A stretch of 46,400 nucleotides of DNA from Flavobacteriales bacterium. Its GTDB lineage: Bacteria > Bacteroidota > Bacteroidia > NORP154. The notes below the pieces were generated by a model. That model was not told where the DNA came from. It did no database searches and saw only the letters and a program-made list of their open reading frames with translations. The DNA is taken from the NCBI GenBank assembly GCA_012965955.1, contig DTRK01000002.1, forward strand, positions 1-46,400, given 5' to 3'. The stretch's first letter is position 1; every line of letters starts with the position of its first letter. Shown here piece by piece: positions 1 to 46,400 of this stretch. Position numbers and translations under genes: made by a program.

Positions 1-240
1 CTTCTTCAAAAGGTCAGCCACTACAAAGCCGTTGTGATGCACGTTTGCATAGATCGATGAAATTCCAGGCAGCCCGATATACCATTTATAATCTGAGCTC
101 GACGCAGGATTGGTGTACTTTACCTGTGGTATTGTGGACATGTGGTAAAGCGTAGCATCCAGTTGTGCAACGGCGGCTGGCCGCATCGCCAAGAGTATGA
201 AGGCAAGCATTAATAGGGGGTACTTGGAGAAAGGGCGCAT
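1..240 (-). CDS. Secreted or outer-membrane-type hypothetical protein; only the N-terminal 80 codons are present (gene runs off the left edge)
   Basis: My own reverse-strand translation from the ATG at 240..238 gives MRPFSKYPLLMLAFILLAMRPAAVAQ/LDATLYHMSTIPQVKYTNPASSSDYKWYIGLPGISSIY..., and the frame stays open to position 1. It has a clear signal peptide and starts 19 nt after the stop of the upstream lipoprotein gene. It is absent from the ORF track because it is truncated. Confidence 0.55.
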   Translation of the reverse strand, partial: MRPFSKYPLLMLAFILLAMRPAAVAQLDATLYHMSTIPQVKYTNPASSSDYKWYIGLPGISSIYANVHHNGFVVADLLKK

Positions 241-259
241 CATCCTAATAGACAGTTTC

Positions 260-1489
260 TTATTCTCCAATCTGAAGTTTTGCTTTGACTCCCAGCTTGA
301 CCTCAATCTCATAGTCCTGATATACTTTTACCAGGTCAAATCCGTCATTGCTCGTAGTGAGCCTGCCACGAACAATCATTTCCTGCGCCCTGCCCAGGTT
401 GTCGAGTCTTGCCTGGTTTACAAAGACCTGAGTTACTGTATGTCTAGGCGTCGACGTCCGCAGTGCGGGTGCAGGCCCAACAGACGCTCCTCTTAAGATA
501 AATGACTGACCATTGCGAAAGAGGGAGTCAATCACCACCTGGTTGGAGTCCATAAACAACAATTGCATCTCTACATCTACCGGGAAGTCATTGTATGTGT
601 TCACCATGAATAAGGCCTCAGTGACTACAACTTCTGAGCCCGATGGGTCATTGAGTCCTAACTCAAAAGGTATTGTATCTCCCAGAGAAACAAAATTTGC
701 GGTTCCATGGAGGGGAAGTTCTACCTCAACCTCAACGGAGAACTCGCTGGTGTCTAACACAAAAAATGTCGGGTCTGTTGACCCAGGATTGACATCTGCC
801 TGCACAGAATAAAAAATGTACTTAGGGTTAATTTGCAAGAAGTCCTTGATGTTGCTGTTGGTTTCATCAAATGTGTACACAGTTACAGCGGTGTCCCCCC
901 AGACTGTTGGATATGATGGGGATGAGGGGTTGTCGAGTGCTAAGTTAGGCGGTGCTGTGTTACCCCACAACTCTATTGGCAGCGTCCCATTGATAGGCGA
1001 ATAGGCATCCAAAACAACAAATGCTATATCAACGGGAACTCCGAGCGTAGAGGTGACAATCACCCGCACCGTTGGATTCTCAAAATAGAATGACCCGCCA
1101 ACAACTTTATTGTAAACCTCGAGGTTCATATCAAGAGAATCAATGGGAAGGAAAACGCCATGTGGCCCTCCAATTGAGGCCCCTGTTAAGGATCCTCCCG
1201 GCAATAGGCCTGGAATAAAAGTCTGCGCCCAGGCAGAGAATAGCGTGTCTTTATAGATGAGCAGCATAAGTCCATCAGGGTCTACTCCAAGTTCATCCTG
1301 GTCATTTTCTGCAGGGGCCATTATGTCTTCTACCGAAAGTTTGGAATGGACCAAGGGCATGGCAATCTCCGGCTGCCACGTACCAGTTTGAACCAGCGTG
1401 TTCAGGTCATACTCTTCCTTGACACAGGAAGAGACAGCCAATACCGATATGGCGCAAAGAGCTAAAAGACATTTGATGTTAGTTTGCAT
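260..1489 (-). CDS. Hypothetical lipoprotein (409 aa)
   Basis: ATG start. The N-terminus MQTNIKCLLALCAISVLAVSSC has a lipobox-like SSC. The rest is beta-rich with no motif I recognise. It is co-directional and closely spaced with its neighbours. Confidence 0.7.
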   Translation of the reverse strand: MQTNIKCLLALCAISVLAVSSCVKEEYDLNTLVQTGTWQPEIAMPLVHSKLSVEDIMAPAENDQDELGVDPDGLMLLIYKDTLFSAWAQTFIPGLLPGGSLTGASIGGPHGVFLPIDSLDMNLEVYNKVVGGSFYFENPTVRVIVTSTLGVPVDIAFVVLDAYSPINGTLPIELWGNTAPPNLALDNPSSPSYPTVWGDTAVTVYTFDETNSNIKDFLQINPKYIFYSVQADVNPGSTDPTFFVLDTSEFSVEVEVELPLHGTANFVSLGDTIPFELGLNDPSGSEVVVTEALFMVNTYNDFPVDVEMQLLFMDSNQVVIDSLFRNGQSFILRGASVGPAPALRTSTPRHTVTQVFVNQARLDNLGRAQEMIVRGRLTTSNDGFDLVKVYQDYEIEVKLGVKAKLQIGE

Positions 1490-1553
1490 TATAGAAAAGA
1501 CTTTAAGTTTCGTTCATAGACGGGCAAACTCCTAATGGTTGCCCGGAGTGACA

Positions 1554-4346
1554 TTACTCTAATGTGTAAATATACAATGTTCTTCCCGCTGCACCAGTGA
1601 CCAGATTTACCGTGCCACCCTCGTCGATTAAGCTAAAGGGGCTATTGCCGTATAAGGGAAATCCCAAGGATAGTGATCCATCTTTGTTGAACAACAGCAA
1701 TTCGTCTGACCTGTCGGCTACGATTCCTACTTTAGCAATATTCCCGGTTAAGCTGTAAATACCGGGCGAGTAAATGATATTGTTGTCAAAAGACTTGTTG
1801 ATAATAAGATTCTTATCAGCATTGTACACGAGCAGTTCAGATTGGTCCAGCAATAGGTAGTCCGATTGTCCGTCCCCGTCGATATCTCCATACTCAAAAT
1901 ATGGTGGGTGCTTATAGTGATCGAAGATCACACTATCCATCTTGTCGCCAAAGGAAATCTTGAAAATTCCTCCGGTTGAATCTGAAGCAAGCAGATAGGT
2001 GCTCTCTATAGAATTTCCCGTTTCAATGAAGTACCTGTCATTGTACAGGTACTTGAATCGCTTCTTAACCTTGATTCTTTCACTTCCTTTTCTGTCGACC
2101 GTATAGATTTTCCCATTGGAGTCGATAAAGAAGATGTAATCTTTGCCACTGAAGCTTAGATGAGAAAATGGCGCGTATACTGGAGCTGCTGTTTTATCAC
2201 ATTCCCATCCTTTCACAAATTTGCCATATATGTCATAGTTGTATATGCTGCCATCTTCGGTGGCAATTAAAATTCTGTATTTTTTGTTTTTGTCATAGTC
2301 AAATGCTTTAAGCCCATTTGTGGCGGCAGATTTTAGTTTAATAGGGTATTGCTCTACGTCTCGCCCCTTTCTATCCAACATGTGGAGGTGTGTCCGCGTG
2401 TTAAACAACAATTGCAGTTTGTTGTTCTTGTAAATGTCCACTTGCTGCACGTCTCCCAATATTTGCCCATCGAGTTCTTTTTTCCATAGCACATTCCCTG
2501 ATTTGTCAATCAGGTAAATCTGGTTGTTGTCGTCCTGAATAAAGATTTCGGAATTCTTGGAATAATGGTTCAAAACGATCCATGGTTTTCTGGTTAATGG
2601 GGCATCTAGCCGCGACTGTTTGAATAATTGAGCTCTTTCGGTATAGCCGGGGTTATAGCTCAGGAACAGGTTTGTGTAAAGCATTCGGTCCTCGTTATCC
2701 AGATATCCGGGGAGAGCACTCATACTATATTGAATACCAACCGCTTCGAACTCCTTTATCACCTCCATATTGCTCCTAATCTCTTCCGCAAGCTTGTCAG
2801 TGACTGCCCCCTGAAGTAATTTGCTCTTCAGGCAAATGGGTATGTTATAATAGACGTAACAGTTGGTTTGGGATGAAATGTTAGATGCAAATGATTGATA
2901 GTGTATGTCGCGCTGCAGGGTTCGTTCAGCCAGGTTTGCACCTATAAAAGACTTAATATCGTGAACAGAATTGCCAAAGATGAGATATTCATCAATTATA
3001 GTATAGAAATTTTCTTCCACTTCAGAAAAAGTTGGCCCCAGCAAATTGCCCCACACATTGCGCAAGCCAAGTACTCCAATAATGTGACCCCGGTATCGTT
3101 CAAGACTATCTGCTTTGTCAACTCCATTCGTAACACCAACCCTTACGGAGATATCTTTAAACAAGGGTTCACTTTCTTCCGCATCCCTCATTTTAATGAT
3201 GAAATAGTTGGTTATTGCTTCGCGGTTAGGATTTGGTGAATTGATGTTTCCGGTAGTTACTATCGCGAACTCCGACCCTATAACTGATAATAGGTCGTTT
3301 TGCAGGTCAAGGCTGTAATCTGCATTTAATTTGTCAATTCTGCGCTGGTAGTCGTACATGGTTTTATTACCACCCATGAAGAACTTAAATGCGGTATAAT
3401 AGCTTTCAAAATCGTCTATGCCAAAGTATGTGAACTTGGCGGTGTTATCAGGCATGATGTCCGTAACCTCTATTTCCTGAGGCGTTTGGCCGAAGAAGAC
3501 ACTAAAGAACTTATCCGAGGAATCCTCGGGCAGTGTCAATCCATTGAACATTAAGAAGTTCGGCTTGATCTTGAGATCTAGCGCTGACCAATTTGCCAAA
3601 CCTTCAATAGGTGCGAGTTCTTTGGCTGTCTTTGGATTTAGGAAGTTGCCCATCAATTTGGGAAACATCTGATAATTGATATAAACATTCGCATCAGCAT
3701 TTTCGCCAGAGGTAGCATGTACCTTAGCAAAGGCCGCATTCTTCGTTTTGTCGATAAGCGAGTTGCCCGAGTTAAGCTGCCGTATCGCATCTTCCACCAG
3801 CATGGGACTGAAGGATCCGATTAGGATTCCTTTTGATAACGTGTATGAAAAAGTTCTTCCTTCTCCTAAAGAGATATCAGATATGGTTACCTTATCATAT
3901 AATCGTTTCTCCACTGTCAAATCCCGAGAAGCTCTTATAAATACGTCATCTATTGTTGAGATTTGGCTGATGTTCTCAAGCCCAATGAGAAATAAGAAAT
4001 CATAGTCGTTAGCCCCCGTCAAATGAGCGGATATGAATGCGGGCCTACCCTTCACTAAAGCTGACACTTGTCCTTCAACTGATAGGATGGAGTCGAGGCA
4101 AGTGGTTTGGTCATTGAGGGCCTTAATAAACCCTATATCTGATAATGTTCTCCAAAAAGACGTGGTTTTTTCAAGAGATTGCCAGGCCTTTTGGAAATCA
4201 TTGCTCTCCATTATTATAGCTGCGTTAGATGGGATAGCATTGATCGCTTTGCTGGATGGAGATTTCAGCTGCTTGTAAAAGAGATAGCCGACCACTCCGG
4301 CTCCCAGAATCACTAGCACAAAAAAGGTTATCAGAATATTTCGCAT
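1554..4346 (-). CDS. Large membrane-anchored hypothetical protein (930 aa) with a C-terminal beta-propeller / FG-GAP-like region
   Basis: ATG start. It has a single N-terminal TM helix (ILITFFVLVILGAGVVGYLFY). The C-terminal ~350 aa contains repeated Y/F-x-hydrophobic-D-x-x-G-x-hydrophobic strands (IYLIDKSGNVLW, IYTVDRKGS, LLLFNKDGSL) and a Ca-binding-like DIDGDGQSDYLLLD motif. Confidence 0.75.
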   Translation of the reverse strand: MRNILITFFVLVILGAGVVGYLFYKQLKSPSSKAINAIPSNAAIIMESNDFQKAWQSLEKTTSFWRTLSDIGFIKALNDQTTCLDSILSVEGQVSALVKGRPAFISAHLTGANDYDFLFLIGLENISQISTIDDVFIRASRDLTVEKRLYDKVTISDISLGEGRTFSYTLSKGILIGSFSPMLVEDAIRQLNSGNSLIDKTKNAAFAKVHATSGENADANVYINYQMFPKLMGNFLNPKTAKELAPIEGLANWSALDLKIKPNFLMFNGLTLPEDSSDKFFSVFFGQTPQEIEVTDIMPDNTAKFTYFGIDDFESYYTAFKFFMGGNKTMYDYQRRIDKLNADYSLDLQNDLLSVIGSEFAIVTTGNINSPNPNREAITNYFIIKMRDAEESEPLFKDISVRVGVTNGVDKADSLERYRGHIIGVLGLRNVWGNLLGPTFSEVEENFYTIIDEYLIFGNSVHDIKSFIGANLAERTLQRDIHYQSFASNISSQTNCYVYYNIPICLKSKLLQGAVTDKLAEEIRSNMEVIKEFEAVGIQYSMSALPGYLDNEDRMLYTNLFLSYNPGYTERAQLFKQSRLDAPLTRKPWIVLNHYSKNSEIFIQDDNNQIYLIDKSGNVLWKKELDGQILGDVQQVDIYKNNKLQLLFNTRTHLHMLDRKGRDVEQYPIKLKSAATNGLKAFDYDKNKKYRILIATEDGSIYNYDIYGKFVKGWECDKTAAPVYAPFSHLSFSGKDYIFFIDSNGKIYTVDRKGSERIKVKKRFKYLYNDRYFIETGNSIESTYLLASDSTGGIFKISFGDKMDSVIFDHYKHPPYFEYGDIDGDGQSDYLLLDQSELLVYNADKNLIINKSFDNNIIYSPGIYSLTGNIAKVGIVADRSDELLLFNKDGSLSLGFPLYGNSPFSLIDEGGTVNLVTGAAGRTLYIYTLE

Positions 4347-4373
4347 TTGAGGACTTCCTATTGCGGCTTAAAA

Positions 4374-4985
4374 TTACAATGTTTGAATCATTTGGCCACC
4401 CTCAGCAGGGAGCAATCTAAAACTGGAACGGTGCAAGTCTGTAGCTCCGTATTGTTCTATCGCTGCTCTGTGCTTTTTGGTTGGGTACCCCTTGTTTTGA
4501 TTCCAGCCATATTCCGGCTGCTTTTCATGAAGGCCTAACATGAATTCATCCCTATGTGTCTTTGCGAGTACTGACGCAGCAGCGATTGACAGGTACTTTC
4601 CATCGCCTTTAATAATACAGTGGTGTTGTATGTTCTCATAGGGCCTAAACCTGTTACCATCAATTAACAACGCGTCAGGCCGCACTGACAATCCATCAAG
4701 AGCCAGATGCATACAGGAGATTGACGCTTGTAGTATATTTATCACGTCGATTTCATGATTATCGATCATGGCAACATTCCACGCGATCGCCTCTTCCTCA
4801 ATAATTGGCCTTAGCATGTCTCGTTGGCGTTCGGTTAATTGCTTGGAATCGTTGAGAAGGGGATGCTTGAACTTTCGTGGAAGAATAACCGCTGCTGCAA
4901 ATACGGGCCCTGCAAGACAGCCGCGCCCTGCCTCATCACATCCAGCCTCAACCAATGCCTTGTTCCTGTATCTTTTCAAGTTCAT
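4374..4985 (-). CDS. rnhB: Ribonuclease HII
   Basis: It carries the motif [22 protein letters not shown] and a later LIDGN motif. I prefer the start at MNLKRY (ATG 4985..4983), which forms an ATGA overlap with the upstream stop. The ORF-track start at 5039 would overlap the GT4 gene by 58 nt. Confidence 0.9.
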
Positions 4986-6109
4986 AGTCCCAGTACCTTT
5001 TCCATTGATATCCAGAGTTTTTCCGCTGTTATGTCCCACGAGAACACCTCAGCCCGTTCAAGGCCTTGGGTGACTAATGCCTCATTATTATCAGGGTTGT
5101 TAGCCACGTCGCTCATCTTTTGCGCTATCGAATCCGGCGAATTAGGATCACAGAGCAAAGCTGCTCCGCCAGCTATTTCAGGCATGCAGGAGATGTCGGA
5201 TGTAATCACTGGAGTACCACATTTCATGGCTTCAATTATAGGAACACCAAAACCTTCGAAAAACGAAACGTATGTCATAGCCAGAGCAGCTGGAATAATA
5301 AATTTCAGTTCATCCGGTGCCGTATGACCTTTGAATATGACGTCATCTTTGAATTTCATTTCCTTATACGCGTTCTCAATTTCCGATGTCCACCACTTTT
5401 TCTCTCCGATGATCATTAATTTAACCTGGTTGGTAGAATTGGATTTGAACAGGTCAAATGCTCGAAAAAGGTTGGCAATATTCTTTCTGGGTAGGAGGGA
5501 ACCGATAAACAAGAAGTATGGATTCCCTGTAGCATATTTCTCTCGAGCTGCTGTCTTATCCTCCTCGGATATTGTCATGTAAATTTCGTTGGCCCCATTG
5601 TACACAACGTCGATGTCGTCTTCGTTAATACCGTACTTTGCAACAATATCTGCTTTAGAGTACTCAGAAACTGTTGCGATGCGAATGGCTTTACGCGCGA
5701 ATTTTGGGAAGAAGTACTTGTAATACCTTCGCGTCATCGCTGGCAGCTGTTCGGGAGAATGTTCAAAATTGATGTCATGAATGACCGGAATAGACCGGGT
5801 AGGGGTGTCGAGTGATAAATAGCCATCGGTGGATAAAAACAAATCTGCCCCTAATTGACCAAGGGCTCTTTGAACCGAGTACTCAAACCAGAGATAAAAC
5901 AGAACGGGATGTCGTGCAGGCAAGCCGATTTGTACTGGTATGATATTGTCAGAGAAAACAAACTCTTCACTATAGGGCCGATCGAAGAGGAAATAGAACT
6001 GGTGCTCAGGGTGGCTTTTGGTGATCCTTTTGAGCGTCTCAAAAGTGAACCAGCCGATGCCTTCCAGTTTATTCTTGAGTAACAGCCGGGTATTTACTGC
6101 GATCTTCAC
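4982..6109 (-). CDS. Glycosyltransferase, family 4 (GT-B fold)
   Basis: GTG start ([10 protein letters not shown]...). The C-terminal [21 protein letters not shown] motif is the E-x7-E signature of retaining GT4 enzymes. Confidence 0.85.
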
Positions 6110-6206
6110 TTTTCAAGGATTGGACGAAAGTACTTATTAGAATTAATTTCTATACCTGATGAAATGAAAAAATGTGTTTTCTGTGGAATACAACCCTGTT
6201 TCTATC

Positions 6207-6214
6207 TATTTTTG
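6207..6214 (+). promoter_or_regulatory. Candidate Bacteroidota -7 promoter box (TATTTTTG) for pheT
   Basis: It matches TAnnTTTG exactly and lies 20 nt upstream of the pheT ATG. There is no clean TTG at -33. Confidence 0.3.
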
Positions 6215-6233
6215 TTCGATTAGAACGAAGTAA

Positions 6234-8648
6234 ATGAAGATCTCATATAATTGGCTGAAGGATTATATCGAATTGGATCAAAATCCAGCGGAACTCTCTG
6301 TACTGCTCACTGATTGCGGGCTTGAAGTAGAGGGTGCAGAAGAACATGAGTCCGTAAAGGGGAGCATGGAGGGACTGATCGTAGGAGAGGTCAAGACCAA
6401 AGACAAGCATAGCAACGCAGACAATCTTAGCGTAACTAGCGTAGATATAGGAACCGGGGAGATGTTGCCGATTGTTTGTGGAGCACCCAATGTGTCAGTT
6501 GGCCAGAAGGTGATTGTTGCGCCTCCGGGCGTTACCTTACATCCAATTGAAGGAGAGGCGTTTAAGATTAAGAAAACCAAGATTAGGGGCGAAGTGTCTA
6601 TGGGAATGATTTGTGCTGAGGACGAAATTGGACTCGGCATGGAGCACGATGGGATCATGGTCTTGGATGCCGATGCTGAAATTGGTGCTGACGCGAACAG
6701 GTATTTTGATATTTCCAGAGACACGATATTTGACATAGGCCTCACCCCAAACAGGATTGATGCAGCTTCTCATTTGGGAGTGGCTCGAGACCTGGTTGCT
6801 GTATTTGCGCATCGAGAAGCGGCGCCAGTCCTGAAGAGGCCTTCAGTAGAGGCGTTCCATGTCGACAATCACGATTTGAACATTGAAGTAGTGGTAGAGG
6901 ATGAGGTGGCATGCCCGAGATATTCTGGCCTTACCATGACCGGATTGAAGGTAGAGGCTTCACCAAAATGGCTTCAAAATAAGCTACAGGCGATTGGACT
7001 CAGTCCGATTAACAATGTGGTGGATATCACCAACTTTGTGTTACATGAGACAGGGCAACCTTTACACGCTTTTGACGCTGAAAAAATTGATGGAAGAAAA
7101 ATATTGATTAAAAAGCTTGATGAAGGGACTTCCTTTAAAACCCTTGACGAGGTTGATCGCAAGTTGTCAAAAGATGATCTCATGATTTGCAGTGCCACTC
7201 AGGGTATGTGTATAGCTGGTGTGTTTGGTGGTGTTGATTCTGGCGTAACGGAGGAATCCGCGAGTATATTCCTGGAAAGTGCCTATTTTGATCCGAAGAC
7301 TATACGAAAAACCGCCAGGCGACATGACCTTAATACGGAAGCATCTTTCAGATTTGAAAGAGGGGCAGACCCCAATATCACCGTTTATGCCTTGAAGCGG
7401 GCAGCCATGTTGTTAAAGGAAATTGCAGGAGGAAGCATTTCTTCGGCTATAGCTGACATCTATCCAAAGAAGATCGAGGATGTCAAGGTCAGGTTCAATT
7501 ACGCCAAAGCCGATCAATTGATAGGCCAACGGATTCGAAGAGATGTGATTAAGAGAATTTTTACGTCTCTGGAGATTGAGGTCATAGATGAATCCGATGA
7601 TCATTTGGAAGTTTTGATTCCTCCTTACAGGGTAGACGTTACCAGAGAGGTTGATTTGATCGAGGAGGTATTGAGGGTTTACGGCTATAATAATATTGAG
7701 GTCAGTGATACAGCACATTTTACATTCGCCACTAACAGCCACAATGCCGTTAATGTAATTGAGGTGGTATCTGAGCTTTTATCTTCTTCGGGCTTTTCAG
7801 AGATCATGAACAATTCTATCACCAGGTCCTCCTATTATGGCGATGCGGATGGCATTGTTACCATAATGAATCCGCTTAACGCTGAGCTTGATGTGATGCG
7901 AAAAACGCTCTTGTACGGGGGACTGGAATCTGTTGCCAGAAACCAGAACCACCAGCGGCCGGATGTTAAATTTTATGAGTTCGGGAAATCATACTTCGTC
8001 AAGGAGGATGGAACATACGGTGAACAAAATGCTTTGACCATCCTTATATCTGGTATAATTGACGCAGAAAGGTGGAATACTGAGAAAAAGCAAGTGAATT
8101 ACTATTACCTGAAGGGAGCCGTAGATAAGGTTATTGCGAAGTTGGGCATATCGAAACCAGGGGTATCAATTGAATCTGTTAATTCCGGTCAATTGAATGG
8201 TGAAGCCTACAGCATCTTAAAGAAAAACGTAGTAAAGTTTGGCGAGTTGAACAGTTCTGTTCTGCAAAAATTCGACATAAAGAACCCTGTTTTTTATGCT
8301 GTGTTTAATTGGGACAATGTAGAGTCGTTAATGAATGTCAATAAGACCAGGTTCAAGGAGATTCCAAAGTATCCAGCAGTAAAGCGGGACCTTGCATTAC
8401 TCATTGACTCGAGTGTTAGATTTGAAGAGATTGAAAGGCTGGCTAAGAGTGCGGAGAAGAAACGGCTGAAGAGCGTGAATCTTTTTGACGTGTATGAGGG
8501 GGGTACGATCAAGAAGGGCAAGAAGTCATACGCTGTTAGTTACGTAATCCAGGATGAGTCCAAGACTTTGAAGGACTCCGATGTAGACAAGATCATGGGA
8601 AAGTTGATGGATGTTTACAAAAAAGAGTTAGGAGCAGAAATCAGGTGA
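6234..8648 (+). CDS. pheT: Phenylalanine--tRNA ligase beta subunit
   Basis: It has the canonical N-terminus MKISYNWLKDYI, a length of 804 aa, and tRNA-binding, B3/4, B5 and anticodon-binding-like segments. Confidence 0.95.
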   Translation: MKISYNWLKDYIELDQNPAELSVLLTDCGLEVEGAEEHESVKGSMEGLIVGEVKTKDKHSNADNLSVTSVDIGTGEMLPIVCGAPNVSVGQKVIVAPPGVTLHPIEGEAFKIKKTKIRGEVSMGMICAEDEIGLGMEHDGIMVLDADAEIGADANRYFDISRDTIFDIGLTPNRIDAASHLGVARDLVAVFAHREAAPVLKRPSVEAFHVDNHDLNIEVVVEDEVACPRYSGLTMTGLKVEASPKWLQNKLQAIGLSPINNVVDITNFVLHETGQPLHAFDAEKIDGRKILIKKLDEGTSFKTLDEVDRKLSKDDLMICSATQGMCIAGVFGGVDSGVTEESASIFLESAYFDPKTIRKTARRHDLNTEASFRFERGADPNITVYALKRAAMLLKEIAGGSISSAIADIYPKKIEDVKVRFNYAKADQLIGQRIRRDVIKRIFTSLEIEVIDESDDHLEVLIPPYRVDVTREVDLIEEVLRVYGYNNIEVSDTAHFTFATNSHNAVNVIEVVSELLSSSGFSEIMNNSITRSSYYGDADGIVTIMNPLNAELDVMRKTLLYGGLESVARNQNHQRPDVKFYEFGKSYFVKEDGTYGEQNALTILISGIIDAERWNTEKKQVNYYYLKGAVDKVIAKLGISKPGVSIESVNSGQLNGEAYSILKKNVVKFGELNSSVLQKFDIKNPVFYAVFNWDNVESLMNVNKTRFKEIPKYPAVKRDLALLIDSSVRFEEIERLAKSAEKKRLKSVNLFDVYEGGTIKKGKKSYAVSYVIQDESKTLKDSDVDKIMGKLMDVYKKELGAEIR

Positions 8649-8677
8649 AACATCTTTGATTCAGGAATGTTGTTTTG

Positions 8678-9355
8678 ATGCTTGTTCGCAAACCCATTGA
8701 ACCGTATAAGATCGCCGCTTACGCTGGACTGGTAGGGTGTACCACTATTATTATGTGCACATTTATTACGGCCTGGATGTTCGAGGAAGCCGGTGAACCA
8801 TACTCAATATTGAATCACTTTATATCAGAGTTGGGCCATACGCAGCGAAGTGCCTATTTCTGGGTTTTCAACAGCGGACTCATTTTCGGCGGGGCCTTTA
8901 TGATAATTTTTGCCCTGGGCATACGGCTTGGGTTTACCGGAAAACTGCGGGACACGATTAGCGTAATGGCATTTATCGCAGCTATATCTTGTTCACTTGT
9001 GGGTGTTTTCCCGGTGGACGATTTTGAGAATCACGTGACAGTAGCACTGAGCTTTTTCGGGATGGGATTGATAACGATCCTGGTTGTGACAACCCTGACT
9101 CTTATGGGGAAGACCCCCAACTTGCCAAAAGCCTCTATTATTCCGGGTATTATCACCGCAGCCGCTTTTGCTGGCTTCTTGTTTTCACCCAGTGACTTGT
9201 TCATGAGATGGGTGGAAGCTCCAGATGATTTTGTGCGACCCGCCATTTGGCACAAGCCCATGATAGAATGGGTATGCTTCTTTAGCATGCAGGGGTGGAT
9301 TATTATGGTGTCGTGGATACAGCTAGTGCAGCCTACTTCTTCACGTGATTCGTGA
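8678..9355 (+). CDS. Multi-pass membrane protein, possibly DUF998-like
   Basis: About 6 hydrophobic helices. The ISELG...FNSGLIFGG segment resembles DUF998 as I remember it. The ORF-track start at 8675 is TTG, and an ATG follows immediately at 8678. Confidence 0.6.
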   Translation: MLVRKPIEPYKIAAYAGLVGCTTIIMCTFITAWMFEEAGEPYSILNHFISELGHTQRSAYFWVFNSGLIFGGAFMIIFALGIRLGFTGKLRDTISVMAFIAAISCSLVGVFPVDDFENHVTVALSFFGMGLITILVVTTLTLMGKTPNLPKASIIPGIITAAAFAGFLFSPSDLFMRWVEAPDDFVRPAIWHKPMIEWVCFFSMQGWIIMVSWIQLVQPTSSRDS

Positions 9356-10508
9356 TGTCCTTGGCGGTAATGTCCTTGTCACAGAGGATGATCAACCGCT
9401 CCACTACGTTGCGTAGTTCGCGGATATTTCCCGACCAATCTATCTTTTTTAGCTCTGTATATGCGTCTTTTCCAAATTTCTTGATAGGCATGCCATAATC
9501 TTCACAGATCTGTTTTGCGAAGTGCTCGGTCAGGGCTGGAATGTCATCTTTCCTGTCATTCAGCGAGGGAACATGGAGGAGAATAACACTTAGCCGATGG
9601 TAGAGGTCTTCTCTAAAGTTTCCCTCTGCAATTTCCTTTTGCAAATCCTTATTGGTCGCGGCAATGACCCTAACATTCACCTTAATATCTTTCTCGCCAC
9701 CAACACGCATGATCTTATTCTCCTGAAGCGCTCGAAGCACCTTTGCCTGAGCAGACAAGCTCATGTCTCCAATCTCATCAAGGAATATGGTTCCGCCTTC
9801 AGCCTGCTCGAAGTTCCCTTTCCGTTGCTTGATAGCAGAGGTGAATGCCCCTTTTTCATGTCCAAATAGCTCAGATTCGATAAGCTCTGAGGGGATTGCT
9901 GCACAATTCACCTCCACGAATGGAGCTCCGGCACGGTCACTCTTTTCATGCACCCAGCGGGCAACCAGTTCTTTACCCGTGCCATTCTCTCCGGTTATCA
10001 TCACCCTGGCATTGGTAGGCGCGACTTTATCAATCATATCCTGAATGGCGTTAAGTGCCTTTGATGAGCCAACCATGTCATAGGTCTTCGATATTTTTCG
10101 CTTCAACACCTTAGTCTCACTCACTAGTGAGGCTCGGTCCAGGGCGTTTCGTACCGTAATCAGAAGCCGGTTAAGATCCAAGGGCTTTGAGATATAGTCA
10201 AATGCTCCTTTTTTAATGGCATCAACCGCCGTATCTATATTGCCGTGTCCTGAAATCATAATTACCGGAAATTCTTCCCCGTCAGCAATGATCTTGTCAA
10301 GGACTTCCGTCCCATCCATTTTGGGCATTTTGATATCACAGAGAACAGCATCAAAATCCCCAGCTTTGATCATTTTAAGCCCTTCCATTCCGTCAGCGGC
10401 CTCTTCTACTTCGTACTTTTCGTACTCCAGGATTTCACGTAAGGAGCTGCGTATGCTCTTCTCATCATCTATAACCAGGATCTTTGACATAACATCTTCG
10501 GTTTCCAT
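9333..10508 (-). CDS. Sigma-54-dependent response regulator (receiver + AAA+ domain) lacking a C-terminal HTH
   Basis: The receiver has ILVIDDE and LCDIKMP. The AAA+ domain has Walker A GENGTGKE, Walker B IFLDEIGDM, the GAFTSA loop and NIRELRNVVERL. The protein ends 21 aa after that motif. An alternative start (MSKILVIDDE) lies at 10490. Confidence 0.9.
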   Translation of the reverse strand: METEDVMSKILVIDDEKSIRSSLREILEYEKYEVEEAADGMEGLKMIKAGDFDAVLCDIKMPKMDGTEVLDKIIADGEEFPVIMISGHGNIDTAVDAIKKGAFDYISKPLDLNRLLITVRNALDRASLVSETKVLKRKISKTYDMVGSSKALNAIQDMIDKVAPTNARVMITGENGTGKELVARWVHEKSDRAGAPFVEVNCAAIPSELIESELFGHEKGAFTSAIKQRKGNFEQAEGGTIFLDEIGDMSLSAQAKVLRALQENKIMRVGGEKDIKVNVRVIAATNKDLQKEIAEGNFREDLYHRLSVILLHVPSLNDRKDDIPALTEHFAKQICEDYGMPIKKFGKDAYTELKKIDWSGNIRELRNVVERLIILCDKDITAKDITNHVKK

Positions 10509-10668
10509 AGCTAATATATGTGTTTTTAATTTCTAATGACCCATTAACTCAATTGGGCTGATAGCCCACGCTTATCAATTACTGAGCCATAATGGAGAAA
10601 GGGCGGGGGCGAAACGGATATAAGAAACAACCGACAACATTAACTAAACCAAACAATCAGGAGCTAAA

Positions 10669-11610
10669 TCAATCTGTACCCAACTCGCTTATAACGCCCT
10701 CCCTAAGTGAGTAGGTCGAGAGCCTGATCTTGCTCAGGGAGAACTTCTTTATCGTGTAGTTGATAAATGTGCTGGCAAGTGGAATGGTTTCTATCCGATA
10801 GGCTACCAGGCCTTTCATTTGGGCCCTTTCATTAGCATTGGATTTAATTAATTTGCCGTGAAGCTCTTTAAGCTCTTTTAGGGAGAAGGAGTATTCGGTT
10901 TTTCCTCTTAATCCATTCTCACTGCCAGCGTTTTCTAAAATCATCTCTGCCAGTGACTCAAAGGAGCCGGATGACCCTATTAATCCTGATATCGCATACT
11001 TGTCTACCGCCTCGAACAGGATGGACATTTTTTCATTGAGATAAACTTCGAATCGTTTAATATCTGATTCCGTAAGCGGATCGGCTGGTTTTAAGTACTC
11101 AAAGATTCGGGAGACACCCAGGTCGAAACTGTGCTTCCAAAGGACCTGTTTATTATTTGCAATGACGAATTCAGTACTGCCACCGCCTATATCCATGATC
11201 AGCTCGGGCTCATCACCGATTTCCAATGCCCGGCTGACCCCTTTGTAAATCAAGTCTGCTTCCCTGTCTCCGGAAATGATATTGATTTCGATACCAGTTT
11301 GGTTCTCAGCCTCCTGAACGAACTCAGCACCGTTTTGCGCATCTCTCATGGCTGATGTAGCAAAAGCATAGATGTTCTCAACACGATGCTCCCTAATGGT
11401 CATTTGGTGGGCCCTAATCGCAGCTATGCCTCTCTCAAAAGCCTCGGGGGTGATGATCTTTTCGGCAAATCCCCCGGCGCCAAGTTTGGCGGGAATTTTT
11501 GTCTTGAAAACAATGCGGTACTCCTCTCCGTACTGCTTAACAATTAGAAGATTAAAGGTGTTCGTACCCAGATCAATAATGGCGGCACCATTCATTAGTA
11601 CCAGAGCCAT
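10669..11610 (-). CDS. Ppx/GppA-family phosphatase, short form (~310 aa)
   Basis: It shows ASKHA-fold motifs IDLGTNTFNLLIV and DIGGGSTEF. An alternative ATG at 11595 gives a 1-nt TAATG overlap with the permease stop. Confidence 0.85.
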   Translation of the reverse strand: MALVLMNGAAIIDLGTNTFNLLIVKQYGEEYRIVFKTKIPAKLGAGGFAEKIITPEAFERGIAAIRAHQMTIREHRVENIYAFATSAMRDAQNGAEFVQEAENQTGIEINIISGDREADLIYKGVSRALEIGDEPELIMDIGGGSTEFVIANNKQVLWKHSFDLGVSRIFEYLKPADPLTESDIKRFEVYLNEKMSILFEAVDKYAISGLIGSSGSFESLAEMILENAGSENGLRGKTEYSFSLKELKELHGKLIKSNANERAQMKGLVAYRIETIPLASTFINYTIKKFSLSKIRLSTYSLREGVISELGTD

Positions 11611-12914
11611 TTCCAGATCTCCCTATAGCTTACCTTCTTCCCATACATAAGGATGCCTGTTCGATAGATTCTCCCTGATAACCACACGGTAAATACAAAT
11701 GCAGCGATAAGCAGAACACTGGACAACAGCATCTCCCATATCGGAACATTGCCCATGGCAACCCTAACCATCATTACAATTGGTGATGTGAGGGGTACAA
11801 TTGACAGCCAAAAGGCTGCCGGGCCTTCGGGGTTTTCGATTATAAATACGGACATCACATAGGCAAACACGAGGGGCATGGTAACCGGCAGCATAAATTG
11901 TTGGGTATCTGTTTCACTGTCTACTGCTGAGCCAATTGCCGCAAATAGCGCTGAATAGAGGAGATACCCCCCAAGAAAAAAGAAGAGAAACCATCCAATC
12001 ATGATAGGCCAATTAATCATGAATATTATATTGTCTTCATCTATTAGCGCCTTGGTATTGAAGGCGTTTGCAGCTTCCACTTTTTTGGCCATTTCCGGTG
12101 TCATCTGCTCCGCAACTTTGTCGACGCCAAAATTGCTCTCATAGATTACAGACTGCCCAATAGCCATAATGCCAAATGTCAGGGCTACCCAGATGGCTAT
12201 TTGTGTTAGTCCGACGAGTGCTACTCCAACGATTTTGCCCATCATGAGCTGAAAGGGCTTGACGGAGGAGATAATAATCTCAACAATACGGCTGGTTTTT
12301 TCCTCAATGACACCGCGCATCACCTGAACACCGTACAGAAAGATGAACATATAGATGACCAGCCCAAATGCGAAGCCTACGTAAGCCTTTTCTTTGGACA
12401 GATCTTCTTCCTCCCCTGATTTGCTAAACAAAACAGGGTGCAGGGTCACAGTGCTTTTCACCTTGTAAAAATCTTCTCTGTCGATTCCAAACTGGACAAG
12501 GTTCAGGCTTTCGACAATTCCTTCTACCTTCTTTTCAATGCTGCGCAATACGAATGAGCTTGGATGCTTCTTGAAGAACAGCTGAGCGGCCTTGGCATTC
12601 AGAATGTTTTTTGGCAAATAGAGGACACCCGTAAAATCAGACTCAAGCAATTTTGCCTTGGCACTGTCAAGCGACATGTCCGTATACACAAATTTCACAT
12701 TTCTTGTACTCTTGGATTTAAGCATTGCGAAAGCAGGGTTCAAATCGTCAACCACAATTAACTTCTGGTTTTCATTTTCAGCCATTCCCATCCATATTAC
12801 CAGCATCATCATCCCCGCAATCAGCAACGGCCCCAGCAATGAGAGAACGAGAAAGGACTTCTTCTTAACCCGGGTTAGGTATTCGCGTTGTATGATGAGT
12901 GAAATCTTTCCCAT
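11595..12914 (-). CDS. ABC-2 type transporter permease (NatB-like)
   Basis: One N-terminal TM helix and a large loop are followed by 5 clustered TM helices. It starts 1 nt after the stop of the ATPase gene. Confidence 0.8.
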   Translation of the reverse strand: MGKISLIIQREYLTRVKKKSFLVLSLLGPLLIAGMMMLVIWMGMAENENQKLIVVDDLNPAFAMLKSKSTRNVKFVYTDMSLDSAKAKLLESDFTGVLYLPKNILNAKAAQLFFKKHPSSFVLRSIEKKVEGIVESLNLVQFGIDREDFYKVKSTVTLHPVLFSKSGEEEDLSKEKAYVGFAFGLVIYMFIFLYGVQVMRGVIEEKTSRIVEIIISSVKPFQLMMGKIVGVALVGLTQIAIWVALTFGIMAIGQSVIYESNFGVDKVAEQMTPEMAKKVEAANAFNTKALIDEDNIIFMINWPIMIGWFLFFFLGGYLLYSALFAAIGSAVDSETDTQQFMLPVTMPLVFAYVMSVFIIENPEGPAAFWLSIVPLTSPIVMMVRVAMGNVPIWEMLLSSVLLIAAFVFTVWLSGRIYRTGILMYGKKVSYREIWKWLWY

Positions 12915-12915
12915 C

Positions 12916-13842
12916 TCAGCGCCCCTTGTTCTTGTTAACCTCTTCTATGAAGATGTCACGTATTGATGGGATTTGCTCAGTGCAGAATTCCACTTCCACA
13001 TGCGGGATGATTGCTTGTAATAGGGTATTCAGCCTGATGCCGTCAGCGAGTTTGATCTTTGCCTTATTCAGACCTTCATCTTGCCCTTCCTCAATTAATT
13101 CATGTCCGTTGAGCCCCTTCTTTAACGCTGCAAAATCCCCCCTGAATCCAATATTGTAGGTGTTGGATTTGTGTGATGACCGAATATCTTTTAGCTTTCC
13201 GTCCAGAATTTTTTTAGAATTATCAATCAGGGCGATGTGGTCACAGAGCTCTTCAACAGATTCCATATTATGGGTTGAGAAGATGATGGTGGCGCCATTT
13301 TCCTTGAGTGCCAGGATTTCGTTTTTAATGAGCTCCGTATTAATGGGGTCGAATCCAGAGAAGGGCTCATCAAATATCAATAGCTCAGGTTCGTGCAGTA
13401 CGGTAATGATGAACTGTATCTTTTGCTGCATGCCCTTGGACAGCTCCTCTACTTTCTTGTCCCACCAGGCCTCTATTTCAAACTTGATAAACCATTCCTT
13501 GAGTCTCTCTAGTGCTACACTCTTCTTCAATCCTTTTAGCTGGGCAAGATAAAGCGCCTGCTCTCCAACCTTCATCTTCTTGTAGAGGCCTCGTTCTTCA
13601 GGGAGGTATCCGATACGGCAGATATGTTCAGGACATAGGGGTTCACCATTGAAATATGCGGTACCAGAATCTGGCGCCATGATTTGATTGATGATTCTAA
13701 TGAGTGATGTTTTGCCGGCACCATTGGGGCCAAGCAGCCCAAAAACACTCTGCTTGTCAACCGTAATGCTGACATTGTCAAGAGCCAAATGATTGGCGTA
13801 GCGCTTGGTAATATTCTCGGAACGAAAGATTTCTTCAGCCAT
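12916..13842 (-). CDS. ABC transporter ATP-binding protein
   Basis: Walker A GPNGAGKTS, signature LSKGMQQK and Walker B LLIFDEPFSGFD. The ORF-track start at 13872 is TTG. The first ATG (MAEEIF...) is at 13842. Confidence 0.9.
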   Translation of the reverse strand: MAEEIFRSENITKRYANHLALDNVSITVDKQSVFGLLGPNGAGKTSLIRIINQIMAPDSGTAYFNGEPLCPEHICRIGYLPEERGLYKKMKVGEQALYLAQLKGLKKSVALERLKEWFIKFEIEAWWDKKVEELSKGMQQKIQFIITVLHEPELLIFDEPFSGFDPINTELIKNEILALKENGATIIFSTHNMESVEELCDHIALIDNSKKILDGKLKDIRSSHKSNTYNIGFRGDFAALKKGLNGHELIEEGQDEGLNKAKIKLADGIRLNTLLQAIIPHVEVEFCTEQIPSIRDIFIEEVNKNKGR

Positions 13843-13949
13843 AAAGGCAGTATTTAAGCCGCAGGGAAACAAGTGTTTCTAGAGGCCCAAAGATAAAAGT
13901 ATCGGGTAGAAGAACGGTGCAGAAATTAATAAATTGTACAGTGGCCTTG

Positions 13950-15893
13950 CTAGTACATTATGAGTTTGCCTAAAGCAATCTCACCATTATTGGACCATGC
14001 CTTGTACATGTAAACCCCTGCCATAAGCTCGGATTTATCGAGGAATAGCTGGTCTGATCCAAGAGGGAATTGCCTGGTAAGTACTTTCTTGCCCAAGAGG
14101 TCATACAAAGTAATGAAGACATCATTATTTGTGTTTGCTCGTACAAATGTTACCATCGTATTGCCTCCTGCCGGATTTGGATAAACGGAGATAGCCATCT
14201 TTTTCATGTACTTCTCAATTCCCACGTAGGCACCAATAGTTGTGCTTCCATTTATCATTGCTCCGAGCCCGTCTGTCATGGTTACTGTATACATTCCTTC
14301 ACAAAGCCCTGTAGCCGTTTGAATGGTTTGAGCTGCAGGGTCGTCCCACATATAAGTAAACGGTGCATCTCCTCCCGTAGGAGTAGCTGTTGCCGTGCCA
14401 TCACAATTTCCTGGACCCATTAGTCCCGTACTAGCCACTGTAAGGCCAATAGGAGGAGGGGTTCGCCTTTCCGTAGTGTACTGAAGGAATATGAGCATCA
14501 TCTCATCGTTGGTGGTTATTCCAAATCCCACATCTTCCGTACTGTCGTTATTGAAAGTCGCCTCGTGTATAAGACCGTCATCCGCTTTAATCACGAATGT
14601 ATCAGGATCGAAGAACCTTACTGCAGGATCTTCATAATCATAGTATCCCTGGTAGAATGTATAATCGAAGTCGTAGAACCCGTCATATACTTGCTGTCCT
14701 TTTCCGCCACCTGGATTTCTTAAATAGATGTTGTACCCAACGCCAAATTTATGCGTGTGCGATGATAGCAACCATATATACAAGCTGTCAGCCCCTCCTC
14801 CAGTCAGATCGGCACCAGTAACATCACCCTGGAACGCATAGTCCGTACCATCATTAGGGATACAGAATGGATTTACGCTACAGGGTATAACTGATAATGG
14901 CAATGTGGAATACAATACCAAATCAGAGATCATTTCTGTTGTGGAAGTTTTCTTAGGCCGTAAATACACATTGGTATAAACTTCTGCTTTCAATATGGAA
15001 TCAGGCGAGTAGTTTCTGACGTGCAAGTTCATGTCTAAGGTCGTCCCCGGATCCCAAAAATATGCAGTTCCAAATGGGAGAACGATGTCATTTTCATTCT
15101 GCCACGCTGCAACCATAGTGGTTCCATTAACAAATGCGTCTGTTAATAGGGTAACTTCTCTTAATCCCGCAGGTTGGACATCAGCTGATGCTTGATTATC
15201 GTATTTGTAAATAATATAGTGATGTGACTCAACATCAATATAAGTTTCAAGGCGAGTAATCTCCATATTCTCAGTGATGTTGGGGAGTTTTCGTTTAAGG
15301 AAAAACTCTCTCTCAGAGTTGGGTTCCATAAATATTGATCCAAAGTGGATTTGAAATCCATCAGCAGGGTTAGGAGCAGCTAATGGGTCTTCATGGGCAA
15401 GGCCACCAATATTGTGATAATCCATTACTACTTGTGTGTCAATAACATTTCCGGTTTGAGGGGCTCCATTTAATATCCACGCATTGATAATGTCTATTTC
15501 TACATCAGATAGCGGCGGCGCTGTTTTAGGCATTGCTGCTCCTTGGGCTATACCATCCAGGTCATTGTCAGGGTCCAATCCATTATTCACCTTTTTCAAC
15601 AAGAAACTGAAATGCGGGTAACCAGGATCTACCAGTTTATAGCCCATGGAGACTGCATCGGGATTTGTCGGTGAAACATTGACCATGCTGTTGTACACAT
15701 CAGACTCGGTTCCAACGAGTGTTAGTGGATTGGGCGACACAGCACTGTGACAGGTTGTACCTGCGCAGCTGGTTTGTAAAATTGCGTGAACTTTGCTCCA
15801 GGTACTTTGAGCGGTGAGGTTTTGGGGCAGGGTAGATAGGAGGATAATTAAGGCAAGAGCTACAAATTTACCCACGAAAAGCTTATTAAACAT
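13950..15893 (-). CDS. T9SS-secreted multidomain protein: signal peptide, cytochrome-c-like module, PHM/DBH-like copper monooxygenase-like core, SprB repeat, type-A Por C-terminal domain
   Basis: The signal peptide ends at LTAQ. The SCAGTTCH...MPKTAPPLSDVEIDIINAWILNGAP segment is the cytochrome-c-like module. Candidate copper ligands are HH224/225, H291, H379xH381 and M465. The SprB-type repeat is CDGTATATPTGGDAPFTYMWDD...GMYTVTMTDGLG. The C-terminus VYPNPAGGNTMVTF...GVYMYKA...GKLIMY is the type-A sorting domain. Confidence 0.75.
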   Translation of the reverse strand: MFNKLFVGKFVALALIILLSTLPQNLTAQSTWSKVHAILQTSCAGTTCHSAVSPNPLTLVGTESDVYNSMVNVSPTNPDAVSMGYKLVDPGYPHFSFLLKKVNNGLDPDNDLDGIAQGAAMPKTAPPLSDVEIDIINAWILNGAPQTGNVIDTQVVMDYHNIGGLAHEDPLAAPNPADGFQIHFGSIFMEPNSEREFFLKRKLPNITENMEITRLETYIDVESHHYIIYKYDNQASADVQPAGLREVTLLTDAFVNGTTMVAAWQNENDIVLPFGTAYFWDPGTTLDMNLHVRNYSPDSILKAEVYTNVYLRPKKTSTTEMISDLVLYSTLPLSVIPCSVNPFCIPNDGTDYAFQGDVTGADLTGGGADSLYIWLLSSHTHKFGVGYNIYLRNPGGGKGQQVYDGFYDFDYTFYQGYYDYEDPAVRFFDPDTFVIKADDGLIHEATFNNDSTEDVGFGITTNDEMMLIFLQYTTERRTPPPIGLTVASTGLMGPGNCDGTATATPTGGDAPFTYMWDDPAAQTIQTATGLCEGMYTVTMTDGLGAMINGSTTIGAYVGIEKYMKKMAISVYPNPAGGNTMVTFVRANTNNDVFITLYDLLGKKVLTRQFPLGSDQLFLDKSELMAGVYMYKAWSNNGEIALGKLIMY

Positions 15894-15978
15894 GACCTAA
15901 GGTATTAGTTATGCATAACAAATATACCTAAAATTAGCTGTAAACTACGCCAAGCCTAATGCTGTTTGGACGAAGATT

Positions 15979-17136
15979 CTATTTAAAGAATTGATGCATT
16001 TTTTCAAAGAATCCCTTCTCATCCCCGGCGGGGTTGGGCTTGAAGTTCTCAGAATCTCTAAGGTCTTCGAGAATTTTCTTCTCTTCCTTGGACAACTCTT
16101 GCGGTGTCCAAACGTTGATGTTTACCAACAGATCACCGCTTCCATATCCATTGACACTAGGTAGTCCTTTCCCACGAAGCCTTAGTAGTTTGCCTGACTG
16201 TGTGCCCTGTTCCACCTTAATTTTGGCTTTACCAGTTAGCGTCGGTACTTCAGCAGTTGATCCCAAAGCGGCATCAGCAAAATGAATGTATAGGTCGTAA
16301 TAGAGGTTGTTTCCGTCCCTCTTCAGGCTGGCATGCTTAACTTCTTCAATTAATACAATCAGGTCTCCTGAAATTCCTCCTCGCGCTCCAGCATTTCCTT
16401 TCCCGCTGACTGCGAGCTGCATTCCATCTTCAACTCCGGCGGGAATATTTAAAGTGATTGTGTCCTCTCCTTGTAGTATGCCATCACCAATGCATGTTTT
16501 ACATTTGGCAGTAATAATTTGCCCTTCGCCTCCACATGATGGACATGTGGACGATGTTTGCATGGCGCCTAGGATGGTGTTGGATACCCTCGTTACCTGT
16601 CCAGTGCCGTTGCACTGGCTGCAATTGCTATATGCGCCTCCATCTTCCGCCCCGGTTCCGTTACAATCGTCACAGGACAGGTACTTTTGCACCTTTACTT
16701 TCTTCTCGGCACCCTCAGCAATTTCTTCGAGTGTAAGTTTAACTTTAATGCGAAGGTTGGACCCTTTGTTAACTCTTCTTCTGCCACTTTGGCCGCCACC
16801 AAAGAAGCTATCAAAGGGGCTGCCACCACCACTGCCAAAGATGTCGCCGAATTGACTGAAGATATCCTCCATACTCATTCCGCCACCAAAGCCACCGCCA
16901 CCAGCCGCGCCACCTAATCCCGCATGGCCGAACTGATCGTAGCGACCTTTCTTTTCTGGATTGCTCAAGATCTCATAAGCCTCAGCAGCTTCCTTGAAAT
17001 GATCTTCCGCACTTGCGTCGTCGGGATTTTTGTCGGGGTGGTACTTAAGGGCCAGCTTCCGGTAAGCTTTTTTAATTTCAGCTTTACCGGCACCCTTGGC
17101 GACTCCCAATATTTCGTAAAAATCTCTTTTAGCCAT
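15979..17136 (-). CDS. dnaJ: Molecular chaperone DnaJ
   Basis: J domain [12 protein letters not shown]...KYHPDKN, a G/F-rich region, and four CxxCxGxG zinc-finger repeats. I prefer the canonical MAKRD start. The ORF track begins 21 nt upstream at 17157. Confidence 0.95.
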
Positions 17137-17162
17137 TGTCTTCGTCCTTCCCAGCAATCTGT

Positions 17163-17723
17163 TTAGCTTCCCACAACTACTTTTGCGTGACGGATTACTT
17201 TTCCGTTTAGGAAGAAGCCCTTTTCAATTACATCTACCACTTTGCCTTTTAGCTTCTTTTTTGGGGCGGGAATCTTGGTGATTGCCTCGTGATTGTCGGT
17301 GTCAAATGGTGTGCCCATGGAATTCATGGGTTCAAGTCCCTGTTGCGCCAATGTTTTCATTAACTTGTTTTTGATAAGCTCCATACCCTCCTTTACGTCT
17401 TTATTGTCCTTTGAGTCCTCCGCTGCCTTCATTGCCCTGTCAAAGTCATCCAAAACAGGCAACAGGGACACGATGATGTCTTCAGCTGCAGTTTTGAACA
17501 GTTCGAGCCGCTCCTTAGCCGTTCTTCTCTTGTAATTATCGAACTCTGAATAAAGCCTCAAAAACCGATCATTGAGTTCAGTAATCTGCTCCTCAGGGGT
17601 TTTCTCTTGTTCCGAAGCTGATTCCTCCTCTTCAGACCCCTCCTCTTCAGATTTCTCTTTCTTCGTGTCTTCATCATCTGGCAAAGGCTCTTCCTTTACC
17701 AAATCCTCTTTTTTATCCGCCAT
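17163..17723 (-). CDS. grpE: Nucleotide exchange factor GrpE
   Basis: An acidic N-terminal tail is followed by [17 protein letters not shown] and a C-terminal beta domain. It lies directly upstream of dnaJ. Confidence 0.93.
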
Positions 17724-17846
17724 TTTATCCGATTTTCATTAAATAAAGTTTCCACATGCCCGAATTGCCCAGATTAAAGCCTTAGTCAAATTATCTGCCA
17801 ATTGGAATGATCTGGACACATTGTCATATTATCCAGCATTTTGAAG

Positions 17847-17872
17847 AAAAAAGGAGAGGTTTAGTCCTCACC
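17847..17872 (-). terminator. Rho-independent terminator after the thioredoxin-like gene
   Basis: The minus strand reads GGTGAGGACTAAACCTCTCC followed by TTTTTT. The stem is 7 bp with one mismatch. It sits 25 nt downstream of the stop at 17897. Confidence 0.6.
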
Positions 17873-17896
17873 TTCAGGGTAGTTTGTAAATATTTG

Positions 17897-18514
17897 CTAC
17901 TTGGTCATATGAAGCTCGATTTCATTCACCGCCTTGCTCGACTTGGCCTTACCTGATTTCTGTTTGGGTTTTTTTACAAGCTGCTCTAATGCCTGGTCTA
18001 GCGCGGCCCCTCTTAAATTTCTTGCTACAATGATGCCGTTGGCATCAATTAGCCAGCTAGCGGGAATAGAGTTGACCCGGTACGCTTTTCCTGCTGCTGA
18101 AGCCCATGATTTCAAATCACTCACATGACATGGCCACTCTAGCTTATCTTTGACAATGGCATTCTTCCAATTCGGCATGGCTCTATCCAATGACACTGAG
18201 TAGATAGTAAACCCCTTGGCATTTTTAAATTTCACATCCTTGTACTTGTGATAAACCCTTACAATGTTTGGATTATCCTTTCTGCATGGTCCGCACCAGG
18301 ATGCCCAAAAATCAATGAGTACAATCTTTCCCCTTAGCGATGACAGGGCAATTTCCTCTCCATCGGGATTTTTAAAATTAAGCTCGGGGGCCTGGTTGCC
18401 GACTGCTATTCCAATGGTTGGCTCGTCGGCTGCCTTTTCGTCGTGTAGTTTGAAGCCATAGACAGACAACATAAGCACCAATCCAATCGATAATATTATG
18501 CTTGCTTTTTCCAT
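17897..18514 (-). CDS. TlpA-like thiol:disulfide oxidoreductase (thioredoxin fold), membrane-anchored
   Basis: An N-terminal TM/signal anchor and the active site FWASWCGPC. Confidence 0.88.
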   Translation of the reverse strand: MEKASIILSIGLVLMLSVYGFKLHDEKAADEPTIGIAVGNQAPELNFKNPDGEEIALSSLRGKIVLIDFWASWCGPCRKDNPNIVRVYHKYKDVKFKNAKGFTIYSVSLDRAMPNWKNAIVKDKLEWPCHVSDLKSWASAAGKAYRVNSIPASWLIDANGIIVARNLRGAALDQALEQLVKKPKQKSGKAKSSKAVNEIELHMTK

Positions 18515-18551
18515 TTTATATCTGGTTGGGTTAATACAAAGTTATAAAATA

Positions 18552-19859
18552 TTATTGTATCCTTTTGATTTCAGCCCCCAGTGCATTCAGCCGTGTATCG
18601 ATGTCTTGGTAGCCTCTATCAATTTGCTCAATATTGTGTATCACGCTGGTCCCCTCTGCTGACATGGCAGCGATGAGCAATGAGACACCGGCTCGAATAT
18701 CCGGAGACGTCATTTCAATTGCCCTGAGTTTTACAGCACGATTCAATCCTATAACTGTTGCACGGTGAGGGTCACAAAGTATGATTTGGGCACCCATATC
18801 AATTAATTTGTCTACAAAGAAGAGGCGGCTTTCAAACATCTTTTGATGAAACAGCACGCTTCCTTTCGCCTGGGTTGCAATTACCAAGCCAATACTCAAC
18901 AAATCAGGAGTGAAGCCGGGCCAGATAGCGTCAGCGATCGTTAATATGGATCCATCGATATAGGTTTCAACTGTGTATGAATCTTGCTGTGGAATGTGAA
19001 TGTCGTCACCACGACGTTCCTGCACAATCCCCAGTTTCCCGAAAACATCTGGAATAACCCCCAGGTCATCATACGACACATTCTTGATGGTGATTTCCGA
19101 TTGAGTCATGGCCGCCATGCCGATAAAACTGCCAATTTCAATCATGTCTGGTAAAATTCTGTGCTCACAACCTCCCAAGCTATCAACACCTTCAACAATC
19201 AAGAGGTTAGAGCCAATTCCGGATATGTTGGCACCCATGGAATTGAGCATTTTACTCAGCTGTTGGATGTAGGGTTCACAAGCTGCATTGTAAATGCTGG
19301 TTTTGCCTTTTGCCAGTACGGCAGCCATAAGGATATTGGCTGTTCCTGTCACTGATGCCTCATCAAGCAACATGGAAGCTCCTTGTAACTTATCGGCCTC
19401 TACCTTGTAAAAATTCTCTTTCTGGTCGTAGGTAAACGTTGCTCCAAGATTTTGGAATCCTGTAAAATGGGTGTCTAGTCTTCTTCTTCCGATTTTATCT
19501 CCACCTGGGGCAGGGATAAAGCCTTTTCCAAATCTTGCCAACATCGGGCCAACGATCATGATTGAGCCCCGAAATCGGCCTCCATGTTCCTTGAACTGGT
19601 CAGATTTTATATATTCAAAATCTATTTCAGCAGCTTCAAAGCTGTATTTGTTGTCTTCCAGCTGCTCTACGCTTACTCCAAGCTGATCAAGTAAATCGAT
19701 TAAAAACAACACATCCCTAATTCGGGGTATGTTGTTGATGATCACCTTTTCTGGAGTAAGAAGAACACAACAAAGCACCTGTAGCGCCTCGTTCTTGGCT
19801 CCTTGTGGATGCAAATCACCCTTTAACTGGCAACCGCCCTTAATTTCGAAAGTAGCCAT
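18552..19859 (-). CDS. murA: UDP-N-acetylglucosamine 1-carboxyvinyltransferase
   Basis: 435 aa, with EPSP-synthase-fold motifs (GAKNEALQVL, PGGDKIGRRRLDTH, IDRGY). Confidence 0.93.
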   Translation of the reverse strand: MATFEIKGGCQLKGDLHPQGAKNEALQVLCCVLLTPEKVIINNIPRIRDVLFLIDLLDQLGVSVEQLEDNKYSFEAAEIDFEYIKSDQFKEHGGRFRGSIMIVGPMLARFGKGFIPAPGGDKIGRRRLDTHFTGFQNLGATFTYDQKENFYKVEADKLQGASMLLDEASVTGTANILMAAVLAKGKTSIYNAACEPYIQQLSKMLNSMGANISGIGSNLLIVEGVDSLGGCEHRILPDMIEIGSFIGMAAMTQSEITIKNVSYDDLGVIPDVFGKLGIVQERRGDDIHIPQQDSYTVETYIDGSILTIADAIWPGFTPDLLSIGLVIATQAKGSVLFHQKMFESRLFFVDKLIDMGAQIILCDPHRATVIGLNRAVKLRAIEMTSPDIRAGVSLLIAAMSAEGTSVIHNIEQIDRGYQDIDTRLNALGAEIKRIQ

Positions 19860-19876
19860 ATGCTAATTGTTGCTGC

Positions 19877-21181
19877 TTAGTTGATGTTCAGTTCCTTTTT
19901 AAGGAGCTCGGTAGTTGTAGAACTTGGACGCTCGATCGGAAGACCCAATGCACGGTCCCAGATCAATTGCGCCAATACGCCCAGGGCTCTTGAAACACCA
20001 AATAGTACCGTGTAAAAGTCGTATTCCGTCATTCCATAGTGTACCAGCAATGCTCCGGAATGTGCGTCTACATTGGGCCAGGGGTTTTTCACTTTCCCAG
20101 TAGCTTTCAATATATCAGGAACCACTTCATAGATCATATGAACTGTATCAATAAGATCGTCTTGTTCAATATAGCGCTTGGCAAACTCCAATTGCGCGGT
20201 ATAGCGGGGATCGGTTTTGCGTAAAACAGCGTGGCCATATCCGGGTACCACCTTACCTTCCTTAAGTGTTTTCTCAACGTAAGCTGTAATCTGATCTTTG
20301 TTTGGTTTACCACCACCCAGCTCTTGTTTCATTTCCAGGATCCAACGAACAACTTCTTGATTGGCCAAGCCGTGCAAAGGACCTGCGAGACCATTCATTC
20401 CTGAGCTGAACGCCAGGTATGCATCACTTAAAGCCGATCCCACCAGGTGTGTTGCGTGAGCTGAAACATTGCCACCTTCGTGATCTGAGTGAATGGTCAT
20501 ATATAATCGCATTAATCGCTTAAACTCATCGCTATCGAATCCCAGCATATGGGCGAAGTTTGCCGCCCAATCCAATTTTGGATCTGGTTCTATGTGGTTG
20601 CCGTCGTGGTACATTCTGCGATAGATATAAGCAGCTATTCGCGGCAAACGGGCGATTAGATTCATTACATCTTCATAGGTAGAATCCCAATAGTCTTTTT
20701 TGGCAAGATCGTGATACTTGTTAGCAAACTCCGATTCTGTTCCAAGTGCAAGAATTGCTGCTGAGAACTGAGTCATTGGCTGCGTCTTAACAGGCAGTGC
20801 GTCCAGAACATTGAAAACATGCTTGGGAACAATTGCCCTTCGTGCCCAGTTATTGCTTACCCCAATGACGTCCTCTTCGGTAGGCAGTTCGCCGATTAGC
20901 ATTAGATAGAAGATGCCCTCTGGTAGAGGTTCAAACCCACCGGGAGCCTTTGGCAGTTGCTCTCTCAGCTCTGGAATGGAATATCCCCTGAATCGTATTC
21001 CTTCTGCAGGATCCAGCTTTGATGTTTCCGTTACCATGCCAACAATACCTTTCATGCCACCATACATTTGCGATAGCTTATAGTCTCCCATAATAGTATC
21101 ACCATGTGACTTGAGCATGTTTTTGATCTCGCCGGTCATGGGCAATGCCTTCTCTGCGAACTTTTCTTTTATCTTATCCAT
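19877..21181 (-). CDS. gltA: Citrate synthase (mitochondrial-like type)
   Basis: The [23 protein letters not shown]...[14 protein letters not shown] block closely resembles the mitochondrial citrate synthase active-site region as I remember it. Confidence 0.93.
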
Positions 21182-21296
21182 CTCTATGCTATTGTATAAT
21201 TTTATTCACTTCTCAGGAGTTTATTCAAAAATCCGTGAAAAGCAGGTTGAATAGGCCTGAGGCTAATTTACTAATCTCCTGATTAATTTGCAAGAG

Positions 21297-23736
<2,440 letters not shown>

Positions 23737-23826
23737 TTGTCGTCTCGACTGTTTCTGTAAATCTGCTGGTACTTAAGCCGTTATTTAGTCGATCCTGGTA
23801 ACGCCAAAAACCTCAAAAGGATCGTA

Positions 23827-23834
23827 CAAAAGTA
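23827..23834 (-). promoter_or_regulatory. Candidate -7 promoter box (TACTTTTG) for carA
   Basis: It matches TAnnTTTG on the minus strand about 91 nt upstream of the carA ATG, with a TTG 17 nt further upstream. Confidence 0.3.
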
Positions 23835-24051
23835 CGGCATACATTTAAATGCAAGGCAATTTTTGTCAACAATAATCATCAAACAAGGAATCTGCCTGGG
23901 ACTCACACTGGTGCTGATTAAAATAGTGTAGAGATGACCCCTTGTTGCATCCGTCGGTTAGAGCCAGGCTGAGGATGAAGAGATGCTTAATACTTGCTTG
24001 CAAGGTTGCTTTGTCGTTTCACAAGCTTGATTAACGTGATGGCAAGAGTAT

Positions 24052-24084
24052 AAAAAACCCCGCTCCGTTTAGGGAAAGGGGTTT
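24052..24084 (-). terminator. Rho-independent terminator of the ribosomal superoperon (after rplQ)
   Basis: The minus strand reads AAACCCCTTTCCCTAAACGGAGCGGGGTTTTTT, a GC stem followed by a T6 run. It begins 28 nt after the rplQ stop. Confidence 0.75.
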
Positions 24085-24112
24085 CAATATTATCAGAGAA
24101 ATATAATAGCCT

Positions 24113-25066
24113 TTAGTCCTTCTTTTCTTCTTCCCCGGTTGACTCTTCTTCTGTAGCTTCTCCCTCTTTAGTTTCCTCTTCGACAGCTTCTCCCTCTTTA
24201 GTTTCCTCTTCGACAGCTTCTCCCTCTTTAGTTTCCTCTTCGACAGTTTCCTCTTCGACAGTTTCCTCTTCGACAGCTTCCTCTTCGACAGTTTCCTCTT
24301 CGACAGCTTCCTCTTCGACAGCTTCCTTGCTGGCCTCTTCTTCAGGCTCTTCTTCGGTAGTCGTTTCCTCAGCATCTGGCTCTTCCTCTTTCGTAGCGGC
24401 TTCAGAGGACACATCTGCTTCTTCTGGGGTATCAGTTGAATTTTCTTCCGTAGCCTCCACCTTTGTTGCCGCCTCAGCTGATTCCTCTGCAGGCTTGTCT
24501 TGTTTCACCTCTTCTACCTCCTCAATGATCTCGGCATCTTCTACAGATGGCTTGTCTTCTGCTTTCGCGTCCTCCTTCGCTGGCGCTTCGGCGGACAGGC
24601 CGGTTTTAGCCGGATCAGTAGCTCCGCTTCTTTTTTTGCTTCTTCCTCGACGTGTTCTAGGCTTCTTCTCAGCGGTACCAGCAGCTTTTGGCTCAGCTAG
24701 CATTGCCTCGTTAAAGTCTACCAATTCGATAAGACACATCTCGGCGTTATCCCCAAGTCGGTTACCAGTTTTGAGAATACGTGTATACCCGCCAGGACGA
24801 TCCGCAATCTTAGGTGCCACGTCTCTAAAAAGCTCAGTTACCGCATATTTGTCTCTGAGGTATCTGAACACCATTCTTCTCGAATGTGTGGTATCATCTT
24901 TAGCCCTTGTCAGCAATGGCTCAATAAAAGTCCTCAAAGCCTTAGCTTTAGCAACAGTAGTGTTGATTCGCTTATGCTTAAGGAGTGAAGATGCCATATT
25001 GGCCAACATCGCCTTCCTGTGAGGCGCTTTTCTGCTAAGGTGATTGAATTTCTTCCCGTGTCTCAT
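24113..25066 (-). CDS. rplQ: 50S ribosomal protein L17 with ~200-aa acidic C-terminal extension
   Basis: The L17 core [21 protein letters not shown]...[25 protein letters not shown] spans residues 1 to ~118. An E-rich low-complexity tail follows. Confidence 0.95.
24156..24326. repeat. In-frame tandem repeat array inside rplQ: 3 x 30 nt, then ~5.4 x 15 nt
   Basis: The unit gcttctccctctttagtttcctcttcgaca occurs at 24156, 24186 and 24216. The unit g(t/c)ttcctcttcgaca occurs at 24246, 24261, 24276, 24291 and 24306. Together they encode ([10 protein letters not shown])n and (EEE[A/T]V)n. Confidence 0.95.
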
Positions 25067-25102
25067 GGGTATGCTTGTAATAATTGTTATTCTTCTTCTC
25101 TC

Positions 25103-26092
25103 TTATCGCTCTATCTTGTACTTTGAGATATCCATACCAAAAGACAATCCTTTGGCATCAACAAGATCTTCCAATTCAGAAAGCGACTTCTTGCCAAAGT
25201 TTCTGAACTTCAATAAATCATTCTTATCAAACGAAACAAGGTCCCCCAATGTGTCTATCACAGCAGCCTTTAAGCAATTCAACGCCCTTACAGAAAGATC
25301 CAGGTCAGCTAATTTGGTCATCAACAGCTGTCGCATATGAAGTGATGATTCATCAAATTCCTCAGTAACCGACTTTTCTTCCACGTCCAGGGTGATTCTT
25401 TCGTCAGAGAATAGCATGAAGTGGTGGATTAGAATCTTAGCTGCTTCAGTCAATGCATCTTTTGGCTGAATTGATCCATCAGTGCTAATTTCAAAGATCA
25501 ACTTCTCATAGTCAGTCTTTTGCTCTACCCTGTAGTTCTCTACAGAATACTTCACATTCTTGATAGGTGTGTAGATTGAGTCAATTGGAATCAGTCCCAG
25601 GTTTCCGTTAAGCGGCTTATTATCTTCGGCTGGAACATATCCTCTTCCCTTATCAATGGATATTTCCATGTTTAGCTTTACAGACTTTTCCATGTTGCAG
25701 ATAACCAATTCTGGGTTCAGTATCTGGAATCCGGAGATAAACTTGCCTAGATCACCAGCTTTGAATTCTTCCTGGCCGGATACTGAAACAGTTACCTTTT
25801 CATTGTCAGTATCTTCAATTTGCTGCTTGAAGCGCACTTGCTTCAAGTTCAAGACGATTTCTGTAACGTCTTGAACAACGCCTTTGATAGTAGAGAATTC
25901 ATGATCAATACCTTCAAGTTTCACAGAAGTAATCGCAAAGCCCTCTAACGATGCCAGGAGAATCCTTCTCAATGCATTTCCTATTGTAATACCATAACCA
26001 GGTTCCAGAGGCCGAAACTCAAATGTTCCAACAGTTTCGGACGAATCCAACATTATTACTTTGTCTGGTTTTTGAAAAGCTAAAATTGCCAT
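25103..26092 (-). CDS. rpoA: DNA-directed RNA polymerase alpha subunit
   Basis: 329 aa, with GNALRRILL and a C-terminal-domain helix-hairpin-helix ([10 protein letters not shown]). It sits between rpsD and rplQ. Confidence 0.97.
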
Positions 26093-26154
26093 TTTGTATA
26101 AGTGTTAAGTTTATTAATGTATTGTTTTCATTGACGCATACACGGCTATCAATA

Positions 26155-26760
26155 TTATTTAGAGTATAATTCCACAATTAATTGCTCCTTGATCGGCTCA
26201 GGAATTTCGTCTCTCTCAGGTACATTTAGAAACACTCCCGATAAGCTGGTCTGATCCCATTCTAACCATGAGTAAACGCTTGGGTTTTCTGCTAACGAAG
26301 CGTTAATTGACTCGTTAGATTTAGACTTCTCCCTAACTGCAATACGGTCACCTGCCTTCAGTTGGTAAGATGAGATATTGCAGACTTTGCCATTCACCGT
26401 AATGTGTTTGTGTCCTACCAATTGCCGAGCGCCAGCCCGGGTAGGGGATAGGCCCATTCTAAACACGGTATTGTCTAATCGAGATTCACACAATTGGAGC
26501 AGCAACACACCTGTAATGCCTCTTTTCCTTGAAGCTTTATCGAACAGATTAGCGAACTGACGCTCAAGAATACCGTAGGTATACTTTGCTTTTTGCTTCT
26601 CCATAAGTTGAATAGCGTATTCAGACTTCTTGCCCCTTCTCCTGTTGTTCCCGTGATGTCCCGGTGGATAAGACTTCTTCTCAAGAAATTTATCAGCTCC
26701 GTAGATCGGCTCTCCGAATTTTCTTGCAATTTTTGATTTTGGACCTATGTACTTTGCCAT
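26155..26760 (-). CDS. rpsD: 30S ribosomal protein S4
   Basis: [17 protein letters not shown] plus an S4 RNA-binding domain. The operon position fits. Confidence 0.97.
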
Positions 26761-26799
26761 GTCTTGTAATTATCTTTCTTCTACTGTTATATATTTTAC

Positions 26800-27183
26800 T
26801 TAGACCCTCCTTCTCTTTGGAGGCCTACAGCCGTTATGTGGCATTGGTGTAACATCAACAATTTCAGTTACAACTATACCTGCATTGTGAATAGTTCTGA
26901 TAGCAGACTCTCGACCGCCACCAGGCCCCTTGACATATACCTTCACTTTCCTCAAACCCAGATCATATGCGGTTTGAGCGCAATCAGTTGCAGCTTGTGC
27001 TGCAGCATAGGGAGTGTTCTTTTTGGAACCCCTGAAGCCCTTTTTGCCAGCAGAAGACCATGAAATAACCTGACCTTGATTGTTGGTCAATGAAATTATG
27101 ATGTTGTTGAACGAAGCGTGAATATGCGCTTGCCCAAATGCTTCTACTTTTACTGTTTTCTTTTTTGAACTTGGTCTTGCCAT
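26800..27183 (-). CDS. rpsK: 30S ribosomal protein S11
   Basis: [18 protein letters not shown]...[12 protein letters not shown]...[13 protein letters not shown]. Confidence 0.97.
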
Positions 27184-27196
27184 TGTTTTTCAGGTA

Positions 27197-27577
27197 TTAG
27201 CCTTTCATTATTTTTTTCTTGTTCGCTATGGTCTTCTTCCTGCCTTTTCGCGTGCGTGCGTTGTTCTTGGTCTTCTGGCCCCTTAAGGGTAGGCCAATTC
27301 TATGACGGATTCCCCTGTAACATCCGATATCTTGCAACCGTTTGATATTCACCTGTACTTCCGATCGAAGCTCACCTTCAATCTTTACCTTATCAGTGAT
27401 GATCTTTCTGATCGCAGCTTGTTGATCGTCGTTCCAATCCTTCACTTTGATATTCAAGTCGATTTTCGCCTCTTTTAGAATATTTGTTGCGGTGCGTTTA
27501 CCGATTCCAAAGATGTAGGTGAGGCCAATCTCGCCCCTCTTCTCCTTTGGTAGGTCTATTCCAGCTATTCGTGCCAT
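27197..27577 (-). CDS. rpsM: 30S ribosomal protein S13
   Basis: [26 protein letters not shown]...[26 protein letters not shown]. Confidence 0.97.
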
Positions 27578-27619
27578 AAATCTCTTATTGGGTAATTATA
27601 TATTCAGATTTGCTTGTTC

Positions 27620-27736
27620 TTATCCTTGCCGTTGTTTGAACCGGGGGGTCTTCTTGTTGATTACAAACAATCGTCCCTTTCTTCGAACGATCTTGCAATC
27701 GACGCTTCTCTTTTTTATTGATGCTCTTGTTTTCAT
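27620..27736 (-). CDS. rpmJ: 50S ribosomal protein L36 (38 aa; not in ORF track)
   Basis: Hand translation of the minus strand gives [38 protein letters not shown] followed by a stop. It sits at the canonical position between infA and rpsM. Confidence 0.93.
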
Positions 27737-27748
27737 AACATTAATACT

Positions 27749-28012
27749 TTAGGACCTATCTCTCTTACGGTCCAGATCTTCAGCAGTTTCGCCAGGGCGA
27801 TACCGGTAGATTATTCTTCCTTTCGTTAAATCATAAGGAGACATTTCCAGCCTCACTTTATCCCCAGGTAATATCTTAATATAGTACATCCTCATTTTAC
27901 CTGAGATATGTGCCGTAATAATGTGACCATTTTCCAACTCAACGCGAAACATAGCATTTGATAATGCTTCTGTTATCGTTCCGTCCTGGACTATGGATTG
28001 TTGTTTAGCCAT
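27749..28012 (-). CDS. infA: Translation initiation factor IF-1 (with ~15-aa charged C-terminal tail)
   Basis: [50 protein letters not shown], followed by [16 protein letters not shown]. Confidence 0.95.
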
Positions 28013-28017
28013 CTCTC

Positions 28018-28812
28018 TTAATGCACTAATTCCCGTTCATTTTTTTTTAGCTCCTCTTCGCAAAAATCGAATGAAGACAAAATATCAGCTCCGTTTGGTG
28101 TTATTGCCACCGTATGCTCATAATGGGCGGAAAGCGAACTATCGGTAGTTGTAATTGTCCAACCATCAGCTAAGCCCTGAACAGTGAATACACCTGCGTT
28201 TATCATTGGTTCAATGGCTATCACCATTCCCTCTTTTAGTTTTGCTCCAGTGCCTTGCTTTCCATAGTTAGGAACTTCTGGCTTTTCATGTAGATTCCTG
28301 CCCACTCCGTGCCCTACCAGATCACGTACAACAGAAAACCCATTAGTTTCAGCGTGTTTTTGTACTGCATATCCAATATCTCCAATCCTGTTTCCAATAA
28401 GTGCAACCCCGATCCCCTTGTAAAGGCATTCTTTGGTAATCTTCATGAGCTCAAGTGCTTCAGTGGACATATCGCCTATTGGGTACGTATATGCAGAATC
28501 ACCATAAAATCCATTCATCAACACGCCACAATCAACGGAAACGAGATCGCCTTCGCCTAAAACCCTGTCTCCAGGCATTCCGTGTACTACTTCCTCATTA
28601 ACTGAGATGCAAAGTGTCGACGGGTAGCCATTGTAGCCTTTAAAACCAGGTTTTCCACCATTGTCTAGAATAAACTCCTCTGCCATCTTATCTATCTCCT
28701 TAGTTGTAATGCCTGCCTTCATAATTTTTGCTATCTCACCATGCGTTTTGGCAACCAGCATATTGCTCTTTCTGAGCAGCTCAATTTCATCGTATGTCTT
28801 ATAGTAGATCAT
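28018..28812 (-). CDS. map: Type I methionine aminopeptidase
   Basis: Metal-ligand contexts VSVDCG, GDSAYTY, VGHGVG, AIEPM and EHTV. Confidence 0.95.
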
Positions 28813-28822
28813 TGTGAGTCTA

Positions 28823-30163
28823 TTATTGAGTTGCCATATTTAGAGATGACCGGCCTTTAATTCTTCCAGATTTCATCAATCCATCGTAGTGACGCATCAA
28901 TAGGTGACTTTCCACTTGTTGTAGTGTGTCTAGCACAACACCCACCATAATGAGGAGGGATGTTCCTCCATAAAACTGAGCGAACTGACTATTGACACCA
29001 CCTAACATTGCAAAAGCCGGTAATATCGCAACCATTCCCAGGAACATTGATCCGGGCAGCGTGATTCTCGACATGATTGTATCGAGGAATTCCGCAGTTT
29101 GTCTACCAGGCTTAACCCCTGGTATGAAACCACCATTCCTCTTCATCTCTTCCGCCATATTACTTGGATTGACCGTAATGGCTGTATAGAAGTATGTAAA
29201 TAGAATAATCATGATGAAAAAGATGGCGTTATACCAGAATCCCTGAAAATCTGTGAGCGCTGCCATGACTCCTTGTAGTGCATTTGAGTCTGAAAAACTT
29301 GCGAATGTCATAGGCACGAACATAATGGCTTGCGCAAAGATGATAGGCATTACACCTGCCGCATTTACTTTAAGGGGGATATACTGGCGCACACCACCAT
29401 ATTGCTTGTTTCCTACTACTCGCTTGGCAAATTGGACTGGCACACGCCTGGTACCCTGAACAAGTAATATTGTAACGACGATCACTAATAGAAGGAAGAC
29501 CATCTCCACAAGGAACATTACCATTCCACCACCCTGCTCTTCCAGCCTCTTGGCGAACTCAGCTGCAAATGCGAAGGGCAGACTGGAAATAATACCGATC
29601 ATGATCAACAGTGATATGCCGTTACCGATTCCCTTATCCGTTATTTTCTCGCCTAACCACATTACGAACAATGTACCTGTGGTAAGGATGATAACCGATG
29701 ATATGGTAAAGAAGAAGCTGGGGCCCCCAATGATGGCTGCATCAGGCACTTGCGTTGCTATATAACCAGGAGCCTGTCCAAACGTTATTACTACAGTAAG
29801 CAGTCTAGTGATCTGGTTGATTTTCCTTCTACCGCTCTCACCTTCCTTCTGCATTCGCTGGAAATAGGGAATGGCAACACCTAACAACTGAATCACAATG
29901 GATGCAGAGATATAAGGCATGATTCCAAGAGCGAATATGGATGCCCTCGAAAAGGCTCCACCCGCGAACATGTTCAGTAGGCCAGCCAATCCGCCACCAG
30001 ATGAGTTCCTGTTTAAATCTTCCAGTATTACCGGGTCAACCCCTGGCAACACAACATATGAGCCCAAACGATAAATAAGAATCAAGCCCAAGGTGGCCAA
30101 AATCCGGTTCCTCAGATCTTCGATCTTATAAATGTTCCTCAATGTTTCAAAAAATCCCTTCAT
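28823..30163 (-). CDS. secY: Preprotein translocase subunit SecY
   Basis: 446 aa with 10 TM helices, GIMPYISASIVIQLL, and the expected operon position. Confidence 0.97.
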   Translation of the reverse strand: MKGFFETLRNIYKIEDLRNRILATLGLILIYRLGSYVVLPGVDPVILEDLNRNSSGGGLAGLLNMFAGGAFSRASIFALGIMPYISASIVIQLLGVAIPYFQRMQKEGESGRRKINQITRLLTVVITFGQAPGYIATQVPDAAIIGGPSFFFTISSVIILTTGTLFVMWLGEKITDKGIGNGISLLIMIGIISSLPFAFAAEFAKRLEEQGGGMVMFLVEMVFLLLVIVVTILLVQGTRRVPVQFAKRVVGNKQYGGVRQYIPLKVNAAGVMPIIFAQAIMFVPMTFASFSDSNALQGVMAALTDFQGFWYNAIFFIMIILFTYFYTAITVNPSNMAEEMKRNGGFIPGVKPGRQTAEFLDTIMSRITLPGSMFLGMVAILPAFAMLGGVNSQFAQFYGGTSLLIMVGVVLDTLQQVESHLLMRHYDGLMKSGRIKGRSSLNMATQ

Positions 30164-30182
30164 CAGATTTCAATCAAATTCT

Positions 30183-30893
30183 TTACGCTTTCTCCTCTCC
30201 AGCTACTTTTTCTTTTTCTTTTTCTTTTTCTTCAACTGGAGTTTCATCCTTTGCCTTATCGTCTGTTGATTCATTTTTAGCCCCTCCCGCCTTTTTTTCT
30301 GCCTCTGGTTCCCGTTCCTGGCTTTCCTCTTCCTTGCTTTCCTCCTTTTCTTCACCTTTTTCCCCTGCCGCTTCATTAGCTGTCGGAGCTGCTACTCTGG
30401 GCTTAGTCTTTTTACGCGGCTTATTTACCTTTTTTCCTCTTCTACCTGGAAGCTCTATGGCGGTTCCTCCTGCACTTTCAATGGCTTTTTTCGCCGTTTC
30501 GGAAAACGCGTTGGCAGTAATTTCCAATTTCGCCTTTAGCTCACCTCTTCCGAGGATCTTTACTAAATCGTTCTTAGAAACCAGGCCGTTTTCGTGCAGC
30601 ACTTCCTTGTCAACCTTCTTGACTTTCTTATTCTCAGCAAGAGCCTGCAGCGTATCAAGATTGATACCTTTATAGGCTATTCTATTTATGTTCTTGAAGC
30701 CAAACTTTGGCACCCTGGTTTGAAGAGGCTGCTGTCCGCCTTCAAAGCCAGACTTCCGAGAATATCCAGAGCGAGACTGCTGGCCTTTATGTCCTCTCCC
30801 AGCAGTACCGCCTTTAGTGGAACCCTGGCCTCTTCCAAGTCTTTGGTTTTTCTTAATTGATCCTTTGGCCGGTTTTAAATTGCTTAAATCCAT
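30183..30893 (-). CDS. rplO: 50S ribosomal protein L15 with ~88-aa K/E-rich C-terminal extension
   Basis: The L15 core is [12 protein letters not shown]...[12 protein letters not shown]...AGGTAIEL. A charged tail follows to residue 236. Confidence 0.95.
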
Positions 30894-30910
30894 TGTCTTG
30901 TTATATCGTA

Positions 30911-31090
30911 TTATGCTCCTTCGACAGCAACCAGATGGCTAACTTTGTTGACCATTCCAAGTATCTGTGGGGTTCCTTCATGCTCAACTACCTGATGCAT
31001 TTTTTTGATCCCCAGAGCCTCAAGCGTTCTTTTCTGGCGCTTAGTGCTGTTGATTTTACTCTTGATCTGTTTTACTTTAATTTTTGCCAT
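30911..31090 (-). CDS. rpmD: 50S ribosomal protein L30 (59 aa; not in ORF track)
   Basis: Hand translation gives [59 protein letters not shown] followed by a stop. It sits between rpsE and rplO. Confidence 0.92.
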
Positions 31091-31117
31091 CTTCTTAATG
31101 TGTTATGCTCAACGGCT

Positions 31118-31636
31118 TTATCCGTTATATACTTTCTCCAATGATATTCCTCTTATTTTAGAGATTGCATTAGCATCTCTAAGCTGAACCAAGGCATCCA
31201 TTGTTGCTTTTACTACGTTATGTGGATTTGATGATCCTTTGGACTTGGCCAATACATCAGTCACACCGACGCTCTCGAGTACAGCTCTCATGGCACCACC
31301 GGCGATTACTCCCGTTCCGGTTGCTGCAGGTCGAATAAGGACCTTTGCTCCCCTATACTTTCCTTCTTGCATGTGAGGAATTGTTCCTTTGTGAATGGGA
31401 ACTCTCAACAAATTCTTCTTTGCATCATCAATGCCTTTCTCAATTGCAGCAGCGACTTCTTTCGACTTTCCCAGTCCGTGTCCAACAATTCCGTTCTCGT
31501 CACCTACAATAACGATAGCTGAGAAACCAAATGTTCTACCACCTTTGGTTACTTTGGTAACTCTGTTGATTGCAACCAGCCTGTCCTTAAGTTCAATTTC
31601 GCTGGCTTTAATTCGCCTGATATTCTTATTAATCAT
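31118..31636 (-). CDS. rpsE: 30S ribosomal protein S5
   Basis: [24 protein letters not shown]...[15 protein letters not shown]. Confidence 0.97.
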
Positions 31637-31640
31637 AGTT

Positions 31641-31991
31641 TTAAATAGTTAAACCGTTCTCCCTGGCTGATTCTGCTAAAGATTTGACCCTGCCGTGATA
31701 CAGGTAACCGCTTCTGTCAAAAATGACGGTTGAAATATTGGCCTTTTTTGCTTTTTCAGCAATGTCTTTACCCACAAGCTTTGCTTGTTCAATCTTATTT
31801 CCGCTTGCCTTCTTGTCTTCTAGAGAGCTGGCCGAAGCAATAGTTTTTCCATTTTCATCATTGATCAACTGCGCATAGATCTGTTTGTTGCTTCTGAATA
31901 CAGAAAGTCGCGGCCTTTCGGCTGTGCCAATAAGGGTACTCTTGAATCTGGATTTTATCCGCAGTCGGCGGGCTGATTTATCTATTGCCAT
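31641..31991 (-). CDS. rplR: 50S ribosomal protein L18
   Basis: [20 protein letters not shown]...[24 protein letters not shown]. Confidence 0.97.
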
Positions 31992-31994
31992 GAT

Positions 31995-32549
31995 TTACGT
32001 TTTTGCTACTGCTTTACCTGCTTTTCGTCTCAATACCTCATCCACAAACTTCACACCTTTACCTTTGTAAGGTTCTGGCTTGCGAAGCGACCGGATCTTA
32101 GCAGCTACCTGGCCAATTAGCTGTTTGTCATGCGACTTAAGCGTTATTCTGGGCGGCGTACCTCTTTTTGTTGCTGTTTCGAGCTTTATTTCTTCCGGAA
32201 TCTCCATGATAATGTTGTGCGAGTAACCCAAGACAAGTTCAAGAACCTGACCTTGGTTGGAGGCTCTATAACCTACCCCAACCAACTCAAGCTCTTTAGT
32301 ATAACCTTTCGAAACACCCTCAACCATATTGAAAATCAGTGAACGATAGAGACCGTGGAAAGTTTTGTCTTGGATATCATCTGTAAATCTGGAAACAATT
32401 ATTGATCCTTCAGCCTCCTTCACAGAAATCCGCTTATCAACATTCTGTACCAGCTCACCAAGTGGCCCCTTTACAGTTACCAGTGTATCGGCCACAGTCA
32501 CCTGTACTCCTTCTGGCAATTCAATTGGTAATTTTCCTATTCGTGACAT
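31995..32549 (-). CDS. rplF: 50S ribosomal protein L6
   Basis: I prefer the canonical MSRIGKLPIELP start at 32549. The ORF-track start at 32573 would overlap rpsH by 16 nt. Confidence 0.95.
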   Translation of the reverse strand: MSRIGKLPIELPEGVQVTVADTLVTVKGPLGELVQNVDKRISVKEAEGSIIVSRFTDDIQDKTFHGLYRSLIFNMVEGVSKGYTKELELVGVGYRASNQGQVLELVLGYSHNIIMEIPEEIKLETATKRGTPPRITLKSHDKQLIGQVAAKIRSLRKPEPYKGKGVKFVDEVLRRKAGKAVAKT

Positions 32550-32557
32550 TGTTCGTT

Positions 32558-32974
32558 TTAATAAATGTGGCAAAGTACTTCACCACCAATATGCTCTTTT
32601 CTTGCTTCTTTATCCGTCATAACTCCCTTAGAAGTAGACACAATTGCAACACCCAATCCATTGAGTACCCGCGGAAGAGAATCTGCGTTAGCATACTTCC
32701 GCAAACCCGGTTTACTCACGCGAATTAACTTCTTAATTGCTGGTTGTTTGGTTTCAGCGTCGTACTTTAATGCAATCTTCAGGTTGTCTTGAGTCCCTAT
32801 GCTCCTATTAGACTCTTTGCTGCCCTCTACTTTGTAGTTTAGGATATATCCTTTATCCAATAAGGTCTCGGTCATTGCCCGCTTAATTTTGGAAGAAGGG
32901 ATATTCACAACCTTATGCTTAGCCATTAAGGCATTTCGCATTCGGGTTAAATAATCTGCAATTGGATCGGTCAT
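32558..32974 (-). CDS. rpsH: 30S ribosomal protein S8
   Basis: MTDPIADYLTRMRNALMAKHK...GVAIVSTSKGVMTDKEARKEHIGGEVLCHIY. Confidence 0.97.
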   Translation of the reverse strand: MTDPIADYLTRMRNALMAKHKVVNIPSSKIKRAMTETLLDKGYILNYKVEGSKESNRSIGTQDNLKIALKYDAETKQPAIKKLIRVSKPGLRKYANADSLPRVLNGLGVAIVSTSKGVMTDKEARKEHIGGEVLCHIY

Positions 32975-33005
32975 CTTTATTATTTGTTATTAGTTCTTTC
33001 TAGGC

Positions 33006-33275
33006 TTACCAGCTGGCTTTTCGTACACCTGGAATAAGGCCTTGCTCTGCCATTTCCCTGAACACGATTCTAGAGACTCCATAGTGACGGATATATCCTT
33101 TCGGCCGGCCAGTTAAGCTGCATCTATTGTGTAGTCTTACAGGAGATGCATTTTTGGGAAGCTTTTGTAGCCCTACGTAGTCGCCAGCTTTTTTCAAAGC
33201 CGCTCTCTTTTCAGCATACCTCGCAACCATCTTCTGTCTTTTGACCTCTCGGGCCTTCATTGATTCTTTAGCCAT
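33006..33275 (-). CDS. rpsN: 30S ribosomal protein S14 (long, non-zinc form)
   Basis: [17 protein letters not shown]...[43 protein letters not shown], with no CxxC pairs. Confidence 0.96.
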
Positions 33276-33277
33276 CC

Positions 33278-33829
33278 TTATTGTTTTTTAAATGGTAATC
33301 CTAGTTCGCTTAACAATGCCAACGATTCTTCTTTGGTATTGGCAGTTGTTACAAATGTGATATCCATGCCGGTTATCTCTTTTACCTTGTCAATGTCAAT
33401 CTCCGGAAAGACGATCTGCTCTTTAATGCCCATGGAGTAGTTTCCAAATTTGTCAAATCCCTTGAGGCTGATACCCCTAAAGTCTCTTGTTCGAGGAATT
33501 GCAACTGCAATTAGTCGCTCTAGGAACTCATACATTCTTTCTCCACGTAAAACTACACGTGCGCCAATTGGAACACCTTTTCTCAACTTGAAGTTCGAGA
33601 TGTCCTTCTTGGAGATTGCAGGTACTGCTTTCTGGCCGGCAATTATGCTCATTTCTACCAGGGCATGATCAACAAGCTTCTTATCTGCAGTTGCTCTTCC
33701 CACCCCTTGATTTAGACAAATCTTGGTGAGTTTTGGTGCTTGCATAGGAGAAGCATAAGAGAATTTCTCCATCAAAGCAGGGACCACCTCCTCTTTGTAC
33801 TTCGTTTTTAATGTAGGTATGTATGTCAT
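33278..33829 (-). CDS. rplE: 50S ribosomal protein L5
   Basis: The operon position fits, with CLNQGVG... and ...[16 protein letters not shown]. Confidence 0.97.
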
Positions 33830-33830
33830 C

Positions 33831-34151
33831 TTACTTAATGATTTCGCCGGTTTTCTTGGAATACCGAGCTAGTTTCCCGTTGGAGTCAATCTTTCTACCA
33901 ACTTTTGTCGGCTCTCCCGTGGCCGGGTCAACCAACATCAAATTTGAGATGTGAATTGACGCCTCTTGCTTAACTATACCACCTTGCTGGTTTTGAGCAG
34001 AAGGCCGGGAGTGTTTAGAAACCATGTTCAAGCCTTCCACAATAGCTCGGTTTTGAGAAATGAACACAGAAAGAACCCTTCCTGTTTTTCCCCTGTCTTC
34101 CCCAGTGATTACCGCAACGGTCTCTCCTTTTTTGAAGCTTATTTTGCCCAT
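33831..34151 (-). CDS. rplX: 50S ribosomal protein L24
   Basis: A KOW motif ([21 protein letters not shown]) and the expected operon position. Confidence 0.96.
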
Positions 34152-34172
34152 TTTGTAATACTTAATATCTTA

Positions 34173-34541
34173 TTACAGCACCTCTGGTGCCAACGAAATT
34201 ATTTTCATGTACTGTCGCTCTCTTAACTCTCTCGCTACTGGTCCGAAGATCCTTGTTCCTCTCAATTCGGCTTCAGGGGTTAACAACACACATGCGTTAT
34301 CGTCAAATCGGATATACGAACCGTCTTTTCGCCGCACTTCCTTCTTGGTTCTTACGATAACAGCCTTTGTTACTGTCCCTTTTTTGATGTTGCCTGCAGG
34401 CATTGCGTCCTTTACAGTTACCACGATGGTGTCTCCAACGCTAGCATAGCGGCGTTTGGTACCACCGAGAACATTGATGCACAGAACTTCTTTTGCACCA
34501 CTGTTATCAGCTACAGCTAATCTTGATTCTTGTTGTATCAT
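34173..34541 (-). CDS. rplN: 50S ribosomal protein L14
   Basis: [22 protein letters not shown]... Confidence 0.98.
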
Positions 34542-34542
34542 C

Positions 34543-34800
34543 TTACTTAGCTTTTTCTACAATTTCAACTACTCGCCAGCATTTGCTTTTGCTGATTGGT
34601 CGCGTTTCCATGATCCTAACCGTATCACCCACGCCGCACTCATTATTCTCATCATGAGCTAACAACCGTGTAGTCTTCTTAATGAACTTGCCATATCTAG
34701 GGTGCTTTACTTTTCTCCTAACATTGACACATACTGACTTGTCCATGCCACTACTGGCAACAAGTCCTGTTCTTACTTTTCTTAAGTTTCTGTCTTCCAT
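34543..34800 (-). CDS. rpsQ: 30S ribosomal protein S17
   Basis: [46 protein letters not shown]. Confidence 0.97.
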
Positions 34801-34817
34801 GGTTCGTTAAGCTTGAG

Positions 34818-34836
34818 TGCCTGACAGGCAGGCAGG
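34818..34836 (-). repeat. GC-rich (CCTG)3 hairpin element in the rpmC-rpsQ spacer
   Basis: The mRNA-sense sequence is CCTGCCTGCCTGTCAGGCA. TGCCTG can pair with CAGGCA around a 5-nt loop. It shares the 12-mer AACCTGCCTGCC with the element at 37085-37104. Confidence 0.6.
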
Positions 34837-34847
34837 TTCTCTTCAGT

Positions 34848-35144
34848 TTATTCAGTCTCTACAGCACCCCCTGCTTTCTTTGTTTCTTCATTCGGGGCGA
34901 TTTCCTCAGTATTTTTAGCATTTACCTGAGCTGTCTGGGAAGTTGTCTCTGCATCTTCCCCTGCTCTTTTGGTCAATTCAGTTGATAAACGAGCAATTGT
35001 TTTTCGGGCATACTTCAATTTCAAGGGGTTTTCCAGACTGGAAACCACATGGTTCATCTTCAACTTTTGATATGCGTTTTTCTCGTTATCAATCATCTCT
35101 TGTATTTCTACTGAGGACATCTCTCTGATTACAGCTGCTTTCAT
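34848..35144 (-). CDS. rpmC: 50S ribosomal protein L29 with ~38-aa C-terminal extension
   Basis: The L29 core is MKAAVIREMSSVEIQEMIDNEK...KTIARLSTELTKR. The tail GEDAETTSQTAQVNAKNTEEIAPNEETKKAGGAVETE follows. Confidence 0.93.
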   Translation of the reverse strand: MKAAVIREMSSVEIQEMIDNEKNAYQKLKMNHVVSSLENPLKLKYARKTIARLSTELTKRAGEDAETTSQTAQVNAKNTEEIAPNEETKKAGGAVETE

Positions 35145-35164
35145 GATAATTCGTTCTTAATAAT

Positions 35165-35590
35165 CTAGTCTCTGTTAACAAAATCCCTTCTTACCATGAA
35201 TTTGGTTTTGATCGGGAGTTTCTGGGAGGCTAGTCTCATTGCTTCTTTTGCGATGTCCAGAGGTACACCTTCAGATTCAATTAGAATTCTACCAGGGCTT
35301 ATTCTTGCCACAAAGTATTCTGGAGCCCCCTTGCCTTTCCCCATCCTTACTTCAGCTGGTTTCTTGGTAACGGGCTTGTCAGGGAATACACGTATCCACA
35401 ACTGACCTTCCCTTTTCATGTAACGCGTTACAGCGATACGAGCAGCTTCAATCTGACGACTGGTCAACCAACACTCTTCCAGCGCCTTAATGCCAAAGGA
35501 GCCAAAAGCCAACTGGTGCCCTCTCTGGGAGTTGCCCTTCATCCGCCCTTTCTGCATCTTGCGGAATTTTGTTCTTTTTGGTTGTAACAT
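35165..35590 (-). CDS. rplP: 50S ribosomal protein L16
   Basis: [19 protein letters not shown]...[14 protein letters not shown]. Confidence 0.98.
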
Positions 35591-35605
35591 CTCTATAATA
35601 AATAC

Positions 35606-35620
35606 ACCTGAAACCCAGGC
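35606..35620 (-). repeat. Small CCTG/CAGG hairpin in the rplP-rpsC spacer
   Basis: The forward sequence ACCTGAAACCCAGGC gives CCTG and CAGG arms with a 5-6 nt loop. It lies in a 45-nt spacer. Confidence 0.4.
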
Positions 35621-35635
35621 ATTAATGAATCTCTT

Positions 35636-36355
35636 TTATCTGTTCTGGTTGAATCTTGGCGAAGGTATTTTCCTACCCTTGGGAGCTGCTTTGTTCTTTT
35701 GCATGCCAATGTTTGGAGAGAGATCCCTCTTTCCATATACTTCTCCTTTACATATCCACACTTTCACGCCAATTTTCCCATAAGACATCTGAGCTTCTGA
35801 TAATGCATAGTCAATATCTGCCCTAAATGTATGAAGTGGAATCCTGCCGTCTTTATACTGTTCTGTTCTCGCCATCTCGGCACCATTCAGGCGCCCCGAA
35901 ATCATGATCTTAATTCCCTGAGCACCCATCCTCATGGTTGAGGCAATGGACATTTTCGTTGCTCTTCTGAAAGAAATACGACCTTCTATTTGCTTCGCAA
36001 CACTGTCAGCAACCAATTTCGCATCTAACTCGGGCCGCTTGATCTCAAAGATGTTTATCTGCACCTCTTTCTTGGTGATCTTTTTTAATTCCTCCTTAAG
36101 TTTATCAACTTCCTGTCCTCCCTTGCCAATGATGATGCCTGGTCGCGCTGTATTGATAGTAACGGTAATTAGCTTGAGGGTTCTTTCGATGATAATTTTC
36201 GAAACACTGGCTTTCTCCAATCTGGCCCCTAAATACTTGCGGATCTTATCGTCCTCTAGCAATTTAGCTGCGCAATCTTTTTCACTGTACCAGTTAGAGT
36301 CCCATCCGTTGATGATACCCAGTCTGTTACCTATAGGATTTGTTTTTTGGCCCAT
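35636..36355 (-). CDS. rpsC: 30S ribosomal protein S3
   Basis: [23 protein letters not shown], a KH domain, and [12 protein letters not shown]. Confidence 0.98.
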
Positions 36356-36360
36356 TTAGT

Positions 36361-36771
36361 TTAAGCTGTTTCAGTTGTAACCATAGCGTCGACTATTAAG
36401 GTTACGTGATTAGATCTCTTTCTTATTCTGTGCGCCCTTCCTTGCGGAGCAGGCCTTATTCTCTTTAGCTGACGTGCGCTATCCACATAAATGCTCTTTA
36501 TATAAAGATTTCCATCTTCGAGCCGAACACCTTCATTCTTAGTTCTCCAGTTAGCAATTGCAGACATGAGAAGTTTCTCAACCCTGCCAGACGCTTCCTT
36601 GGGGCTGAACTTTAGTATGTTCAAAGCCTGAGTTACCTCCTGGCCTCGGACCATGTCAGCGACAAGTCGCATCTTGCGAGGTGATGTAGGACAGTTATTT
36701 AGCTTGGCTAGATAAGTTGTCTTTCTCTCTTCCTTGCGCTTAATTGCTGTTTTTTCCTTTCTTGAACCCAC
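36361..36771 (-). CDS. rplV: 50S ribosomal protein L22 (GTG start)
   Basis: [17 protein letters not shown]...[18 protein letters not shown]. The start codon at 36771..36769 is GTG. Confidence 0.95.
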
Positions 36772-36796
36772 TTTATTGTCCTTTTAAGATACTTTG

Positions 36797-37066
36797 TTAT
36801 GATTTTCTATGCCCAGAGTGCCCTCTATACTGCCTGGTTGGAGCAAATTCTCCTAGTTTGTGTCCCACCATGTTTTCAGTCACATAAACTGGAATAAATT
36901 TGTTGCCATTGTGAACAGCGATAGTAAGCCCAACGAATTCCGGCGATATCATGGAAGCCCTTGACCAGGTTTTAATAACCGCTTTCTTTCCAGATTGCTG
37001 TTGTTCAATCACTTTCTTTTCAAGTTTGTAATCTATAAATGGCCCCTTTTTAAGCGAACGTGGCAT
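36797..37066 (-). CDS. rpsS: 30S ribosomal protein S19
   Basis: [15 protein letters not shown]...[28 protein letters not shown]. Confidence 0.98.
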
Positions 37067-37084
37067 AGTATTATAATTTGTCAG

Positions 37085-37104
37085 CCTGCCTGCCGGCAGG
37101 CAGG
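37085..37104. repeat. Perfect 20-nt GC-rich palindrome CCTGCCTGCCGGCAGGCAGG in the rplB-rpsS spacer
   Basis: Read directly from the sequence. It is its own reverse complement and starts 1 nt after the rplB stop codon in mRNA sense. Flanking G-U and A-U pairs can extend the pairing by 2 bp. Confidence 0.9.
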
Positions 37105-37105
37105 T

Positions 37106-37930
37106 TTATTTCTTTCGTTTTTCTACAATGTACCTGTTGGAGCTCTTCTTTTTAGAGCGGGTCTTAAACCCTTTAGCAGGTAGTCCAGTTCTAGATCTTG
37201 GATGACCGCCGGAAGCCTTACCTTCACCACCACCCATTGGGTGATCTACAGGATTCATGGCTACACCCCTGGTTCTGGGTCTTTTTCCCCTCCATCGGTT
37301 TCCTCCAGCCTTGCCGATGGTTTGCAATTGATGATCACCATTAGACACTACACCAATTGTTGCTTTGCAAGTACCGAGAATCATACGAGTTTCTCCAGAA
37401 GGCAGCTTTACATTTACGTATTTCCCTTCTTTCGCTGTGAGCTGTGCGTATCCACCGGCTCCTCTCGCGAGTACGCCGCCCTGTCCAGGTCGAAGTTCGA
37501 TGTTATGGATAATGGTACCAAAAGGCACGTCTTTTAGGAACAGTGCATTTCCCACTTCAGGTGTCGCCTTCTCTCCTGATTCAACCGTTTGATCCACTTT
37601 AATCCCATTTGGTGCAATGATGTATCGCTTCTCTCCATCTGCATAGTACACTAAAGCAATGCGAGCAGTTCTATTTGGATCGTATTCGATAGCTTTCACT
37701 TTGCCTGGTACACCGTCTTTGTCTCTTTTAAAGTCAATTACACGATATAGTTTCTTGTGCCCACCGCCCACATTTCTTACAGTCATCTTGCCAGTATCAT
37801 TCCTTCCACCGTGTCGTCGCTTACCTGCAACCAAGCTCTTCTCAGGCTTTGAGGCAGTAATGGTTTCAAACGCAGAAAGGACTTTAAATCTCTGTCCTGG
37901 TGTAACTGGTTTTAGTTTTCTAACACCCAT
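37106..37930 (-). CDS. rplB: 50S ribosomal protein L2
   Basis: [15 protein letters not shown]...GGGHKKLYR...[16 protein letters not shown]. Confidence 0.98.
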
Positions 37931-37940
37931 CTTTGCTTAA

Positions 37941-38231
37941 TTATACGTTGCTATAAAAGTCGATTGTATCCCCTTCAGCGAGGGTTACAATTGCTTTCTT
38001 ATATGATTTTGTTCGTCCAGAAATAGCGCCTGCCTTTGTGTTCCTTGACCGGGGCTTCCCCGTATAGTTCATGGTCCTTACTTTATCAACCGTAACACCA
38101 TACATCTCTTCTATCACCTTTGCGATATCAATTTTGTTGGCCTTTCTGTCAACCACGAAACCATAGCGATTGAAGCTGTCGCTTTCAGCGGTCATCTTCT
38201 CTGTAACAATTGGATTTTTTAGAATAGTCAT
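37941..38231 (-). CDS. rplW: 50S ribosomal protein L23
   Basis: Operon position, size, and FVVDRKANKIDIAKVIEEMYGV. Confidence 0.96.
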   Translation of the reverse strand: MTILKNPIVTEKMTAESDSFNRYGFVVDRKANKIDIAKVIEEMYGVTVDKVRTMNYTGKPRSRNTKAGAISGRTKSYKKAIVTLAEGDTIDFYSNV

Positions 38232-38233
38232 GA

Positions 38234-38863
38234 CTATTTGGCGAAAGATTTTTCTATTTCCGTTACGGCGCTTTCACACACCACCAAAGTCTTAGCACTT
38301 AAGATTTGGTAGGTATTGAGATGGGCTGCGCTGATTACTGTAGCTTTCGGGATATTGCGAGCCGCTAGAGTGATGTTTGTGTCGTTTTCAGCAATAATCA
38401 GCAGTGATCGACTGCCAGCCATATCCAGGTTCGCAAGGAGATTAGCGTACTCTTTGGTCTTAGGCACGTCAAATTTAAAGTCTTCAATAATAGTCAGACA
38501 TTTATCCTTAACCTTGTAAGACAGCGCCGACTTTCTGGCAACCTGTTTAAGCTTTCTGTTGAGTTTGAAGCCATGATCTTGCGGACGAGGTCCAAATGCA
38601 CGTCCACCTCCTCTAAAGATTGGATTTTTGATGTCACCAACCCTGGCGCTTCCGGTTCCCTTTTGTCTTCGTATCTTCCTTCTGGATCCGGTGATCTCGC
38701 TACGTTCTTTGGCTTTGCTTGTCCCTTGCCTTTGATGGGCGAGATACTGCTTTACATCCAAATAAACCGCGTGATCATTCGGCTCAATGCCAAAAACGTC
38801 ATCCTTCAACTTGGCTTTCTTGCTGGTCTTTTTGCCTGCTATGGTTACTACTGGTAATTCCAT
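38234..38863 (-). CDS. rplD: 50S ribosomal protein L4
   Basis: RQGTSKAKERSEITGSRRKIRRQKGTGSARVGDIKNPIFRGGGRAFGPRP. Confidence 0.97.
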   Translation of the reverse strand: MELPVVTIAGKKTSKKAKLKDDVFGIEPNDHAVYLDVKQYLAHQRQGTSKAKERSEITGSRRKIRRQKGTGSARVGDIKNPIFRGGGRAFGPRPQDHGFKLNRKLKQVARKSALSYKVKDKCLTIIEDFKFDVPKTKEYANLLANLDMAGSRSLLIIAENDTNITLAARNIPKATVISAAHLNTYQILSAKTLVVCESAVTEIEKSFAK

Positions 38864-38874
38864 TATACTCGCAA

Positions 38875-39513
38875 TTATCTTTGTATATATACATATGAAC
38901 CCTTAGCTCCGGGAATAGATCCTTTAACCACTAAGAGGTTTTGCTCTGGCAATACTTTGATAACCTTCAGGTTGATGGCTTTAATGCGTTCATTTCCCAT
39001 CTGTCCGCCCATTCGCATTCCCTTAAAAACACGTGCCGGGTAAGAGGCAGCGCCAATGGAACCTGGATGTCTTTGCCTGTCTTTTTGACCGTGCGTTGCT
39101 CCACCTACTCCGTGAAATCCGTGACGCTTAACAACGCCTTGAAATCCTTTTCCCTTGGAAGTGCCAACAACATCTACCCATTCACCTTCTGTGAACATCT
39201 CAACGTTGATGATGCTTCCCGCTTTTAACGCCTCGCTTCCTTCTTCACCTCTTTGTTTTGGAATGTTAAACTCAGCCAATTTCTTTTTTGGCGTTGTCCC
39301 AGCCTTTGTAAAATGGCCTTTCATCCCAGCAGAAGTGTTCTTCTCTTTTGCTTCGTCAAAACCGACCTGAAGAGCATCGTAGCCATCCACTTCTTTGGTT
39401 TTCACCTGAGTTACAACACAGGGACCTGCTTCAATAACAGTGCATGCAACGTTGTTGCCCTTGTCATTAAAGGTGCTGGTCATTCCTATCTTTTTCCCTA
39501 TAATTCCTGACAT
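38875..39513 (-). CDS. rplC: 50S ribosomal protein L3
   Basis: [15 protein letters not shown]...[13 protein letters not shown]. Confidence 0.98.
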
Positions 39514-39523
39514 GAGTCCTTTA

Positions 39524-39829
39524 TTATACTTTGATTTCTACATCGACCCCACTTGGCAGTTCAAGCTTCATTAAAGCATCAACAGTTTTAGGTGTGGAAC
39601 TATAGATATCCATTAGCCTTTTATATGAGCTAACTTGATATTGATCTCTCGCCTTCTTATTAACATGTGGCGAACTTAAAACAGTAAAGATTTTCTTGTT
39701 GGTAGGCAGAGGTATTGGCCCAGAAATAATGGCACCGGTTGACTTTACCGTCTTTACAATTTTCTCAGCTGACCTGTCAACCAAGTTGTAATCATAAGAT
39801 TTTAATTTGATCCTGATTTTGTGATTCAT
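39524..39829 (-). CDS. rpsJ: 30S ribosomal protein S10
   Basis: [21 protein letters not shown]...GPIPLPT...[13 protein letters not shown]. Confidence 0.98.
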
Positions 39830-39851
39830 GCTTTTGCTTATTGTCCTTTAT

Positions 39852-41969
39852 TTATACTTTTTCAGTCTTACCAGTGGTTTTCGCAATAATCTCATCAGCA
39901 ATATTCCTGGGAACCTCGGCGTAGTGTGAGAATTCCATTGTTGAAGATGCCCTGCCAGAAGTTATTGTTCTAAGCGCTGTAACATAACCGAACATCCGTC
40001 CCAGAGGAACAGCAGCCTTAACGATAGACTTCCCTCCTTTAGAGTCCATGCCTTGCATTTGGCCTCTCCTCTTATTGAGGTCACCTACCACGTCGCCCAT
40101 GTTCTCTTCAGGTGTATTGACTTCTAGTTTCATAATTGGCTCAAGAAGTACCGGTTGAGCTTTAGGTACTGCAGCTCTATAAGCCGTCTTGGCACAAATC
40201 TCGAATGACAGGGCATCAGAATCAACATCGTGGAACGATCCGTCGAGGAGCGTTACCTTCATGCTATCCATAGGATATCCTGCAAGCACTCCATTGTCCA
40301 TTGCCGCCGTGAATCCTTTTTTAATGGCAGGGATGAACTCTTTAGGGATGTTGCCTCCCTTGATCTTATCAATAAACTCAAGTCCTGCTTTGTTCTCTTC
40401 ACCTTCAATATTTTCTACCGGCTCTAGCATGAATACTATATCCGCAAACTTTCCGCGACCACCAGTTTGCTTCTTATAGACTTCTCTATGCTCTACATGC
40501 CCGGTAATAGCTTCCTTATATGCAACTTGCGGAGCACCTTGATTGCACTCTACCTTAAACTCACGCTTCATCCTATCAACCAGGATCTCAAGGTGCAACT
40601 CACCCATACCACTTATGATGGTTTGTCCTGAATCTTCGTCAGTTTTAACAGTGAATGTTGGATCTTCTTCTGACAGTTTTCCGAGCGCAACACCCAGTTT
40701 GTCGACATCGTCCTGTGTTTTGGGCTCAATTGCAATTCCAATCACAGGATCAGGGAAGGACATAGATTCCAAAACAATGGGGTGCTTTTCATCACACAAT
40801 GTATCACCTGTACGTATGTCCTTGAATCCTACTGCTGCCCCAATATCGCCAGCTTCAATCCTCTTAATAGGATTTTGCTTATTAGAATGCATTTGAAATA
40901 TTCGCGAAATTCGCTCCTTCTTACCACTTCTTGTGTTCAGCACATATGACCCGGCGTCTATAGTGCCGGAATACATCCTGAAGAACGCCAACCTTCCCAC
41001 GAAGGGATCAGTAGCAATCTTAAAGGCGAGTGCGGCAGTATAGTCACTGGCTTCGGGCTTTCGTTCCTCCTCTTCCTGTGTTTTGGGATTCACACCAGAA
41101 ATTGCAACAATATCAAGTGGGCTGGGAAGGAATTCACAAACAGCGTCTAAGAGTGTCTGAACACCCTTGTTCTTAAACGCAGATCCGCACAACATCGGCG
41201 TAATTGACATGTCGATTGTTGCTTTGCGAACGGCCGCTTGTAATTCATCGACTGTTATAGAGTCTGGATCGTCGAAGAACTTCTCCAACAAAACATCATC
41301 ATACTCCGCAACACTTTCTACAAGTTTTTCTCTCCACTCAGCAGCAACAGGCACTAATTCTGATGGTATATCGATTTCTGTGAAGGTCATGCCTTGAGAG
41401 GCCTCGTCCCATTCGATTGCCTTATTAGCGATAAGATCAATAACTCCCTTGAAAGTCTCTTCTGCACCAATTGGAATTTGCAGAGGTACTGGATTCGCTC
41501 CCAGCTTCTCACTCACCTGGGTAACTACGCTGAAAAAGTCAGCACCAGCACGATCCATCTTGTTTACAAATCCAATTCTTGGCACGTTGTATTTGTCTGC
41601 CTGTCTCCAAACAGTTTCGGATTGTGGCTCAACGCCGCCTACGGCACAAAAAAGAGCGACTGCCCCGTCCAATACTCGTAGCGATCGCTCAACCTCAACA
41701 GTAAAGTCAACGTGACCTGGCGTGTCAATAATGTTAATCTTGTGCTTATTATTTGCGTATTCCCAAAATGTAGTGGTAGCTGCCGAAGTGATAGTTATCC
41801 CTCTTTCCTGCTCCTGTTCCATCCAGTCCATCACCGCAGCCCCATCGTGAACTTCACCAATTTTGTGAGTCAATCCGGTGTAATACAGAACTCTTTCCGT
41901 GGTAGTGGTCTTGCCCGCATCAATGTGGGCCATAATTCCAATATTCCTCGTTAATTCTAAACCTTTCAT
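39852..41969 (-). CDS. fusA: Elongation factor G
   Basis: [32 protein letters not shown] and NKMDR, at 705 aa. Confidence 0.98.
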
Positions 41970-41987
41970 CTTTCCTTTACCCCTATG

Positions 41988-42455
41988 TTAGAACCTGAAG
42001 TGAGAAAAAGCCCTATTGGCTTCCGCCATCTTTCTAGTGTCTTCTTTTTTCTTAAATGCTCCGCCCTCACCTTTACTACCAGCGATAATTTCTTCAGCTA
42101 ATTTTTGGTCCATGCTATGTGCGTTTCTCTCCCTGGCATATCTAATTTGCCATTTCATGCCCAACGCTACTTTTCTGTCTGGCCTTACTTCTTGTGGAAT
42201 CTGGAAGGTTGCTCCACCAACCCTTCGGCTCTTCACTTCGACTGAAGGCATAACGTTCTCTAGCGCCTGTTTCCATACCTCAAGCCCTTCTTCTTTGGTC
42301 TTTTCCGAGACCATGTCAATGGCATTGTAAAAAATGCTGAATGCAGTACTCTTTTTGCCCCCACGCATGAGATGATTGACAAACCTTGTCACCATTACGT
42401 CATTGTACTTGGGATCTGGCAGTAGAATTCTCTTTTTGGCTTTTGAACGTCTCAC
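41988..42455 (-). CDS. rpsG: 30S ribosomal protein S7 (GTG start)
   Basis: LPDPKYNDVMVTRFVNHLMRGGKKSTA...EVKSRRVGGATFQIP. The start codon at 42455..42453 is GTG. Confidence 0.96.
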   Translation of the reverse strand: MRRSKAKKRILLPDPKYNDVMVTRFVNHLMRGGKKSTAFSIFYNAIDMVSEKTKEEGLEVWKQALENVMPSVEVKSRRVGGATFQIPQEVRPDRKVALGMKWQIRYARERNAHSMDQKLAEEIIAGSKGEGGAFKKKEDTRKMAEANRAFSHFRF

Positions 42456-42476
42456 GTCTTCAATGGTTTAAATAAA

Positions 42477-42854
42477 TTATTTTTTCTTTGGCCTCTTCGT
42501 ACCGTACTTGGACCTTCTCTGGGTTCTGTCATCAACCCCGCTTGTGTCTAACGCTCCCCTGACGATGTGATATCTTACCCCTGGCAGATCTTTTACCCTT
42601 CCACCTCTCACTAACACGATCGAGTGCTCCTGGAGATTATGGCCCTCACCCGGGATATAGGCATTCACTTCCTTGTCATTGGTCAATCTCACTCTTGCCA
42701 CCTTCCTCATCGCTGAATTCGGCTTCTTAGGTGTAGTGGTATACACACGAACGCAAACTCCTCGCTTTTGAGGGCAGGAGTTAAGAGTAATAGATTTGCT
42801 CTTTTTTTTCACGTTGGATCGCCCTTTTCGGACTAGCTGTTGGATTGTAGGCAT
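42477..42854 (-). CDS. rpsL: 30S ribosomal protein S12
   Basis: [12 protein letters not shown]...[19 protein letters not shown]...[19 protein letters not shown]. Confidence 0.98.
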
Positions 42855-42923
42855 ATAATATTTTTGTTTCTCTTACGATATCCCCCATCTGAAGCAAACT
42901 TGCTATCGGATTTTAAGGGGGTG

Positions 42924-42953
42924 CAAAGATACAATATTATCAATAGAAACAAA
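42924..42953 (-). promoter_or_regulatory. Candidate Bacteroidota-type promoter of the ribosomal superoperon
   Basis: The minus strand reads TTTG-N18-TATCTTTG, matching the -33 TTTG and -7 TAnnTTTG motifs. The -7 box lies about 70 nt upstream of the rpsL ATG. Confidence 0.4.
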
Positions 42954-43133
42954 CAGGTAGAACGAAAATGTTTAGATGGGAAAACAATAATTCGACGAAC
43001 ACAAAATTTGGGGTGCTATAAATGCAATTATTTGGTTCTATTTTGCCGAAATAGCTGCCCGGATTGCAAGAAATTGCTTTAGGAGTGGTTAACGTTCAGG
43101 TAACCAGTTGCTTGACTGGTTCAAATGGTCGTA

Positions 43134-44888
43134 CTAGCGCAAGATGTAAATCCAGGAATCCGCCTTTTCTTTTCGTGCCTTATTGAGCAGCTCTTTTTTA
43201 GCATCTTCATAGGCGTCCAGCATGTTCATGTAAACATAGTGGAATCCACGAACTTTGTTGTAAACGCTCTTGTACCCTTTTTGAGATTTCATGCGGTCAG
43301 CATAACTCTTGGTTTTGAATGACGCCATAACCACATAGAATCCCTTTGATGCCGTATTGCCAAATTCATCGAGGAAGTCTTCACTTTTTACCATTCTGAT
43401 ATCCCCTCCAGTTTGATTATTGTCGATCATGTTTATCATGTCTTTGGGATATCGGGCATTTGGATTGAATTTAGCAGCTTGCACATATTTTGAGCGGGCA
43501 AGATCGAATTGTTTAGCCATGAAAAGGGAATCAGCTGTCTTGATAAGAGCATCGTACCTCTTTTCAAACAAGTTCATGATTTTTACTGTCTTGGCAATCT
43601 GATCTTTAGCATATTGATCACCAGGTTTGTATCTTAAGGCCTCTTCATATGCTTGTTTCGCGCCTTCATAATCCCTTGCCTTAAACAGCGCATCAGCCCT
43701 TGCAATCGCCGCGTCGTATTGCGAGTTCTTCATACTATCAATTTCAGCAATCTTATCCTTGGGGTATTGTTCGTCAGGCTTGAGTGCCAAAGCTTGTTCA
43801 TAAGCAGATTTCGCCTCCTCATATTTGCCCTCTTCAAAGAGCCTATCAGCTTCAGTTATGAGTTCGTTGTACCTGGCATTAACCTCTTCTTCGTTCGCTG
43901 CCAATTCATTCGCTAAACTGTCGATCCTCTCCTGTAATTCTTCCAGTTCTGATTCATCCACTTTACCGCCCGCAAAGGTATAACCCAACATCACCTCATG
44001 ACTTATGCCGCTGTAGGTGTTGATAGAGCTGGAAATAACATCATAGGTATAACCGATGCTTATCTTCTCTTTCAATTTTATTCTAGCATTGACCCCAATT
44101 GCATAGTCGCTGCGGTACGAGATAGCCAGAAAACCTGTTTCCCTCCAATTGAATATTAAGTTCGCATCAAATTGCATGGGTGCTTCAGGCATGAAGCGCA
44201 CCAAAGCAAGGGGCCTAATTGATATATCCCGTGTTGCGTTGACGTAAAATTTGTAACCTAGCGAAGCCATATAATGCCTGGAAAGATTGTAATGCGCTCT
44301 GCTATTATCTGATGTAGATTTATATTCAAAAGAGGAGGCCAATATCTGTGGAATGGCTACTCCGAAGTGAAGATCTCTCCATCGATATGCAATTCCAAAT
44401 GTTCCGTCCAGACCTTTTTTTCGCTCTAAAGTAGCGAGCAATGCTGGGTCATCCTGGTCTTTAACCACAATTTGAGAAAAGTCCACTCTGTTTTCCAGTC
44501 CTCCCAAGGTGACTCCAAACATCAAGTTTTGGACATCACCAAGCTCTAACCTATAGGCAAATGCTCCATATACCCCTGTTCTACTTGTGATATCGGTTTT
44601 GTCGCTATAAATGCTAACGCCCAGTCCTATTTTTTTAGGTTGTAGTGGGCCATCAAAGGTAATCGCAGTGGTGGTTGGTTGACCAGGAATTTCGGCCCAC
44701 TGGGAGCGGTGCAGCAGGTACACATTGGCCGCCTCATCATACCCGGTGTACGCAGGGTTATATACGAATCTATTGTAAAAATATTGCTGATATAGAGGCA
44801 CCTGCTGCGCCTGCAAAGCGGAGTTTATTCCCGCAACAAGCAGCCCCATGGCAATCAGGCCTTTTGATATGTTTAATTTGCTAAACAT
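43134..44888 (-). CDS. PorP/SprF-family T9SS membrane protein fused to coiled-coil/TPR-like repeats and a SPOR-like C-terminal domain
   Basis: A signal peptide is followed by QQVPLYQQYFYNRFVYNPAYTG, the PorP/SprF N-terminal signature. The beta-barrel-like region runs to ...HEVMLGYTF (~residue 305). Three ~45-aa repeats follow (Y..A...Y..AL...P...YPKD.I..I). The C-terminus GFYVVMASFKTKSYADRM...GFHYVYMNMLDAYEDAKKEL is SPOR-like. Confidence 0.8.
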   Translation of the reverse strand: MFSKLNISKGLIAMGLLVAGINSALQAQQVPLYQQYFYNRFVYNPAYTGYDEAANVYLLHRSQWAEIPGQPTTTAITFDGPLQPKKIGLGVSIYSDKTDITSRTGVYGAFAYRLELGDVQNLMFGVTLGGLENRVDFSQIVVKDQDDPALLATLERKKGLDGTFGIAYRWRDLHFGVAIPQILASSFEYKSTSDNSRAHYNLSRHYMASLGYKFYVNATRDISIRPLALVRFMPEAPMQFDANLIFNWRETGFLAISYRSDYAIGVNARIKLKEKISIGYTYDVISSSINTYSGISHEVMLGYTFAGGKVDESELEELQERIDSLANELAANEEEVNARYNELITEADRLFEEGKYEEAKSAYEQALALKPDEQYPKDKIAEIDSMKNSQYDAAIARADALFKARDYEGAKQAYEEALRYKPGDQYAKDQIAKTVKIMNLFEKRYDALIKTADSLFMAKQFDLARSKYVQAAKFNPNARYPKDMINMIDNNQTGGDIRMVKSEDFLDEFGNTASKGFYVVMASFKTKSYADRMKSQKGYKSVYNKVRGFHYVYMNMLDAYEDAKKELLNKARKEKADSWIYILR

Positions 44889-44889
44889 A

Positions 44890-46400
44890 CTAGTTCCTCA
44901 GTATTGTTATACCACCCTTAAACACGTCAGTCTTACCCGGACAATCAATGATATAGTAATAAGTCCCATCTGGTAGCACCCGACCTCCACTGGTCCCGTC
45001 CCAATCGTTGGTGTAACCAGTTTTGGTGTATAAGAGGTATCCATATCGATTGTAGATTGAAACCGTGCACTCGCTATAGAAGTCAATATTGTCAATGTAC
45101 CATGTATCGTTATATGCATCACCATTCGGAGTCATTACATTGGACACCACAAAATTGAAATCTTCCAGCACTACTACCCTAACAGAATCTATCCCAAGAC
45201 AACCGCTGCCATCTGTAGCGGTTAGGACATAAGTAACCGTAGTCAATGGGCTCGCGGTAGGATTGGCAATATTGAGGTCGTTCAGAGAAGGATCTGGTGT
45301 CCACTGATAAGAAAGGCCTCCTTGCCCATTCAAAATTACACTGTTGCCAAGGCTAACGCTGGTATCTGGCCCGGCATCCACGATGAGGGCACTAAACACC
45401 ACAGTCACATCGCTAAAGGCTGAACAGAGACCATTTACTTCTGTCCACCTATAAACGTAGGTCCCAGGGCCTGAGACTGTTATCCCTGATGTGGGACTAG
45501 TTGAATCCGCAAACACAGTTGTGCCCGCTCCTAAAACCTGTGACCAGGATCCACTGCCAACACTTGGGGCTGCGTTTAATGTAAAGTCCAGGTCGCACTC
45601 AATGCTTCCCAATCCGGCATCAGCAACGGGCAATTCATAATATGTCAAGGCTACGGTGTCGGAGTCAGAACAAATTCCATTGACCTCCAACCATTGATAT
45701 ACATAGGTTCCATAAACAGAAACTGTCGCTACGGATGTTGCACTATTGGCATTGGAGTAAGAAGTTACACCGGCAGGAGGCCCTGACAATTGTGACCAGG
45801 TTCCATTACCCGCAGTGGCAAACGCATTTAGCACAAAGGAAGAATCACAGGCAACGCCTCCACTACCTGCATCAGCAATGGGCTGTTCATTAAAAGTAAC
45901 CGTTACAGTGTCGCTGTCAGCACATGCACTATTCGTTTCTGCCCACTGGAAAACGTATGTTCCATATTGAGAAACACTAACCGAATCTGTTGGACTAATT
46001 GTATCACCAAAAATGGCGGTTCCAGGGCCAGAAAACAACGACCATGCACCGGTACCTAAACTGGCAACAGCACTAAATGTAAAATCCAGGTCACATTCAG
46101 TGCCCCCCAAGCCCGCGTCTGCCACAGGCAAAGCGAATATATCAATGATCGCAGGAGCAGAGGTGTCGGCCGCACCGCAGCATGACGTTGTGCCAATAAA
46201 AGTATAGGATCCTACACTAGTAGCATAAAGCGTGTTGCTTGTAGCACCAGGTATATCAATCCCATCAAATTGCCATTGGTAGGAGGCAAAGCCCGCATTA
46301 GCAGTGAGCAGCACAGAGTCAACTCCACAGATGTCGATGCTACCGGATGGCGTGAGCACCGCAACCACGCTGCTATCTGGAACATTCATAAAACCGCTGA
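44890..46400 (-). CDS. Large cell-surface repeat protein with a T9SS type-B (gliding-motility-associated) C-terminal sorting domain; 5' end lies outside the window
   Basis: The C-terminus VSNVMTPNGDAYNDTWYI...YNRYGYLLY...DWDGT...LPDGTYYYII...KGGITILRN matches the type-B CTD. Upstream are three ~83-aa repeats and a PKD-like DAGPD...YQWTP module. The frame stays open upstream of the listed Met to position 46400. Confidence 0.85.
   Translation of the reverse strand, partial: SGFMNVPDSSVVAVLTPSGSIDICGVDSVLLTANAGFASYQWQFDGIDIPGATSNTLYATSVGSYTFIGTTSCCGAADTSAPAIIDIFALPVADAGLGGTECDLDFTFSAVASLGTGAWSLFSGPGTAIFGDTISPTDSVSVSQYGTYVFQWAETNSACADSDTVTVTFNEQPIADAGSGGVACDSSFVLNAFATAGNGTWSQLSGPPAGVTSYSNANSATSVATVSVYGTYVYQWLEVNGICSDSDTVALTYYELPVADAGLGSIECDLDFTLNAAPSVGSGSWSQVLGAGTTVFADSTSPTSGITVSGPGTYVYRWTEVNGLCSAFSDVTVVFSALIVDAGPDTSVSLGNSVILNGQGGLSYQWTPDPSLNDLNIANPTASPLTTVTYVLTATDGSGCLGIDSVRVVVLEDFNFVVSNVMTPNGDAYNDTWYIDNIDFYSECTVSIYNRYGYLLYTKTGYTNDWDGTSGGRVLPDGTYYYIIDCPGKTDVFKGGITILRN

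Follow-up and report, generated by a model that had tools for sequence, protein, structure and literature searches.

A predicted extracellular copper monooxygenase of the PHM/DBH type, with a fused cytochrome c-like domain, from a Flavobacteriales bacterium

The question raised by this locus is whether a protein predicted to be exported by a Flavobacteriales bacterium may belong to a class of copper enzymes known from animals and, if so, from where it would draw its electrons. The non-coupled binuclear copper monooxygenases are exemplified in textbooks by PHM, DBH and TBM, and the animal relatives of the present protein make amidated peptide hormones and noradrenaline. The entry of electrons at the CuH site and their passage over ~11 Å to the CuM site have long been debated, and have been studied almost exclusively in a handful of ascorbate-dependent animal enzymes. 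The gene lies in a stretch of 46,400 nucleotides (positions 1 to 46,400 of contig DTRK01000002.1, assembly GCA_012965955.1), referred to below as the window, and the original prediction, made from the letters and translations, took its product to be a T9SS-exported protein with a complete set of PHM/DBH-type copper ligands. A review of the cuproteome places PHM and DBM among the eukaryotic copper proteins only (PMC7435645). A literature search of incomplete coverage returned no account of bacterial PHM/DBH homologues, of cytochrome fusions or of T9SS copper monooxygenases.

The 647-residue product is composed of a signal peptide, a cytochrome c-like domain, a two-domain copper core, a SprB-like Ig spacer and a T9SS type-A C-terminal sorting domain (CTD), in this order:

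13950..15893, minus strand: complete open reading frame, 647 amino acids plus stop, ATG start
15810..15893, minus strand: Sec signal peptide, residues 1–28 (MFNKLFVGKFVALALIILLSTLPQNLTA), predicted by inspection, with cleavage before Q29
15447..15809, minus strand: cytochrome c-like (PSCyt1/class I) domain, residues 29–149, from the family profile, Pfam and the helical model
14940..15446, minus strand: N-terminal β-sandwich, CuH-type domain, residues ~150–318, from Foldseek, hhalign and the strand pattern
14448..14939, minus strand: C-terminal β-sandwich, CuM-type domain, residues ~319–482, from hhalign, Pfam and Foldseek
14214..14447, minus strand: SprB-repeat-like Ig spacer, residues ~483–560, with a Pfam match at 495–520
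13953..14186, minus strand: T9SS type-A CTD, residues 570–647, from PF18962 and TIGR04183

The succession of cytochrome domain, core and CTD is the norm in a family that is widespread in Bacteroidota and unstudied. At E ≤ 1e-30, a part of the 1144 hits obtained in all, this family comprises 255 or more clusters at 50% identity, and current pipelines give its members no other label than 'T9SS type A sorting domain-containing protein' or 'hypothetical'. Conservation was followed in two sets of sequences, one of 49 homologues with 34–71% identity and the other of 142 representatives with a mutual identity of at most 50%. In a genome scan with the single protein, only its SprB and CTD regions found matches.

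Analysis of the DNA surrounding the gene reveals one candidate regulatory element:

15919..15926, minus strand: TATATTTG, candidate promoter element read from the sequence, ~26 nt upstream of the ATG

This element fits the Bacteroidota −7 promoter consensus, TAnnTTTG, and the gene may therefore carry its own promoter. Sigma-70 and terminator signals of note were not found at the gene, and Rfam and tRNA scans across the window were empty. An overlapping open reading frame on the plus strand (14070–14423) was dismissed as spurious, since the conserved gene encloses it. The gene neighbourhoods of five homologues contain no conserved partner and give no clue to the substrate, and an assignment of function from operon context was rejected since no partner recurs at these five loci. 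MbnP/MauG-like neighbours were seen at one locus (L008) and a FadL-like neighbour at another (L007), each at that single locus.

In the AlphaFold model of the product (pLDDT 81.9 overall, about 85–95 in the core) the paired β-sandwich fold, which had been named beforehand as a check, is recovered: the 30 best Foldseek matches in the PDB are human DBH and rat PHM (E 7e-12 to 3e-8, probability 1.00, 314–356 aligned columns), headed by DBH 4zel (7e-12) and followed by PHM 1phm and others at 4.5e-11 and weaker. The TM-scores are moderate, at 0.53–0.67 normalised to PHM, with an rmsd of 5–7 Å, and the order of secondary structure elements in the model matches that of the AF2 model of rat PHM. No bacterial structure of the PHM/DBH type has been solved.

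Searches with the single sequence (Pfam, NCBIfam, and phmmer against the PDB) yielded only the CTD, a marginal SprB repeat and a sub-threshold PF03712. The full-length family profile likewise retrieved only CTD structures from the PDB (8glk, 8glj, 8qb1) because the CTD dominated it; after trimming of the alignment to the core, PHM chains (12 sequences) were the only matches. Comparison of profiles by hhalign against 24 animal PHMs spanned both domains with a probability of 94.5% (E 8e-8), rising to 96.7% (E 4.5e-10) in global mode. The C-terminal domain by itself reached 92.3% (E 5.5e-7), and the N-terminal domain 17.6% (E 1.4e-3), a result that is better than those of the cross-domain controls (0.07, 0.17) but not significant. 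Two Pfam profiles had been proposed as further checks. Cu2_monoox_C (PF03712) is matched by 20 of the 49 family members at E ≤ 0.01 (best 3.4e-8), the product itself staying below threshold with 15 bits at residues 431–473 against a cutoff of 23; Cu2_monooxygen (PF01082) is matched by none of the 49 at E ≤ 0.01. Homology of the N-terminal copper domain is thus suggested by the match of the predicted fold, the sequence evidence for this domain being weak.

The four motifs named in the original prediction are all correctly placed (ESHHYIIYKY from residue 222, MNLHVRNY from 288, LSSHTHKFG from 376 and TTNDEMMLIF from 460), and the six residues proposed to bind copper, five of them among the only 12 histidines of the whole product, are present at the following positions:

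15219..15224, minus strand: H224-H225, matching the PHM CuH ligands H107/H108 by hmmsearch and hhalign
15021..15023, minus strand: H291, candidate third CuH ligand (PHM H172), by strand position
14751..14759, minus strand: H379-T380-H381, aligned exactly on the PHM CuM ligands H242-T-H244
14499..14501, minus strand: M465 (in DEMM), aligned exactly on the PHM CuM ligand M314 (in DEMC)

Ligands were placed by hhalign, by scoring of alternative registers and by DSSP comparison with the AF2 model of rat PHM. Conservation across orthologues, again a check fixed in advance, turned out to be complete for all six in the 49 homologues, and each is kept in 139–141 of the 142 more distant representatives: 141 for H224/H225, 140 for H291, 140 for H379/H381 and 139 for M465. 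Such a pattern far exceeds what chance could produce. The order of the ligands is that of PHM, as had been claimed; their gaps, 66/88/84 in the product and 64/70/70 in rat PHM, are similar and not identical. The HTHxxG and DEM contexts are indeed common to the product and PHM, with T380, which matches PHM T243, conserved in 48/49 and 136/142 sequences, and E464, which matches PHM E313, invariant.

Five of the six ligands align exactly on PHM, and the sixth, H291, matches by strand position. H224 and H225 are the second and third residues of their strand in the AlphaFold model and in the PHM model alike, the strand position of H379/H381 equals that in the PHM model, and the local DSSP pattern around M465 is identical. 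For H291, on the other hand, hhalign in all of its modes (local, global, low-mact and no-realign) sets N289 on H172. The two registers score equally (8.01 vs. 8.05), and the H291 register needs one gap fewer and agrees with the position of the residue in its strand, the seventh in the product as for H172 in the PHM model; for these reasons the placement of N289 was not counted against H291. H291 is therefore best described as the candidate equivalent of H172 by strand position, its register being ambiguous from sequence alone, and N289 would then correspond to PHM Q170. A CuH-type site, that is, a His-His pair with a further histidine on a neighbouring strand, is accordingly found with this ambiguity in the register of H291, as is a CuM-type site made of His-x-His and a methionine ~70–85 residues downstream in a DEM context.

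Comparison with the animal enzymes shows how far the likeness extends. With PHM (the catalytic core of PAM; EC 1.14.17.3; 1PHM, 1SDW) the product shares the two-domain β-sandwich and the HH...H (CuH) and HxH...M (CuM) ligands in their order, strands and contexts, whereas identity is only ~15% and the disulfide cysteines of PHM are missing; the product has six cysteines in total, of which C338/C344 are confined to one subclade. Further differences lie in its bacterial origin, in its fusion to a cytochrome c-like module and a T9SS CTD and in the lack of a PAL partner, and the product presumably needs no ascorbate. With DBH, tyramine β-monooxygenase and MOXD1 (EC 1.14.17.1; 4ZEL) it shares the binuclear copper core, which gives the best Foldseek match, and the presence of an extra N-terminal domain ahead of that core. 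In DBH this is a DOMON domain, of a fold through which certain other proteins bind haem; in the product, by contrast, it is predicted to be a helical c-type cytochrome and not a DOMON β-sandwich, and no Pfam match to DOMON was obtained in the product or in its 49 homologues. The product also lacks the C-terminal dimerisation domain of DBH, and its predicted export by T9SS differs from the secretory-granule pathway of the latter. Fold, profile homology and invariant ligands together support the reading as a two-copper monooxygenase of the PHM/DBH type, and we consider that the gene probably, if not with great assurance, encodes an extracellular non-coupled binuclear copper monooxygenase of this type.

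The substrate would nevertheless differ from that of PHM. The residues that anchor the substrate carboxylate in PHM are not conserved: R240 is replaced by S377 (variable in the family, S/T/Q/G/A), N316 by L467 (I/L/V) and Y318 by F469 (Y/I/F/L). Since these anchors are missing, the substrate is not expected to be a glycine-extended peptide, and on the aligned residues the product is not to be classed as a peptidylglycine monooxygenase. The family probably hydroxylates a substrate other than that of PHM, outside the cell and without vitamin C.

Export is predicted from both ends of the protein. The signal peptide has a basic n-region, a hydrophobic core and a cleavage site between LTA and Q, residues 2–21 are helical in the model, and family members share the AQ(S/T)T with which the mature protein would begin. 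The claimed type-A Por sorting tail is borne out by PF18962 (43.4 bits against a cutoff of 27, E 4.3e-11) and TIGR04183 (44.4 bits against a cutoff of 23, E 1.2e-11) over residues 570–645, and 135 of 141 representatives carry a CTD. The SprB repeat claimed ahead of this tail does coincide with a Pfam match, at a score of 27.8 bits that falls 0.2 below the cutoff of 28; the region also has a weak match to the phage whisker protein gp24 and a low pLDDT. It appears to be an optional insert, absent from most members; across the family, core and CTD are separated by a median of 15 residues. A PorP/SprF gene (234.5 bits) and a CHU_C cargo are encoded in the same window, and the T9SS core components PorK/L/M/N and SprA lie outside it. 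From its signal peptide and CTD the product is thus predicted to be a type-A cargo of T9SS.

The source of electrons leads to the N-terminal domain, where the predicted cytochrome c-like module is supported by profile matches in both the PDB and Pfam and is a constant feature of the family. The family profile of this domain (A4) matches FoxE in the PDB (E 0.011), along with many cytochromes c6, and among 25 members Pfam identifies Cytochrome_CBB3 in 13, PSCyt1 in 11 (best 2.6e-7) and Cytochrom_C in 9. Two elements of the product correspond to haem ligands:

15747..15767, minus strand: variant haem c motif C43-AGTT-C48-H49 (CX4CH; CAGTTCH, residues 43–49), aligned on the CxxCH of cytochrome c6 and FoxE
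15531..15533, minus strand: M121 (in AAMP), candidate distal axial haem ligand, aligned on 'NAMPAF' of cytochrome c6

The domain resembles PSCyt1 (PF07635) and the class I cytochromes c (c6, FoxE) in its N-terminal C...CH, its distal Met-Pro and its C-terminal amphipathic helix. It differs from them in that the spacing of the cysteines varies within one family, being 4 in the product, and from PSCyt1 in that it is fused to a copper monooxygenase and not to PSD-type domains, which accompany PSCyt1 in Planctomycetes. Of 124 full-length representatives, 119 have a CXnCH motif with a spacing of 2–5 ahead of the core, among them 40 with CX2CH, 27 with CX3CH and 51 with CX4CH. P122 and, in the C-terminal helix, W139 are invariant. 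Binding of haem is not assured, given the CX4CH of the product in place of CXXCH and the 7 of 49 homologues in which the axial methionine, present in the other 42, is replaced.

If haem is bound, a sequence of events may be proposed by homology. The protein would be exported by Sec through its signal peptide; in the periplasm, C43/C48 would be linked covalently to haem, whose axial ligands would be H49 and M121, and copper would be loaded at the CuH-type H224/H225/H291 and the CuM-type H379/H381/M465 sites. The folded protein would then cross the outer membrane by T9SS, guided by the type-A CTD, and, as is known for T9SS cargos bearing such a domain, would be anchored at the surface or released. 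Following the PHM/DBH scheme, O2 on the reduced CuM would give a cupric-superoxo species taking hydrogen from a substrate C–H, and a second electron from CuH, crossing the interdomain cleft, would lead to the hydroxylated substrate. In the weakest step of the proposal, the fused mono-haem cytochrome c domain would take the place of ascorbate and deliver single electrons to CuH. We therefore put forward only tentatively that the product might be a self-contained extracellular C–H hydroxylase, in which haem c takes electrons from the surroundings or the cell surface and passes them to CuH/CuM within one T9SS-displayed polypeptide acting on an environmental substrate; a polymer, a peptide, or an aromatic or hydrophobic compound can be imagined with the same reserve. 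A functional analogy, without homology, is offered by the cytochrome of cellobiose dehydrogenase (CDH) and LPMO, where a haem domain feeds single electrons to an extracellular copper oxygenase. The histidine brace of LPMOs holds a single copper, and the CDH that serves them is a separate protein with a DOMON-like haem b cytochrome, whereas donor and oxygenase would share one polypeptide in the product.

The same domain could instead have no part in electron delivery to a core that is nonetheless of the PHM/DBH type. The CX3CH and CX4CH subclades, including this product, may then be devoid of haem and keep the domain as a structural or docking module, and the reductant would be diffusible, for example algal ascorbate, Fe(II), thiols or reduced humics. 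The non-canonical cysteine spacing in 79 of the 119 motif-bearing representatives would agree with this, as would the replaced axial methionines, the sub-threshold 13.3 bits that the domain of the product by itself reaches with Cytochrome_CBB3, and the use of a small-molecule reductant by PHM and DBH; nor is an electron source evident for a cytochrome at the cell surface, which counts against a fused donor. Nevertheless, all 48 aligned sequences (alignment A1) retain Cys, Cys and His at any spacing from 2 to 6, and the MP motif and C-terminal helix are likewise conserved, a pattern that selection for haem binding would be expected to produce. Known cytochromes do bind haem through CX3CH and CX4CH motifs, and the cytochrome domain accompanies the core in nearly all full-length members. 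We hold this explanation to be unlikely.

The flow of electrons might also end in O2 itself, the protein being an oxidase or electron sink whose cytochrome takes electrons, for example from Fe(II), and whose copper sites reduce O2; at the cell surface it would serve in detoxification, generate ROS or oxidise metals. FoxE, which heads the PDB matches of the cytochrome profile, is indeed an Fe(II)-oxidising c-type cytochrome, but the similarity is marginal and stems from the fold that cytochromes c have in common. The absence of conserved substrate-binding residues of PHM and the lack of an operon partner would be in keeping with such an oxidase, whereas a full non-coupled His3 plus His2Met site is known so far only from C–H hydroxylases, and the strictly invariant M465 together with many cleft residues suggests a defined substrate, so that an oxidase appears very unlikely. 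Finally, a non-catalytic surface protein, either an adhesin or lectin on the PHM/PNGase F fold or a pseudo-enzyme that has retained its histidines, is scarcely credible: the PHM fold does occur in non-copper proteins such as PNGase F, and T9SS cargos are often adhesins, with SprB-like and Ig-like spacers present in this family, but the conservation of the six ligands among the representatives would not be expected without selection for metal binding, and the structure search ranks the copper enzymes themselves first.

The PHM/DBH-type monooxygenase thus remains the reading that we prefer for the gene product, and what it would bring is a large bacterial family with the full set of ligands and a covalently fused candidate one-electron donor. 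A protein of this family would be small and poor in disulfides and could probably be expressed in bacteria, and its haem would be a built-in spectroscopic handle for timing the delivery of electrons to CuH. If the product were in fact a self-contained hydroxylase, an enzyme class regarded as essentially eukaryotic would gain a bacterial branch that needs no ascorbate, and the product would be a functional analogue of a fused CDH–LPMO pair. Aquatic and soil Bacteroidota are major degraders of complex organic matter, and the family would bring a new type of oxidative enzyme into their T9SS secretome.

The window protein is probably a non-coupled binuclear copper monooxygenase of the PHM/DBH type (peptidylglycine alpha-hydroxylating monooxygenase/dopamine beta-hydroxylase) that carries its own cytochrome c donor and is exported by the T9SS. 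Its gene and the segments discussed below are:

13950..15893, (-), copper-core protein, ATG start, 647 aa
15747-15767, (-), haem-type motif CAGTTCH (CX4CH)
14214-14447, (-), SprB-like spacer, residues ~483-560

Translation places all six residues named in the original prediction where they had been read, namely H224/H225 (ESHHYIIYKY), H291 (MNLHVRNY), H379/H381 (LSSHTHKFG) and M465 (TTNDEMMLIF); CAGTTCH occupies residues 43-49, and the protein has six cysteines in total. Taken singly, the sequence is suggestive of a copper enzyme without deciding the matter, the Pfam model Cu2_monoox_C matching residues 431-473, M465 included, below threshold (15 bits, E 0.017). The proposed type-A Por/T9SS sorting tail is significant at residues 570-645 (PF18962, 43.4 bits; TIGR04183, 44.4 bits), and the SprB repeat has a Pfam match at 495-520 but falls 0.2 bits short of the cutoff. 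The motif TATATTTG, which we take to be similar to the Bacteroidota -7 element, lies 26 nt 5' of the ATG; no terminator-like hairpins were found on either flank of the gene.

A word-indexed search recovered 139 relatives, nearly all from Bacteroidota MAGs (Flavobacteriales, Chitinophagales, Saprospiraceae, Sphingobacteriales), whose database labels are limited to 'T9SS type A sorting domain-containing protein' or 'hypothetical'. The six candidate ligands are invariant in an alignment of 49 sequences with 34-71% identity to the query. An exhaustive search of 1.84 billion representatives with a trimmed core-only family profile matched 255 clusters at E<=1e-30, rising to 556 at a limit of 1e-10 and to 1144 at 1e-3. 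Homologue P0025, which has a T9SS C-terminal sorting domain (CTD) and is N-terminally truncated in the alignment, carries the label Mariprofundaceae (Zetaproteobacteria), in which no T9SS would be expected; the label is likely a binning artefact.

With regard to the two Pfam domains of the PHM family, Cu2_monoox_C is matched by 20 of the 49 members at E<=0.01 (best 3.4e-8), the window protein itself staying sub-threshold, and the N-domain model PF01082 is matched by none of the 49 at the same limit. Searched against all PDB sequences, the core-only profile gave 12 matches, exclusively PHM chains (E ~0.03), pairing SsHtHklG with RVHTHHLG, ttndEmm with TSSDEMC and eesHHf with DTVHHM. Alignment by hhalign of the family profile with the single rat PHM sequence (core of chain 1sdw_A, chain index + 42 giving PAM numbering) yielded E 2.3e-4, and with a profile of 24 animal PHMs 94.5% probability and E 8.1e-8, the 221 aligned columns taking in both domains (global mode: 96.7%, E 4.5e-10). 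The C-domain alone reached 92.3% and 5.5e-7; the N-domain alone was weak (17.6%, 1.4e-3), ahead of the cross-domain controls (0.07 and 0.17). In these alignments H224/H225 fall on H107/H108, H379/T380/H381 on H242/T243/H244 and D463/E464/M465 on D312/E313/M314.

Modelling with AlphaFold2 from the 49-sequence alignment (mean pLDDT 81.9, pTM 0.70; region 140-480 mostly 85-95, low confidence in the SprB-like spacer and loop 409-416) gave the predicted PHM-type paired beta-sandwich fold: Foldseek ranks 1-30 in the PDB are all DBH or PHM, with both domains covered, probability 1.00 and 314-356 aligned columns. Among them are the human dopamine beta-hydroxylase structure 4ZEL, at E 7e-12, and rat PHM, with 28 entries starting at 4.5e-11. 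Generic Ig-like structures follow beneath rank 30, and no bacterial homologue structure was present among the PDB entries searched. PHM-normalised TM-scores are moderate (0.53-0.67), a level to be anticipated at ~15% identity, given the insertions and the hinge between the two domains.

The one uncertain ligand is the third CuH histidine. Every hhalign mode places N289 on H172, at mid-level confidence, with H291 two residues further, past a gap; the alternative register (H291 on H172, N289 on Q170) has an equal column score (8.01 vs 8.05) and one gap less. Rat PHM was modelled through the identical pipeline (pLDDT 92.5) and the DSSP strings of the two models were compared. Residues 2-3 of the strand are H107/H108 in PHM and H224/H225 here; H172 and H291 are each the seventh residue of their strand, N289 being the fifth. 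H242 is the ninth residue of a 10-residue strand and H244 lies just past its end, exactly as do H379 and H381, and the surroundings of M314 and M465 are identical (EEE, six coil, E, coil for the Met, long strand). Given the equal register score, the smaller number of gaps and the shared seventh position, we conclude that H291 is the equivalent of H172, as judged by strand position in two models rather than by coordinate superposition.

The cytochrome-c-like module also proposed holds as a statement of homology. Residues 29-149 are modelled as helical, and the profile of this family region retrieves almost exclusively c-type cytochromes from the PDB (FoxE, E 0.011, and a dozen cytochromes c6), C...CH aligning on their haem motif and a conserved (A)MP...EIE.I..WI on the c6 axial-Met segment and C-terminal helix. 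Among 25 members, Pfam detects PSCyt1 in 11 (best 2.6e-7), Cytochrome_CBB3 in 13 and Cytochrom_C in 9. Cys, Cys and His are kept in 48/48 sequences and M121 in 42/49. Cysteine spacing varies within the family in a manner unusual for c-type cytochromes: 124 full-length representatives comprise 40 CX2CH, 27 CX3CH, 51 CX4CH, one CX5CH and five with none, so that one may ask how haem maturation in Bacteroidota handles such a range. The single homologue P0002 has CX6CH. Some known cytochromes bind haem through CX3CH and CX4CH motifs, and by homology the module here may do so. That the domain is not an electron donor, or is haem-free in the CX3/CX4 clades, is the likeliest alternative, yet an improbable one.

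Export is suggested by an N-terminus resembling a Sec signal peptide, with predicted cleavage before Q29, where AQ(S/T)T is conserved in the family. The CTD lies at the extreme C-terminus in 133/141 representatives, and almost every full-length match has its core beginning between residues 135 and 165, so that signal peptide, cytochrome, copper core, optional Ig/PKD/SprB spacer and CTD constitute the family-norm architecture. The ~80-aa spacer of the window protein is a minority trait (median core-CTD insert 15 aa). It weakly resembles the phage neck-whisker protein gp24 (9occ, E 0.023) through GG.AP(F/Y)TY.W...G.YTVT.TD, probably a common Ig-like repeat and not a phage relationship. Two further genes form a typical type-B cargo/PorP-like pair, from which we infer that the organism has and uses a T9SS:

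43134-44888, (-), PorP/SprF-family T9SS membrane protein with TPR repeats
44890-46389, (-), adjoining CHU_C (type-B CTD) cargo with PKD-like domain

The substrate pocket differs from that of PHM. The carboxylate anchors for the peptide C-terminus are replaced by S377, L467 and F469, positions occupied across the family by S/T/Q/G/A, I/L/V and Y/I/F/L, respectively. The PHM disulfide cysteines are absent, C338/C344 being confined to a Flavobacteriales subclade of the 49-sequence alignment, and Pfam finds no DOMON domain in the window protein or the 49 homologues. The catalytic machinery appears common with the PHM/DBH family, and the protein should be classed neither as a peptidylglycine enzyme nor as a dopamine enzyme. 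That it works as an oxidase or electron sink, instead of a hydroxylase, is a distinctly improbable reading. In a second sample of 142 representatives, drawn from the profile-search matches, independent of the 49-sequence alignment and with at most 50% mutual identity, H224, H225, H291, H379, H381 and M465 are kept in 141, 141, 140, 140, 140 and 139, respectively, so that the original prediction passes its own check on ligand conservation; that the protein is a non-catalytic surface protein is very hard to credit.

The genomic surroundings are of the housekeeping type (enolase, citrate synthase, ribosomal protein operon, SecY, RpoA); the gene is flanked upstream by grpE-dnaJ and downstream by two ABC-2 transporter genes and Ppx/GppA. 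Synteny is full at the locus of a 66%-identical homologue, and four loci of more distant members lie in unrelated housekeeping contexts; across the window and five homologue neighbourhoods, no partner, chaperone or gene linked to a substrate recurs. Neighbouring features are:

17897-18514, (-), TlpA/AhpC-like periplasmic thioredoxin-fold protein, three genes upstream, syntenic in the contig of the 66% homologue
260-1489, (-), large ORF (409 aa), no Pfam match at E<=1e-8
1554-4346, (-), large ORF (930 aa), no Pfam match at E<=1e-8

In other bacteria, proteins of the TlpA/ResA type take part in the maturation of cytochromes c and of copper centres. A Sphingobacteriales MAG (locus L007, CP064999.1) encodes two tandem paralogues, 44% identical, that both have the cytochrome, the core and the CTD. 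The next gene listed here specifies an outer-membrane protein similar to FadL/TodX (Toluene_X 26.8 bits, under the 29.7 cutoff), a possible hint, from this single locus, at hydrophobic or aromatic substrates:

4671-6806 and 7001-9097, paralogues
9285-10820, FadL/TodX-like protein

At one other locus (L008), the homologue at 7001-8692 has as divergent neighbours, at 1515-5361, two genes for MbnP and two for CCP_MauG (MbnH-like), a periplasmic pair associated with copper; this arrangement is not conserved at the other homologue loci examined.

On the monooxygenase reading, the protein would be loaded with haem and two Cu in the periplasm, the T9SS would carry the matured protein out, and the cytochrome c domain would supply single electrons in place of ascorbate for the hydroxylation of some extracellular substrate. 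Fold, homology, ligand set, domain identities and the family-wide architecture come directly from the comparisons above, and from these metal and haem binding, secretion, the direction of electron flow and the chemistry are predicted. In the literature covered, no account turned up of PHM/DBH homologues from bacteria, of their fusion to cytochromes or of copper monooxygenases exported by a T9SS, and a review of the cuproteome places PHM and DBM among eukaryotic copper proteins only (PMC7435645). Bacterial homologues are already implicit in databases, since Pfam detects PF03712 in some members. The catalytic kind is already known; this variant stands apart by its fusion to a cytochrome c domain, its predicted display through the T9SS, a substrate pocket that has diverged and a large family. 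The family would thus extend a known catalytic paradigm without leaving it and, with a function inferred as described, is notable and experimentally attractive for copper-enzyme specialists.

Follow-up and report, generated by a model that had tools for sequence, protein, structure and literature searches.

A repeat-built acidic extension of ribosomal protein bL17 in an uncultured deep-sea Bacteroidia bacterium and its probable place in a polyanionic ribosome brush

The rplQ gene of an uncultured deep-sea Bacteroidia bacterium encodes a ribosomal protein L17 (bL17) with a long acidic C-terminal extension. In this study, the gene was analysed within a stretch of 46,400 nucleotides (the window; contig DTRK01000002.1, assembly GCA_012965955.1) from a short-read metagenome bin, together with relatives, public reads, solved ribosomes and other ribosomal proteins of the same genome. 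We infer that this real, recently slippage-grown extension is probably one bristle of a disordered polyanionic brush on the ribosome, selected for bulk charge and length. By itself, the L17 tail is an extreme example of a feature that occurs throughout the class and has mostly been overlooked. The features of the locus are as follows:

24113..25066, minus strand: rplQ coding sequence, bL17 with C-terminal extension, 317 aa
24713..25066, minus strand: conserved bL17 core, residues 1-118
24626..24667, minus strand: basic patch, residues 134-147, with a class-wide K-K-x-R-[TS]-R-R-G motif
24515..24544, minus strand: 10-residue motif (VEDAEI motif), residues 175-184
24147..24327, minus strand: tandem array of six [A/T]VEEE 15-nt units, then 30-nt units (two exact, one 27/30)
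24116..24133, minus strand: C-terminal tip EEEKKD, residues 312-317
24113-24115, minus strand: stop codon TAA, directly after the EEEKKD tip
24052..24085, minus strand: intrinsic-terminator-like hairpin and U run by RNA folding, starting 27 nt past the stop

The rplQ frame, its core and its repeat-built tail

The ORF list and a Pfam match to Ribosomal_L17 (PF01196; E = 6e-37; score 126.9 bits, curated cut-off 27; the whole 97-position profile covered) identified the product as bL17, and its best PDB sequence matches, 7JIL_N and 9I5T_Q, are both bL17 chains. The AlphaFold model of the core had a pLDDT of 84-95 at residues 11-110, and the rplQ model was matched by Foldseek to these two solved chains with a probability of 1.00 and a TM (target) of 0.82-0.84. 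The earlier note, made from the letters of this DNA, had placed the end of the core near residue 118 in an ORF reaching 317 aa, which agreed with both the ORF list and the Pfam boundaries (residues 20-116). At E values up to 0.1, Ribosomal_L17 was the sole Pfam match of the product, and no L12 or 60S-acidic stalk domain was present.

The rplQ gene is the final gene of an rpsD-rpoA-rplQ cluster (alpha operon), in which the same-strand ORFs lying 5' of it (26155-26760 and 25103-26092) were assigned to rpsD and rpoA from their translations alone. The hairpin 3' of rplQ consists of the stem GAAACCCC/GGGGUUUU with an inner UUCC/GGAG and is followed by more U; the 81-nt stretch folds at -19.1 kcal/mol. 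The hairpin was missing from a simple terminator scan because its stem has an internal bulge. Two overlapping ORFs were rejected as genes, namely a plus-strand ORF at 24327-25022 (231 aa) and a minus-strand ORF at 24031-24414 (127 aa, with KRKLS repeats), both of which are by-products of stop-poor GAA/TTC-rich DNA.

One unbroken frame of 317 codons runs through the gene; neither an in-frame stop nor a shift of frame separates the core from the extension, and relatives show the same. The earlier note took an open frame ending near a strong terminator as proof against an artefact. The frame and the hairpin stood, but the open frame by itself is weak evidence because the GAA-rich DNA here leaves two other frames open as well. 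The tail frame is instead validated by relatives, since they conserve both the C-terminal EEEKKD and the tail architecture. The extension thus truly belongs to the rplQ reading frame and results neither from misannotation nor from a frameshift.

The tail comprises 199 residues from residue 119 (24712) and has a net charge of -54, whereas that of the core is +15. Its description as about 170 residues rich in E, T, A and V was borne out by the composition of the last 171 residues (39% E, 14% A, 11% T and 8% V). Each of the 69 glutamates in the tail has its own GAA or GAG codon, so that none is a post-translational addition of the RimK type. In the AlphaFold model, the pLDDT was below 50 over most of residues 146-317 and below 60 throughout the tail, and no secondary structure was present past residue 125; the tail is therefore predicted to be disordered. 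It could also be trimmed post-translationally. A single 176-nt contig at depth 2, from a run whose kind is uncertain, spanned the core-tail junction; this is insufficient as RNA evidence.

The tandem repeats pointed to the origin of much of this sequence. TRF detected a 30-nt period with 5.2 copies (93% match) at 24155-24310 and a 15-nt period with 10.5 copies at 24170-24327. Three identical 30-nt units followed by about five 15-nt units had been described previously. Perfect repeats were indeed found, but the 30-mer is exact only twice (24241-24212 and 24211-24182), its third copy matches at 27 of 30 bases, and the exact 15-nt units number eleven (5 x GCTGTCGAAGAGGAA, 3 x ACTGTCGAAGAGGAA and 3 x ACTAAAGAGGGAGAA). 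The order is also the reverse of that described, as the six [A/T]VEEE units come first on the coding strand and the 30-nt units after them. The proposed recent slippage or expansion was supported by the relative P0004, which is 91% identical and has single unit copies. Unit counts in P0004 and P0002 are one to three; P0004 represents the unexpanded form, and P0001, P0002 and P0003 are intermediate. The final third of the tail is a very recent product of replication slippage in 15-nt and 30-nt units.

The predicted length polymorphism was also found, since near-identical metagenome proteins differ in repeat copy number and are 273, 278, 286 and ~287 aa long as against 317 aa. Moreover, other vent and seawater runs showed tail indels of 15 and 24 nt, both in frame, and what looks like a skip of 120 nt, and all tail indels observed (15, 24, 30 and 120 nt) are multiples of 3. 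Assembly collapse may explain part of this variation. The length of 317 aa is that assembled from short reads, in which k=31 unitigs break or collapse within the array; no Nanopore or PacBio runs holding the locus were found among public reads. The array is likely to be a strain-level length marker.

Tails across Bacteroidia and across the ribosome

The earlier note had regarded a long disordered L17 tail as unusual. The extension as such is ordinary in the class, because every Bacteroidia L17 examined carries one, whereas its degree here (199 aa, -54) is exceptional, as is the occurrence of such tails on no fewer than eight further ribosomal proteins of the genome. An in-frame succession of core, basic motif and low-complexity tail was found in 30/30 Bacteroidia relatives with an extracted L17, and the same layout occurs in most of ~390 genomes of the phylum, where most open frames have 160-250 aa and the longest has 331 aa. 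The layout throughout Bacteroidia is core, short linker, basic K-K-x-R-T-R-R-G patch and low-complexity tail. The patch reads KKPRTRRG at residues 134-141 in the window; in alignment A1, R137 and R139 never vary, and conservation of R140 and G141 reaches at least 90%. The motif is also present in the bL17 sequences of Flavobacterium johnsoniae and Porphyromonas gingivalis. A role of the patch as an ordered rRNA anchor was unsupported, as the patch is not built in either solved Bacteroidota ribosome.

Among 127 sampled Bacteroidia L17 tails, the median length is 56 aa and the charge is near neutral. Longer tails than that of the window occur in an uncultured Flavobacteriales bacterium (L040; 255 aa, net charge -75) and in a member of the same family (L007; 216 aa, -51), and a third long tail (L009/G021; 171 aa, -39) ends in EEEKKD as the window's does; all three resemble the window's tail in layout and composition. 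A terminal EEKK[D/E] is common to some of these long acidic tails. The long tails of L040, L007 and L009 have other repeat units and other sequences and are therefore independent expansions; the array in the window, whose units are exact, is the younger. Across lineages, the acidic composition is maintained while the tail sequence turns over.

Besides the basic patch, two further islands are conserved within the tail. The VEDAEI motif was found in 46/241 distinct Bacteroidia L17 tails, against 0.08 expected from composition-preserving shuffles. At the tip, K315 is invariant in A1, a terminal [DE][DE]KK occurs in 11/127 tails as against 0.23 expected in shuffles, and EEEKKD is kept in the same-genus genomes G001 and G002 at dS above 1.4. 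The tail drifts almost freely in sequence, yet its frame, its acidity and the three islands (basic patch, VEDAEI motif and EEKK[D/E]) persist.

Furthermore, low-complexity extensions, nearly all acidic, were found on bL31, bS6, bS16, bL19, uL10, uL15, bL25 and uL29 of the same genome. The Pfam-confirmed lengths are 353 aa for bL31, at least 340 for bS6, at least 300 for bS16, 274 for bL19, 255 for bL25, 253 for uL10 and 236 for uL15. Eight extensions together amount to at least 1,328 residues with a net charge of ~-329 per ribosome. Two tails of this kind lie in the window:

30183..30452, minus strand: uL15 (rplO, 236 aa), charged low-complexity tail of ~88 aa by composition, with Pfam Ribosomal_L27A at residues 77-145
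34848..34964, minus strand: uL29 (rpmC, 98 aa), mildly acidic tail of ~38 aa, identified from the translation alone

The uL15 of the window repeats the basic-then-acidic layout of L17, and the extension of bL19 is N-terminal and has no basic patch. By eye, the repeat units of the other tailed ribosomal proteins differ from those of rplQ, and the VEDAEI and EEKKD motifs are not obviously shared with them. Ribosomal proteins made up 8/20 of the ORFs with the most acidic 60-aa windows (Fisher p ~1e-9, with approximate gene counts), an enrichment of ~40-fold over the remaining proteome, which might partly reflect older low-complexity tails seeding slippage. A salt-in halophile proteome was rejected as the source of the acidity, because the long ORFs are only mildly acidic (D+E 11.8%, E 5.6%).

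S16, L31 and S6 are expanded in the rest of the family too. Across genomes, the L17 tail length correlated significantly with the lengths of S16, L31 and S6 overall (rho 0.43-0.58) and only weakly outside the window's own family (0.18-0.39). A common driver of tail lengths therefore counts as one clade-level event, since the own family largely drives the correlation. A limited literature search found nothing specific on acidic L17 tails or ribosome-wide tails in Bacteroidota, which does not prove novelty; the paper on the F. johnsoniae ribosome discusses the bS6 extension and not that of bL17.

The brush reading and its competitors

The bL17 protein is located on the lower back of the 50S subunit, on the solvent face and close to the outer ring that encircles the tunnel exit. 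The L17 tail would project from this face as one bristle of a ribosome-wide brush, and selection would act on bulk properties (length, charge and disorder) rather than on sequence. Such a brush may raise the negative surface charge and the excluded volume of the particle, which in turn could lessen unspecific sticking or aggregation, or buffer cations, and slippage would supply the length variation on which selection could act. Several observations stand against the brush: dN/dS between close pairs is near neutral, tail length changes twofold within the genus, and tail lengths correlate weakly outside the own family.

The same observations agree with a neutral by-product, in which the tail is tolerated at an exposed terminus and sized by slippage of GAA-rich DNA, its size and charge having no function; selection would then eliminate only those variants that damage the core or the ribosome. 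For the tail, close pairs gave a dN/dS of ~0.6-0.7 and genus-level comparisons one of 0.14-0.24, against 0-0.02 for the core. The tail is 94, 141 or 199 aa long within the genus, a twofold change that fits poorly with a tightly tuned function; lengths also differ greatly among near-identical sequences, and the perfect repeats imply a very recent, unpolished expansion. However, 104 single-base changes in the tail would each create a stop, and the frame is nonetheless open to the conserved tip at dS above 1.4, with only in-frame indels seen. Moreover, the islands far exceed the shuffled expectation, such tails are strongly enriched in ribosomal proteins relative to the other proteome, and acidity is retained across lineages during sequence turnover. 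On this evidence, a purely neutral origin is possible and, in our view, rather doubtful.

The conserved islands might alternatively belong to a tether, in which an acidic spacer presents the VEDAEI motif and the EEKKD tip and brings a binding partner close to the tunnel exit, on the back of the 50S subunit, by analogy with the acidic tails of stalk proteins and SSB. The excess of both islands over shuffles in an otherwise variable tail, the invariant K315 and the predicted disorder are compatible with such a function. Nevertheless, a partner is neither known nor predicted, most Bacteroidia L17 proteins have no such motifs (Flavobacterium tails, for example, end in TEASE), the recent expansions contribute spacer only, and the motifs are not obviously present in the remaining ribosomal proteins with tails in this genome. 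A tether is thus improbable.

A built-in chaperone or autoinhibitor is very unlikely. In this case, the tail would fold onto the basic patch and core of free L17, so that the protein stays in solution and away from non-cognate nucleic acids before it is incorporated. The strongly positive core and patch facing a tail of -54, and the recurrence of the basic-then-acidic layout in uL15, fit this proposal; it gives no reason for growth to 200 residues where 40-60 near-neutral residues suffice in most Bacteroidia, and the bL19 extension, N-terminal and without a basic patch, also speaks against it. Finally, the chance that the tail results from a frameshift, from mis-assembly or from a genuine stop near codon 125 being read through is negligible: the bin is short-read, unitigs break in the array and alternative assemblies yield shorter proteins, but the same in-frame architecture recurs in independent assemblies, complete genomes and solved-ribosome sequences, no stop lies between core and tip, relatives share the C-terminal motif, and the uncertainty is confined to the repeat copy number, not to the existence of the tail.

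The polyanionic brush thus remains the explanation that we favour. For annotation, these results call for caution, as long rplQ genes of this type are genuine and ought to be left at full length. The wider pattern is one ribosome that carries more than 1,000 residues of acidic disordered tails, whose sequences drift without loss of the reading frame. It provides a natural system for studying brush or charge effects on the ribosome, including aggregation, crowding, Mg2+ or polyamine balance and hibernation, and also for asking if selection can act on composition and length alone. A bolder proposal, to which we give only tentative credence, is that the ribosome surface has been remodelled in this family of uncultured Bacteroidia from marine and vent habitats. 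At least nine proteins with long, genome-encoded disordered extensions, nearly all polyanionic, would then form an adaptive acidic brush, with slippage as a fast tuning knob and bL17 bearing docking motifs near the tunnel exit. If true, such a brush would be a previously undescribed bacterial means of tuning ribosome solubility, spacing, cation economy or condensate behaviour.

Comparison with known systems

Negative, flexible C-terminal tails are known on other ribosomal proteins. RimK adds poly-Glu to bS6 post-translationally, in stretches a few residues long, and the stalk proteins, which are unrelated to bL17, have acidic flexible C-termini at the factor-binding site that end in a defined factor-binding motif. 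Unlike these tails, that of the window's L17 is genome-encoded, 200 residues long and situated on the opposite face of the 50S subunit from the stalk.

The closest solved relatives are the bL17 proteins of F. johnsoniae (7JIL chain N, 163 aa) and P. gingivalis (9I5T chain Q, 160 aa), of which 125/163 and 123/160 residues, respectively, are built, the extension being absent from both maps. Their cores are 77-78% identical to that of the window in the structural alignment, and they share the same extension start and a basic K-K-x-[RS]-R-R-G motif. In contrast, their tails are ~40 residues long and near neutral, whereas that of the window has 199 residues, a charge of -54, the repeat array and the VEDAEI and EEKKD motifs.

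Extended bL17 proteins also occur in Actinobacteria, where the lengths are 199 aa (5O60_O) and 180 aa (5V7Q_N) in Mycobacterium, 187 aa (8CRX_m/8CVM_m) in Cutibacterium acnes and 164 aa (9QT5_N) in Streptomyces. As in the Bacteroidota structures, the extension past the ~118-aa core is missing from the models (116-120 residues built); its origin is separate from that of the Bacteroidia extension, and the likeness is one of length and absence from models. [quoted passage not shown] Extensions of this type resemble that of the window's L17 in being solvent-exposed, terminal, invisible in cryo-EM and lineage-specific. Such lineage-specific extensions have usually been described protein by protein, whereas here they are found on at least nine proteins of one ribosome and are nearly all acidic.

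The rplQ gene and the tail of its product

The gene is an ordinary rplQ, encoding ribosomal protein bL17 (L17). Its surroundings were as follows:

24113-25066, minus strand: rplQ, 317 aa (ORF list)
25103-26092, minus strand: rpoA, upstream of rplQ (assigned by translation)
26155-26760, minus strand: rpsD, upstream of rplQ (assigned by translation)
24052-24085, minus strand: hairpin and U-run, 27 nt past the rplQ TAA stop (RNA fold)

The sole Pfam match in the product was Ribosomal_L17 (residues 20-116, E = 6e-37). Beyond the L17 core (residues 1-118) lie 199 residues, which open with a short linker and a 14-residue basic patch (residues 134-147). Past this patch the tail is 39% Glu, and the remainder is mostly Ala, Thr, Val and Lys.

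The earlier note had taken the uninterrupted frame as a sign that the tail is genuine. In such GAA-rich DNA, an open frame alone is weak evidence because two further frames across the repeats were also open in the ORF list, and the matter is decided by comparative evidence. L17 was found in 37/41 related genomes and in 391/401 genomes sampled phylum-wide, and its open frame almost always exceeded 160 aa. The L17 core of each of the 30 relatives extracted continued, without a change of frame, into the basic motif K-K-x-R-[TS]-R-R-G, with a low-complexity tail behind it. The bL17 sequences of the solved ribosomes of Flavobacterium johnsoniae (7JIL_N, 163 aa) and Porphyromonas gingivalis (9I5T_Q, 160 aa) continue in a like manner. 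Moreover, the terminal EEEKKD is common to two genomes of the same genus (G001 and G002) despite saturated synonymous divergence (dS above 1.4). These data exclude a frameshift or read-through artefact, and the tail is therefore a genuine part of the gene, as had been claimed.

Two spurious ORFs overlap rplQ in other frames and could be mistaken for genes in annotation, namely a Ser-rich ORF of 231 aa (24327-25022, plus strand) and a 127-aa ORF with KRKLS repeats (24031-24414, minus strand). Both were rejected as genes, being by-products of the stop-poor GAA/TTC repeats.

AlphaFold, given a 24-sequence alignment, returned pLDDT values of 84-95 for the core and below 60 from residue 125 on; most of the tail fell below 50, with no secondary structure. 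The built chains of the two solved Bacteroidota ribosomes stop short of the full sequences (125/163 residues in 7JIL_N and 123/160 in 9I5T_Q; Foldseek), so on actual ribosomes of this phylum neither the basic patch nor the rest of the extension has sufficient order for modelling.

Repeat expansion and evolution of the tail

Tandem Repeats Finder detected 15-nt and 30-nt periods at 24155-24327. The assembled array contains eleven exact 15-nt units (five of GCTGTCGAAGAGGAA, three of ACTGTCGAAGAGGAA and three of ACTAAAGAGGGAGAA), and on the coding strand six [A/T]VEEE units precede the 30-nt KEGEA units. The first description of these repeats was correct in general, except that only two of its "three identical" 30-nt units are exact, the third matching at 27/30.

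The array is the main difference among near-identical metagenome L17 proteins. As assembled, the window protein has three KEGEA and six [A/T]VEEE units; P0004, which is 91% identical to it, has the array units in single copy. Intermediate states were found in P0002 (three AVEEE units and one KEGEA unit) and in P0003 and P0001 (two KEGEA units each). Because these proteins have fewer units, the expansion is recent and specific to this lineage, in agreement with the slippage proposed earlier. The length polymorphism that was also predicted holds in part. Near-identical proteins and unitigs of other vent and seawater runs vary without loss of frame: among the unitigs, 15 nt are deleted, 120 nt are apparently skipped inside the array and 24 nt are inserted at 24587, and all indels seen in the tail were multiples of three. 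Unitigs at k=31 cannot resolve the array, so they do not confirm the assembled copy number, and part of the observed variation in array length could be assembly collapse. The in-frame 24-nt insertion, carried by contigs of the X5 seawater and X8 vent runs, lies in the tail but outside its repeats and matches extra residues of P0002 and P0004.

Against a dN/dS ratio of 0-0.02 for the core, comparisons of close variants gave 0.6-0.7 for the tail. Comparisons within the genus gave 0.14-0.24 for the tail, with saturated dS and an uncertain alignment. The main rival to a functional tail is that such tails are slippage products tolerated without function, and it is favored by the near-neutral dN/dS of close variants and by tail lengths that change twofold within the genus. 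A stop codon could arise in the tail by any of 104 single-base changes, yet the tail stays open as far as its conserved end. Conservation marks three islands within it: the basic motif (R137 and R139 invariant in the L17 alignment A1); a 10-residue motif containing VEDAEI (residues 175-184; 46/241 tails vs 0.08 in shuffles); and the terminal [DE][DE]KK[DE] (11/127 tails vs 0.23 in shuffles). Taken together, the sequence of the tail is under relaxed constraint, and its frame, its composition and a handful of short motifs remain constrained. Two conserved islands in the tail also keep alive the reading of a tether with a docking motif. The tail is a genuine C-terminal extension, disordered, polyanionic and fast-evolving; very recent slippage built part of it, and its frame and motifs have been retained.

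Acidic extensions across the ribosome

A scan of all ORFs of the genome (G000) looked for stretches of 60 residues in which Asp and Glu make up 40% or more. Ribosomal proteins made up 8 of the 20 ORFs returned, an enrichment of ~40-fold (Fisher p about 1e-9, on approximate counts of ~54 ribosomal proteins among ~2,800 genes), and the proteome overall is merely mildly acidic. The L17 tail shares this ribosome with many others of its kind.

Other extended ribosomal proteins of G000
bL31: contig C42, 353 aa, core at residues 1-79 (Pfam)
bS6: contig C150, at least 340 aa, cut off by the contig end (Pfam)
bS16: contig C293, at least 300 aa, cut off by the contig end (Pfam)
bL19: contig C27, 274 aa, acidic N-terminal extension of ~155 aa on the predicted start (Pfam)
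uL10: contig C267, 253 aa (Pfam)
bL25: contig C59, 255 aa (Pfam)
uL15: window 30183-30893, minus strand, 236 aa (Pfam)
uL29: window 34848-35144, minus strand, 98 aa, shorter, mildly acidic tail of ~38 aa

The eight extensions combined comprise at least 1,328 residues with a net charge of about -329. In the six proteins encoded outside the window (bL31, bS6, bS16, bL19, uL10 and bL25), the extensions are long, acidic and of low complexity. The 353-aa bL31 compares with ~70 aa in Escherichia coli. The 88-aa tail of uL15, in which an E/K-rich segment comes after a basic patch, is charged yet near neutral (net -1). The bL19 extension is built of (AEEEKAEEP)n. The ends of contigs C293 (rpsP) and C150 (rpsF) fall inside acidic repeat arrays, which fragment this metagenome-assembled genome.

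Median lengths within the family and in other Bacteroidia, respectively, were 309 and 191 aa for S16, 249 and 101 aa for L31, and 189 and 129 aa for S6. The coordinated expansion is one clade-level event, since tail lengths correlate weakly outside the family; partial versions occur in a few other lineages (G021, G031, G037 and G040). Acidic low-complexity segments were also seen in non-ribosomal housekeeping ORFs named by N-terminal sequence only: GyrA-like (C-terminal tail), FtsZ-like (761 aa, long linker) and DnaX-like ORFs on contigs C151, C281 and C42, together with the acidic N-terminus of a GrpE-like ORF (window about 28100-28680, minus strand).

What probably matters in the tails of this ribosome is their bulk properties, which would make them an entropic and electrostatic brush at the solvent-facing surface. 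On the 50S subunit, bL17 occupies the lower back, within the outer ring that surrounds the tunnel exit. A built-in chaperone is possible for the L17 tail but leaves the expansion unexplained. The "acidic brush ribosome" would be of greater interest if proven adaptive.

Comparison with known bL17 proteins

Among 127 distinct Bacteroidota L17 proteins, the tail beyond residue 118 had a median length of 56 aa and a median net charge of +1. Only 9/127 tails reached 150 aa and only 10/127 had a net charge of -25 or below, which places the window tail (199 aa, -54) within the extreme few per cent. Longer or comparable tails were found in an uncultured Flavobacteriales genome (L040; 255 aa, -75), in a member of the same family (L007; 216 aa, -51) and in an unrelated family (L009/G021; 171 aa, -39), the last sharing the EEEKKD end. 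In one Bacteroidia lineage (L008, G037; P0113), the 157-aa L17 tail ends in an apparent folded helical domain (precomputed Pfam hits of P0113: PF14520 and PF14229), which would make this end a fused domain and not low-complexity sequence.

In the literature searched, no description was found of a very long acidic repeat L17, of its conserved short motifs or of ribosome-wide acidic tails. Extended bL17 itself is already known from deposited sequences and structures. In solved ribosomes of Actinobacteria, including mycobacteria, the bL17 sequences are also extended (164-199 aa), and the models end at 116-120 residues. Given these and the other Bacteroidia tails, a C-terminal extension on bL17 is known and common; the earlier view of a long disordered tail as unusual applies to its degree (199 aa, -54), which stands out, and not to the extension as such.
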